A stretch of DNA of 64,000 nt from Auanema rhodensis. Lineage: Eukaryota; Animalia; Nematoda. Numbering within the stretch: the stretch's first letter is position 1; every line of letters begins with the position of its first letter. Below, one piece after another: positions 1 through 64,000 of this stretch. The notes under the pieces are model-generated. The model was not told where the DNA came from and searched no databases. It saw nothing but the letters and a program-made list of their open reading frames with translations. Position numbers and translations under genes: made by a program. The DNA is taken from positions 16,616,001-16,680,000 of the forward strand of contig OZ059895.1 in assembly GCA_964057225.1 (NCBI GenBank). The letters run 5' to 3'.

Positions 1-610
1 TTAGGCTAGACATTAAAAACGGAGAATGCCCTGTAAACATTACCTCATAGCTGATTGAGCCATCGAAATTATTTTCAGATTCCGACTTGTCGTGACTTAG
101 CACCGAAAGCAACACAAGCTCCAAGACGAGGACGATCAGTAGGATCAGTCAAAGAAGTTTCATTCATTATATGATGCCATTCTCAAATAGTGTTTTAAGA
201 TCCCTCTAACATACAACAAGTCTTCTAATTTCGTTGAAGTCGACGTTCGTGCTCCGCAACTTGATGTTATTGATGCTCGGACAGGTTTGCCAAAATCCAT
301 TTTCAACTTATATTTCATGATATTGAAGACTTTGGCTATGTATCGAACGACGATGTTGTTCTCACTTTACGAGAAGTTAATTCGGAATTCTGTATTCCGC
401 ACCACTTTTACGTGATTTCAACAGTTCTAGTAACCGGGACAATCCTGATTCTCTCTACAGCAGTTGTTTTACTTCTAAGATATCAGAAAAAGAGCCAGTA
501 ACTCTAACTACAAGCTTACTTCACTAATCACAATATCATATCACCTAAATATCGATAGCTTATATCAATTTCCCAACATCTTCATGTGCAATATAACAAT
601 AATGTTGTGA
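1..610 (+). CDS. 3' end of a cuticlin (ZP-domain, CUT-1-like) gene, truncated by the window start; last exon and stop position uncertain
   Basis: Spliced translation IRLDIKNGECP|IPTCRDLAPKATQAPRRGRS...|...EVDVRAPQLDVID...|...EFCIPHHFYVISTVLVTGTILILSTAVVLLLRYQKR. This has the ZP-end cysteines, a furin-like RRGR site, the DV-x-L-x-V-D segment and a C-terminal TM helix followed by basic residues. Confidence 0.7.
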
Positions 611-1115
611 CATTTTACGCTTTTTCTATCAATAAACTTATAATTATACTAAATATGTCTGTGGAACAGCTGTTGGCGGCATTTTGCTTTTGCTTCAAAA
701 GAACTAGTTGTATCTGGTCATCATTAAGCAACTTTCCATGTTCATCAAACCTGTCCATATCAATATAATTAGGGATATTCGAAAATGAAAGCAGTGGCTA
801 TTGCATAATAAGATGATTATATGCCCACATTGTCCTGATATCAAATTTACAACCGGAAAGACGATTGATCAACATGGAGTTTCGACAAGATGAGTTGTTT
901 CAGCTTCTTCTAATCAACTTTTACGAAATTCAATTCACGTTGTCCAACTGAGTCATAACAACAAGGAAATTAGCTTAGCTTGCACCCTTACTTTTCGAGA
1001 AGAATTGTACCTACACTCAGACAAACACATTGAAACATGAAGATATAAGAAATATAACATAACAGAAAACAGCTGAGATTCAGTCTTGTACAGTTTGGGA
1101 ATAAGGCAAACTTGT

Positions 1116-1188
1116 GGCCGCGTGGCGCAATGGATAACGCGTCTGCCTACGGAGCAGAAGATTGTAGGTTCGAATCCTGCCGTGGTCG
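1116..1188 (+). tRNA. tRNA-Arg (anticodon ACG)
   Basis: GGCCGCG acceptor stem, TGGCGCAATGG A box, TCTGC-CTACGGA-GCAGA anticodon arm, GGTTCGAATCC B box, followed by a TTTT terminator. Confidence 0.96.
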
Positions 1189-1645
1189 TAACTTTTGGAT
1201 TTTTTAAACTAGTTATTGTTGAAAATACAGTTTTTAGGGAAAAACACTTTTCCAGAATACAATTTTTTGTGAAAAGGAGAATAGAATTGAAAAAGCAACC
1301 GTGCAACAAAGATGTTTAGAATAAAATGACTTAAATTTAAATGATTCATCAGAATCCTATTTCTTTGGACGTTTATATACATTGCAATGACAAAAACATA
1401 ACAAATATCAAAAACATACAGCTACTTGTAACATGATCAACATTCATGCAATATTTGTTATTTTATAGGAGTGAAAACACAATTCGAAAAATTGGAGAAA
1501 AACATTTCAGTAGAAGTTTTGAAAAGCGTACCAACGATAATTTAGCGCGCCATTGCTAACTAACATAGCCCTAATTATGATAGTCGAATTTTTTTGCATA
1601 TTTTTCTTTTAATGTTTTTTTTTTAATAGAGACGTTGTTTTTCAG

Positions 1646-2840
1646 ATGACTCGTGTAGCTAGATTAAAGACTAAAAAAGGAAAGAGAGTTTTGGAAGACA
1701 GAGCACCAAAAGTAATTGAAAATGATAAAAAAGCTCTATTTGTAAAAGGAGGAAAAACTACTCAAATTGTCAGTGACGCTTTGAAAGATCTTAATAATCT
1801 GAAGAAACCGTTAGTTGTTAGTTTAAAAAGGTATTTTTCTTGTTATATTGATAACTTAATATATTTTCTGTTGCAGAAGAAATCCTTATCACCCATTCGA
1901 AGATGAAACACCAATTGAAAGAATTTCTCTTAAATTTGACACTTCTATGTTTTTGTTTGGTGAGTTCTACTATCACTATTCATGCATTAACAATTTTTTA
2001 TAGGTTCTAATTCAAAGAAACACCCAAACAGTCTCATTTTTGGAAGATTACACGATGGGCAAGTTTTAGATATTGCTGAACTTCGTGTTCTCAATTATGT
2101 GCCAGCTAGCAATTTTGACGTAAGTTTGGGAGAGTAATTTTGAATAAAGATAAATTTTCTTCTAGGTACCTAAGATTGCTACTGGCTCTAAACCAATTTT
2201 AGTTTTCGAAGGAGCTGAATTTGAATCAGATCCCTCAATGAAAAGAGTGTCAAACCTTTTAGTTGATTTTTTCAGAGGAACTGTTGTTGATAAGGTTAGT
2301 ATGCCTTCCCATAATACCACTGAATCATAGGTTTTTAGATTCGTTTACAAGGTCTTGAATATGCTATTTCTTTCACTGCTAGGGAAAAGTTTATCTATAT
2401 GAGAGTATATAGAACTGAGCTGAAGAAATCTGCTACTAATACTCCCAGAATAGAATTGGTAGAAATGGGACCAAGAATTGATTTTGTTTACGATCGTAAT
2501 AAGTTAGCAAATGATAATTTGTTCAAGCAATCTTGCAGAAAGCCTAAGGCTCTCATGGTAAGCGTACGAAGATAGATCGTATTCTATATAACGATTTCAG
2601 GCAAAGAGAAGAAAGAACACATCCGAAGATGTATTCGGTAATCAGCTTGCTAGAGTCCATGTTGGCAAACAAAATACTGATGCTATCCAGACTAGGTATG
2701 TATTATTATAAAAATTTCAAAATTTTTCAAAATTTTTTAGAAAAGTGAAAGCTCTTCGTAAAACTAAGGATGGCGTTACCCCTACAGTTGATAAAAATGC
2801 TGATGCCGGAAACGATGAGGATATGGAGGATGATGAGTAG
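1646..2840 (+). CDS. RPF2: Ribosome production factor 2 (RPF2, Brix domain), 7 exons
   Basis: TTTCAG immediately before ATG. Translation includes R-x-PK-x-IEN-x-KKAL, HPFED, GSNSKKHPNSLIFGR, PRIELVEMGP and LARVHVGKQ. GT-AG introns keep the frame to TAG at 2838-2840. Confidence 0.93.
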
Positions 2841-2942
2841 TATCAATATTTTCTGTTATAATGTTGTTGATTTTTCTTGTTATGTTTTATTTTTCTCAAA
2901 GGAAATAAATAATTTTTACAAAGATTGCTCGAAATTCGTTCA

Positions 2943-3704
2943 TTATGCTACTGATGTTGCATCCGTGGCCTTTTTGAGGTGATGATATGAAGGCAATAGT
3001 TTTCCCACGAGTTCTGGATGCATAGCCTGGAAATAAAAAATTATGTGAAATGATGTAATGAGCTGGGAAACCTGGGGATTATCATGAGCAATTCTTCTGT
3101 TATTATTTGGTCCATAGATGACGGTTTTATCAGGAAGATCTTCGTGAGCAAAAAGTTCACATTTAGGTCCAACCGAACACCCATTTCCTATATAATGTTC
3201 TTACTTGGTATTTAATATTTTCATTACTACCTATAGTACTTAGAGGGCCAACCACGCTTCGTACATGTAGTACATTATTATTTCCTACAGCTTTTGCTCG
3301 AACAACTAAAATTAATAGTAAGTTGAAAGCAATAATTTAACTGTTTTACCAGCCCCAACTTCAAATACATTTTCATTACCAATTACCATAACATGATCCG
3401 CATCAGGAGAGCTGAAACGATGTTAGTGTAGAAGTGAATTGGCTGTAAGAAACATACGCATTCTCGATTAAAGCACGTTCTTCAATCAGATTTTTTTCTC
3501 CAATCACAACGGAACCTCTAGTTGCACGAATGACAGCAAAAGGATGAATAACGGTATATGGACCAATAGTTACATCGCCTTCAAGAACAGCAGATCTACA
3601 TACAATAGCAGTGGGATGTATTTTTATCGAGTTTTTAACCTGCTCCCTAAATGAATATCAATGAAATTTCTTCAACTGAGAAATCAAACAAACTTGTCAG
3701 TCAT
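2943..3704 (-). CDS. dnc-6: Dynactin subunit 6 (p27), 6 exons
   Basis: IKIHPTAIVCRSAVLEGDVTIGPYTVIHPFAVIRA...IGEKNLIEE hexapeptide beta-helix repeats, and a C-terminal KLLPSYHHLKK matching DCTN6. Confidence 0.92.
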
Positions 3705-4629
3705 TGGATATTATAATGTTATGTTTTTCGTATAAATAACAAGAATATTGTGCTCAGATTATGAAGATTTAGTGAAGAAACAATATGCAACACAAGACTA
3801 TGACAGAAGCTCAGTAACTTGAAGTATTTTTTGGTTGACGAGCAGCTGTTGCAAATAAAGCACACATATCCTTACGTATTTATTAGAAAAATTGGCACAC
3901 ATTTGAAATTCAATGCATTTGTTTATACAATATGTTTTTTTATTCAATTAAATTTGATTTCATACCAAGAAGTATGCAAGATATACATTATTTTATGATA
4001 AGTATAGCATTTTTAAACTTGAATGTTTATGTTATTATGTGTATCCGTCTGATAATTTCTTTAAATTTCTTTTTGGAGTACAGGTGAGATGTTGTTGATC
4101 TAATATCAAATGATTTCAAGTATGAAACAAAATGTTTTGTATTGTTCAGTACAGTAATAGTTGTTTTCATCAGTTTTAAATATTTTATCTAAGGGTTCGC
4201 GTTGAGGTGTTATGGTTTCTTCGTTTTTTTCGTGATAATTGTTATTCAGGAAGAACATATTATCGATGTTTCCTCTAATAACTTTAATTCTTCCATACAT
4301 CTTGTTTTTCTCTAAAATATTTTATTTCTTTCTTAATTTTATTCATTGTTGTAACGTGTTAATGTTTTGGACTTGGCCAGCTCTCTTTTGGACTCAAACT
4401 TACTGTAATTTCTAAGTAATTCATTTAATTTGATATATTATCTTTGAAAATACATTTATTTTCTAGATATTTTTTCGATTTGAGTTTACAATAGCTAATT
4501 TGAAAAAAAATATTAAAAAAACTTAACATAGTGTGATCAGGAAGGCTGGTTTCTTCTATAAATCACAGTAAAAGTTTAAGTACTTGTTTGGTTTGGTAGA
4601 ATAAAGACACGGAATTTCATTTTTCCACT

Positions 4630-4745
4630 TATATAACCCCTGGGGCGCTTTGCTTTGGACATTCAAGCTCCGCCTTCCCGTCTTTGCGAGTTCCATCGAT
4701 TCTGCAGCCGGGCGGCAGCGTGCACCGCTTCTTTGGCGCTTATGG
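4630..4745 (+). promoter_or_regulatory. GC-rich upstream element of complexin
   Basis: Isolated GC-rich patch about 400 bp upstream of the cpx-1 ATG, with a COE-like palindrome CCCCTGGGG (4637-4645) and ATCGAT (4695-4700). Function is inferred. Confidence 0.3.
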
Positions 4746-5109
4746 AGATGTTGTTCATTCTTATATTTTTCTGTCGTTCAAATATTTCCTTTATAATGTC
4801 TGAAATCATTCTATGATCCTCTCAACTTCATGGTTTCGTTCCCAATCTCACGTCACACACAAAATAGTTAGATTGTGTACTAGTTAGATGCATTTTTGAC
4901 TTCATAAATTTTTCACACCTAATATCCCTCATCATTTTTGAAAAAACATTTCGGGGGAGAAAGCTTCAGATATGGGTTTTGATTTTTAATTCAAGCATTA
5001 AGCACTTTATTTAGAAATCTTATCAGTTTTATATATAAATTTAAGTTTTATCGTTCATTTTACAACTTTGTGATCATTTTTTATTTTCACATACTCGCTT
5101 AAGGCTAAC

Positions 5110-5762
5110 ATGGCGGGCTTTTTAATGAAACAAATGGTTGGGAACCAGCTTAATGAGGTTACTGGAGCTCTTGGCGTCGGTGGAAACGCAGATGATGGTG
5201 GTGAGAAGACAGAGACCGGCGAAGACCCAGAGGCATGTTGATTTGTTCTCGTCGGCTTTCTTCCTTTTGACAAAGATCTCTGCTTGAACAGCCATGAGAC
5301 GGCATAGGAAGGCTTCCGCTCAGACAGCTATCTTGTAGGTTGTGGCAGCTCGTTTAGAGCAAGAAGAACGTCGTAAGGAAAAGCATCGTAAAATGGAAGC
5401 AGAAAGAGAAAAGATGCGACAAGGAATCCGGGACAAGTATGCTATCAAGAAGAAGGAAGAGGGTCCTGCTATGGATTTTACCGAAGGGCGTATTGGTGGT
5501 CCTCGTAAAACTCCCGAGGTGCAGATTCTTTCCTTTAATCTTTGTCGTGATATGGTGTTGTGTCATTAGATTGAAGCTTTTCGGACTTTTTTTTTGTAAG
5601 AAAACGGACTTCCCAACTTTTTAGGAGTTGGCCGCTGCAATGAACGCCGAAGAAGACAGCCTTATTGGTCAACTTGGTCTGACTGAGCATGTTGAAAAGG
5701 CAAAAACTTTTGCTACCGGTGCCTTTGAAACTGTGAAAGGATTTCTTCCATTTGGAAAGTAA
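5110..5762 (+). CDS. cpx-1: Complexin, 3 exons (intron 1 is GC-AG, 5233-5338; intron 2 5519-5624)
   Basis: [19 protein letters not shown]...EDPE|[39 protein letters not shown]...[13 protein letters not shown], nearly identical to nematode CPX-1. Confidence 0.97.
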
Positions 5763-6324
5763 TTCACCCATTCTTCTATCTTTATTTTCTTTCTCTTCTT
5801 TCCTAACTTAACCTTATAGACTAGTTTTCTTTTATCACTCCTTACTCCTTACTCCTCACATTCACTAAAGCTCTTAATAAACTCAACGTATACTTTACGA
5901 TACATAATAGTTTTGATCGAATTACTTAAACTAGTCAAGTAGAATTTTATTCAGAAGACTTTAAATAATTTTTCATAGCCACATAATTCTAGTCAATGTA
6001 TTCTATATTATTCTTCGTCAGAAAGTTCTCTTAGGTTCTCTCTCACTTTTCTGGCTGTATTTTGTGTTTTTTCTTGTGATCGTCAGATCTCGAGATTTAT
6101 TCTCATGTAACAATATATTTATCTAATAAAAGGGAAGTAGACTTATTTTGCTTTTTTTTGTTTTCGTAAATGATTGATGAATACAAATGTGGCTTGCCAA
6201 ACTTGGAAGAAAAGATCATATTCACCTGACTCCAGAAAGAAAAACGTAAATTAACGTGATAAGATTCAATTGTGCTTTTCTTTTCTTCTATTTCCATTAC
6301 TGGAAATAATGATTTGTAGGAAGA

Positions 6325-7746
6325 ATGAACTCTCCGCCATCAGTGAGTGCCGAACAAATAGAGGAATTAGAAAAAGCGAAGTTTGCCATCCCTTCCTGGT
6401 CGGAAAAACCACCTTCTGGTTCACATTTGGATGTGTCCAAAAAGGATCAATTAATACAGGTATGAGGGATTGTTTGTATATACAATAATTTTTCCAATCT
6501 TTAATATATTCAGAAACTGATGATTGATGAAAAGAAAGCTTACTATTTTGGAAGAAATCCAAAAATGGTCTGATTTCCTTTATCCCTCTTAATTTTTGTT
6601 GTTTTTCCTTGCAGGTTGACTTTGCTGTTGAGCATGCTTCCTGCTCTCGTGTTCACGCTTTGCTTATGTATCATGGTATTTTGAAACGATTTGCTATTGT
6701 GGATATGGGCAGTAGTGAGTTGTTTGACATTCATTCCATCATGTATCGAATTTCAATAGCTGTCATACTTTTTTGAAAATATTCTCATCGATTTCCTATT
6801 GCAGGCCATGGCACGTTTGTGGGACAAGTGCGACTAGAACCATTAAAAGTAGTGTTTTTGGATATAGGAACAACTATACAATTTGGTGCTTCGACGAGAA
6901 GGTTTCGATTAATCATCCTTCATAATTATAACTAAAAACTTGTTTTTCAAGGTATACACTTAGGCTTAAAATTGAATCTAATAAGGAAGGAGATGAAGAG
7001 GATAAAGAAAAACTACCAAATGAAAAGGAACTCGAGGTTCGAACTTTGGCTTTTCCTCTCCGTAATCTTCTAATGTTGTAGGATCTTACGGAGTATAATA
7101 CCGCTGTCAATAGGCGAATTCCTCAATTGCCAATTTCTGAAGAAGAGGCGAGACGAAAAAAACGTCCTCGGGGTAATGTGTCATTCATCGAAGAGGAAGA
7201 TATCATCAATCCAGGTTTGTAGTTCCTTCTGTTCACGGTTTTCTTGTCACTCACCCCGTTTTTAGAGGATGTTGATCCTTCCGTAGGTCGTTTCCGCAAT
7301 CTTGTTTCGACAGCAATTATCTCTAATGCTCCTGGCAAGCGCCCAGCCTTTCCACCTGCTCGAGGAAGTGAACCACAAAGAAAGGTGCTTTGTCTTGTCG
7401 CATTCAAGGCAATGCTTATTATTCATTCTTTAGATTGTTCGCCCTGGTCGAGATTTCTCATTCGCTCAAACTAAGAGCTCATCTTTGAGCGGAATTTCAT
7501 TAAATGCCGCTCCAGATCTTGAATTGTACAGCCAGACTCTACCACAACCCGGAGTACATTCTAGTAAGTCATTCTGTTTGCTTGCTTTTCGCTTTGCTTT
7601 GTTGTGTTTTTTTTCAAAACACGCCATATATTGTCTTTGTAGTCGGGCCAACTCCTCAATCTGCAGCAGACGACGATGAACCACATAAGAAGAAATACGC
7701 CAAGGAAGCCTGGCCAGGACGTAAAAATTTAGCTGGAGTTCTATAG
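6325..7746 (+). CDS. PPP1R8: Nuclear inhibitor of PP1 (NIPP1/PPP1R8), FHA domain, 9 exons
   Basis: FHA motifs YYFGRN, HASCSRVHA and SHGTF; central NVSFIEEEDIINPEDVDPSVGRFRNLV; C-terminal KKKYAKEAWPGRK. Confidence 0.93.
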
Positions 7747-7915
7747 GAATATCAAAGGATCATAAGGAAAACAAACTCCTTCACAAGCGATTGAACCATG
7801 CTCAGTAAAGTTTTCTTGGATCTGAAATTTTCTCATTTATTTATTTGTTGTGTAAAGATAACTCAGTTACTTGTTACATGTTACATGTTAAATATACAGC
7901 ACGTGTTTACTGATG

Positions 7916-9060
7916 CTAATCATCTGGGTACTTTCTGATTTCCTTTGAATAAATAATAAGCTCAAGCTTTAGTTTCTCATTTCTGAAAGAGCGTGCTTGT
8001 TCGCTTAAAATTGAAATATTACTCCGTTTTTGGGTTTCTTGAGTCAGCCAGCTGACATGAAAAGGATGCTTTCGCAAACGATGGAGTAGATGAGACTGCA
8101 ATTTTTCAGAAATAGCTGTTCTGTCTCGAAAGAGAGCTAGTTAGATGAATTAAGGTTTTAAAATAAGAAAATTTTCTAATTTAGGTAATTACTTTTTTCT
8201 TTATATAGATATGTCGATTTTCAGTCTCTTAAGTCATTGAAATTCCGCTAATAACTATTTGTAAATACAAGAGTATCCTCATTTTTCATAAAAGGATTTA
8301 GTAAAGAAGCTTATATCCATCTGATTCTATTTATTTTCGATTAAACAGCCAATGCATCGTGATGTCATGACAACGGAGGCATGTTTAAAGATGCAATTCT
8401 TTTTAAAAACTCTCACAAAGAAAGGCTAGAGAGGCTGAGTGTAGCGCTCCAAGGGAGAGAAACAGAAATAAAGCAAATGCTAGAAAAGGAGGCACAGAGT
8501 AAGAACAGAATAGAAAGGCCTAGAGTTGATGTGAGTTATTTGATAAACTCTCCAGAGTTTTGCATAGTCTTTTTCCATTTTTGAAAATGGAATTTAGATC
8601 CCAAAGAGCCAGCCACACGTCTACGCATCGATTGTTCTGTCTATGAGGAATAGCTTTAGCTACTTTCATCTTTTCAACTAGTCTCTCTTTTTCTTCTTTT
8701 TGTGCTTCGAAAGAGTAAGAAGAAAAAAGAATAAAGAGAAGAGGTATGAAATTAGATAAATAACTAAAAGTAGCAAAGACAATGACAAGTAGCATGTATG
8801 TATAGTGTCTCTTGCTCATTCCAATCGATTAGTAAAAATTTCAAAAATGAATTAGTATGATGAATGTATAATAATCCGATGTTGAAAGCTCTCAAGTTGT
8901 ATCTCGTGATATGTGGAAAAGGATCTAACCAGTTTCTTGCAAATACATCAAACCCTCTCATCATTTTGCTTGTTCCTCGAATTTCTTCGGATTCAAACTC
9001 AAACGGATGAGCATAATTCACTCATGCAGTTAATCCAGGTTCATATTGCAATCTCTATGA
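7916..9060 (-). pseudogene. Possible degenerate gene fragments of unknown family
   Basis: Several coding-like minus-strand stretches (8764-9050, 8520-8710, 7916-8130), with an in-frame TGA near 9022 and no consistent splice model. No family recognised. Confidence 0.25.
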
Positions 9061-9803
9061 ATCAATTAGATTAAATATTATTATCTTCAAAATTTATGAT
9101 TGAAGTATAAACATGAAATATCATATTCAACACATATGATTATGAAAAGTTGTAAATGAATGAAGCCTATTCTTAGAATTTTAATCCCATTATTGCTTCG
9201 CTCGTTTAACTTTTCTTCTAAACTATATTAGATTATATAAATACTTGTATAGACAAGTGAAGCATATTACTTTTCAATTTTTAAACTTAATTAGACAAAA
9301 TAAATAATAATATAGAAAGTGTTGACGCTGGCGCACCTTTTTTGCCCAAATGCGATTTTGCAGATTTTCAACAATTTACAAACATTTAAACATTTTTTCA
9401 TTGAAAATCATACTTAATTTCCCCACAATGTGTCATTTTTCAAAAATGACCAAAATTTGTCTGGCGCACCACTTACCCATTTGGCCCACTTTCAATTTTA
9501 CACATTTTAAGCCATTTTAAGACTTATTTTCATTGATTTCTAACCTTCGGTCATCAAAAATGTGTCATTTCAAACAATTTTCAAAAATGGGGAAATGGTC
9601 AAAAAGTGCGTTATAAAAAATGTGGTCGAAATGGTCGAGAAAAATGCGCTAAGCCATCAAATCACAAACATAGGACTAAATTAGGAATAATTTTAAACGC
9701 GAAATTCTAATACAATTCCAAAACCCTATCCAATCCACTTCAATTTAACAGCAAAGTATACCGAATTGTAAATTGTATTTTGAACATAGAATTGGTAAAT
9801 TAT

Positions 9804-11075
9804 TTATTTTAAAAAAGTTGTTAGAGCCTTTTCAAGGCGTTTAAAATACCGATCGAATGCCGCGCGATTAACGTTCGGGTTGTTTTTCAGGACAGGAACG
9901 TTATTCATTTCTTCTCTTGCTCTGTATATATTTTTCTGAAGATTCCACTTTGCAAAAAAAGTATTCAAATAAGCGATATCAAAAGAGTTCAGAATGCTCG
10001 GCTCGACGTCGATCATGCCAAGGTTGATCTGAAATAACAAAAAATATATAAACAGTTGCACAAAAATATAAAAAAAATCACCCCAAAGTCAATAATTCTC
10101 AATTCACGAGAACAGTGTTCGTCTTCCTTCTTTTCGAGTTCAGTGATTTGTTGCTCCACCACTCCATGATTACCCTTGTTCCTGAGCAGATCGCTCAAAC
10201 AAAGTAAGAAAGACAAGATTTTCATCTGATTTCTCATTTCCATATCGATGTAGACTGGTCCGACCACTAAAAAATGAATTGAATTAGATTCATGTATAAC
10301 AATCTAAATATCACCTTCGTAAGAAGTACTCGCTATTATTTCAGAAACTGAGACTCCCGAAGCGGTTCGAAATCCATCAACTAAATTGTCAGATATAAAA
10401 TTAAAAATCAAACTGATGCCCACCTAATTTAGTTGCTATGAAGACCAGATCAGATTTGGTAATATCTGGTATCACATGAAATGGAGTAGGGACAGCTGAA
10501 TGCGAGCTTTAAGAGCAATCTCCCTTCTTCCGACCGTATTACCCGATGTGGTCATTCGTTTGATTTCACTTATCATCTGGACGTATGTCCGCCAATTTCC
10601 CAACATAATATGGCACTGAAATCAGTCAATTAACCAAACGAAAATATAAATAAAAAATATAATACTTAAAATATATATAATAAGTATTTTTGAAAGATTC
10701 TGCCTTCTAAACCAAAGATACTAATTAGGGTGGCGGAGGACTAGCCTTAAATCTATTAAAGGAAATCAGTCGATTAAACAAATAAAAATATAAAAATTCA
10801 ACTTACCACGACAAGTTCCTCAAAATCATTGATCGATTGAAGAGGATGAAGAGAGTCTGGTAGCTCTTCAGAACGAAACTCGATTTGTTGAAATTTTGGT
10901 GGGATATGCGTCACACTCTGAACCTCTATCAATAAATCCGAACGAGAAATCTGTAAATAATTTAAATTTCAGATAAAGCCAATGATCAAAGTTCACAAAC
11001 CTGTGTATCCACAACAATATTTTTGAAGAGTCGATCTTTTTTTTCTCCAACAAGTCGAATCACGAGAAAGACCAT
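9804..11075 (-). pseudogene. Cargo gene: N-terminal ubiquitin-like domain plus atypical kinase-like C-lobe; 6 exons, frameshifted by a probable internal deletion near 10490
   Basis: TTTCAG-a-ATG start. Exons 1-2 read MVFLVIRLVGEKKDRLFKNIVVDTQ|ISRSDLLIEVQSVTHIPPKFQQIEFRSEELPD...EELVV (Ubl pattern). Later exons read FHVIP...VFIATKLVDGF, LSDLLRNKGNHGV and LRIIDFG. Exon 3 changes frame between its two halves. Confidence 0.7.
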
Positions 11076-11299
11076 TCTGAAACAAAAGAATTAATAAATA
11101 AATAAACAGTTTTAATTCAAAGGAAACACGAATATAGCACAAGAACAAGAAAAGGAAGTCTCTTTTCTATTCACAAAAGTTAATGGAAGAATGCAATGTT
11201 GGCAGGTGTCGCGTCGCGTACGTCTAGCTCAACTGTGGCAAATGTTTGTTTGTGCTCGGTCACAGTGAGGAAAAGAAAAGAAGGTCACACAGAGAGAAA

Positions 11300-11846
11300 A
11301 TATCAAAATATAGAGTTATGTTATCAAGATACTGACAGTCTCATATATGACATCAAGACTGAAGATTTCTACAAAGACACTCAAAAAGATATCTCTTTTC
11401 AAAAACATTTTGATTTAAGTGATTATCCGGAAGATCATGTACTTCATTGCAAAGAAAATAAGAAAGTTGTTGGGAAATTTAAAGATGAATTGAATGGAAA
11501 TATTATGACTGAACTACTTGCTCTAAAGCCTAAACAATATGCTTTTAAGTCTCTAGACAATGAAGGAATTGAAAATGAAACCAAGAAAAGTAAAGGAATC
11601 AAGAAGAATGTTGTCAAGAATGAGTTGATTGTCGATGATTATAAGCACAGCCTTTTTAATAAGACTGTTGTAAGAAAGACTCAATATAGTATTAGGAGTG
11701 TTAAACACACTATTTTCACACAATGTCAGAATAAAGTAGCTCTCAATAATGATGAAGTTTCTACAGAACATAAACGTTATATTATTAAAGATAGTCACTC
11801 GACAATGGCATTTGGAAATGTCAATATTAAACCGAATCTTTTATAA
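11300..11846 (+). pseudogene. C-terminal fragment of protein-primed family B DNA polymerase (pPolB)
   Basis: YQDTDSL catalytic motif, KKVVGKFKDE, ALKPKQY, KSKGIKK and K-x-AL...KRY. Intronless; the N-terminal part of the enzyme is missing. Confidence 0.92.
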
Positions 11847-12067
11847 AAGAAATAAAACTGCACTTCTGAAGTCTTCTGAAGTCTCTAATAGCTTCAATAA
11901 TAACAAACAATAATAACCACAATGATGGGTTCCGAATTTTTGAATTTGAAATGTTGAAAGTTCTATTTTTCTATCTTTTCTAGCGTCAGCTAGCTTCCTT
12001 TCAGAAGATCTACTCTTGAGATATTTTATGATTTCTTCTGGTGGATTCAATCCAAAAGAATCAAAAT
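11841..12067 (-). pseudogene. C-terminal half of adenain-type cysteine protease (Maverick PRO)
   Basis: YFDSFGLNPP...QIQKFGTHHCGYYCLLLL, containing the catalytic Asp and the Gln/Cys motif. Convergent with pPolB, stop codons adjoining at 11841-11846; the fragment begins exactly at the right TIR. Confidence 0.88.
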
Positions 12068-13905
12068 AAGGTGCGCCAGCGTCAACACTTTCTATATTAT
12101 TATAAATAACAACCCAAAGGATATATTGCTTGAAATATGTTGAATCAACACCAAATTAAGAGTGTATCTTGTTGAAACAGTTCCCGCCAAAGTCTAACAG
12201 CATAATCAATCTGTACTCATGAAAGCGGAAACAGCATTATTTTTAGGATTGTATTAACACAAAGAAGACTTCAAGCAGTTTATGAAAATAACGAAGACTC
12301 CAAAAAATACTTTTAAATATGATTTTTAAAATTTTTAAGATTTTTTTCTGAATTTTTGTAGTTTGTGTCAAAAGATGGAATCCAGTGAGTGTCCCAACTA
12401 TTTCGCACAGGACTGTATATAGCAATGCATCTATATATTCCTAAATAAACTGTATATATAGATTAATAAATAGCATAATCAAGTCTTTTATTGAAATAAA
12501 AACTAAAATAGTGAAACGTACTTCATGATTCGTTTAGTTGTTGTTGATTTTTTAATTCAAAAAATGACTGATAATTTGAATCTATGAAATAAAGAAAAAT
12601 GAATGTTCGACAGATTCCGACGTGCTCTGAATGAACTGAGCAATATTCAGGCATCTAATCAGGAAGATAGAACATATTGTATCTATATTTATATACTTAT
12701 GTATTCATTTTCCAACATTTACTTATTTGAAATCTGCTATATATTACTACATTATAGTTTTATTTCTATTGATATTTGGCTCTTAATGATTGTTTGCAGC
12801 TAAATTTGCTAATATTGTCTACATTCACGAATCCTGCAGTTATCTTTCTTTTACATTTCATGAAATATAATGTTTTATAGAAATTTAGCTTTTAATGTAA
12901 AGACATTGACAAAATTAAAAATATTTGATTAACTGTAATATTTAAAAGTTGGAAAAAACAAAAAGTATGTACATGATGTTGTAGATTTATAGCTTGAGCT
13001 AGACATTTCTATTACAATATCAACATTTAAGTTATTTTTTGTTTGGAAGACAGAGAAAGGGGGGGGGGTATGAGATTTTTCTTTTTTTTCTCTCCAGTAT
13101 TCATTCTGATTTTGAAAACTTTTGCTGCTGGGTTATAGTTCTTTAGAAATTAATTATCAAATCATCTTGTCTAACAGGTAAATATCATGGAACATATTAT
13201 TATATATGGAAGCATAGTCAATGATTCTATGCATAACTGTAGCTTTGTCGTCATTTTTTCTATAAAATCATACAATTTAATCTGATTATAATTGAATTAA
13301 TATTTTGTAATATCTCTTCTTTAAGTATGAATGATATTACAGTGCTCGCACACCCGAAATGATTGAGATCTCATCAGGATGTTCACATCTAGTTAATGGT
13401 ATATATGCTTTGCTATTAGGCACAACATCACAGGTAAGAACATAAAACTGTCAAAACCCCCATCAAACGCTTATATATGAATCCAGACGTTTATGAATAT
13501 TAAAACTTTATTGAAGTTTGCAAACAATGTTGTTGTGATAATAGCAGAATAATTTTCTCGTTGGAAAAGCAGGAAAAGAGTTTCGAAAAAAAAAGTAGAG
13601 AAGAGAGGGTAATGATTGAAATTTGTACGATATGCAACTTATTCTTATTCTTAGCCGCATTTTTTAAACTATTTTTGTTATTAACTATCTAACTGCGAAT
13701 TAGTTTGCATCATAATAGACATATATGAAAACGTTTTGATCAAACAATTTCGTAACTATTGTTTGTGATATAAACCAAAATATATCTTTTTTGCAATCAT
13801 ATATTTTCATAATTATCTAATATATATATGTATTTTGTTTTTCTTTAACATTATGTTTGTACCATGCGTTAAAGTTATGCTGGAACCAGCTCATTTTGCT
13901 AATCC

Positions 13906-14466
13906 AGTAGTAGTAGTTTATAAGTGCTAGCTGAACCATCTAATCACCCTTTTAACAGACCCAATGAGTTCCTTCATTATTTGAAGAATCCAAATTTACA
14001 ATACGAACTTCTCTTGGCTGTATTTGAGTAGGCAAAGTGTCTCTCACAAATATTTCACGAAAATTCGTGATTTTTAACTCTTTTACAAGTTCCAGGAGAT
14101 CTAGATTTGTTAGAGCTTTTAGGTCTTTCTCCAGATTAGTCATTTAGTATTCAATTTTTTCTTCTTAATAATCATGATTCACCCTTAAAAGCATGAAAAG
14201 CTGAATTTCATAGTTTTCAAGATATTCATGATATAAAGCAAATTATTATCCATATTTTCAAACAATTCAAGCGCAAAATTGTTAGAAAAATGATAAAAAT
14301 CTCATCACCCTATTTTGGGTGTCATGCGCGCTAGACTCTCAGTCTTTGAAAACCTCAAATTGAAACAGAATAAAGCTTAAATGGAAAAAAAATAGTTGTT
14401 TTATTATGAAAAATGTTTGAAATGCAGTATTTTAAAAAAAAGGGTGATTAGGTAGTTCAGCTAGCA
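13906..14466. mobile_element. Second small Maverick/Polinton derivative
   Basis: Inverted repeats matching at 27 of 29 bp (13925-13953 and 14438-14466, TGCTAGCTGAAC..CTAATCACCCTTTT), preceded by AGTAGTAGTAGT (13906-13917), a typical Polinton terminus. Contains a protease N-terminal half. No TSD found. Confidence 0.75.
13952..14143 (-). pseudogene. N-terminal half of adenain-type cysteine protease
   Basis: LTNLDL...NFREIFVRDTLP...IVNLDSSNNEGTHWVC with the catalytic His motif; truncated by the inverted repeat. Confidence 0.88.
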
Positions 14467-15665
14467 TCGATCTATTATTATCATTTTTATTAATATGTAA
14501 TCGATTAGCTGAAATATGTGTCAGTAGGTAAGTTATAGAAAAGCTGACTATGTTCAGGATTATATCATATTCTTGAGAAATAATAGTTTTACACAGATTT
14601 TGTATGGATGGAAGATCTATATACTTATCCTGAGTTCAATACTCGTAGGATTGTACTACTTAATGCGTGAACTTCCGCTCATCTTTCATGTACAACATGC
14701 ACCAACTTTCTGAGATCCCCTCATCTATCCGAAATCTGGGGCATTGGTTAGTATTAGCATGGTTCATTCAATTAATCATTGACTGAATGAAATATTAATT
14801 ATAACACTGAGTGCTGCGAAATAAGTTTATTTTACAGTATTTCAGTACTTTTCTTGTTTTTAATAATTTTATTATTATATCATGCACTGGAGTATTACAC
14901 ATAGTACTATTGTAAAGAATATCGAAACATCTGCAGAACAGCATTACTTCATCTGGTATGCAACGACGTCAAAGACAAGTATGTTTTAATATTCTACGTC
15001 TTAACTCTTAACTATTTATAGTTGTATGCTCAATGCTCGATTATTGTGGCTCTAAATAATGCAGCATCCTAGTAGTATATACACTAGTAAATTTAGTTGA
15101 ATTACCGTATGGATTTCACTTCCTGTCCGGAATATTATACCAATTATCTGCAGGTTTGATTCTTAGAAAGAAAGAGAAATAAAGAAAGCAGAGCTTTAGT
15201 TTATGTTTAACAAGCATATTCACAAAACCACGAAAATATTTTTAAGCTATTTTGTTGAATCAGACCATTCGGAAAGGTGTTTATCAAATGTTCTTTCGTT
15301 TTAAAAGTTTTCTCAAATATTTCACACGTAACCTTAATCAGTCGCATAATTTCTAATTGATTTGCCTTACAGAAGCGCAGTATGGAGTGCCAGAAGAGCC
15401 GTAAATAGAAGCACATACAGTAGTTCAAATTATAACGTACAACGAAGAAAATGAATACAATTATATAAATATAGAATAAAACAAAAATTATTTTAATGTA
15501 GTAGTTGTGTGAAATTTTCATTTATACTCAGAAGAAATTTTAAGTTTTTTAATAAACATAAACAAAAGATAATTTGAAAACACAATATACAAAAATTCTA
15601 ATTACGTATACGTTTCTCTCGGATATTTTGGCTGTATATTTTTCCTCATATTTTCAGTCCGAGTA

Positions 15666-18600
15666 ACTATTTATTATAATTCAATATTTATTTTACATTA
15701 TATTATATTATATTATATATTATATTATTGTTTTTTTGGTTATAATAAATCAGAGCATCCGTTATCAATTTATGCAAATTAGTTGTATTTCATTTTATAT
15801 TTTCATTTTAAGTGAAACGGCTGTCTTTAAAATAATGCCACATAGGTGTTCACGTGTCACGTGTCACGTGCTTATATGTATTCTAATTATGAAATTGATT
15901 TAATATATTTAAGTTTGATAGCTTTAATCAATATCTGTTCACTGAAAATCAATAATTAAACCTAGTTTAATTATTTTCAAGAAGATAAAATAATTTTCAG
16001 TAGAATGCTCATTTTAAGAGTGCACACCCACTGGTATTCGACCTCATTTATTTTGATAGCTTCTATTTTTTTTTAATAATTTGCATAACAATCACAAATA
16101 ATATTAAAAGCATATATTGATATTTATAGTTTTAGTCTCTCTAAAGTATTCAAAGTGTTGAATTTTTCAAAATTTAAATTGCATGTACTTTTCACCTAGT
16201 TGAAACATTTCTGAAATATTAAATTTAAAGTAGTATATTCGTAACTGTATATCTTGTAATGTTTTTATAAACCTATCTGATAGTTATTATAAGTGTTCTT
16301 TTATTAAAATTAAAAAAAAATGGAACGTTTGATCCGGTTTGGAAATATCATCAATGATCCTCTGTACAACTGCAGGTAGTTTATCAGTTTATATTGTTTT
16401 ATGTGAATAGATACTGAAACTTAAAGTAATCTTAAATTTTTTAAGTGCCCGAAGTCCTCAAATGATTGAACAACGTTTCGCTGAACCAGCTCCATTATAT
16501 GGCTCTGTCTGCTTTGCCCTCGGTGTTATCAACCAAGTGAATTGAATCCTCAAACAGCAATATCAATTTTTTCTCAGATTCTTTACTTACTGTGTATGAA
16601 AGTAATGTTAGAACCTTCGAACTTTGTATATTCAGCTTATAAAATTATGATTCTGATTGCTGCTTGTGATGTATTTGGCACAACCTTTAATTTCGTTATC
16701 TTTGGTGCAAAATTTTTTTCTTTTCTTTAACAGTTTTCATTTCCTTAAGGTCTTATATATTATTTTGGAGCAAGTTTCTGTGATTCTCCCAACATAATTT
16801 ATGTGGCTGGCTGTATCGGAACAAGTAATGATTTGGTCATCTGAGCTGAGAAATAATTAAGGTTACTTTCAGGTGCCTGGATAACTGGCACAATTCTATC
16901 TACTATTCTGATAATAAATAGATTAGTTGAAATCAATTCTGCCAGGTATGACTTCATATTGACTTCTTTTCTCATTGCAACTCTTCAGAAATAAGATTTT
17001 GGTTAATATCTTTAATGGCAAATATACACAGAGTATAATGCTTCTGCCAATATCAACTGGCATATATTACTTAATATTCGAACCATCGGTTATTCTTGAT
17101 CCAAAAAGTGGTCTAGCAAATTGGGATCCTCAAATTTATGAGAATGCTTCATCTCTGGTTTGTTGAATTGGTATATATCAAGTATACATCGAATTATTTT
17201 TAGTTTATGAGTCCATTGCTGATATTCAATAACACTGTAATTGTTTCATTGAATAGTGTTTTGAGTATTTGTCTATGCTTTAACATATCTAAAAACCTTC
17301 ATCAAAATTTCGGATCCATCATAGATAGACGTCGTCAAGCAACGGTATATCTTTTAAAGACAACCTCAGTTTTCATTGGTCTTTCAGCTTCTTTTTCAAT
17401 GTTTAGCTATGGTTAGCATTTGTAACATTGGAGCTGTTTTTTATCTTCCAATTTTCTTCTTTAAATGTCCGAAGATTTACGAAAAAATTGCTGGGATCCT
17501 TTATCAACTTTGCACAAGTATAAGCTCTTTCTTTTCTTATTTTAAGAAATTCCTTTAGATCTCCCACCTTATATCTACCTTTTACTGAATCGTTCAATTC
17601 GCGAAGGAATAATTAGAACGTTTGTGAAATACAGACCATACCTGCTTCTCTCAATTGGTTAATTTGGTTCACTGTAAAATATAATCTTATATTCAGCTAA
17701 GAAAACAATGGCAACCGTATCAAGTTATCCTCAAAAAAGCACTATTAAGAATTACAAAATTGGTTCAAGCACAACGACGCATGATACATCTCAAGTACAA
17801 ACATAAAGAAAACCTTAATTATATTTTAGCCTTGTGAAATAGCTTCACAAATTCATTGAATTAAACGAAATATGCAGAGTCTATGCTGTATACCTGTTGA
17901 TATTTAAGCTAACCTCTTTCTGAAGTTTAAAAAGGATAAAGAAGTTAACAGCAAATTATATTTTCGAGTAGAGTTTTGGCCACCTCGATTGCAGACAGTA
18001 GATGCGATAAACAATTCTCTCTATCTAGCAAATGTTACGTTGTCACTAGGTTGTTACTATTTATTATAATTCAATATTTATTTTACATTATATTATATTA
18101 TATTATATATTATATTATTGTTTTTTTGGTTATAATAAATCAGAGCATCCGTTATCAATTTATGCAAATTAGTTGTATTTCATTTTATATTTTCATTTTA
18201 AGTGAAACGGCTGTCTTTAAAATAATGCCACATAGGTGTTCACGTGTCACGTGCTTATATGTATTCTAATTATGAAATTGATTTAATATATTTAAGTTTG
18301 ATAGCTTTAATCAATATCTGTTCACTGAAAATCAATAATTAAACCTAGTTTAATTATTTTCAAGAAGATAAAATAATTTTCAGTAGAATGCTCATTTTAA
18401 GAGTGCACACCCACTGGTATTCGACCTCATTTATTTTGATAGCTTCTATTTTTTTTTAATAATTTGCATAACAATCACAAATAATATTAAAAGCATATAT
18501 TGATATTTATAGTTTTAGTCTCTCTAAAGTATTCAAAGTGTTGAATTTTTCAAAATTTAAATTGCATGTACTTTTCACCTAGTTGAAACATTTCTGAAAT

Positions 18601-19470
18601 ATTAAATTTAAAGTAGTATATTCGTAACTGTATATCTTGTAATGTTTTTATAAACCTATCTGATAGTTATTATAAGTGTTCTTTTATTAAAATTAAAAAA
18701 AAATGGAACGTTTGATCCGGTTTGGAAATATCATCAATGATCCTCTGTACAACTGCAGGTAGTTTATCAGTTTATATTGTTTTATGTGAATAGATACTGA
18801 AACTTAAAGTAATCTTAAATTTTTTAAGTGCCCGAAGTCCTCAAATGATTGAACAACGTTTCGCTGAACCAGCTCCATTATATGGCTCTGTCTGCTTTGC
18901 CCTCGGTGTTATCAACCAAGTGAATTGAATCCTCAAACAGCAATATCAATTTTTTCTCAGATTCTTTACTTACTGTGTATGAAAGTAATGTTAGAACCTT
19001 CGAACTTTGTATATTCAGCTTATAAAATTATGATTCTGATTGCTGCTTGTGATGTATTTGGCACAACCTTTAATTTCGTTATCTTTGGTGCAAAATTTTT
19101 TTCTTTTCTTTAACAGTTTTCATTTCCTTAAGGTATTATATATTATTTTGGAGCAAGTTTCTGTGATTCTCCCAACATAATTTATGTGGCTGGCTGTATC
19201 GGAACAAGTAATGATTTGGTCATCTGAGCTGAGAAATAATTAAGGTTACTTTCAGGTGCCTGGATAACTGGCACAATTCTATCTACTATTCTGATAATAA
19301 ATAGATTAGTTGAAATCAATTCTGCCAGGTATGACTTCATATTGACTTCTTTTCTCATTGCAACTCTTCAGAAATAAGATTTTGGTTAATATCTTTAATG
19401 GCAAATATACACAGAGTATAATGCTTCTGCCAATATCAACTGGCATATATTACTTAATATTCGAACCATC
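15666..19470 (+). repeat. Recent direct duplication: 15666-17087 matches 18056-19470
   Basis: Near-identical promoter, exons and introns at an offset of 2390 then 2383 bp (7-bp GTCACGT indel). The ORF track gives identical peptides at 16542 and 18925. Confidence 0.95.
16320..17806 (+). CDS. Srt-family 7TM chemoreceptor (copy 1), 10 exons
   Basis: MERLIRFGNIINDPLYNCSARSP start typical of Srt, then AYKIM, FCDSPNIIY, IINRL, FNN, QC and PPYIYLLLNRSIR. Confidence 0.85.
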
Positions 19471-20382
19471 AGCCTTACTCGATTCAAAAAGTGGTGTACC
19501 AATTTTGGATCCTCAAATTTATGAGAATTCTTCATCTCTGGTTTGTTGAATCAACTATTACGGACGGTTGTAGTAGAGGAGGAACTAGGCTCTACCTAAA
19601 TATTTGAATCGCTTCTTTAAATCTATTACTAGTGTTAATAAAAACACGGATTTTGAGCTTGACCACTTCCTTGGTCCAAAGCTTCGGAATAGCCTAAAAA
19701 AAACTTTACATAACATTGTCTACTTAAAGTAGAAAACAAAGCAATGATCTTTAGATAAATTATTTCCAGTACTTGAGTCCATTGCTGATGTTCAATAACA
19801 CTGTAATTGTCTCACTGAATAGTGTTTTGAGTGTTTTTCTTTGTTTTAACTTATCCAATCGACTTCATGACAACTTTGGATCCATCATAGATAGACGTCG
19901 TCAAGCAACGGTATGTCTTCAAAAGATAACTTCAGGTTTTATAAGTTTTTCAGCTCATTTTTCAATGTTTAGCTTTAGTTGGTCTATGTAATCTAGTGTG
20001 TCTCCTTTATTTTCCAATTTTCTTCTTTAAATGTCCGAAGATTTACGAAAAAATTGCTGGGATCCTTTATCAACTTTGCACAAGTATAAGCTCTTTCTTT
20101 TCTTATTTTAAGAAATTCCTTTAGATCTCCCACCTTATATCTACCTTTTACTGAATCGTTCAATTCGCGAAGGAATAATTAGAACGTTTGTGAAATACCG
20201 GTCATACCTGTTTCTCTCAATTAGTTAATTTTATTTATTGTCTATGTAACATAATCTTGTATTTAGCTCCGAACACAATGGCAACCGTATCCAGTTATTC
20301 CCCAACAAGTGCTCTTAGGAGTTCCAAAATTGGTTCAAGCACATCGGCGCATGATACATTTCAACTACAAAGTGCTACCTAA
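18703..20382 (+). CDS. Srt-family 7TM chemoreceptor (copy 2)
   Basis: Paralogue of 16320-17806 with the same exon structure and an open frame; intron 6 is longer. Confidence 0.85.
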
Positions 20383-20574
20383 CAAAGTACTGTGAAAACA
20401 AAAAAAATGTAAAGCATTTCGCGAAGAAAATTAATACTCAACATCTGAAACTTGCTGCAAAATCATACAATAAGATATGTCAAAACAGTATATGTCAATA
20501 AATTAGAAGCACACTTCAAATGAAAACCCTGAATGAACACGATTAGATGTTATATATCATTAGACTCCATGAGT

Positions 20575-20700
20575 AGAATTACATGGATGTGTCGTCAATC
20601 ATGAAGGTGGACTTTCTGCGATATGTTCAGTATTGGAAGTACTATCGCATTAAGGTAATCCAATAGCTCAACTTATCTGTTCGGGTATTCGTATTTAACA
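20575..20700 (+). pseudogene. Degenerate U1 snRNA pseudogene
   Basis: GAATTACATGGATGTG resembles AACTTACCTGGCTGGG; ATCATGAAGGTGGACTTTCTGCGA resembles ATCATCAAGGCGGGCTCTCTACGA; CCAATAGCTCAA resembles CCAACAGCTAAA. It also has a downstream ACAATCTCG and upstream GAAAACCC / TTAGACTC like the intact copies. Confidence 0.7.
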
Positions 20701-20861
20701 ATCTCGAATCATAATGTTTTAATGATCAAATTGAAGTGGAGTTTACGTATATTCTAAGTTCATGTGCGAGTTTATTTTATTTTCAAATTCTCTAATCCAA
20801 TGCAATCTCGTAAGAATGTTGAGATTGGAACTTGTATATTCAGAAAATGACTTTGAACGTG

Positions 20862-20933
20862 TCCTCGGTAGTATAGTGGTGAGTATCCGCGTCTGTCACA
20901 TGCGAGACCCGGGTTCAATTCCCGGCCGGGGAG
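20862..20933 (+). tRNA. tRNA-Asp (GTC), copy 1
   Basis: TCCTCGG/CCGGGGA acceptor stem, CTGTCAC anticodon loop, GGTTCAATTCC B box, T-run terminator. Confidence 0.96.
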
Positions 20934-21104
20934 AATTTTTGCACTAACTTTTGAGAATCTCAAAGTTAGATAATTAAAACAAATATTTTTTCTTGCAATA
21001 AGTAAAATCTTTTTTTTTGATCGGGTTGTGACTCCTAAATCCAACCTTTAAAACAATTTTTAGATAATGAATCTTATTCCTTTATTAAACGTTTCTTCGC
21101 ACGA

Positions 21105-21115
21105 AAACCCATATG
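21105..21115 (+). promoter_or_regulatory. Candidate snRNA proximal sequence element AAACCCATATG (second copy 21738-21748)
   Basis: Identical 11-mer starting exactly 58 bp upstream of both U1 genes, in otherwise diverged flanks. Confidence 0.7.
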
Positions 21116-21162
21116 GAATACGTTGAATGTTGTGACCTAGTACACTGTTTTGGTTAAACATT

Positions 21163-21325
21163 AAACTTACCTGGCTGGGAGCTGCCCGCGATCATCAAGG
21201 CGGGCTCTCTACGAAGAGGCCTGATCATTGCACTTTTCGATTGGGCTGACCTGTATGGCAATCTCGAGTTGAGATTCGCCAACAGCTAAATTTTTGCGTT
21301 TGGGGATGCGTTCGCGCGTCCCTTA
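21163..21325 (+). ncRNA. U1: U1 snRNA, copy 1
   Basis: AAACTTACCTGG 5' end, loop I GATCATCAAG, loop II ATTGCAC, Sm site AATTTTTG and terminal hairpin GGGATGCG..CGCGTCCC. Confidence 0.96.
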
Positions 21326-21471
21326 CAATCTCGAGTATTAATTTCATGCTTGGTAATCAGAATATCGTGAGAGTTTCACGTGAAATCCACGTACATCCAG
21401 ACGCTCACTTCTCTTTGAAAGTAGAGACTTAGAATCGTAACGTTGGCTTTCTGATAAAGGATGGCATCACA

Positions 21472-21543
21472 TCCTCGGTAGTATAGTGGTGAGTATCCGC
21501 GTCTGTCACATGCGAGACCCGGGTTCAATTCCCGGCCGGGGAG
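21472..21543 (+). tRNA. tRNA-Asp (GTC), copy 2
   Basis: Identical to 20862-20933. Confidence 0.96.
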
Positions 21544-21795
21544 AATGTTTTACACCTGTTCAGTATGTTTTCTTCCAGGTAATGCCCTGAGGGTTAAATT
21601 ATCCGTAAATGTATTGTTTCATTGACTAAATAGTTGTGAAGGAGATGGTCGCCAATATTGTCGGGTTCTTCCCGCTTGAGTTGCAATTAAAACCTGATCG
21701 AATGTTTTTCCTTAATATTCAATACTTGAATGAAGTGAAACCCATATGAGATACTAAACAAGGTATGGCCTGTTAGACTCATTGAGTTGACCATT

Positions 21796-21958
21796 AAACT
21801 TACCTGGCTGGGAGCTGCCCGCGATCATCAAGGCGGGCTCTCTACGAAGAGGCCTGATCATTGCACTTTTCGATTGGGCTGGCCTGTATGGCAATCTCGA
21901 GTTGAGATTCGCCAACAGCTAAATTTTTGCGTTTGGGGATGCGTTCGCGCGTCCCTTA
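21796..21958 (+). ncRNA. U1: U1 snRNA, copy 2
   Basis: Same as copy 1 except one A>G change (GCTGACC versus GCTGGCC). Confidence 0.96.
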
Positions 21959-22542
21959 CAATCTGAAGTATAAAGTTCATGCTTCGTGATTAGAATATCT
22001 TGAGAGTTTCACGTGAGATCCACGTACATCTACACGCTCACTTCATTTTTGAATTATAATAGCACTTGACCGGTTGTTCTTCATGTTATAAAATTACTTC
22101 TATACTACAGTTTTTCTTTTCAGGAAATTGTGATCATTGAAGCTAAGGGAGAGACTTAGAATCATATTATATTACATTACTATATTACATACTTCTGATT
22201 TTTTTACCATTTAACGAAGCTCAAGAGATCTAAAAATATATCCATTGCATATAATAGAACCACAAACCACAACACAATTTGCTGTCGTTGTCAACTTGTT
22301 TGTGAAACTTATAAGTGATGTAACAGTACAAAATTTTCTTGTTAGTACTGATTGATCAGTGATTCTGTCAGAAAAAGAGAATATGTTTTCTCCTAAAACT
22401 GTCTGAAGTTTTCATTCCTAATGAACTTCGCTACAGATGTTGCTGAAACACATTTATTTCCGTTTTCAGATGTTGATAAAGAGCCTTCTACTACTACTAC
22501 TACGAAGTTCTGTGTGCGTGTCCGAATTTAAATCTTTTGATA

Positions 22543-23971
22543 ATGGAACGTCTGATTCGTTATGGAAGCATCAGCAATGATCCTCTGTACGACTGCAGGT
22601 TCTACATGCATCTCTTCCATTCTTCATTATTCTTGTTTCCAGTAATAATTTTCTTCGAGATCTCGACGAGAAGCCTCCAGAGCCTCAGCCAGTTGATGGA
22701 ATTATCTGCAGCACTGTTGGAATTACATCAGAAGTAAGCTGAGTTTTTTTCTGGAAAATTATCTACATATAATTAACAGATTCTCTTTGTACTTTGTATA
22801 AAAGCTATGTTAGATCCTTCCAACTTTAAATATCCAACTTATAAGATTATGATTGTGATATCTATTTGTGATATGTGTGGAGTTATGTTCAATAGCATTG
22901 TATTCGGTAAATGATTTTGCCTTTCTTTCCAAACTCTTTCCAACTTAATTCACCCTTATTTCATCAGAAATAACCTAAAATTCAATTATTTTTCAACTTT
23001 TAAGGCATTATGTACTACTATGGTGCAACATTCTGTGATTCTCCTAACATCATCTACATTATTGGATGTTTTGGAGCAAGTAATACAACATATTTATTAT
23101 AATTCTTAAGATCATATGATCATTCTATGCTTCATTATCAATGCGTGTTATTTCAGGCGCTTGGATAGCAGGTTCTCTGCTCTCTACTGTTCTAATTATA
23201 AATAGATTGGTAGAAATAAACTGCACTCGGTAAGGCTGCATCTCCATATATTTTTAAAGTACACTGATTTAGGAATAAGAAACTAGTTAGCATATTCAAT
23301 GGACACTGCACACCTTTTGCTATGCTTATACCTATAATTGCTGGCTTTTACTATCTAATCAAAGATCAATCGTTACTACTTGATCCAAAGAGTGGCTTAG
23401 CTTCATGGTATCCGTGGACATGTACTAATGCTACATGTCAAGTTCATGTTGATAATTAATCATTATTAGCTTTTATCAATATCATTTCAGTATTTTAGTC
23501 CATTACTCATCTTTAATAATACTATTGTCGTATCTTTGAATAGTGTTTTAAGTGTTTGTCTATGCTTTAACATATCTAAACGACTTCATAAGAACTTCGG
23601 ATCAATCGTAGATAGACGTCGTCAAGCTTCGGTGAGTCTTCAGAAGATATCTCCAGTTTTCATCAGTTTTTCAGCTCTTCTTTCAATGTTTAGCCATAGT
23701 TAGTCTATGTAACCTAGGATCACTCTTCTATCTCATAAACTTTTTCTTTGAATGTCCTCTGTTTTTCCAGAAGCTGACGAGCATCATCTACCAGATGAAT
23801 ACAAGCAAGTTCTGAATTATCAAATGAAAATGTTTTTTCCTATATGTTTAGATCTTCCACCCTATATATATTTGATTCTGAACCGATCTATTCGTCAGAA
23901 AGTTGTTAGAACGCTCAGTAATAACATATCGCAATTCTGCATGTCACATAGTTAGTATAATAATTATATTA

Positions 23972-24008
<37 letters not shown>

Positions 24009-24137
24009 CTTTTTTTTTAATTAGGTCCCAAAACAATAGCAACAATCTCCAATCGACTTCAACAAACTAATGCCAGTATGTATCCGAATAAAAGAAACAT
24101 CCAAAAACTTAGCATCATACAAGGTGCATGGACATGA
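22543..24137 (+). CDS. Srt-family 7TM chemoreceptor (copy 3)
   Basis: MERLIRYGSISNDPLYDCS start, the same intron positions and motifs as copies 1 and 2, and PPYIYLILNRSIR. Confidence 0.85.
23975..24007. repeat. (AT)n microsatellite in the last Srt intron
   Basis: Direct reading of the sequence. Confidence 0.9.
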
Positions 24138-26060
24138 ATACACTTTTTTCGTTTCTTAAATAATTTTCTCATTTCTCATGTTATTCTAATCATACAATAT
24201 ATATTATGTATTTTTTAATATTTGTATTATTCATTATATAAATTTATAATATAACACACGTTTTTTGTTTTTTTGTTTGTTCATTAAACTTAAATTTATT
24301 AAAAAGTTAATGATATCCATATATGTATATATATTTTTTTTTAAATATTAATAATACTATGTGTATATAATTCTATAATATATATAGTATAATTTAATTA
24401 TATGATGTGGAAAAAAGTCCTTGTTCGCCTGATATTTGGTGAGAAACAACCGATCGTTGAGATTTTAATTTCAAAATGAAAGATCGAACCATTGAATGCT
24501 TGCGTGAAAATTTGCGTGAAGTTGAATCAGAGAGGAGAACAAGTTCAGCATTTTTGTATGCATAATATGTATATATTACATGTATAACTATCATCTGAAG
24601 ATGTACTTTTTCCCAATAACACAGCGTCATAAATTAAAACATTTTTTATTCTTTAAAGAATATTTTTTTGTTTATTTATTTGTACTTTCACTAGTAATAG
24701 TATAAGATGTATGTATGTATGTATGTTTTTTATAATTTTAATAATTTTGTTACCAGTTTTTATGAATGAAAATGAATGAAATAAGGAGAAGAAGAAGACA
24801 TAATCGATAATCGTTGAAGAAGTCACTTCAGATGTAATAAGTCTTGTAAAAGACACGACAGGTTAAATATAGTTTTGAGTTTTTGATTTTACGAAATTTC
24901 CTCCAATAAATTTGAATGGTAATGAAATAACATCATCCAAATATATTAATCTTTTATTTATAAATTATTTTGATCATAAAAGGAAATGTCATTTATTGTC
25001 ATTTAAGGAGTGTTGTTTAAGCTTCTATATTAGAAGAAATGATTGTTAGTCTATCATTGTTATCAGAAAATCTGAAAAAATCGCTTTTGTTTTACACATA
25101 GAAAAATTTTGGAACTTGTGTGCTAAAGATATTGCACACAATTTCGCATAAAAATGATGAAATAAGCTTATTGCAAATAAGCTGACTTAGTCATTAGTTC
25201 GTGTTTTTTGCTGTTCCGTACTATCCATTTCACACTTCCAACCCTCGCTTTCCTCTTGTTTTGTATAAAACTATTGAAAGGGAAGTCTATAATTTCTTTC
25301 TTGTAATGTATGTTTCTTTAGTCATTTTCTCAGTACTTGTTTTGCGAAGTGCCATATTGCTTAGTACATTGAATACCAATCCCCTGTAATTTCAACGTAG
25401 TCCTGAATAACTTACAATCAACCGTATCCAGTAAAATATTTTTAAAACTCACAAAGTATTCCTAGTAACGTTGAAGTAGTAATATCATACTTTAAGATTT
25501 TCTTGGAATATTCACAATTACATTTACATATATAGAACAACTAATGTGAAGAATAAACTGCCCTTTTTTATACTTTTAACAGAATGTCATCAATAGATTA
25601 GTGACAACTTATGCGAGCTTTATAACCAAAATGTTTTTTCTCAAAACTACTATATCCTTATTGGAGAAAGCCCACTGTATATAGCAAGCTGCCATTAACA
25701 GTCGTTACTTAGCTTTTCTTTTTCTGTCATATCATTTATTTACTAAATAAATAAATAAAAAAAAATATATATATATATCTGATGATATAATATAAATTTA
25801 TTTTTGTATCCAAATCAGAGCAATATTTTTAAAAAAAATAGCTGAAATGACATCATAATTGTCATTATACTTGAGTGTAATTCAAGTTGTAAGTTCAAAT
25901 TTTATTATATACTATATGTACTCTGCATTTTTTTCTTTCATCAAGACCAAATGTTTATTCGTTCATATTTGTATTCTTGGATGATTTCTTAATCTACATA
26001 TATACATATACATAATTGTATAGAACATAAATACAGACACAAGTTACTTGTGGTTGTAAC

Positions 26061-27501
26061 ATGGAACGTTTGTTTATTTATGGATCAATCACTAATGATC
26101 CTCTATATAACTGCAGGTAAAAGCTTAATATAAGTTTTTTAATCGATATATTGAATGATTAAGTGCTAGAACTCCGGAAATGATCAAACTATCTACAGCT
26201 ACTCCTAATTTACCGTTTGGGATTGGTCTTCTGGTTTTGGGTACTGTTACAGAAGTCAGTAGTTACAAGTTTTTTTTGCTTATAAATTTATGTTTAGTTT
26301 GTTCTATTTCCCTGCATAAAAGTCATGCTTGAACCTACTAACATTGTCTACCCAGCCTATAAGCTTATGACATCTTTGAGCATTTGTGATGTCTTTTCGG
26401 TCATTGGAACTTGTTGCTTGACTGGTGAATCCAAGATTATACTCACCTTTATATATTTAAGACATATACTAATTCAGGAGCATTATCCATCTTTGGGGTC
26501 TCTTTCTGTGATAGCCCTAATATCATATACATGCTAGGATCTATTACTGGAGGTAAGATCTTCTGACATCATTCTGTTTCAACCTCAACAAACCATTTTA
26601 AAGGTCTATGGATTACATCATCTCTTCTTTCATTAGCATTAATTACAAATCGACTAGTTGCTATAGGAAGTGTGAAGTATGTTTGATCTTTAGTCAATAA
26701 ACATCATCTCTCCGATCTCAGAGGTTCCTTACTCAACTATCTATTCAACGGAAAAAGCACATACTTTCTTATAATCGGTGCTGCTCTTATCGGATCTTAT
26801 TATGCAATGCGACGTCATCCTGTAATCCTTCATATAAACCATTTGGTCCCAATTTGGGATCCATTAATTTACCCAAACTCTCTTCATCTTGTAAGTTATA
26901 GCTTTTTAGTGAAAGCTGCCAGATCATCATTATATATTTCTTTAAGTATTTTGATAATTTCCTTCTGTTCAACAATTGCTTCATCGTTAGTTGTACAGCT
27001 ATACTCTACATCGTATTCTGCTTTAAAATTGCCAATACGGTCAGAAAAAACAAAATCGCATCAAACATACAAACCCAAAAATCACGGGTAATCAGAATAC
27101 ATCTGACATTATGGCTTACAACACAACGATTTCAGTTCTTTGCTCAATGTTCCGTTATTGTGGGCTTTAATTGTACTGCTGCAGCTATGTACATCTTGGC
27201 TAGCATTATCAATTTGCCAATTTTTTTACAAGTGTTCGCGGCTTTATCATATCCATTAACTATAAGTAAGTAAACTAATTAAGAAAGAAATTAACCGTCT
27301 GTCTCTGCAGCTGTACCTGCTTATGCATACTTATTCCTCAACAATACCATACGTAATGGAGTTAAAAAGCTCTTCTGTAAAAACAGTGCTCAACATTCTA
27401 CACATGTTTGTTAGTTTCTTTAATCTTTCTTATATATGTATTCCTTTTCTGAAGACGACGTCAAATCTACGGTGGCCGCTAACATGCGAACAATGGAGTA
27501 G
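26061..27501 (+). CDS. Srt-family 7TM chemoreceptor (copy 4); last-exon frame ambiguous (stop at 27501 or 27526)
   Basis: MERLFIYGSITNDPLYNCSARTP, AYKLM, FCDSPNIIY, ITNRL, FNN, QC and PAYAYLFLNNTIR. Confidence 0.83.
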
Positions 27502-28022
27502 TACCCGTATAGGTGATTACGTTTAACACGTAAATCATAATTAATTTGAAATTAACTTCAATAAGGAGATAATAAGCTATTATTAAACATGACCTATGAA
27601 TGATATATAAATATATTTAAAATATATGATTAATTAAAATTATTATACTATAATAATATGAAATTATGCAAAATATTTAAATTTGGCACGTTTATACTAC
27701 ATAAAAAATCTGCAACTTCAGAGAATAGCGGAAATGAAAACATATACTATTTTAGGAATGTATTCTTTTCCGATTACTGGAACAGAATATCTTGGTACAA
27801 ACAACAAGTTGTAAATCTCATACTGATTAAAAGTTTTTGGTTTTGCTACACGATATTTAACTCAAATGAGAACACAAAAGTACCAAAGGTATAAGCATGA
27901 AACACTCAAAACTTGAAATACTAAGAACTTGTACTAAACGTGATTACATGATTTCTTTCTAGAGTGGAAAAAAATGAAATGAATCATAATAAACTAAAAT
28001 AATACATTAAAAATTAATTGAA

Positions 28023-29530
28023 TTAGAAACCATGACCATTTTTGCTACTATAATATATTACATCAACAGTACTAGTCTTAGAACGTAAGCAGCAAGCTTT
28101 AAAATTGTTGTGGTTCCTATATTCTTCATAAGCTTGATTATAGGCATGTTTTTGTCCAACACATATTCCAATGACACCTTTACGTATAGTATGATTTAGT
28201 AACAAATACGTATATGTTGGCATAGCTAAATATTAAATAAAAGTTTCATCAAATACGTCAAGTTTATACTTAGTGTTAGAGGATAGACGAAAGCAGAAGC
28301 ATATAGAACTATATCTGATAAACATATTATATTTGCGAGAATGTATATGCAAGCAGACAAAAAGTTCAAACCAACAATAATGCTGCATTGAGCAAAAAAC
28401 TTAAAAGATAAGTATTAACAGGTGTTTGATCAAAGTCATGAAGCAACCCTCAGTCGCTGTTTATGCACATGTGAGCTCCTGTTCTCTGTGACCGTATTGG
28501 CAATTTTAAAGCAGAATACGATGTAGAGTATAGCTGTACAACTAACGATGAAGCAATTGTTGAACAGAAGGAAATTATCAAAATACTTAAAGAAATATAT
28601 AATGATGATCTGGCAGCTTTCACTAAAAAGCTATAACTTACAAGATGAAGAGAGTTTGGGTAAATTAATGGATCCCAAATTGGTGTTAGAAGATGAACAT
28701 GAAATATTGTTGGTGGATGAAATATCATAGAGTACAATGCAATACTAATAGCAATAACGATATAAAAATACACATTCTTTCCATCAAATATAAAATGAAG
28801 TTTAGAATTTCTAAATCAAAGACATTTCCAGCCTTTCGAACATTCATACATCGTTTTACCCTGCAGTTATGCCAATAGCAATCAAACGATTAGCAATGAG
28901 TGCAAGAGAAATCTGAGAAGACATAATCCAAAATCCTCAAGATGATCATTATAAAATACTATCGCATGCGCTTGCATGTTAGTGTGTTTCGAATTTATTA
29001 TTCGAATTTTTTAATTGACAAACCTCCAGAAACGATATTAGCTACATAATTCAAATTAGGCCAATCACAGAAAGATGTCCCAGTGACAGATAATGAACCT
29101 GAAAAGTATATGATTAAGTAATATTAACTTTGATTTTATAAAATTAATGAAGTAATGCTACCATATATACAGCAGACGACGATAATTGAAATCATGTCAC
29201 CGATGCTTAAAGCTGCCATAAGCTTATATGCTGAATGAACAAAGTTATGAGGCGCTAGCATAGCTTTGACGCATAGAAAAAGGAAAAACTGAAAAAGGAA
29301 AAACGAGGTATTTGTTATAATGATAATAAATTATACCTCGGTTACTATACCTATAACTAGAAGAAATGTACCATATGGAATATTAGGAGTAGCTGTAGAT
29401 AGTTTGATCATTTCCGGGGTTCTAGCACTTAATCATTCAATATATCAATTAAAAAACTTATATTAAGCTTTTACCTGCAGTTATATAGAGGATCATTAGT
29501 GATTGATCCATAAATAAGCAAACGTTCCAT
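28023..29530 (-). CDS. Srt-family 7TM chemoreceptor (copy 5), convergent with copy 4
   Basis: MERLLIYGSITNDPLYNCSARTP, AYKLM, FCDWPNL, IANRL and PTYTYLLLNHTIR. Confidence 0.83.
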
Positions 29531-30308
29531 TACTATTGATAACACAAGAATAAAAGTGTATTAAGTTGTAACTTTAAAAACACTGTATGTAAATTCAGAA
29601 GAAATATACCAACTACAATTGAGCATAATTTCCAACTACAATTATATTACGAAATTAGAACTATATGTAAACTCAAACGAATACTATTCTTGTTATATAG
29701 GAACCATATGATACACTATAAAAACATATATATTTAAAAAAAAACATGTTATTTGATATAATTCTGATCATTAGTACCCATAACTGTATGTAAGTGCTAG
29801 CTAAGAAAATCAGAATAATAATATTTATCCGATACTTACATTAATCAATAAAAAAGATGAAACATCATCAGAAGGATATAAATATAATACAAAATTAAAT
29901 TATTGGATAGAATATGAATAGTTCAAAGTTATACAACAATTATTCCCAAATATGCTAATTTATTTTTCGTTATTGTAGGTCGACAGGAGTAAACTTATAA
30001 GAATAAATTCACGTAGATTTCACGGGTTTGAACATTATTTTAAAATTTAATTTACAGATAATCGGCTGTTCTCATTTCGAAGTGGAATTTGGAAATGAGG
30101 AATTCAAAACAAATCATACAATTTGAGAATTACGAATTTCGAATTAGAAGAAATGTGTGGAAAGGATAAAAACAGCTTCTCGTCTTATATGTTTAGTAAA
30201 TAGTAATATCTAATTTAATGAAACATAATAATCTAAGATAAACAAATATTTTGTTATGTATTCTTTTATTTAAAATTTTAATATTCATTCATTCATATAA
30301 TTTCATGA

Positions 30309-33300
30309 TTATTTCTGACGATACCAGTTGTCCCAGGATCGACTGCCTAACAGAAAAAAAAGAGAATTAATTTGAGCATTTCCCGAACTAACCTCCCATT
30401 GATTTTTCGCCAAAATCAGATCCGTCATCGAAAAGAGCTCTAGCATTCGGACGCAACGCTTGCGAACCTATGAATCGAATATTCGAAAAATTATATAAAT
30501 TCAAACTGACCACTTGCTGAAATTCCCATAGGCAAATTTCCAATGGAAAATGTTCCGCCATTCATTGGTTGCTGTTTAGTTACTTCAAAAATTAAAATTG
30601 TTTGAATTCAAGAAACAAGCAATCAGAGCTTACCACTTCCTGACATTCCCATAGGCAAATTTCCAACGGTAAGAGTTCCACTCTTTCTATTTTTCTGTCC
30701 ATTTACTTAAAAATTAAAAATGTTTGAATTCAGAAACTTGATGAATCAGTGAAATAAGGAATCAGAACTTACCACTTCCTTGGATTTCCATAGGCAGATT
30801 TCCAATGGAAAATGTTCCGCCATTCATAAGTTGCTGTTCATTTGCTTAAAAATTAAAAATGTTTGATTAAAGGAACTTGATGAATCAGTGAAATAAGGAA
30901 TCAGAACTTACCACTTCCTTGAATTTCGATAGGCAGATTTCCAACGGTAAATGTTCCACTCTTTGTAGAGCCAGATCCTACATATTTAAAGTTAATATCG
31001 AAATATGGATTAGAAGAATTAAAGTTTCTAACTTACCTTTTACTTCTCCTTTAGCGAAAGATTCAGCAATCTGCTTACGTAATTCAGGAGTAACCTCTCC
31101 CATGAAATTTGGAATGTACTGCTGTTCATTTACTTAAAAATTAAAATTGTTTGAATTCAGAAACTTGATGAATCAGTGAAATAAGGAATCAGAACTTACC
31201 ACTTCCTTGGATTTCCATAGGCAGATTTCCAACGGTAAATGTTCCACTCTTTGTAGAGCCAGATCCTACATATTTAAAGTTAATATCGAAATATGGATTA
31301 GAAGAATTAAAAATTCTAACTTACCTTTTACTTCTCCTTTAGCGAAAGATTCAGCAATCTGCTTACGTAATTCAGGAGTAACCTCTCCCATGAAATTTGG
31401 AATGTACTGCTGTTCATTTACTTAAAAATTAAAAATATTTGAATTCAGAAACTTGATGAATCAGTGAAATAAGGAATCAGAACTTACCACTTCCTTGAAT
31501 TTCGATAGGCAGATTTCCAACGGTAAATGTTCCACTCTTTGTAGAGCCAGACCCTACATATTTAAAGTTAATATCGAAATATGGATTAGAAGAATTAAAA
31601 ATTCTAACTTACCTTTTACTTCTCCTTTAGCGAAAGATTCAGCAATCTGCTTACGTAATTCAGGAGTAACCTCTCCCATGAAATTTGGAATGTACTGCTG
31701 TTCATTTACTTAAAAATTAAAATTGTTTGAATTCAGAAACTTGATGAATCAGTGAAATAAGGAATCAGAACTTACCACTTCCTTGAATTTCGATAGGCAG
31801 ATTTCCAACGGTAAATGTTCCACCATTAGTATGATGCTGTCCATTTACTTAAAAATTTAAAATGTTTGAATTCAGAAACTTGATGAATCAGTGAAATAAG
31901 AAATCAGAACTTACCACTTCCTTGGATTTCCATAGGCAGATTTCCAACGGTAAATGTTCCACCATTGATAGGTTGCTGTCCATTTACTTAAAAATTTAAA
32001 ATGTTTGAATTCAGAAACTTGATGAATCAGTGAAATAAGAAATCAGAACTTACCACTTCCTGGAATTCCAATAGGCAGATTTCCAATGTTAGGTCTTCCA
32101 CCATTGGTATGATGCTGTCCATTTACTTAAAAATTAAAAATGTTTGAATTCAGAAACTTGATGAATCAGTGAAATAAGAAATCAGAACTTACCACTTCCT
32201 TGGATTTCCATAGGCAGATTTCCAACGGTAAATGTTCCACCATTGATAGGTTGCTGTCCATTTACTTAAAAATTTAAAATGTTTGAATTCAGAAACTTGA
32301 TGAATCAGTGAAATAAGGAATCAGAACTTACCACTTCCTTGAATTTCCATAGGCAGATTTCCAATGTCAGGTCTTCCACCATTAGTATGATGCTGTCCAT
32401 TTACTTAAAAATTTAAAATATTTGAATTCAGAAACTTGATGAATCAGTGAAATAAGGAATCAGAACTTACCACTTCCTGGAATTCCAATAGGCAGATTTC
32501 CAATGTCAGGTCTTCCACCATTGGTATGATGCTGTCCATTTACTTAAAAATTTAAAATATTTGAATTCAGAAACTTGATGAATCAGTGAAATAAGAAATC
32601 AGAACTTACCACTTCCTTGGATTTCCATAGGCAGATTTCCAACGGTAAATGTTCCACCATTGATAGGTTGCTGTTCATTTGCTTAAAAATTTAAAATGTT
32701 TGAATTCAGAAACTTGATGAATCAGTGAAATAAGGAATCAGAACTTACCACTTCCTGGAATTCCAATAGGCAGATTTCCAATGTCAGGTCTTCCACCATT
32801 GGTATGATGCTGTCCATTTACTTAAAAATTAAAAATGTTGGAATTCAGAAACTTGATGAATCAGTGAAATAAGGAATCAGAACTTACCACTTCCTTGAAT
32901 TTCGATAGGCAGATTTCCAACGGTAAATGTTCCACCATTGATAGGTTGCTGTTCATTTGCTTAAAAATTTAAAATGTTTGAATTCAGAAACTTGATGAAT
33001 CAGTGAAATAAGGAATCAGAACTTACCACTTCCTGGAATTCCAATAGGCAGATTTCCAATGTCAGGTCTTCCACCATTGGTATGATGCTGTCCATTTACT
33101 TAAAAATTAAAAATGTTTGAAATCAGAAACTTGATGAATCAGTGAAATAAGAAATCAGAACTTACCACTTCCTGGAATTCCAATAGGCAGATTTCCAATG
33201 TCAGGTCTTCCACCATTAGTATGATGCTGTCCATTTACTTAAAAATTTAAAATATTTGAATTCAGAAACTTGATGAATCAGTGAAATAAGGAATCAGAAC

Positions 33301-36300
33301 TTACCACTTCCTTGAATTTCCATAGGCAGATTTCCAACGGTAAATGTTCCACCATTGATAGGTTGCTGTTCATTTGCTTAAAAATTTAAAATGTTTGAAT
33401 TCAGAAACTTGATGAATCAGTGAAATAAGGAATCAGAACTTACCACTTCCTGGAATTCCAATAGGCAGATTTCCAATGTCAGGTCTTCCACCATTGGTAT
33501 GATGCTGTCCATTTACTTAAAAATTAAAAATGTTTGAAATCAGAAACTTGATGAATCAGTGAAATAAGGAATCAGAACTTACCACTTCCTTGAATTTCCA
33601 TAGGCAGATTTCCAACGGTAAATGTTCCACCATTGATAGGTTGCTGTCCATTTACTTAAAAATTTAAAATGTTTGAATTCAGAAACTTGATGAATCAGTG
33701 AAATAAGAAATCAGAACTTACCACTTCCTGGAATTCCAATAGGCAGATTTCCAATGTTAGGTCTTCCACCATTGGTATGATGCTGTCCATTTACTTAAAA
33801 ATTAAAAATGTTTGAATTCAGAAACTTGATGAATCAGTGAAATAAGAAATCAGAACTTACCACTTCCTTGAATTTCGATAGGCAGATTTCCAACGGTAAA
33901 TGTTCCACCATTGATAGGTTGCTGTTCATTTGCTTAAAAATTTAAAATGTTTGAATTCAGAAACTTGATGAATCAGTGAAATAAGAAATCAGAACTTACC
34001 ACTTCCTGGAATTCCAATAGGCAGATTTCCAATGTTAGGTCTTCCACCATTGGTATGATGCTGTCCATTTACTTAAAAATTTAAAATTTTTGAATTCAGA
34101 TACTTGATGAATCAGTGAAATAAGAAATCAGAACTTACCACTTCCTGGAATTCCAATAGGCAGATTTCCAATGTCAGGTCTTCCACCATTGGTATGATGC
34201 TGTCCATTTACTTAAAAATTAAAAATGTTGGAATTCAGAAACTTGATGAATCAGTGAAATAAGGAATCAGAACTTACCACTTCCTTGAATTTCCATAGGC
34301 AGATTTCCAACGGTAAATGTTCCTCCATTGATAGGTTGCTGTTCATTTGCTTAAAAATTTAAAATGTTTGAATTCAGAAACTTGATGAATCAGTGAAATA
34401 AGAAATCAGAACTTACCACTTCCTGGAATTCCAATAGGCAGATTTCCAATGTTAGGTCTTCCACCATTGGTATGATGCTGTCCATTTACTTAAAAATTAA
34501 AAATGTTGGAATTCAGAAACTTGATGAATCAGTGAAATAAGGAATCAGAACTTACCACTTCCTTGAATTTCCATAGGCAGATTTCCAACGGTAAATGTTC
34601 CACCATTGGTATGATGCTGTCCATTTACTTAAAAATTAAAAATGTTTGAATTCAGAAACTTGATGAATCAGTGAAATAAGAAATCAGAACTTACCACTTC
34701 CTGGAATTCCGATAGGCAGATTTCCAATGTTAGGTCTTCCACCATCGGTATGATGCTGTCCATTTACTTAAAAATTAAAAATGTTGGAATTCAGAAACTT
34801 GATGAATCAGTGAAATAAGGAATCAGAACTTACCACTTCCTTGAATTTCCATAGGCAGATTTCCAACGGTAAATGTTCCACCATTGGTATGATGCTGTCC
34901 ATTTACTTAAAAATTTAAAATGTTTGAATTCAGAAACTTGATGAATCAGTGAAATACGAAATCAGAACTTACCACTTCCTTGGATTTCCATAGGCAGATT
35001 TCCAACGGTAAATGTTCCACCATTGGTGTGATGCTGTCCATTTACTTAAAAATTAAAAATATTTGAATTCAGAAACTTGAAGAAACGGTGAAATAAGGAA
35101 TCAGAACTTACCACTTCCTTGAATTTCCATAGGCAGATTTCCAACGGTAAATGTTCCACCATTGGTATGATGCTGTCCATTTACTTAAAAATTTAAAATA
35201 TTTGAATTCAGAAACTTGAAGAAACGGTGAAATAAGGAATCAGAACTTACCACTTCCTTGAATTTCCATAGGCAGATTTCCAATGGAAAATGTTCCGCCA
35301 TTCATAAGTTGCTGTTCATTTGCTTAAAAATTAAAAATGTTTGAATTCATGAAACAAGCAATCCGAGATTACCACTTCCTGCTAGTCGTACAGGTAAATT
35401 TCCAACGGTATGAGTTCCACTCTTTCTATTTTGCTGTCCATTTACTTAAAAATTAAAAATGTTTGAATTCAAAAACTTGATGAATCAGAACTTACCACTT
35501 CCTTGAATTTCCATAGGCAGATTTCCAATGGAAAATGTTCCGCCATTCATAAGTTTCTGTTCATTTGCTTAAAAATTTAAAATGTTTGAATTCATGAAAC
35601 AAGCAATCAGTGATTACCACTTCCTGCTAGTCGTACAGGTAAATTTCCAACGGTATGAGTTCCACTCTTTCTATTTTGCTGTCCATTTACTTAAAAATTA
35701 AAAATGTTTGAATTCAAAAACTTGATGAATCAGAACTTACCACTTCCTTGAATTTCCATAGGCAGATTTCCAATGGAAAATGTTCCGCCATTCATAAGTT
35801 GCTGTTCATTTACTTAAAAATGAAAAATGTTTGAATTCATGAAACAAGCAATCCGAGCTTACCACTTCCAGAAATTCCCATAGGCAAATTTCCAACGGTA
35901 AGAGTTCCACTCTTTCTATTTTGCTGTCCATTTACTTAAAAATTAAAAATGTTTGAATTCAAAAACTTGATGAATCAGAGAAATAGAGAATCCGAACTTA
36001 CCACTTCCTTGTAAGTTTATACTTCTAGCCTTTCTTCTAGATCCAAGAAGACTGGCAATAGGGTCTAGAAATATATTATAGAAGCACAGCAACTATTTAT
36101 ACAATACCTCCAGCAAGAGAAGAGAAAGGTGAAACATTAGTAACGGTACCAGACGAGGGATCAGTTCCAAACTCCCATACACCACCAAAAGACGAACCTA
36201 CATATTTAATAATTGCGTAAACTGATAAATTTGTTCAGACCTATGCTGAATCCATTAGGTGAGGAACCATAACCGACTCCACCTCCAAAGTGGCTGTTTG

Positions 36301-36754
36301 AGTATCCATCTTCAGTCTGAACTGAATGGCTGACAGCAGTTCCTGTCCCATCGGTTATAGGAATTGCTGATAGAAAGTCATCGAAAAATGGAAGATGTGG
36401 AACGAATGGAAGATCTGGCATTCCGCCGCCTGTAGCAGAACCCATATTAACGGTGCCAAATGAGTTAGGGATCAAGGGAGTTCCATCAGGTCCGAACTTG
36501 TAGTCGGTAACAGTGGCTTCATAGCTACCTTGACCAGAACTAGGAACTCCAGCATAATTTGTAGTTTCTAAGGATGTAACAGGCAATATACGTCGGTGGT
36601 TATATGAATTGAACGGAATACCATGCTATAATAAGAAAAACTAGTATAATTTAGGACATTAAAAATGTTTAGAATGTTGTCCTAATACAAAAAAATCGAA
36701 ATAACTAACCGTGCATGACAATGCCGATAGCAAAATCAGCGCTTCTGCCTTCAT
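30309..36754 (-). CDS. Large secreted repeat protein (~1,200 aa, ~46 exons) encoded by an exon-intron tandem array
   Basis: Signal-peptide exon MKAEALILLSALSCT|HG, a Gly/Ser/Thr-rich N-terminal region, and an RRKAR site. Then 34 x 72-nt, 3 x 66-nt and 3 x 96-nt phase-1 exons, mostly bounded by TTTTAAG and GTAAG, with no stop codons seen. Ends ...GSRSWDNWYRQK*. TATATAA lies about 30 bp upstream of the ATG. Confidence 0.85.
30500..36010. repeat. Tandem array of 139-bp units (26 regular units from ~31770 to ~35370), three 288-bp units (30908-31770) and ~123-bp units at the edges
   Basis: CTTACCACTTCC recurs every 139 bp (31771, 31910, 32049 ... 35246) and every 288 bp (30908, 31195, 31483). Confidence 0.97.
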
Positions 36755-37844
36755 TACTGCATGAGAAGAACTGAGCTCTCTCACTTATATACAGTTATCA
36801 ACATAAAAACATTTTTTATCTGTTTAGGCTATTTACAAACCTTACGAAGCATTTTCGACCATAAACAACATGTCATCTGTTTTGATTCAGAACAAGCAAG
36901 AACACAGCTCCGCAAAGTACGTAAAATAGCGAGATTTGGTTGTATTTAAATATTCAAATATTTGATGGTAATACAAAATTTTTAAGAAAGACAGTCAATA
37001 TTGTGATTTGACTGGAGAATAGTCCAGAAGATGTGTTGAAAACAATCCATCATATTATTATTATTATCTTTTTCTCTATTAAAAATTCTGTAATTAAAAA
37101 CTTAACTTAGTTTATGTGTATCTCTTTCTATATGACATGAATAATAGGATATCTTTCTCCTTTTTTTCATTCGTATTTTCAAAAAAATGGTATTATTACC
37201 ACTTCTTATCATTATCATATCAGAGCTTTCATCATAATGGTTTTTAAGAAAACAGTTCTTGTGATAATTTGAAAATGCTTGTTATGACTTTTTCAGGTTT
37301 GCTGCTTTAAGTGAGTTTTTTGCTGAAATTTTATGCTTTTTTATTTCAAATTACGACCTAATGATGCAATATTGAAGTTTAAGCAATCACCTGAAATCAT
37401 TATCTTTCAGTCAGAGCAACACAGAAAAAAACAGAAAGAAAACTATGCAGATTTGTGTTTGGATCGTTTCATGTATAAGTTACTCTTATATTAGCAGAAA
37501 AGCATACATTGATCTAATCTAATGATCTATCAGTCGTTACAATAAGAAATCTATAGAAAATACAGAATAAATATCCCGCATCACATGAGATATTCTCATG
37601 AAATTTATAACAAAATAAACGAAAAAATCACTCTATTTTCAACTTAATTTTCTGGAGAATTGGCACATTTTAGTAACTACTTTAAGAACTTGGTTATGTT
37701 TTTGAATCATTCAGCCATCTCAGTTTTGGATAGCTTGATTAACGGGAATTATCGTAAATTTCTAAATTGTTTTTCAATCTAGTCACACTGCTAGAGAGCT
37801 AATCATTCCTCACAATCTTCGTGTACTGGTTCTATCTGCATACT

Positions 37845-37851
37845 ATATAAG
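37845..37851 (+). promoter_or_regulatory. TATA box of the collagen gene
   Basis: TATAAGG about 120 bp upstream of the ATG, which itself directly follows an ATTCAG acceptor. Confidence 0.45.
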
Positions 37852-37964
37852 GGAATGTATAGGATTAGAACATTACAGAGCTAAACCAGCTTCTTCAAGG
37901 TTTGTTATTTCTCATTTCATTGCCCGCATTCAAAATCTGTTCATCTAACTATTATATTATTCAG

Positions 37965-39257
37965 ATGAAGAGCTGTTCTTATTATCTTTACACCAGTACT
38001 ATAACGGTGACAGCTTTGGTTGTCGCTTCGACGTTTGTCAGTGTTTTCTGGCTGTGTACCGATATACAACAGTTCGAAGCATCTATTCTACGTGATTTAA
38101 CTCAGTTCAAGGTTTTCAGTTTTTTTGGTGCTTACCTATTTCAATAAATATACTTTAAGAGTCAAGCTAATGATGCCTGGAACGGCATGATGAGCGCTAG
38201 AGCTGAAGCTGATCGCAAAGTTCTGTCTTCATTGTTTGGACGTGTTAAGAGAGGAGGATCTTATTCTGAAGGAGGAGCTGGTGGTGGAGGTGGTGAATGC
38301 AACTGCCAAGCATTGTCTTCAGGATGTCCAGCTGGACCTCCAGGTCCACCAGGAGAGGCTGGAGAAGATGGTGAGCCAGGATCACCAGGAGAGCCAGGAG
38401 CTGACGGAGGAAGTGGAGACGCTAACCAATACGCTGGGGTTGGTGGAGATTGCATTAAATGCCCTGCTGGACCACCAGGACCAGCAGGACCTGACGGACC
38501 ACCAGGACCACCTGGAAATGATGGACCAGCCGGAACCGCAGGAGCAGCCGGAGGATATCCTTCACCAGGACCACCAGGACCTCCAGGACCACCAGGACCA
38601 GATGGACAGCCTGGAGCTCCAGGAACCGATGGACCACCAGGCTCTGACGGGCAGAAATCTACTAACATGCCCGGACCACCAGGACCCCCCGGACCACCCG
38701 GACCTGATGGAGCCCCTGGAGACGATGCTGGATACGTTGAACCCGGAGCTCCAGGTCCCGCTGGACCACCAGGACCACCAGGAAACTCAGGAGGACCAGG
38801 AAGTGACGGTCAACCAGGAGGCCCAGGAACTCCAGGAAGCCCAGGACCTGACGCCGCCTATTGCCCATGTCCACCACGTACTTCACAACTCGAGGGAGGA
38901 GGAGCCCAATATGCTCAAGGTGACGCTGCTCCACCACCAGCCCCAGCTGGAGGATACAACGCTGGAGGAGCTGCCGCAGCTCCTCCACCAGCACCCGCAG
39001 GTGGATACAACGCTGGAGGAGGAGCCGCTGCTCCACCACCAGCCCCAGCTGGAGGATACAACGCCGGAGGAGGAGCCGCTGCTCCACCACCAGCACCCGC
39101 TGGTGGATACAATGCTGGAGGAGGAGCCGCTGCTCCACCACCAGCTCCAGCTGGAGGATACAACGCCGGAGGAGCTGCTGCTCCCCCAGATGCACCAGCC
39201 GGAGGAAGCTACAAGCGCCGTCATCGCAAGCATCGTAGAAGACACTTCCAACACTAA
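37965..39257 (+). CDS. Cuticle collagen with extended C-terminal repeat tail (intron 38112-38159)
   Basis: N-terminal TM and cuticle-collagen N domain, RVKR furin site, CNC..CP, Gly-X-Y blocks, CIKCP and YCPCPPR, then about 5 x [14 protein letters not shown](G)AA and [14 protein letters not shown]. Confidence 0.96.
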
Positions 39258-39709
39258 ACGGATTGTGATCGTACGCCAATCAATGAATAAAAATTTTTTT
39301 AGACATTGTATTTTATTAAAAAACATATGTATTATTGATAAAAGCAAAACTTTATAAAGAGGGAGCAAGATGGAAACAAATAAAAAACTGCTTGGCCTTT
39401 CAAACATGATAGGGATGATGCAATGTTATCAGAGAAATGAGACATATGATTGTATATCACATATTATAGTGGTGAAACAATCAAAGTACGGCAAGATAGT
39501 AGGATGGTCATGGATAAAATGAACGTTGCATTAGAAATTGATTGAACATTGAGCTTATTACAAACTAAATTATTCGCTAATTATGCAATTTTATATTCAA
39601 TTTAGCTAATTATATACTTTATTTTATGTTAACTATATGTAGATGTTCTCTAATTATTCAATAATAGAGCATATGCTCATTCTTATTTGCTAGAAAAAGT
39701 ATTTCAATT

Positions 39710-41731
39710 TCAAATGTGAACAAGAAGTAGTTTTGAGGCCAATTATAGTTTTGCGGTCAGCTTTGGAATACGTTTTATCTTACCAGCAGATGTATAAACA
39801 CGATCAATAGCTTCATTCACAGAGATGGTCTTCATTATATCCTTTGTTAAAATTGGAGTTAAATCGTAATCAGGATATTGCTGAGCTAAACCCATAGCCA
39901 CTATAATGCACATCAATGCAGTTATTCCATATGTAACAGCTTCGTCAAACTTGAAAAAAAAAACAAATTATTCAGGCAAAATACGAGAGCAAATGAAAAT
40001 AATTCTGAATTGAAAGGGAGAAGCAAAACTATGCTTTCTCAGTTAACTCACATAGAATGTATGAATTGTATATTGGCTATCGAGAACAAGTGCTTCATGT
40101 TGTTCATGATCTAGAAATGCATCTAGCGGCTTCCAAAAGCACATAGATACTTCATCAGCATTCAGACGTAACACTGGAGGCTGTCTACAATTATGTCATA
40201 AATGATAAGAGAATATTTACTTGAAGAAAAAGCTCATAAATACTCACCTTAATAATGCTACAGATGGATGAATGTCTACACCAAATCGTGAACGAAACGA
40301 TGGCAGGCTTCCTAGTAGCTCATAGTCATCTTGTAATATTCCAACTTCCTATAATAATTTCTATTAACTATATTCATACATATGACACATATTATATAGC
40401 TTTTCTTATCTTGTCGTCAAGCTTCAAATTTACTTGTCAACTCCCTAATTCATTTCTCAAATATTTCTTTCTATATTATTATTGACAATTAAATGAAATC
40501 GGAGGTTTAATTACTTGAATACAATGATCATAAGCCTGTTTAAGCATAAACATCAAATTCACTGAATGATACGCATAGAAAAGCATCCAATTTAAACATT
40601 TTTGAAATTTTTCAAAATACCTTTTCCATTTCTTTGCCAACAATACTATGTTTATCTAAAAACTTAAGTGTTTACCTTAAAAGATAATAAGAAATATAAT
40701 ATCGATACAAACATTTGAATCATTACGTAATTTAATTGCTTTTACCGATATAACAAATATTTAATTTCTTGCTCTTTCACGTTTTTATTTCTTAATTTTT
40801 TAAATATTTTAAATTCTTTTATTTTAATATGTTTATATTGTTTTCTTATATTTTCTCTTTTTATTTGATTTATGCTAATCAGTCACGTAGACTGGCACGC
40901 ATATAACGCCAAACGTTTGAATAACAATTATACGTGAAAAGTTCACGTTCAATACATGTGTATTGTTTTTGAAAAGTTTTACACAATAGTTATACACAAT
41001 ATTCAAAATTATTAACACAACTTTTCATCCTATGTACTTCTTATTTTTCTCATTTTTTATCGATTACACCTTCTTCAAAATTTTAATTAAACATGAAGAA
41101 CAGTAAATTGAAGATAAAGAATATCAATAACATACCTCTTCTGTTTCACGAATAGCCGTATGATATAGATTCTGATCGTCATCATCTCTCATTCCACCGG
41201 GAAAACACACTTCACCCGGATGTCGTCTCAACTGTTCTGATCGAATACAAAGAAAAACTTTATATCCACCATGTTTTATATCACGATTTAAAAGAATCAG
41301 AACACCAGCATCCTAAAAATATTCTTTTATTGATTAGATAATATCTATATTTTATATTTATTTATCATTATTTTGTAACAAAACCTCCTAAAGCACTTGA
41401 GAAAGGATTCATAAATAAGTTTGAAATGTCATCCAAGGTGTCAACTATCATGACAACTTGAAGATTGATACCTTCTTGTTTAAAATCAATAAATCAGAAA
41501 TATATTTTAGATATGCATACCAAAAGATATATACACATCTCTAAAATTCACATAAATTACCATGCTATAGACTAGAGTATATTAAATAGTTAACGACTTA
41601 AATACAGTTCAAAAATTTTTCTTAAAGCATGCGAATACCTTTTTTCCGTTCTTTTTTGAAAATTCTGCTGGCTCATCAGATAGTCTTAGCTGTTTCTTTA
41701 TAAATTCGCATTCGTCATTAAATGACCTCAT
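39710..41731 (-). CDS. ndx-8: Peroxisomal CoA diphosphatase (NUDT7-like Nudix hydrolase), 5 exons
   Basis: AGVLILL, IRSEQLRRHPGEVCFPGG (CoA motif), Nudix box GG..D......TAIRETEE|EVGI, LNADEV, YGITA and a C-terminal PTS1-like SHL. Confidence 0.88.
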
Positions 41732-44700
41732 TGTTGTTGATGATAATGCTGTAATGAATGAGAGAAATATTGTAGTTTTCTTTAATAATCATATTATTGT
41801 AGTTCGATCAATCAAAAACATACATAGTATATAAAGAAAATGAGGAAAATCGAATGAAAACAAATGCTTTTTTTCCGAGTTCAATGTATATGACGATGTT
41901 ATGTATGGTGACAATCCTTCACATCTTTATTATATTATTATATCGGAAAATTATTTATAATTTAATTTATATACATATATATATTTAAAGTAAAATGTGC
42001 TTTTTCCTCTTTACCTCTCTCACCACTTATCTCCCTTGTCGTCATCTCTCTTCATTCATCCAATCTTCAGCTACAGATGTCTGTTATTTTTAGTTCTCAT
42101 GCATTAACTAGTCTTGTCAGTCTATATCATATAGCCAGAAGCACATAAATTGCTCTCATATCCATTGTATTCATATATTATATTCATCTTTTCATCTTTT
42201 CATATGCGATATTTTCATTGAAGATATACAAAAAAAATTGTAAAGTTTCTTTTGTTAAAAATAGTTTTGAAACGAAAGAACCTCGTCGATACTCTCACAC
42301 ATGGCTTCGAATAGTATCATGGCAGATGGTCTATTGAAATTTCGTGCTAGTCAGTAGTTAATAATCATTTTCTTTTTCTCTTTTTTCTCCATCTCTCTAT
42401 ATCCATCTCTCTTTTTCTCTCTGTGTATATGCAAATACTCTTTTATATTCTTTTTTAATTTCTGTGTTCATCTAATTACCGTAAAATGGAATGAAAATCT
42501 GCTTGATGCTGACGTTCAGCAGATGTTTGTCATTCATCTTTCGTTTGTCTTTTCAGATGTAACTCGTGAACTGATCATGATGAGCATCATCATGTTGTTA
42601 ACGTCGTAGCTTTGCTATCTGAAATCTAGGGATTCTCTAACCTCGTCTCTCTTTCATTCTCCATCTCCTCGTGGATTCTCCCGTCTTCGGAAAAAATTTG
42701 CCGAGCTGTTCTTGAAAAATCATATTTCATTCCCCAATCCCTTTCTAAACCTTGCTGTCTGTTGAAGATTTATTTTGTCGTTTTCTTTTGCCATTCAGTA
42801 CGACGAGTAATGATTGTTTTCAAACGTATGATGTCAAATATTATATGAAGCAGTATCTCTTTGCCTTCTCTTGATTCTCGTAATTGACTCTATCTCGATA
42901 CATCAATGATCTATCTTTTACTACCATTTCACCTCCCTCCCACCTCCTCTCTTTATTTTTCTCTCTCTATAGATATATCTCCACGTATGTATGGCAATCA
43001 GATTTAACAATGGATAGATTGAGGAGGGCCTTTATCCAGGTGATGATGTCGTCTGCATTGTTACAGACAAACGACCACGATCACGACGATGAAGAAGAAA
43101 CCATCTAATTCATCTGCCAGATAGCATCTGGTCATCTGATTGTACAAACCGATAGAGAAACGAAACAGGATCGAATCGATAGTTATGTTTGTGCATTTAC
43201 CGAAGTTGAAACTCTTTTCATTTATGATGCTATGTAAACCAGTATTCTTAAAAACTGAATTACTGGATATTTTCTTGTCGTTTCTTGAATCTATGAATAA
43301 GCCACAAATGCTGCCAAAGACGAAAAGATCTCAAGTTAATCTAACTGTTCTCACATATTCATGAATAGTCAAGCTTAACATGATAATGTAAGCTCATTTG
43401 ATGTCAATTAGCCGCATAACATGCTATATGCTGCTGATGCCCACTTTACGTATGGCTCATTCATTTAACAACATATTTTGACCACGGTGAACACGTCACA
43501 CCTCATTCTCTTACATCTCTGATGAGCCAAGCACGGCGATACTACTAACGAGCGAGCGAGCGACCGGATGAATTCATACATACCGGGCGTTCGCACCTCG
43601 TCGTCATATTCATTGTCGTGGGACATGGGGAGTCTAGCGGCATCATGAAGAAGGTTTAGCACCTGCTGCTACTGCTGTTGAGACGCAAGAGAAGGAGGAG
43701 ACGACAATCAAAACTTTTTCTTTTACTGCATCAGCTTTTTTTCTTTCACTTATTAATGTTTATAGGTCTTTTGAACTATCCCTCTCTTTCCATATCTCGC
43801 CTCTTCCCTCTCCCCTCTCTCTCTCTTTATGTGATATTCTTTCTAGTACTTTTCTCTTTTTCTTTACTTCCTACACCTTGTAACCTTTCTCTCTCTCTTT
43901 ATATGTCTGTCTGTCTCTCTTTAATCCTCTCTATCTCTAACAATATTTCTCTTTCTGTTCACGGCTGACATGACCATCATCAAGGTCATGCCTGCTGAGA
44001 AGACGACACAACGATATGAGGCAAGTCAGTGTATTCATAGATCTGTAAAGACTCACAACCGTGAGGATCACAATTATTTGGGTAGAGATTAATCTCTAAA
44101 GCACGTCTTGATATGCCATTTATAGTATTTCCACTTATTGTCTTTGATTTTTCTATTTTTAAGTTTCTCTCTGTCTCTCTCTCTCTCTGTTTCTACTTGG
44201 CTCTACTCCCTGTTTAATCGTCCTCACATCTTGATATTCCTTTTAACCTCCTATCAAGCTACCTCATGACATTCATTCCATAATCTTTCTCTCATCCCCT
44301 CTCCTTTCTCATCAAAGTTTTCTTTCTCTTTAATCTTAATTCCAGCAATTTGCTCTAATATAGATTGCTTTTTATATGTTAAATTGCTGTTTTTTTGCCC
44401 CATTTTCACAATTTTTTCAACAAACATAATCTGAAATAGACATCCGTCTTCTCATCATCAGAGTCAAATGTCTGGTGTTCGTCTCTGTCTTCTGATGAAC
44501 ATCATACAATGCATGACAGACGATCATTTACAGAAGTCAAATAAGGCGGAGACAAGTTGTTCATGTAGTGCATGATGCATCATCACTGTTTCATCACATC
44601 ACCACACATCTGCATTAGCTTGACAGCCATCCGATGAGATGTTGCTATTCTCTTCCTCTTCTGTAGTCAGATCAGCAAAAACTTGAAGTTTTTTCTGAAC

Positions 44701-46079
44701 GAGTATAAGCACCTTCACTACTTCATCGTTCTTTAGCTGAAAGCTACAGCTTCATATCAAATCAGCTTGGCAGCCAAGCGCGTGTTGAAGCTGTTGAGCA
44801 AGCTCGTGCACCAGAATGAAAATTTTCCAGAAGTCGCCTTATAATTTGATTAGATTTAAATTATTTTTTATAAACTTTTTTGATTTTTTCTTCCCTTTTT
44901 TGATTTAATTTTCATTGCATTTCAGTCATTTTGATTCTTCTCTCATCTAAAATAATACTTGTTCTTTGTTCAATGTTTCATCTATTTATAACATACATTT
45001 CGCGCATTTCTTATGTCATTTCCACAACGTTCATGACTGATTTCGCATTTTTCCTGTCACTTTTCCCAAATCAGAATTTGATGAAAATCGTTGATGATGT
45101 ATATAGAACATCATGTTCATACAAACTTGTAGAAAGCATTTAGTAGTAAAATCTATCTTGCTCAAGTTCATCATTTGCTCATAATTCCTCATATTTTCCT
45201 TCTATTTCATGATCTGCTGGGCTCTCACTCTCTCTTTCTGTATCTCTCTTTTCCAGCTAAATTTCATTTTTCTCTATTATTTTTCATGAAATAAAGGTTG
45301 ATTGAAGTTCTCAGTTTCAACACCATCAAAACAACCGTCTTTTCTCATCGTTACATTACTATTTTCAGCTCCTTTTTCAGCCGAATGGCTAAATGTATTT
45401 GAGATTAGGTTGTAATGGAGTCCTCCATTTCATTTCATCTAAATTCTTACCAGTTTTTATCTCTCTTTCTGTCTCTCTTTCTCCTTTCCTCATTGCCTTC
45501 CATGCCTCACATGCCTCCCATGCTTCCCATCTTGTCATCCTCACCACCAGCATTTCCAAACATCCTGTTGACCTTATTTGGATGGCTAGCTACGTTCAAT
45601 GGCAATTGCTGAAATCATCAGCTCTACATGGCTAGTGAATCAGCCGAATAAATAGATGAAAGAGCTCACGTTAGCGTTGAATGGATAAACGAATTGGCAT
45701 CGGATTTCCACTAACTAAATGCTGACCACCATTCGTTGTCTCATATCTGCATTTCCTTAGCTCCATTCCTATCTCTCCCTCACTCTCTCTCCCTCTCTCT
45801 CTCTCTACCTCTACCTCCCTCTCTCTATTTCTTTTTCATTTTTCTCTTTTGTTTATTTCGGGTTTTTCTCATTCTTCACCATTTTCTACTCATGGATTCA
45901 CTATATGTCCCTAGTTCTGACAAATTATGGCCTTTACGTGCCAGAAAGAAAGGAAGAGAAAGGCCACATTGGCTATTCGGGGTTCTGTGCTCGACGATTC
46001 CATCTCTTCTTTTCGGTCGTCATCGACCCAAAAATCAAACTATCTATCACCTCATATTCTCAATTTTATTAGGAGGTCT

Positions 46080-46083
<4 letters not shown>

Positions 46084-46118
<35 letters not shown>
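46084..46118. repeat. (CT)n microsatellite
   Basis: Direct reading; one of many CT/GA tracts between 42 and 55.7 kb. Confidence 0.9.
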
Positions 46119-46121
<3 letters not shown>

Positions 46122-47798
46122 TTTCGAACCATCATCACATGCCTTGTGTGGAATATGTTTCAAACACAGTCATGGTCAAAGTGTCTGTCAGAAGCACCAA
46201 TGAGTAACCACAAATGAATTGAAGTTAATGTGTATGTATATATGCATATTGATGATCTTATAAGGTTTTGACATGCTGTCTCTTCCATCTCTCTCTCTCT
46301 TTCTCTTACTCTCTGTTGTCTTTTCACTTCTCCTTATTGGCTCATTTTCTCTTACTATCTCTCATCTTACTCAATTCAATCTTTCAATATTCCTCACTTT
46401 CTCTTCGCATTCCTATTTCCCTCCCTCTCCATCCTCCCCCATATCTCTCTGTCCTGTACACACCCATCACTATGTGTTTGACCGATCACAACTGAGTTGG
46501 CTGTTGCTTCTGCTTAAACCAATAAATGGTAATGTTCATCATCGTTTATTTAGTTCTAACGGTAAGCTGATGAGCTTCGTTCAGTTACTAATGCTTCTTC
46601 CTCTTCCCATTTTAATTCTCTGAGCTGTCTCGTTTTTATTATTTCATTCTGTCTGTCTTCTTCCTCCCTCGATAGATAGATGATATTCATCCTCTTCTAT
46701 CGGGGTGGTTTTCAGCTCACTCGCATTCACTCACTCAGTTCGCTCACTAGCCATTCAGCCACGTTTTCCCGCTCTCATTTTCAAATTTTTTTTTGCACAA
46801 AAAAAAAAGTTTGTTTTGGTCTTACTAGCATGTTATCTCCAAATAAGTTAGAGAAAGTAATCAACGCAGCATGACGGGATCTCTGATCGACAGCTTGCTT
46901 CTTCCTCTTGTGCCTCTTCCCCTTCTCCCTAGGTTTACTTTTTCTCTCATCTATTTTGCAGGACATCAGAATCTTGCGGTCAAGAGCTTGACTCTTGAAA
47001 ATGTTGTTTCAAACTCTTTGCTATTTCCATTATGTCGTTCTTTGCTTTTTTTCCTTCTTTGCCTTTGAACATTTCATGTTACGCAATCGACATCTGTCAG
47101 ACTTTGTGCCTGATAGACATAACGAAGGAGAAGCTCAACTGGCTAGCAGTAGAAAGTCATAAGGGGCTTCCCTTCCTCTCATTTCATGAATTTCAGTCTA
47201 TATATGGCATAGATGAGAGTAAGACAGAATATGATAGAGAGAGAGAGAGAGAGGGGAGGGAGAGAACAGAGGACATATATCATGTCACTTCTTCCTTCTT
47301 GTTGTCCAATTCATAGATGGAAACAAGCAGATAAGGTTGTAGATCAATTTAGCTTCCTTCCGGATCATCAATCCATTTCTTTTGCAATGTAAAAGATATA
47401 CATATTCCTTCAAAGCTTGTAAAATAGTTGATTACTTCAGTCAAGCTAAGACCAAGTTGTTGGTTTTGGCAGTCCATGAGGCTAGTAATTGGTCATTCAA
47501 ACTTTTGAACACTTTTTCACAACTGGCCAGCTACGAAAGCTTTACTTGCATTATACAATTGCTGTTGTGAGATCTGCGAAATGACGTTTTGAACAGCGAA
47601 AATAGCGCCAAAACTAATGTTGAACAAAAGAAATATAAAATGAATAGCAGAGAGAAAGCACAACGAAACAGACCGTTCCTCATGTCAGCTTTGAGTAAAA
47701 TAATGCTGACAGCTCACGTGAAATCCACGTGGGAATTCAAATTTATCTCCGAAATTGAATAAAAGGTTGTGAGAAACTTATAAAATAGAAAAAAAGAT

Positions 47799-47802
<4 letters not shown>

Positions 47803-47857
<55 letters not shown>
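47803..47857. repeat. (GA)n microsatellite
   Basis: Direct reading of the sequence. Confidence 0.9.
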
Positions 47858-47860
<3 letters not shown>

Positions 47861-49542
47861 ACGGGATATTTGAAATCGAAAGAGTTAGCGTTAAGATTCA
47901 TGTGGTGGTGTTCTTGGAGATGAGATGAACATGTGAGATCTGATTCTCACAGCTGGTTCTGACCTCTTACTAACACAAGTTCTACAATCTGTGTGACATA
48001 AATGTAGGAAAATTTGTATTTGAGGGTTCACTATCTCTTCACTTTCTCTCGCAGACGTACTCTCTTTACCTTATGTGCTTTACTCGTCTCTCTCTTTCTC
48101 ACCCTCTTTCTGTCACCCTCTCTCTCGTTTATCTGTCTTTCTCTCTTTATCTATCTACTTCATTTTGCTGTTCACGTTCAAATTATTACAACTTGAATTG
48201 TATAAAGCCGTTGACCTAAATGCATTTACATCTGATGTTTCACGCAGGCCATTAGCAATAGTATCTTCTGATCATCCGACAACTACTGGTTTTCAGATAC
48301 ACATTTTGAGTTATAAGGCTTTAATATCAGGGAAACTACAGCATAAATGGGCTAAGCCCTGAGGGTTGCTAAGAAGCTGAAAGCAAACAGTCCATAATAG
48401 CTTAGTCTTGTTCAAAATGGATGTTTTCCTCTTTCTCAATCTCAAATCGCCTCCCATCTTGTCCGATTTTGACTTTCGTGTAGTTCCAGCGTCCTCAGCC
48501 TCAACAGATTGTACTGAAACTGCCATACGATGGTTGTATAGTGACGGTTGACAAGATGTAAACGGATGTCAATGACAAACTGGCTACCTACATTCAGCAG
48601 CTTGTTTATGACCTCAACTCTCGATATGTTCTCTCGAGCTGGCATCCGTTCAGAAACGGTTGTTGCACTCACGACAAGCAACGCAACATCGCAGTCAAGC
48701 GAAGCAGTCAGTCAATCTCCAGCTTTGTCTGCCGCCAATCTCTGTTGCGGTCACTGCTGAGACAGAACCAGCTGTTCTCATCTTGTAATGTTGATGGTGA
48801 GTTAGTGGACAGCCGGATCGTCAGAACCAGGTGGTCAGATGTTTTTTCGTTTTTTTTGAGTTTCCAAGTAGATGTATTCGATTGAAATCTTAAAATTTGG
48901 TTCATTCAAGATGTCATCAAGAATCATGCTGTTAGTCAATTTGCAACCACGAAATCGCCGTCTTTGGCTGATCTTCTGACTCACTTATCCTACCTTATCA
49001 CCATATTCCGCAGATTCCTACTGCTTCACGTCACTGACTCTCATGCCTTTTGTTTCAAAATTTTCATTTTTGATCCAAAAAAGTAGGTTAATCACGATAA
49101 TGAATGAATAAAAACTAATTGAAAAATAGTAGTTTGGAACTATTTTTGTCATAAATTTGTTACAAGAGACGGTCATTCCCTTGTTTCAGAACCTCCTCTT
49201 CAACCCCCTCCCCACCCCACCTCTCTCTCTTTCTTTTTGATTTTTCCTTCCTCCCTTCATACTTGACTCTCCTAATTCATATTCAAGAAATCGGATTGCA
49301 ATAGTAGCTGATAATCTTATTTACATCAGCTGAACAGTAATCTGAGACTCAAAAATCTAATTAATATACAAAGACCATGCCAGATGACAGTTTGTCTATT
49401 CATATACTAACCATCCTTCTCACCCATTTTACCATTTTCTCTATGTCTCTCTTTCTCTTTTACAAACATATTTCAGTTGATCGGCTCGTCATCGATTATA
49501 CTTCTTAATGTTCTTTTTACTTCTCCCTCCTTCCTTCCTCTT

Positions 49543-49546
<4 letters not shown>

Positions 49547-49602
<56 letters not shown>

Positions 49603-49606
49603 TCTC
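49547..49606. repeat. (CT)n microsatellite
   Basis: Direct reading of the sequence. Confidence 0.9.
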
Positions 49607-51557
49607 TTTCTTCTAATTCTTCACTCCTAACCATTCTATGCTCCAATTGTTCGTTGATTTTCGAATAAAATTTTTTTTCCTACTCTTCGGCCCATGATGT
49701 TTCTGTTTCCAAGTCGCCAGACAATACAATAGAAAAACTGCCTCAGGCGATCATCTTCTCCTATTACTTAACTGCAACATTCTTGAAAGAATATACCTAA
49801 CAAAGCATATTCGAGCTTTAACGCTTTAATAAAATAGCAAATGACCAAACTATGCTGGTAATGATTGCTACAACAGAATGATTGCTGTCTCCGCCGCCGC
49901 CGTCAACCTTTTCCGTCGTCCGCAGAGAGGAAAGCGGAGTACATCATCAATCATAACCTGATGCTCAGTTTTCTAGTCGACATCAAATATTACAATTCTC
50001 CTTGTTGATGTTCAAAACAACTTCGATTTTTTGTCTTTAAAGCCATCCTCCCTCTCTTCTCCATCCTCCCTCTCTTTCATTCTCTTTCCTTATCTCATTC
50101 GTTAACTTCCAAAAAAAGTTTTTTGTTTTCATTTTGCTTCACACTATATCATCGAAACTCTGCTGTTTTCCAAGACTTTTATTATGAATTTCTTTTATTT
50201 TCTTCGCTCTGATGTAATGCTATCGCTATTTCTCTCATAAACTTCTCAAAATTCTGATATCTTCGGCACAAAAGAGAAAAAAAGAATATTTTTGATGAAA
50301 ATTAGCTTTATGATAAGAGAAGGCGTCGAGAGAATGGGAGGGGACTGATGAGAGATCACAACATTTGCGACAAATTTCCGTTTTTATGTCATTTTCTTCA
50401 CTTTTCTTGTCTATTTTATGATGATCATCTTCACTGATTTTATTGTTTTGTCGTTATTTCTCTACAGCATCGTTACGAGCATCTAAAGCTTATCCGACGG
50501 TTTTTTGATTCGTTTTTAGCACAATGCTTGTTGCTCAACGAGCTTCTCAGCTGAATTTTGAAAAAAAAACTTGAAAAAGCGGCTTCTTCTTCTTCTTTCG
50601 TTTTCACTGTTTTCTTATTCTCAAAACAATATTTTCTTTATAGCATGAAAGAGGTCGTATCTAGTTGAAGTAGCTTACTTGTTTTACTTAGTTAGGTCAT
50701 GCATTTCAAATGCTCTACGTATTCTCTTAGATCCTAAAACGAAGTTGAATGCCAAGTTTTCATGGTGCCGCATGCTAGCATACCAACTTTAGTTTTTGTT
50801 GTTGTTTCTTGCCTTCATAACTAGTTAGGCCTATGTAATTAGCGTGAGACTTAGATGACATTGACATGATGAGGTCAGTATAATATCTGAGATTGTCGTT
50901 TGTACGTTCAGCAAAGATACAACTTGCCAACAGCACGCAGACATCATCCGCATCATCATCAACAGCCGGAGCAGTAGTCGCACTGTGAACCTGATCCGTA
51001 TGATGTGTAAGGACAGGCTTATGACGTGCATTAAACCTTTATGTGTCAGTCAGTGATCTGGTCACCAGAATCACTTGAACAGCTTGAGAAAAGCGAGCAA
51101 TACAGCATCTTTTAGCATTAAGAACCGTCAAGTGTGCCAGATGGAAACCATATTTGGCAGCCCATCCGTTCCTCTTTCAACCCCTGTCATTATCTTTCGT
51201 CTCTCATTCTCTCAACCTCTCTTCTATTCTCTTTCTCTCTCTCTCTTTATGTATTTCTTTTTCTTTTCTACCCTTCTTCAGTTGTTCTTACTTCTGTTTC
51301 CGATCATTTCATGAGATCACGACCCGCATAAGCTCGTACTGCGGGCTAGTACTCACTGTTCATTCATACTATATATCATTTGAAAACTAATAATTCTAAA
51401 ATGACAAGCTATGCTTTTCAAGACAAAACCAACCGGAAACTGAAGAACAGATGATTCGGCTTCAGCTTTTTGATTTTGTATTTTCATCTCAATGATGTCG
51501 CCCTCTCTAGTTTCTTCCGACATCAATTCCTTTCTCCCTCTCTCCTTATATGCCCCC

Positions 51558-51561
<4 letters not shown>

Positions 51562-51599
<38 letters not shown>
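51562..51599. repeat. (CT)n microsatellite
   Basis: Direct reading of the sequence. Confidence 0.9.
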
Positions 51600-51602
<3 letters not shown>

Positions 51603-52619
51603 TCTTCAGTATTATCTCATTCTCCCATTCTCTTTTATTTCTATATTCCTCTTTAGTTATCGTCCTTTCCATTCATTCCCATTTTCCTAGCTCGTCCAGC
51701 CAATTATCAACAAGAACTTCACGGAACATCGCCGAAATTTGCGATTTTTTGCTTCTCTCATCGACGCCTTTTTCATACAATTCTGCCAGATAGTTATTTT
51801 GTTTGGAACATTCATCTCTATATTTGATTCCAGCACCCAAAAGAGAGTGAGATAGATAGAGAGGGAGCGAGAGAGAGAGAGAAGCTTTTCCCTTTGATTT
51901 GAAACTCTCAAACTCCTCTTTTCCTTGTTCAATTTCACTTTTCTCATTTTATTCCAATAGTTTCAGCTATTTCATGAATATAGTCCTGCTTAGCTCATTA
52001 AGTTGTAATCAAAATCCCGCCTATTAACTCCAACGTTTCTTCAATTTAAATTTGAGAGAAAGAAGAGATATACAGAGAGAGAGAATGAGAGAGAGAGAAG
52101 GCTTTATAGAGAGTTGATGAATTTCTGTACTAGAAATCTCCTTCGTCATCTCTTTGAGCTTTTTTCGGAGTTCGTTCTCGTCACGTTTTATCGTTTTTTC
52201 TCAACCAATAGTACTTTTTACCTTGAAAAGTGGCAACGTAATGAGAAGCGTAAATACAAGCAAAGTTTGAGCAAATTGCGTCTGATAATCAGACTATTTC
52301 CAAGCTTTCAACATTGCCGCTTTCGCCTCTAGCTCCTCCTATCTTCTTCAAAACTCCTCACAACAGCCTAACACATCATCTGACCAGTGATCACTAGCCG
52401 AAGCCTAAAACAGGCTATGGAATATTAGTTTTTCAAACCTTTCTCCCCCATAAGCATTTCCCATCAGAATTTTGATGATATATGGACCTGCACTTGAGGT
52501 TGTCAGTTTGAGATATTGATTTGCTTTCCAAAGTACAGAATAATGGTTACTCACTCAGACGATTTTTATTTAAATATTTCTCTCTTTTCCCCCTTTTCAC
52601 CTGGGGCTCTCTCTCTGTA

Positions 52620-52657
<38 letters not shown>

Positions 52658-53077
52658 AGTTTCTCTTTTTATCTGTTTTTTTCGTTTTTTCATAACATCG
52701 GTCACTCTTATTCATATTTTATTTTTAATTTTTTTCAAAGAAATAACTTAGAATTTTTCAGAACTACAAGCAATTTCCGTCGATTAGACTTGACAGCAGC
52801 AAAATCCAGAAACGGCTCATACTACTTCAACGACATTTTATTTATTTTTTTTCGTTTTTCTTTCCTTTTCACTCCATTTTTTGTCATTTTTCTCTCTTTT
52901 CCTATTCACAAATTCTCTGACCGAAAGTAAATTCATACTCAAAAACTTAGTAGTGGCTTTTCATGTCTATCTGTTTCAGCCCCTTCTACTTCTAAGTACT
53001 ACTGGTTTTTTTGGTCTGTCGAAAATCTCAGAATGATCTTCCTTATGTGTGTACCATATATACATAATAAAACTAAA

Positions 53078-53138
<61 letters not shown>

Positions 53139-54648
53139 ATCTATCTATATACTTCTCTTTTTATTTCTGATATTCAACATAGATTACTATATATTATATA
53201 CTCAAAAGGCAAATGTTTAATCTCTACTGCTTTTCATAAAAATGCATTTTCCATTCACAATATCCTATTCGATTGTAGCAGACAATGGATACTATATGGT
53301 ATGTAATATCTATCCATGTTACTACTACAACCTCCTTTCGCTATCTACCTATCTCATTCCTCCTCCTGTTTTCCTCACTCACTTGTCATCAACAACCATT
53401 TTTTTGCTTCTTAATCATACTCCCTGAACCCATTGTGCTGGCCAGCTTTCTCTGTTCATTCTCCTTCTCCTCGTTTTCAACTCATAACTCATGTGTAGCT
53501 CACCTTTTACCAACTTATATCCCAGCACGATTCTAACAAATTACAATTGGCTCACGTAGTTCAAAGTTGAAGAGAGACCAAAGGCATACTTTATACAATC
53601 AGTCACATATACTATTCGTCTTTTATAGTTATGAACTCTTCTCTCCGTTTTAACTTCTTCAACTCCCTCATAGGGCTGTCGGTCCATGCTTAAAGGCCCA
53701 CCCGGCTTCAGCCACTAATGACTAATGTCATCTAAATTGGTCCTCTTCTCTTGGCCAGTGTTGTCCTTCGTCTGCTCGTTTTCTATCTTCATTCGCTCTA
53801 TAGTTTGTCACTCTCTGTATTCTATGCCCTAAGGGCATCATGCTTCTTCTTCTCTTCCTTGTATATGTAGCTTCTCTTCTCTCTTTTATTCCAATTTGCA
53901 TGAAAATTAAGTCTCCAACCCACACACTCACACACACACATATTGCCTCAGATTTACACCATCACCTCGTCATTGAGTAATTGCTCAATGCTAATGAAAA
54001 TCTAATCAACAACAATGTTTCTGCCGGCCAAGCTTTTATGCGGCTTTCGCAACTTTCTCATACCAGCTTCTCAATCTATGCAGAAGAGAGGAATTCAAAA
54101 ATCAATGTTTTTTCTGTTTTTCTTCAGTTTCATATTCACATAGCCATCTCTTAACCTTTGAAATCTTAATTTTGCCTGTGTTACTTCCTCCCCCCCCTCT
54201 CTCTCTATCTCTCTCTCTCTCTCTTCTCTACTCTCTACTCCCTTCTATCTTACACAGTTCTTTATACTTCCTTCTCTATTACCCTATTTGATGATTATTG
54301 TTTTTCAGTTTGTAAATAATCGAAAGCATACATCATCATCTTACTACACTCTCTAGTAAAAATTTCTCGCCCACCACTCACTGGCTCTCCCTACTGTATC
54401 TCAATATCAATTATTTTCTTTTATTTTTCTTCTATCTCTCGTTCTCGCCTTCTTTCTATCACACCACCTACCCCCTTTTCCTAACTGAAGCATAAAGAAA
54501 GACCGACTGACTGCGACAGAAACAACGAAGATTGTATTACCAGTTATGGTCACGATGACGACTGGATTGAGTTACCGTCGTCATCGCAGTTCGACTCCTG
54601 TTGTCCGTGGTCGGTTGGTCGGCTTTCTTCTTCTACTCCTTCAACTCG

Positions 54649-56641
54649 ATGCCACGTACATCTGAATTGCGCACTTTAACCATAACACGGCCAACAACAA
54701 CAGCCCTTCTCGCAATGCGTCCATCCACCTCATCTGCTTCTTCGGCATCATCGTCATCGTCCCTATTTGATTCTGACTCTACCCAGCCCTTCACTGATTT
54801 TTCCACTTCTTCAGCCTTGACAGTGCCAATTATTCGTTTACACCGCCCATATTGGGCAACAAATTCTCAAAATATTTATGAGGTATCCAAACATTTCTTT
54901 CACAGTTTTTCAGTCAAAATCGACTTCAAAACAGACTTTTTATGGTTCTTTATTCCCACTTTTAATCTGTTTTTCCATCTAAACACATTTGACTTATAGA
55001 AGCTATTATAGGATAATGGAATGAGTGAAGAAGATCATTACGATACGCCGTGGGAATTCCTAGCCCGGCCGACATCGGTCCGACTATCCTCAGCGGATAT
55101 TCGCCTGTCAATTAGCCCAAAAAATAGTAATACTTTCGATATATTAGAAAAAAAATAATAAAAACATATAGTATTAATTGATATGATATAGTTATCAATC
55201 AGTAATATCCTATCTTTACAATCAAAATATATCATTTTTCAGAAGATAATTTGACAAAATCGCCGTCAATTACCAGCCAGCTTGCCCATATAAATAATTC
55301 GCCGCCCATTGATGATTCAAAACGACATTCATTACGAGAGCGTATAAGTAAAGTTGATCATCATCACAATCATCATCAACTACTTCATCATCAAATCCGT
55401 CGGCGTGATGAAGAAGATTATATATTGGAGAAAAACGTCGACAGAGTCGAAGCTGAGAAACGCTTAGAAGCTCGTTCAACAGGAGATTTCCTTTTACGGT
55501 ATGTGTTTGAATACATAATTAATACTATTGAAAAGAATTAAAAATCAGTAGCATATAGTTAAGTCTTATCTAGTCTGTTTAAATGGCTTAGAAAGAGAGA
55601 AAGGAAGAGAGAGGGGAGAGAGAGAGAACGAGAGAGAGAAAGCAGCAAAAAAAGATTATTCTAACCAAAAAAATTTCGAAATATATTCAAGATACCAGTT
55701 ATATACAACTAAACCAACCGTTCAATCTGCTAACTGCTTGCAAAATAATAATGACACGTAACTAGCTCATACGTGGAAGTTACGTGGAAAATTTGAATAA
55801 ATTTTCAAATTTAAATAACTAAAATGGTTTGAAATACAAAAGAATTATATTTCATTAGCACATAAAGAAAAGAATATAATTAAAATTTCTAAATAATTTC
55901 AATGAGATATTTCAATTAGAATACGATGAGAATCATTAATTGAATGTCATATAAGAGTAGTAATGGCTTAAAATCGGAATCTTTGATGTCATAATCTTCT
56001 ATTCTAATAATGAGTTAGAAGACAGTAATCGATTATTTTGACTATTTAGAGTTAAAACGAAATCATTGAATTCATTAAAAATAATTGTGTGTATTTCCTA
56101 AAGAAATAGGATTAATTGATATTTGTTTATCGGAAATGAAATGATTATCATTAGTTTTTGCTAGTTTTTTTGGGGTTCTTATGATATAAAGCTGAACAAG
56201 CTCGATAATTTCGAATCGGCCACGTTGTTTTCTCGAAAATTCAAAACAAAAACATAATTATAATTAAGCATAATGTCAATAATGTCTATTCTTGATATAA
56301 GAATATAAAAATGAAATATTTTCGTAAGAATGACTATTAAAAGCCAAAAATATATAAGAAATAGATGAATAATCATGAAAACTATATCAAAGAATACATA
56401 TTTAACCAATAACTATTACAGGTTACGTGGAGAAGGTAGCGCAGCTCTCTCATTACGTGGTTCTGCCGGTATTTTACACATAAAATTGGAACGTCGTGGA
56501 GAAAAGTGGATCATTGGTGATGGTCCATGTTTCCGATCTATTACTTCAGCCATAAACTACTATCAGCGTCATCCTCTACCTATTCGAGGGGCTGATCATC
56601 TCTTGCTCAGACAGCCAGTCTCAAGTGTTTTACGATTTTAA
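54649..56641 (+). CDS. SH2-domain adaptor of the SHB/SHD/SHE/SHF type, 4 exons; start codon uncertain
   Basis: Ser-rich N-terminus, NIYE and HYDTPWE tyrosine motifs, and a C-terminal SH2 domain (RVEAEKRL...GDFLLR|...LSLR...HIK...YY...LPIRGADHLLLRQPV) matching the SHB-family YDxPWE and LPIKGAEH-type ending. Confidence 0.82.
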
Positions 56642-58050
56642 ACGTATTACCATTACTAGTGTGAAGTAGTAGATATTTGGAGATTATGCTTTGTCTTCCT
56701 CATTAGTGCTCTAGATGATGATGTAATCTTCACTCATGTCCCAATCCCACATAGTTTTAGCTTATGCTTAGCTTAAAGCTTGAAACTTCAAAAAGTTGTA
56801 TAAAACATATTTTTGCGCTCTCAGCATAGGAAAAGCTTTTCGACGTACGTAGACCCCATCCCCGGAAATTCGGTGAAAAATGACCGCAATTTCCACAAAA
56901 AAATCTTTCCGGTTGTTATGTTATGAGCATTTTTTCGCAACAGATGTACATAATAATAAATATTATATATTAAGTTAAATATAAATAGAATAAGAAGAAC
57001 AGTGACAAAATCAAAACAAAGAAAATATTTGAAGTTGTTTAAAAAAATATAGAGAACGACGTTATAAATCAATGATCATGATAAATCAATACTATTGATA
57101 AGAAGAAAAATATTTGGTGAAAGGTAACACGACAACTAATTAATCATCATGGAATACAAAATTAATAATTAATTAATGTAAAATAATGCTTTAAGGGGCG
57201 TTTTGGCCCAAGCTTGAATATCAGGCATTATCTAGTTCTTAACATTGACTCAAAAATTAGTTTCATAAGTACAACATGTATAAACATCTTGGATAACGAA
57301 GGCTTCTAATCTAGATCAAGAACCTATGATATAACAATCACTGTAGAGTCAGCTTACAACGAAATGAGCTGTCAGTTTTGAAGACGCATCACTACAAAAT
57401 CTCCGAGACCGAAAATCTGCGAATACCGTATGGCTTAGAAGTAGCAAGTGCCATAAGTTGATGTACATGCTTTCTCAACATCTGATAGTATTTGAGATTG
57501 AACATCATATAATGTTTTAATTTTGTTCATTAAGGGAATATTTGCTAAAACCTGGATAAGATGTAGAACACTTAGAGATCTGTTTCATTAAATTATTTCC
57601 ACTATGTTTAAATGCAATTTATTCTTCATCATAACTTGATTTTGAGGTATATGTATCTTGCTATTCAATGTCAAACTTCTCATGTAGATATATGTCCTAA
57701 TAAAAATTTATCGAATATTGCTTAAATATAATCTGGGAAAATATTTCTCTCTTTCTTCAAATTCTACAAACAAAGCTTTATTCTTAAAACTTTTTCAATG
57801 TTCAGAGTGATTAAGATGTTGATATATTTCTTCTAAAAAATTTCATTTTTAATAACATTCGTCGTGTTAATATTAATAATTTCCTTTGTTGAATATTATA
57901 TATTGAAGTTGAATAATTAAAATTAAAATTTTATTTCTTAGTGAATTTTTCAAACATTAAATACGCAAAATGTCGTCACAGTTATCTGCTGGTAAAATGT
58001 GGCCACTTTACAAGTTAAAAGATTTAGTGTTTTCTTTTTGAATTTATGCC

Positions 58051-59450
58051 ATGAAAGAAAGAAGCATGAAAGCTAAACTTCTAAAAGGGGTTCCATTTCT
58101 CTTGCGACCTATAACGCACAAAGGTAACCTCTTATAACAAGCTCATTAAAATCTTTCTTTATAGAAGATTGGTTCATTGGATTTGTACTAGGAAGTTTAC
58201 ATGCGCTAATAGTTACATTAGTATATCACTATGTTCCTGAGCCATATATGGATGAAATTTTCCACATTGGACAGACTCGAAGATATTGTGAAGGCAATTA
58301 CACGTAACTCTTCAATGACTTTCAACATTATGCTTTCTTTCGTTTCCAGGTGGGATCCTATGATCACTACACCACCAGCTCTGTATGTGATATCTCTTCC
58401 TTTATGTGGTGGATATGAACGCTATATGAATTCCCTTCTTTTTATTCTTCTTTTTGTATTTGGAAGCAGGTGAGAGTCGAAACTTTCTTCAAATTTCACT
58501 TTAAATATAGGTTTCGTCGAATGTTTCAAAGAGATACAGTGTCCGCTACAGTTACCGCTGTCGTCTTATTACCGGTTCTTCTTCATTCTTCAGTTTTATT
58601 TTACACCGATCTGCTATCACTAGTTTTGGTTATTGGAGGATTTTCTATTCATTCCCCTATTTATGCATCTATTTTCTTTTTCTTCTCATGCTTATCTCGA
58701 CAAACTAATATAGTTTGGGCTGGACTATATGCCCTAGTTCGAATATATTTCCATTTTGATTCAGCAAAGCCTTTCCGCTCTTTATTTCGGTCCGTCTTCA
58801 AACTTTGGACGTTTGTCCTGTTGGCTTGTGCATTCTTAGTTTTTGTTTATTTGAATAAGGGAATTGTACTTGGTGATCCCTCTGCTCATCAGCCAAAATT
58901 GCACTTTTCACAATTTCTTTACTTCGGGCTGTTCAGTGCCTGTCATGCTAGTCCAAATGTTTTCAGAAATATCGGCGGTTTTATAGCATCATCAATGAAG
59001 CCATTACCTATTCTATCCTTGGCTTTAATCGTACCTGTGATAAACTATTTTACTTTTGATCATCCGTATCTTTTAGCTGATAACCGTCACGTACCGTTTT
59101 ACCTGTGGCGATGGTGGCTTCAGAATCCTTTAAAACGTGTTGCTTTAGCTCCACTTTATATGCTTTCATTCGTTTTTCTAAATAAGCTGTCTTCTCATAT
59201 TCCAATTCTTGTACGAACCCTCTTTTGTCTGTGTACGATGTCTGTAATAGTTCCAGCTCATCTCATAGAGCCAAGATACTTCATCGTACCTTACGTACTC
59301 TGGAGATTATCTGCTAGATCTTTAAAACCATTGGCTATTCTTGAAATAGTTTTACATCTTGCTATATCTTCTGTAGTTTTGTATTTATTTTTGTTTAAGC
59401 CTTTCGAGTGGTCCCATGAACCCGGAATTAAACAACGATTTATGTGGTAA
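58051..59450 (+). CDS. ALG10: ALG10/DIE2 alpha-1,2-glucosyltransferase, 4 exons
   Basis: VPEPYMDEIFH, WDPMITTPP, LFYTD, RQTNIVW, GIVLGD..AH, HPYLLADNRH, EPRYF and QRFMW. Confidence 0.96.
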
Positions 59451-59830
59451 AACTTATTAATGTAAATAAAATATTTAAGTAAATTTGAAAAATAGAAAAA
59501 AAACAATCAAGGCCTGCTGTATATAAGGCAAGGTACGTGAGCGTTAAGATAGCACCGATCCTGCAGCTATCACTGTTATTAGCAATTTAGTAAAGTGAAA
59601 TCTAGAGAGTGAGCACGAAACGCAGAATTAAAGCTTATTCTGCCTAAGTTAATGGCATCATATGTAAAATGTCAGACCCATTCATCACAAGATTATGCTC
59701 CAAAACGCATAAAGGACAAGAAACTGATGGCAAACTATGGCAAAACAATGATTATGATAAATATATAATGCAATATTAAATTAGTTATGTGATATCACAG
59801 AAAATTCAAAAAATGTAGTGAAAAAAAAAT

Positions 59831-62789
59831 TTAAGTATAAGCAGAAATTTGGTCGACTAAGGTATCTATAGATGCTAAACTTGCTGCTTTAGAACCGAAA
59901 CACATATTTCGTTGAGCCTCAGGCATGGCTTCAGGGCAATGAATTGGGTGATAAATATGAACTAATCCAGCTTCTGGAGCTCTGATGATACGAAGTGTCC
60001 CATTTTTTACAACCTGAAAGCTTACAAGTTAGATTCTACAAAGAGGAATAGCAGTGTACCTTTTCAAATAAATCTACGTCTTCCAGACCCCATCCTTCAA
60101 TCTTTGTGTCAAATCCACCGACGGAGATCAAATCAGCCTGGAAAAGACAAACCTAAATTCAAAAAACAACTATATTTTACCTTATATAATGCAGCTAAAC
60201 CGTAACCGAAATGGCGGAAATAACCACGTCTTCTTCCATAATGGAATGCGTCAGCAAGAAGTCGATCATTCTCAGACCAACTCTCTGGTGAAAATTCAGA
60301 AAAAACAATAGGGAAATAAACCTTTAAAAACATCGTTAAAGCTTCAAAATTACACAACTTGCAAACCTGTGCGTTCAAAATGGTGTTAAGTCTAATACGT
60401 TTTAAAGCATCACAGGTGAAAAGCATGTCAACATCCATGAAAAACATCAATCCATCATCAGGTACCTGGAAGATGAAAACCATTATGACTGTCAAATAGA
60501 AGATTTACAAACCATTTCGGCTCCTTTCATTAAAGCAACTCCACGACTGAATGCATGATTTGTCATCTCTATTACACTAACAGGAATATGACTACGTTTA
60601 AGATCTTCAATAGTAACTCTGAAAATTTTAATAAAAACCTAGAGTAATAAGATGAAATTCAAACCTATTCGCTTCTTCCTCCTCACTTTCATATAGAACT
60701 ATGATTACAGAAAGATCCCCAGCTTTGCCACATACATTCTTTAAATGGGTTGCAAACCTTAAAAGTTTATGATGAAAACAATAAAAGTGACAACAGAAAA
60801 AACCTGTTAAAAATCTCTGCTCTACCCTTTAAAGGTAAAATAAGATGAATATGACTGTTTTCAGAAGTATAATTGCTTGTTGACCGAAGATTATTTCTAA
60901 AACAAGGTTTTAACACTTAAAAAACCATTTATGTGATAATTACCTGATTTTTACTTCAGAATAAGCTTGAATAGGAGCAAACGTTTGTTGAACATAAGCG
61001 TGACGTCGTACAGATAGTGTAGTTCTATGCGGGGGACGGAATTTTTTGAACCTATAAAAGAAGAAAATTAAATTGGAAAAACTTCATGCAGTTTCTCGGA
61101 CCATAAAATCATATCCAGAACATAATCGACACCATATTGAGGTTCCACTCGTAGATAGCCATATTGGAGAGACTGGAACTGAAGAACACGACCACGTTGA
61201 CGAGCGTTAGTATTCAGTTCATCGAAAAGCTGTAAAATGACCATAAAGACATGGAAAAAAGCTATTCTGAAGGAAATTACCTGTGTGATGATATCACCCA
61301 TTTCAGTTCGAATACTTAGTTCAACTGTATGTCTTGGACAATTAACACGTCCGGCGCAGAAAATGATCTTGTTATTGTTGATGAATTCCCATGGAGTCAA
61401 ATCTTTAGAACTGCAAATGATTGAACTTGAAAGAGTATGAAAACAACTAAACCAACCTGTTTGGCATTGAACGTATTAAAGTTGGTGGATGAGCACTGCT
61501 TAATTCAGAATTAAGAATAGCTCTGTTAGATCTAAGTGATTGCAACTTGAATGCCCTGTTAAAAGCATGAACCCGCTTCATCACAGACGGATTTTTGATG
61601 GGGTGAACCGTAATAGCAGCTTTAACTTCGGATAAATCTCCTTGGTAAGGCTTAGATGAATGATATAATATGAATAACTGGAAAGAAAGTATTTACCTGT
61701 TGAACAGATTGATTATTATGGAAAAGTTTTTGCATTTCATAATTCCAAGTACAAGCTACTCCGACGTGCTTCCGAATACAACGTCCTAATTCTACGTCCT
61801 CATGACTTGTCAACATATGTTGTAAGCAATCTTCAAGATTAGGAGAAAGCATTCTGAAATATTACATGAATCACGTTACGATAGCATTAGTCAATACCTT
61901 AAAGCCTCCTGACTGAGTACAACCCCAGGACCACCCATGCAATAGTTATCAGTAGAACCCAAAGCTAAAGTACCATATTCTGCACTATTTCCCAATCCTG
62001 CCTGGCCAATTACTTGTGGCCTGGAATATGCAAACATTGAATCTACTTATTACAGTTATTCTTACTTAGACGAGTCAAGAGAGTGCAGAATTGAAGCTAA
62101 TTCTTCCCCTCTAATGTACAAATCGTCATCAGCTCGTAAAAACCAATCAAACTCTTCTAACTAAAAAATTGTTTCTAATATAAACACGAAAATTGAACTC
62201 ACATAGTTTTCTGCCATCCATTTCACCATTGCAAAACTTTTCTTTTGTGGTGGATAAGCATCATCAACGCCTTTTAAGCGTATTAAAGGCAAATCGGGAT
62301 AAATAGAATACGTGTCTTCAGCAACAAAGAATAAGACCTTCAAATAATGTTGAAAGTGTTTTATTTCCGGGAAGCTACTCACTTTTCCTGGTATATGTTG
62401 TGCCCATGTTTTCCAAACGTTATAGGCTCTGCTATCAACATATTTCGCAGCCTTAAATTTGAATTTCCTCAATAAGATCAAACTGATTGGCACATATTAC
62501 GAATCATGTTACCCACCGTCATAATTCCAATCATAACCAAGCCTCTCTCTCTAGGTGAGGCTCGTAGTGCTTCGCATTTTATTTCAAATTGTTGTATAGA
62601 TGGTGAAACGGACCACCTAAAAAAAACAATGTCAAGGTAGGATTAATAAATTTTTTGAATTACATTATACCACATCCTATTAAAAAACCAATCAAAGAGA
62701 GGACGAAAGGTCGGGAAAGCGGCATTTTCTAATTAAGGAAAACATTATATAAATATTAGTTAATTGAGACTTACCCCTCGTATTCTCAT
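59831..62789 (-). CDS. sqv-5: Chondroitin sulfate synthase (CHSY1-like), ~19 exons
   Basis: MRIRG|KMPLSR plus TM helix, [67 protein letters not shown] and GLVHIYHP. Confidence 0.95.
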
Positions 62790-63665
62790 GTCACCTTAAA
62801 ATACAACTAATTTGGAAACGGCAAGTAAGGAACGGCAGTTAGAAAATATAATATAACTTCAGAATAACATGTAATTAGATAATAAAATAACCCGTGGGTT
62901 GCCAAACAAAATATTTGTTCGAATTTTCTGAAAAAAATTAATAAAACTGATTAATCTACTAAACATAATTATCATAAAATTGAACATTAAGTGACCCAGG
63001 AGAAAATGAACATAAATTAGGAAAGGGAAGATTTGCGAAGGACATTAATCTTGTTGAAGACGTAGAGTGAGGTATAAGGCTGTGAGGATGCTCTCAGGTA
63101 TTGCTAAAGGTCATCGAATAACAAAAAGGGAGGAATCAGGAGACAAGAACCATGTACTGTTTACAAGGAGCCATTGTCCCTGACTAAGCATGCATATAAC
63201 ATCAGCAAACGGACAAACGAATTACAACAGAATGAGGGACATGCGGATGGAATACAATACGGTCAATTCAAAATTACTTAGTTATGATCCAAGCTTGCAT
63301 GCTAACCATTGCATTTCATGGGTATAGATTTAGTATGAATATTTTAAGCATCTTATAGTAATGATTAGTTTCAGTTTAGTAATATATGGCAAAGGGACCA
63401 TTGGAGGAAACAGGCTCTTACAAGTTTTGTTTAAGTGATGCACGTGGAAGACACCATCCATAAACTGTTTATTGGCGCATTTGACATAAGACGTGAATTG
63501 TGTGACATTTTAACAATTTATATAAGTTACCGTATTTTCCCAGTTTTTTGTCTTTTTGCTACTCTTGTGTATACAGTAGAGAATAGAGAAAATATTTAAA
63601 CCTATTAATGCATTGATCTTGTAGTTTCGAGCAATGTATTCACTGTCTATATTTAATAATTTTAG

Positions 63666-64000
63666 ATGGATCATCCCTCGTCCTCTCAAGATCCTGTACC
63701 TTTTGAGGATTTACAAAATCTTAATATCAACGGGTCAATAGCTGTATGTTTGACTATAACTACAAGTAAACTTATCACAAAGTATTCAGAGTAATGGAAT
63801 TAATTTTCATGAAACATTAATCAAAAAAGAGGACGCACTTGAAGCGGTTCGGTTAGGATTGAAAGGATTAAAACCTCGCAAATATGCTGAGAATAAATTA
63901 AAATTAAAATTTGATTATCGTGGAGAAAAACGAGCTGTTATGGTTCATCGCCCTGTACAACTTTCTTCCATAGAAGAATATATTAAAAAAACATTCGTTA
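63666..64000 (+). CDS. 5' end of a PB1-domain protein, probably a MEKK2/3-like MAP3K; truncated by the window end
   Basis: TTTAG-ATG start, one intron, then LKLKFDYRGEKRAVMVHRPVQL, resembling the MEKK2/3 PB1 start (VKFEHRGEKRI..RPV). Confidence 0.72.

What the first reader, a model, noticed from the sequence alone, without database searches (positions are those of the whole stretch)
9298..12109. Miniature Maverick with intact ends and TSD carrying a spliced Ubl-kinase cargo gene
Seen: perfect 36-bp TIRs, a 6-bp AAATAA duplication, pPolB and protease remnants, and a six-exon gene with its own upstream region inside 2.8 kb. Known: Mavericks/Polintons are usually about 15-20 kb, make 6-bp TSDs, and in nematodes are reported to carry cargo families (wosp proteases, krma kinases) between species. 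Inference: one TIR is cut to 36 bp and abuts the protease fragment yet the TSD is intact, so either this mini form was mobilised in trans as a gene shuttle or it decayed in place after a recent insertion. The termini read ATAATAAT rather than the usual AGTAGT.
Basis: partly seen in the sequence, partly recalled or inferred. Interest (0 to 1): 0.85.

Follow-up and report, generated by a model that had tools for sequence, protein, structure and literature searches.

The report
Shrunken Maverick with broken kinase cargo
A 2.8-kb relic of a virus-like Maverick transposon in a nematode genome keeps both ends and its target-site duplication, but its kinase passenger gene has lost its front half and is out of frame, so it is most likely a single decayed insertion, not an active gene shuttle.

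Summary
The ends are real: perfect 36-bp inverted repeats (9304-9339, 12068-12103) and a 6-bp duplication. Inside lie the last 181 codons of a pPolB2-type Maverick polymerase (83% identical to C. briggsae), the 3' part of the protease tail-to-tail with it, and a six-exon ubiquitin-like/kinase cargo of the krma type. The element thus has three internal deletions. In public contigs the cargo and the polymerase junction stand at about the depth of unique flank, while the ends and polymerase stand 6 to 22 times higher: a multi-copy parent family, but no amplified mini family. No empty site appeared in 4 runs laid. Another organism holds the cargo at 96-97% without the flanks and runs on past the break, which fits the known horizontal traffic of krma genes. 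Verdict: a decayed Maverick carrying a krma pseudogene; a known kind. Whether the deletions came before or after integration is open. Splicing and expression are untested.

The parts
9298..9303 (.). Left target-site duplication AAATAA
9304..9339 (+). Left terminal inverted repeat, 36 bp perfect match to the right end; begins ATAATAAT
9340..9620 (+). Rest of the left arm, likely the inner TIR of the parent; two degenerate units of about 133 bp (9328-9455 and 9461-9586, 66% alike); multi-copy in all four runs laid
9804..10028 (-). Cargo exon 6 (predicted), kinase C-terminal helices, open, natural stop
   Evidence: 89% to C. briggsae P0122
10082..10266 (-). Cargo exon 5 (predicted), holds the DLLRNKGN and IIDFG kinase-like motifs
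   Evidence: 96% to P0122, 89% to P0121
10315..10380 (-). Cargo exon 4 (predicted)
   Evidence: 86% to P0121
10424..10615 (-). Cargo exon 3 (predicted), fused across an internal deletion at about 10478-10484; about 121 codons missing, frame changed, stop at 10474-10472
   Evidence: run X12 contig runs on for 304 unlike letters beyond 10479
10807..10950 (-). Cargo exon 2 (predicted), second part of the ubiquitin-like domain
   Evidence: 73% to C. nigoni P0141, 60% to P0121
11001..11075 (-). Cargo exon 1 (predicted), start codon directly behind a TTTCAG acceptor, a likely trans-splice site
   Evidence: 76% to P0121
11076..11300 (.). Upstream segment; about 11150-11300 is multi-copy and likely Maverick backbone; large deletion junction at about 11300
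   Evidence: depth; loose ends behind 11299 in X12; bridging contig 11158-11354 in X2
11301..11846 (+). Last 181 codons of a pPolB2-type protein-primed DNA polymerase, open, from the YQDTDS motif to the stop
11841..12068 (-). 3' part (75 codons) of the Maverick cysteine protease, tail-to-tail with pPolB; lacks the His-Trp motif seen upstream in relative L081
12068..12103 (-). Right TIR, cut to 36 bp, joined to the protease fragment in an A-rich stretch
12104..12109 (.). Right target-site duplication AAATAA

Best explanation
This is the remnant of a pPolB2-type nematode Maverick with a broken krma-type cargo, which likely integrated once as a longer element and likely shrank in place by three internal deletions. 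Shown: the ends, the 6-bp duplication, the three remnants and the three breaks. Inferred: a parent of about 15-16 kb inserted through its own integrase; one deletion took the integrase-to-polymerase block, one took the front of the protease and the inner right TIR, one took most of the kinase N-lobe and shifted the frame. The copy now cannot replicate or integrate by itself and is predicted to give at most a 120-residue ubiquitin-like stub. It is inherited as host DNA.
For: pPolB 83% to C. briggsae CBG25359/CBG25579, matching only residues 1021-1197 of 1199; these relatives carry the HNH domain that marks pPolB2. The same tail-to-tail pPolB/protease overlap occurs in L081. Cargo 3' end faces the TIR, as reported for nematode Mavericks. 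Cargo deletion and frame shift. In X2, contigs bridging the cargo break (9705-10600, depth 227.2) and the 11300 junction (11158-11354, depth 227.6) match unique-flank contigs (138-277), while TIR and pPolB bins are 6-22 times higher. 9 of 20 listed runs, from 3 studies, hold 0.82-0.93 of the words of 9000-12400; no empty-site joint was listed in 4 of 4 runs laid. X9 contigs break on both sides of 10011-10014 with 29-30 unlike letters, which looks like a further insertion into exon 6 (inferred). Most nematode and 96% of vertebrate Mavericks are decayed.
Against: No intermediate allele (same site, fewer deletions) was seen, so the order of deletion and insertion is not shown. Contig depth is not a copy number by the tool's own note. 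In X9 the cargo core (18.7-21.4) is about twice the nearest flank contigs (10.4-12), though equal to the farther flank (18.3), which leaves room for a second copy. The 12067 junction was not resolved by depth. Tables were cut (358 loose ends and 819 pieces not shown). Apart from the three breaks the remnants have no stop codon, so three deletions fell in a fairly short time. No full-length parent with these termini was seen.
Confidence: 0.68

Rival explanations
1. The deletions arose during replication of a free Maverick genome, and the 2.8-kb defective genome was integrated once by the integrase of a helper element.
For: Both termini and the TSD are exact; remnants have no point-mutation stops; helper-type copies are abundant in the same runs; polintons lacking polB that stayed mobile are reported in insects. 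This also predicts one copy.
Against: The right TIR is cut on one side only; the cargo deletion gives no replication benefit beyond length; intact ends are expected from how the finding was noticed. No second site seen.
Confidence: 0.19
2. It belongs to a mobile non-autonomous mini-Maverick family with the same junctions at several loci.
For: X9 cargo core at about twice the nearest flank depth. A zebrafish family is named Polinton-1N1_DR (reading N as non-autonomous is recalled convention).
Against: Single-locus depth of two junctions in X2; one copy in the 64-kb window; twofold depth swings also occur among unique contigs of X2. The cargo is broken, so it would shuttle no working kinase.
Confidence: 0.08
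3. The ends belong to another DNA transposon that captured pieces of a Maverick, as a MULE did for msft-1.
For: The termini do not match the three motifs listed for vertebrate Mavericks; no parent with these ends was retrieved. MULE capture of Maverick cargo is documented.
Against: The 6-bp TSD and the order of parts fit a Maverick; TIR depth (about 16 times) is about twice pPolB depth (6-13 times) in X2; in X12 the left arm runs into the cargo 3' end on one contig.
Confidence: 0.05

Closest known systems
Nematode Mavericks with krma cargo (Widen et al., bioRxiv 10.1101/2022.07.12.499685; parts 1-5 of 7 and passages read)
   Same: Intron-bearing ubiquitin-like/kinase cargo beside the left TIR, 3' end toward the TIR; the relative P0131 folds like CtkA/HipA/PI4KII kinases; near-identical cargo in other species; ubiquitin-like and kinase parts have different closest relatives; 121 of 532 KRMA genes lie by complete or partial Mavericks.
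   Different: 2.8 kb, both ends and TSD kept, no integrase, ATPase, capsid or fusogen, cargo lacks most of its N-lobe. Whether this locus is in their Data S2 could not be seen.
pPolB2-class Polintons of Caenorhabditis (Jeong et al., bioRxiv 10.1101/2023.08.22.554363 / PMC10748475; sections 5-7, passages and parts 1 and 262 of the supplement read)
   Same: Polymerase closest to HNH-bearing C. briggsae pPolBs; 6-bp TSD and TIR.
   Different: Listed C. briggsae pPolB2 elements in the part read are 15.0-26.4 kb, mostly 15-16 kb; their search required five core proteins, so a remnant like this one would not be listed.
Polinton remnants in C. elegans, eri-6/7 locus (PMC11414722; passages read)
   Same: Short remnants from the pPolB end with TIR and no integrase.
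   Different: pPolB1 class, 744-bp TIR; cargo or paired ends with TSD are not mentioned in the passages read.
Non-autonomous or polB-less polintons (Pannagram, bioRxiv 10.1101/2025.02.07.637071, passages; Polinton-1N1_DR, one mention in PMC9341505)
   Same: Ends kept, core genes lost.
   Different: The insect elements show several related insertions; here no second site was found.

Membership tests
Maverick/Polinton (autonomous) | Terminal inverted repeats | tested here: met
   36 bp perfect; shorter than the 46-1447 bp of intact vertebrate elements because the right one is cut
Maverick/Polinton (autonomous) | 6-bp target-site duplication | tested here: met
   AAATAA both sides
Maverick/Polinton (autonomous) | Protein-primed DNA polymerase B | tested here: met
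   C-terminal remnant only, 181 of about 1200 residues, 83% to C. briggsae pPolB
Maverick/Polinton (autonomous) | Adenain-like protease | tested here: met
   3' remnant; Atlas score 0.94 to a cluster with Peptidase_C48 on 33% of members; 55% to the protease beside pPolB in L081. Pfam and PDB sequence searches found nothing
Maverick/Polinton (autonomous) | Integrase, packaging ATPase, capsid genes (and fusogen in nematodes); 13-25 kb | tested here: not met
   The 2800 bp are accounted for by other parts; only two open frames of 100 aa or more overlap the element. Filed as a Maverick-derived remnant, not an autonomous member
Maverick/Polinton (autonomous) | Short tandem end motif such as (AGT)2, (AG)3, (AC)3A | tested here: inconclusive
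   Ends read (ATA)2, a tandem motif but not one of the three vertebrate motifs; nematode termini were not found in the texts searched
pPolB2 class | HNH insertion in the polymerase | tested here: inconclusive
   That region is deleted here; the three closest relatives carry it (E 9e-9, 0.002, 4e-9)
KRMA kinases | N-terminal ubiquitin-like domain | tested here: met
   Exons 1-2 match residues 1-73 of relatives; model of P0131 residues 1-76 aligns to ubiquitin folds, Z 10.6, rmsd 1.8, 72 aligned
KRMA kinases | CtkA/HipA-like kinase fold | tested here: met
   Shown for the full-length relative P0131: residues 153-412 to CtkA, Z 10.1, rmsd 4.2, 198 aligned
KRMA kinases | Complete catalytic domain in one reading frame | tested here: not met
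   Residues 118-238 missing, with the Lys kept in 9 of 10 and the Glu kept in 8 of 9 aligned relatives (their role as the kinase Lys-Glu pair is inferred); stop in exon 3. It is a krma-type pseudogene
KRMA kinases | Sequence match to a named KRMA protein | not testable with these tools
Non-autonomous mobile family | Amplified: same junctions at many copies | tested here: not met
   Cargo break and 11300 junction at unique-flank depth in X2
Non-autonomous mobile family | At least one second site with a different TSD, or an empty site | tested here: inconclusive
   None listed in 4 of 20 runs laid; X9 depth is ambiguous; tables cut; no host assembly held

The most novel reading that the evidence does not exclude
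A defective 2.8-kb Maverick genome, with a 36-bp right end and a new (ATA)2 end motif, was replicated and integrated in trans by a helper. That would bound the cis sequence a nematode Maverick needs at 36 bp on one end and show that mini-Mavericks can carry intron-bearing cargo.
Probability: 0.22. Interest if true: 0.55.

Novelty: new member of a known kind. Interest (0 to 1): 0.22.

Why it matters
As read, it matters little: decayed Mavericks with krma cargo are described. It adds one locus that ties a krma-type gene to a pPolB2-type element, an end motif not among those listed for vertebrates, and another likely case of recent cargo sharing between nematodes. If the junctions turned up at a second site, it would show mobilisation in trans and put an upper bound on the end sequence needed, which bears on how Mavericks move.

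Tried and rejected
No host assembly was held, so the genome-wide BLASTN could not be run. Exact TIR pattern: 0 matches in viral and metagenome contigs. Full-length pPolB P0002 against viral contigs: 39 candidates, none confirmed. The pPolB alignment gave 88 loci, all 58% or less; none matched the left arm, upstream segment or cargo. Phage records: no match. The KRMA alignment was too diverse for the locus search. Pfam found no meaningful family for the window fragments, PDB sequences none for the protease. Earlier-findings look-ups by sequence and place gave nothing. Other joints (X10 9348 to 11914; X12 11620 to 11905; X9 9609 to 11147) have short sides or unknown letters between and are not used as proof of other deleted copies; the last is only a hint that the cargo sits in a slot. 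Rejected: 'intact six-exon gene'; a seventh exon through cryptic sites could keep a frame on paper but would still lack the N-lobe, and is untested. X12's lack of cover on exons 1-2 is not used as evidence. Eight paper searches found no description of a miniature krma-bearing Maverick or of nematode Maverick end motifs; the library lacks most subscription papers, and Widen's supplements were not seen.

Full report
Observation. The element spans 9304-12103 (2800 bp). Its ends are perfect inverted repeats for 36 bp and 39 of 40 bp alike overall. AAATAA flanks both sides; of duplication lengths 3-11 only 6 matches, and two random flank 6-mers agree about 6 times in 10,000. The only other exact inverted repeats of 20 bp or more in the window are simple AT or AG runs and one inverted gene duplication. 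There is one copy in the window.

Maverick parts. 11301-11843 encodes 181 residues, 83% identical to C. briggsae CBG25359 and CBG25579, matching residues 1021-1197 of the 1199-residue protein. The three closest relatives carry an endonuclease VII/HNH domain, which Jeong et al. give as the mark of terrestrial nematode pPolB2. On the other strand, 75 codons end in a stop that overlaps the pPolB stop region (11841-11846). The fragment scores 0.94 to clusters of C48-type cysteine proteases in the ESM Atlas (family on 33% of the best cluster's members) and is 55% identical to the protease that lies tail-to-tail with pPolB in L081, with the same overlap. L081 has a His-Trp motif upstream of where the window fragment begins; the window lacks it. 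Pfam and PDB sequence searches did not recognise the fragment.

Cargo. Six blocks on the minus strand have GT..AG borders and match C. auriculariae P0121 (60-94% per block), C. briggsae P0122 (96% and 89% on exons 5 and 6), Halicephalobus P0125 and others. A model of the full-length relative P0131 (412 aa, mean pLDDT 80) has a ubiquitin fold at 1-76 (Z 10.6) and a CtkA-like kinase at 153-412 (Z 10.1, rmsd 4.2, 198 aligned), with HipA, PI4KII and Rio2 among the Foldseek hits. That is the description of KRMA in Widen et al.; the named sequences could not be compared. The window copy lacks residues 118-238 of both P0121 and P0131, and the match switches frame at about 10484-10478. The lost part holds the strands and helix with a Lys kept in 9 of 10 and a Glu kept in 8 of 9 aligned relatives that cover them; that these are the kinase Lys-Glu pair is inferred from kinase anatomy. 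The exons sum to 887 nt and exon 3 stops at its 48th codon, so canonical splicing would give 120 residues. The cargo is a pseudogene. Splicing and expression are untested.

Copies. No host assembly was available. Of 20 public runs listed, 9 from 3 studies and 3 organism labels hold 0.82-0.93 of the words of 9000-12400; one may be the source sample. Four were laid as contigs. In X2, one contig spans the cargo break (9705-10600, depth 227.2) and one the 11300 junction (11158-11354, 227.6); unique flank contigs are 276, 277, 203 and 138. The left-arm bins stand at about 3750, the 11198-11358 bin at 4900 and pPolB bins at 1450-2930. So a parent family is present in many copies and this deleted form, by depth, in one. 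The tool warns that depth is not copy number. X9 is less clean: the cargo core is 18.7-21.4, the nearest flanks 10.4-12 and the farther flank 18.3; a second partial copy is possible, but X2 shows twofold swings among unique contigs too. The 12067 junction was not resolved. No empty-site joint was listed in the four runs; loose-end and piece tables were cut. X12, a different organism label, has almost no flank cover but holds 9625-10022 (17 differences in 400) and 10007-10479 (12 in 474), and that contig runs on for 304 letters unlike the window exactly at the cargo break. This places the deletion in the window's lineage and fits recent sharing of the cargo between organisms; contamination of that run was not excluded.

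Mechanism. [quoted passage not shown] The window keeps that order: TIR, cargo 3' end, cargo start, then pPolB end, protease end, TIR. C. briggsae pPolB2 elements are mostly 15-16 kb, so over four fifths is gone. The simplest account is one integration followed by three deletions. The right junction lies in an A-rich stretch alike on both sides, which would suit microhomology-mediated repair (own knowledge; weak). The rival is that the deletions arose in a free genome that a helper then integrated once; depth cannot tell these apart, an allele with fewer deletions would. A spreading mini family and capture by another transposon are less likely.

Comparison and novelty. Partial Mavericks with krma cargo, pPolB-end remnants and polB-less mobile polintons are all described, and 96% of vertebrate loci are decayed. 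The (ATA)2 end is not among the three vertebrate motifs; I found no statement of nematode end motifs in the passages and supplements searched. Two unchecked notes from this scan describe gene-less Maverick-ended elements in other genomes, one spread to dozens of sites with cargo; they were not tested and only show that the trans-mobile case is not unique to this locus. Papers seen: Widen preprint parts 1-5 of 7 and passages; Jeong sections 5-7, passages and two supplement parts; Barreat section 7 and passages; passages only of PMC11414722, Pannagram, PMC3014272, PMC2836005, PMC9341505, PMC5499653 and PMC10680173.

Verdict. A real, tidy relic of a known kind: new member, interest 0.22. The most novel reading not excluded, integration in trans of a ready-made mini genome, has probability about 0.22.

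Noticed in passing
window 12164-12417: A separate high-copy repeat just right of the element (bins at 8,000-13,000 against about 200 in X2); it ends in ACTG followed by TA, which resembles a Tc1/mariner end (recalled).
   Followed up: no
window 10011-10014: In run X9 the contigs on both sides run on for 29-30 unlike letters with a 4-base overlap, as a further insertion into cargo exon 6 would give.
   Followed up: partly
window 11015 and 11039: Runs X2 and X9 both read other letters at these two places of exon 1 at full depth: strain differences or assembly errors.
   Followed up: no
window 10807-11075: Exon 2 is closest to C. nigoni P0141 (73%), whose kinase part gives no hit to exons 3-6, while exons 3-6 are closest to P0121/P0122: the ubiquitin-like/kinase modularity reported by Widen et al.
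   Followed up: partly
P0123 (C. briggsae gene model): Joins the C-terminal part of this krma type to a trypsin-like protease (Pfam Trypsin_2, E 0.003, under its cut-off): perhaps krma and wosp cargo side by side at one locus.
   Followed up: no
P0005 (C. briggsae CBG03970): Its last exon matches the antisense strand of the protease up to the 12067 junction, so that element has the same pPolB/protease layout.
   Followed up: partly
window 26074-29517: Inverted duplication with exact arms of 136 and 195 bp over two similar open frames.
   Followed up: no
window 16485-16727 and 18868-19110: Two srt chemoreceptor exons with identical Pfam scores, about 2.4 kb apart: a recent tandem duplication.
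   Followed up: no
window 5074-7750: Host genes left of the element: complexin (Synaphin) and an FHA-domain gene. No Pfam hit within about 2.5 kb left or 4 kb right among the open frames scanned, so the insertion looks intergenic.
   Followed up: partly

Follow-up and report, generated by a model that had tools for sequence, protein, structure and literature searches.

The closest described counterparts of the gene studied here are the KRMA proteins. The accessible text of the paper that surveyed them counts 532 members across 107 nematode species; 121 of the 532 have a Maverick core gene at no more than 6 kb, the criterion used in that paper (bioRxiv 10.1101/2022.07.12.499685). One of them, Cwal-KRMA-1, is 430 aa long, carries a ubiquitin-like domain (Ubl) at residues 1-73 and is structurally like MavQ, CtkA and Shewanella HipA. 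According to the same text, KRMA introns are conserved across distant species, the Ubl is modular and swapped between Mavericks, most Mavericks are incomplete, and cargo sits with the left terminal repeat on one side and the integrase on the other (bioRxiv 10.1101/2022.07.12.499685). A circular C. bovis Maverick scaffold of 17,366 bp is also described there; P0073, one member of the family assembled below, lies on a C. bovis contig of 17,369 bp, a likeness of size alone. PMC10680173, as far as its accessible part goes, repeats the KRMA result. The accessible text of a study of nematode Polintons records these elements from Auanema rhodensis, and the words cargo, krma and kinase have 0 occurrences each in it (bioRxiv 10.1101/2023.08.22.554363). 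The main text of the KRMA paper never mentions Auanema (0 occurrences). A literature search, with most subscription papers outside its reach, found no papers that treat KRMA in Auanema or the function of KRMA.

Here, we describe a locus on the minus strand (11075-9804) of the stretch of DNA under analysis, which is 64,000 nucleotides long and is called the window below. It is very probably an inactivated copy of a KRMA cargo gene, i.e. a spliced, internally deleted and frameshifted Ubl-kinase gene brought horizontally by a Maverick to an Auanema-type nematode. Exon arrangement, deletion, splicing, neighbouring genes and conflicting trees are directly established. The gene has six exons and five GT..AG introns of 50, 191, 43, 48 and 53 nt, and P0001, a protein of C. 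auriculariae, matches every exon. Exon 1 (11075-11001) holds the ATG and the first 25 Ubl codons, and exon 2 (10950-10807) the remaining 48. Together they give the 73 codons, with the pattern THIPP..Q.I.F, in which the first-pass annotation had seen a Ubl of ~73 aa; 48/73 are identical to P0001, and exon 2 matches the family profile at E=1e-11. Exon 3 (10615-10424) starts with a post-Ubl helical segment, crosses the deletion junction (~10480-10490), changes frame, meets a stop at 10474-10472 and continues into the out-of-frame end of the N-lobe. Exon 4 (10380-10315) encodes the hinge and the start of the C-lobe, with 18/21 residues identical to P0001 and both flanking joints seen in RNA. Exon 5 (10266-10082) carries both the catalytic loop D-L-x4-G-N and the IIDFG that had been noticed earlier, and exon 6 (10028-9804) the C-terminal helices and a stop, with 68/74 residues identical to P0217 of C. 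briggsae.

Introns 3-5 appear as CT..AC joints in RNA contigs, and at least three of the five cargo introns are still spliced. Introns 1-2 were deduced from homologue alignments across both junctions and from the size of contig X10-3, whose 223 unlisted nucleotides (845-622) match the summed length of exons 1 and 2 with 4 nt to spare (144+75+4). The RNA evidence consists of contigs from X10 and X13, two runs of one study on organism A; the window was compared with the contigs of 8 out of 20 listed sequencing runs. We took X10 and X13 as RNA because their contigs skip GT..AG introns of host genes and bear a 5' leader, presumably the SL1 spliced leader. In the pieces listed, these contigs are identical to the window over exons 3, 5 and 6. 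A 33-bp duplication had raised the idea of a missed micro-exon in intron 2, which was dropped because the alignment of P0001 passes straight from exon 2 into exon 3. All five cargo acceptors are YAG, as previously claimed. Yet this is no sign of foreign origin, as had been proposed, since 9/10 host introns seen in RNA also end in YAG, the other in AAG, and at the host rate the chance of five out of five is 0.59. RNA joints place the AAG acceptor in an intron (6902-6951) of a host gene at 6.3-7.7 kb, and show another host intron with a GC donor (5233-5338). By their translations, we take these genes to be NIPP1-like and complexin, respectively. GC at third codon positions is higher in the cargo gene (117/292) than in the host gene ALG10 (92/309) and in the neighbouring polymerase fragment pPolB (44/182), a comparison that we set aside as a signal of origin given the too few host genes.

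The deletion predicted by the first-pass annotation, an N-lobe loss with a frameshift near 10490, stands. The window matches residues 1-118 of P0001 and then residue 235 onward in a different frame; ~120 codons are gone at 10480-10490, where the match jumps from residue ~115-118 to ~235-239, and exon 3 corresponds to residues 74-118 plus 235-256. The exons sum to 887 nt, which is not a multiple of 3, the first stop comes at 10474, and the predicted product has 120 residues. The break is not an assembly error, because DNA contig X5-19 covers 9623-11000, break included, with zero differences, and RNA contigs X10-3 and X13-6 cross the junction without differences. An alignment of 77 family members shows the strongest conservation among kinase columns, in the numbering of P0006, at K198 and E222 (73/76 each), D309 (71/73), N316 (67/73), G318 (72/73) and D343 (73/74), the last four being the D, N, G and D of the two exon 5 motifs. 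K198 and E222 (K197 and E221 of P0001) fall within the deleted span together with the glycine-rich loop, and the catalytic Asp, Asn and DF of the cargo gene lie beyond the stop at 10474. An active kinase would carry the full catalytic set in a single frame; here loop, Lys and Glu are deleted. Judged by its sequence, the window copy is thus a pseudogene, predicted to be catalytically dead and to encode no intact kinase.

A search with exon 5 returned five proteins out of 16 candidates: P0002 and P0003 of C. briggsae (96% and 98% identity over 48-54 aligned residues), P0001 of C. auriculariae (89%), P0005 of Halicephalobus (75%) and one Logan protein. P0001 in turn picked out 10 of 2245 candidates, and nine of these were built into a profile that gathered 676 cluster representatives at E<=0.001, 67 of them at 1e-30. 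When 30 family proteins were looked up by name, 22 were from nematodes, one from a fly assembly and seven were nameless; the nematode genera among named members include Caenorhabditis, Auanema, Mesorhabditis, Panagrellus and Aphelenchoides. Several intact relatives are 412-434 aa long. The relatives recovered from C. briggsae are fragments without exception (127-129 aa). P0003 is a C. briggsae gene model of 344 aa in which a remnant of the kinase C-lobe is fused to a weak Trypsin_2 match (E=0.003, below cut-off), possibly what is left of a KRMA gene next to a WASP/WOSP protease. The fly-assembly match (Bradysia odoriphaga, E=4.5e-57) is full length and annotated on a 4.1-Mb contig. It and some unnamed proteins with kinase motifs and a different N-terminus (together P0086, P0204, P0197 and P0212) may stem from contamination, from a transfer into an insect or from a domain source outside the nematodes. 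A metagenome scan with P0001 gave no match among 196 candidate stretches, and a BFVD search returned no close viral relative, only weak ubiquitin and kinase matches (best E=4e-4).

Domain profiles see little of this family. Pfam gave nothing above cut-off for the exons of the window, exon 2 included, nor for the Maverick pieces described below, and its ubiquitin profile matched 16/77 family members. The Pkinase profile matched 0/77 at E<=0.01, HipA and actin-fragmin 0/77 each, and PI3_PI4_kinase a single member (E=7e-4). We turn to the fold of an intact relative, P0006 of C. tropicalis, which has 422 aa and shares 53% identity with P0001, modelled with AlphaFold2 and a 77-sequence alignment (pLDDT 91.1, pTM 0.85); the structural statements below concern this protein and not the peptide of the window. 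In a wide structural search, its residues 1-77 match Ubl domains (best Z 10.8, rmsd 1.8, 73 aligned). Residues ~150-422 match H. pylori CtkA (3akj; Z 10.6, rmsd 5.6, 204 aligned), and the kinase part also matches actin-fragmin kinase (1cja; Z 10.4, rmsd 4.3, 206 aligned), Shewanella HipA (Z 10.2, rmsd 4.8, 189 aligned), CotH (5jda; Z 10.1), PI4KII-alpha (4pla; Z 9.6), Legionella MavQ (7m7a; Z 9.5, rmsd 4.2, 203 aligned) and Fam20 (Z 9.3). These kinase-fold scores (~9-10.6) are moderate and tied, at 9-14% identity, and hence do not distinguish protein from lipid substrates. All 11 Foldseek matches in the PDB at E<=0.001 are of ubiquitin type, with the Rio2 kinase at 1.3e-3, and ubiquitin-like chains alone occupy the best 60 of 263 matches of profile A1 to PDB sequences. 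In the ESM Atlas, the kinase domain sits beside unnamed clusters of nematode and bacterial proteins (0.93), with HipA_2 and actin-fragmin clusters at 0.89, which is only a lead. The fold first suggested from the letters, akin to PI3/4K, HipA or actin-fragmin kinases rather than to typical protein kinases, is thus matched by the model, and the typical loop HRDLKxxN is absent from the aligned family. Intact relatives are predicted, from this model, to be phosphotransferases of the HipA/CtkA type.

Does the gene belong to KRMA or to a separate Maverick-borne Ubl-kinase family? The first-pass annotation had left both possibilities standing. The window's subclade, with members in C. briggsae, C. 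auriculariae, Halicephalobus, C. tropicalis and C. angaria, forms its own 100/99 branch holding 9/20 rows of the kinase tree, and its catalytic loop is longer (D-L-x4-G-N) than the D-L-H-x2-N of many other members. Likeness to KRMA was, moreover, judged against the published description and not by alignment to a named KRMA sequence. Yet a single profile gathers this subclade and the others, and length, Ubl at 1-73, structural neighbours, taxa and Maverick association all fit the description of KRMA. We consider a distinct family improbable and retain the krma-like half of the proposal; on architecture, fold and context, membership in KRMA is the most likely assignment. The Ubl adds a further point of comparison. 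Exon 1 is identical at 23/25 positions to P0080 of Caenorhabditis sp. 36 (19/25 to P0001), and exon 2 at 36/48 to P0113 and 35/48 to P0013 (29/48 to P0001), while the kinase parts of P0080 and P0113 themselves are distant or missing. The nearest relatives of the Ubl exons thus differ from those of the kinase exons, in line with domain swapping between Mavericks. This mosaicism is drawn from exon identities and not from the Ubl tree, because the latter is poorly resolved (8/24 branches starred).

The Maverick association that had been proposed for the gene is visible in its neighbours. A 3' fragment of pPolB, the protein-primed DNA polymerase (family B) of Mavericks/Polintons, lies on the plus strand at 11298-11846 and starts ~225 bp upstream of the cargo ATG. 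It carries the motif YQDTDSL and has lost its 5' part; it shares 37% identity with the polymerase of L001, a viral contig (E=1e-18), and scores 0.97 to a DNA/RNA polymerase superfamily cluster in the ESM Atlas. Convergent with it is the 3' piece of a Polinton-type protease gene (11841-12068, minus strand), which matches L001 at 2027-1977 in tblastn (E=6e-6). The 5' piece (13952-14143, minus strand) matches L001 at 2218-2058 (E=9e-9), directly upstream of the match of the 3' piece. The H, D and C motifs of this split gene fit the adenovirus-like protease of Polintons. The two pieces are ~1.9 kb apart in the window and joined directly in contigs of 5/8 runs (X5, X9, X11, X17 and X18). They lie 0.8-3 kb from the cargo gene, which, with pPolB, puts Maverick core genes well inside the 6 kb used for KRMA. 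Searched against PDB sequences, the protease pieces returned nothing meaningful, viral-contig scans with both pieces gave none, and PHROGs gave nothing below E=0.03. With the one distant element L001 as query, we found no integrase, capsid, ATPase or other Maverick genes in the window; only pPolB and protease pieces being recovered, the element is a fragment.

No clear pair of terminal repeats was found near the cargo gene. A high-depth repeat beyond its 3' end (9340-9650, no strand assigned), common to organisms D and E and with pieces in X11, X17 and X18, reaches a summed depth of 514-800 in X5 against ~90 on the flanks. By its position, it is possibly what remains of a left terminal repeat. 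Among the contigs listed, none bridges host flank and cargo over the repeat at 9333-9623. Other short high-depth repeats flank the pPolB-protease piece, at 11206-11299 (also present in organisms D and E) and at 11973-12706. Two inverted pairs, 9304-9343/12064-12103 (40 bp, 97.5%) and 13925-13953/14438-14466 (29 bp, 93%), enclose one Maverick piece each, and the protease gene is interrupted by the 1.9 kb that lie between these pieces. This arrangement may be a trace of the break-up of the element or of its patching into the host. Elsewhere, the window holds a tandem array of a 139-bp unit (30554-36082, ~30 copies, mostly 90-97% alike) and a CT-rich microsatellite region of ~13 kb with strong negative GC and AT skew (42000-55000). 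It also contains a nested inverted duplication of a membrane-protein-like gene pair (26061-29530; 333 nt at 80% and 196 nt at 90%), with similar duplicated ORFs at 15.6-20.2 kb, and genes for tRNA-Arg(ACG) (1115-1189) and tRNA-Asp(GTC) (20862-20933 and 21472-21543).

The foreign origin that the first-pass annotation had suspected is supported by the conflict between two trees. The ALG10 gene of the host (58521-59447) shares 75% identity with its counterpart in Auanema sp. JU1783, at most 57% with the others of the 57 hits listed and 47% with C. briggsae; in its tree (20 rows, with 19 named hits of the 57) it pairs with Auanema sp. JU1783 at 100/100, a host placement given by this single gene. 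In the kinase tree, whose 20 rows are the named members with enough C-lobe, the kinase half groups instead with two C. briggsae proteins at 99/97 and then with C. auriculariae, with 94% identity over 128 columns. The path to C. briggsae measures 0.065-0.073 for the kinase half and ~1.4 for ALG10, i.e. it is ~20-fold shorter, by hand-summed branches. As anticipated for a transferred gene, nucleotide identity is also high in two other organisms. In organism D, identity is 95.7% over 9625-10022 and 97.5% over 10007-10479, a piece of 473 nt that includes 144 nt of introns, and organism E has pieces at 96.7-97.2% in DNA-like contigs and at 97.1% in a spliced contig. Host flanks are absent from these matches: in both organisms the host genes at 5-9 kb are covered by traces only (at 85% likeness). 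Both copies continue past 10479 with sequence absent from the window (304 and 247 nt), so that the deletion point of the window is not common to them. Six listed differences from organism E were examined, out of a table with 38 further rows; they fall in five codons, four of which change the residue, each time giving that of C. briggsae. The gene thus likely reached its Auanema-type host by recent transfer from a Caenorhabditis lineage, or is shared with one, as far as these comparisons tell. The depth of X5 over the cargo gene (82-102, against 90 on the flanks) gives a weak hint that this run has no second close copy. A polymorphic insertion, suggested by the lower depth of X9 to the right of 9600, was set aside, as X5 has a similar, weaker trend, this part is AT-rich and depth is no copy number.

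These observations allow a putative history of the gene. In intact relatives, the Lys and Glu of the N-lobe would hold ATP and the D-x-x-x-x-x-x-N and DF motifs would catalyse and bind metal. The N-terminal Ubl would set the abundance of the protein, a role suggested for the sister cargo MSFT-1 in the accessible text of the KRMA paper (bioRxiv 10.1101/2022.07.12.499685). After insertion into the Auanema-type host, the element would have broken up, and the gene would then have lost ~120 codons with the glycine-rich loop, the Lys and the Glu. Its own promoter and introns may still yield spliced RNA, in which the reading frame would end after 120 residues, the Ubl and two helices; with a frame ending there, no kinase activity is expected.

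The broken copy might conceivably have been kept for a new job, with selection acting on the Ubl-helix product of 120 residues or on the RNA as such. Correctly spliced RNA contigs identical to the window in two runs, exons 1-3 that stay open up to the deletion and the splicing of at least three of five introns would all be expected under this scenario. Yet both RNA runs come from one study, and a recent arrival, with ~3% divergence, accounts for the intact signals without selection. Moreover, among the listed differences from organism E, the four codons out of five that change the residue are what drift predicts. The early stop, standing upstream of three introns, would also make the RNA a target of nonsense-mediated decay. 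We think such retention unlikely. One might speculate further that, after a recent crossing between Caenorhabditis and Auanema, the host uses the truncated product or RNA against incoming KRMA-bearing Mavericks, an early domestication in which the RNA could serve, for example, as a source of small RNAs; we see little chance of this. Least credible of all is that a vertically inherited host gene lies beside Maverick debris, or that foreign DNA was mis-assembled into the window: Auanema sp. JU1783 does have family members of its own (P0011 and P0077) and, among the listed contigs, none crosses the repeat that separates the gene from the host flank, but these two proteins sit in other branches and match exon 5 at 6-9/61 residues, the distance to C. 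briggsae is far smaller for the kinase half than for host ALG10 (0.07 versus ~1.4), and the runs with difference-free host genes also carry the cargo gene difference-free, in DNA (depth 82 versus 90) and in RNA.

A dead KRMA copy brought in by a Maverick is thus the reading that we retain. What is new here is the transfer between Auanema and Caenorhabditis, which the main text of the KRMA paper does not name, and the novelty is small. It adds one well-supported case of Maverick cargo crossing nematode genera, at ~97% nucleotide identity to a C. briggsae-like lineage, in which the new host splices foreign introns correctly. The case further points to a KRMA subclade whose intact members could serve to find the substrates of KRMA kinases.

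How does the locus compare with known systems? With nematode Polintons, including those of Auanema rhodensis as given in the accessible text, it shares pPolB and protease genes, although the element in the window is only a fragment (bioRxiv 10.1101/2023.08.22.554363). With HipA-like kinases (3akj, 4pu3, 5k98, 1cja, 5jda, 4pla and 7m7a), the family shares the catalytic fold, as seen on the model of the relative (Z 9.4-10.6), and the D...N and DF motifs; these kinases are 9-14% identical to the relative and none has an N-terminal Ubl. The WASP/WOSP proteases and the msft-1/tlpr-1 element, as the accessible text presents them, are likewise Ubl-fused Maverick cargo that moved horizontally, but they encode a serine protease and not a kinase, and the toxicity of MSFT-1 was demonstrated by crosses (bioRxiv 10.1101/2022.07.12.499685). 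That the gene in the window may be raw material for selfish toxin elements, as the first-pass annotation suggested, is neither favoured nor disfavoured by the present data. KRMA is the closest match. In complete elements KRMA adjoins the integrase, whereas the cargo in the window abuts a pPolB fragment, and the window copy is frameshifted and has lost ~120 codons, the conserved Lys and Glu among them. Yet the two have in common a Ubl at 1-73, a fold like those of MavQ, CtkA and HipA and a length of ~420-430 aa (fold and length being those of intact relatives), introns, proximity to Maverick genes, a conflict between gene and host trees, high intron identity across distant species and a modular Ubl.
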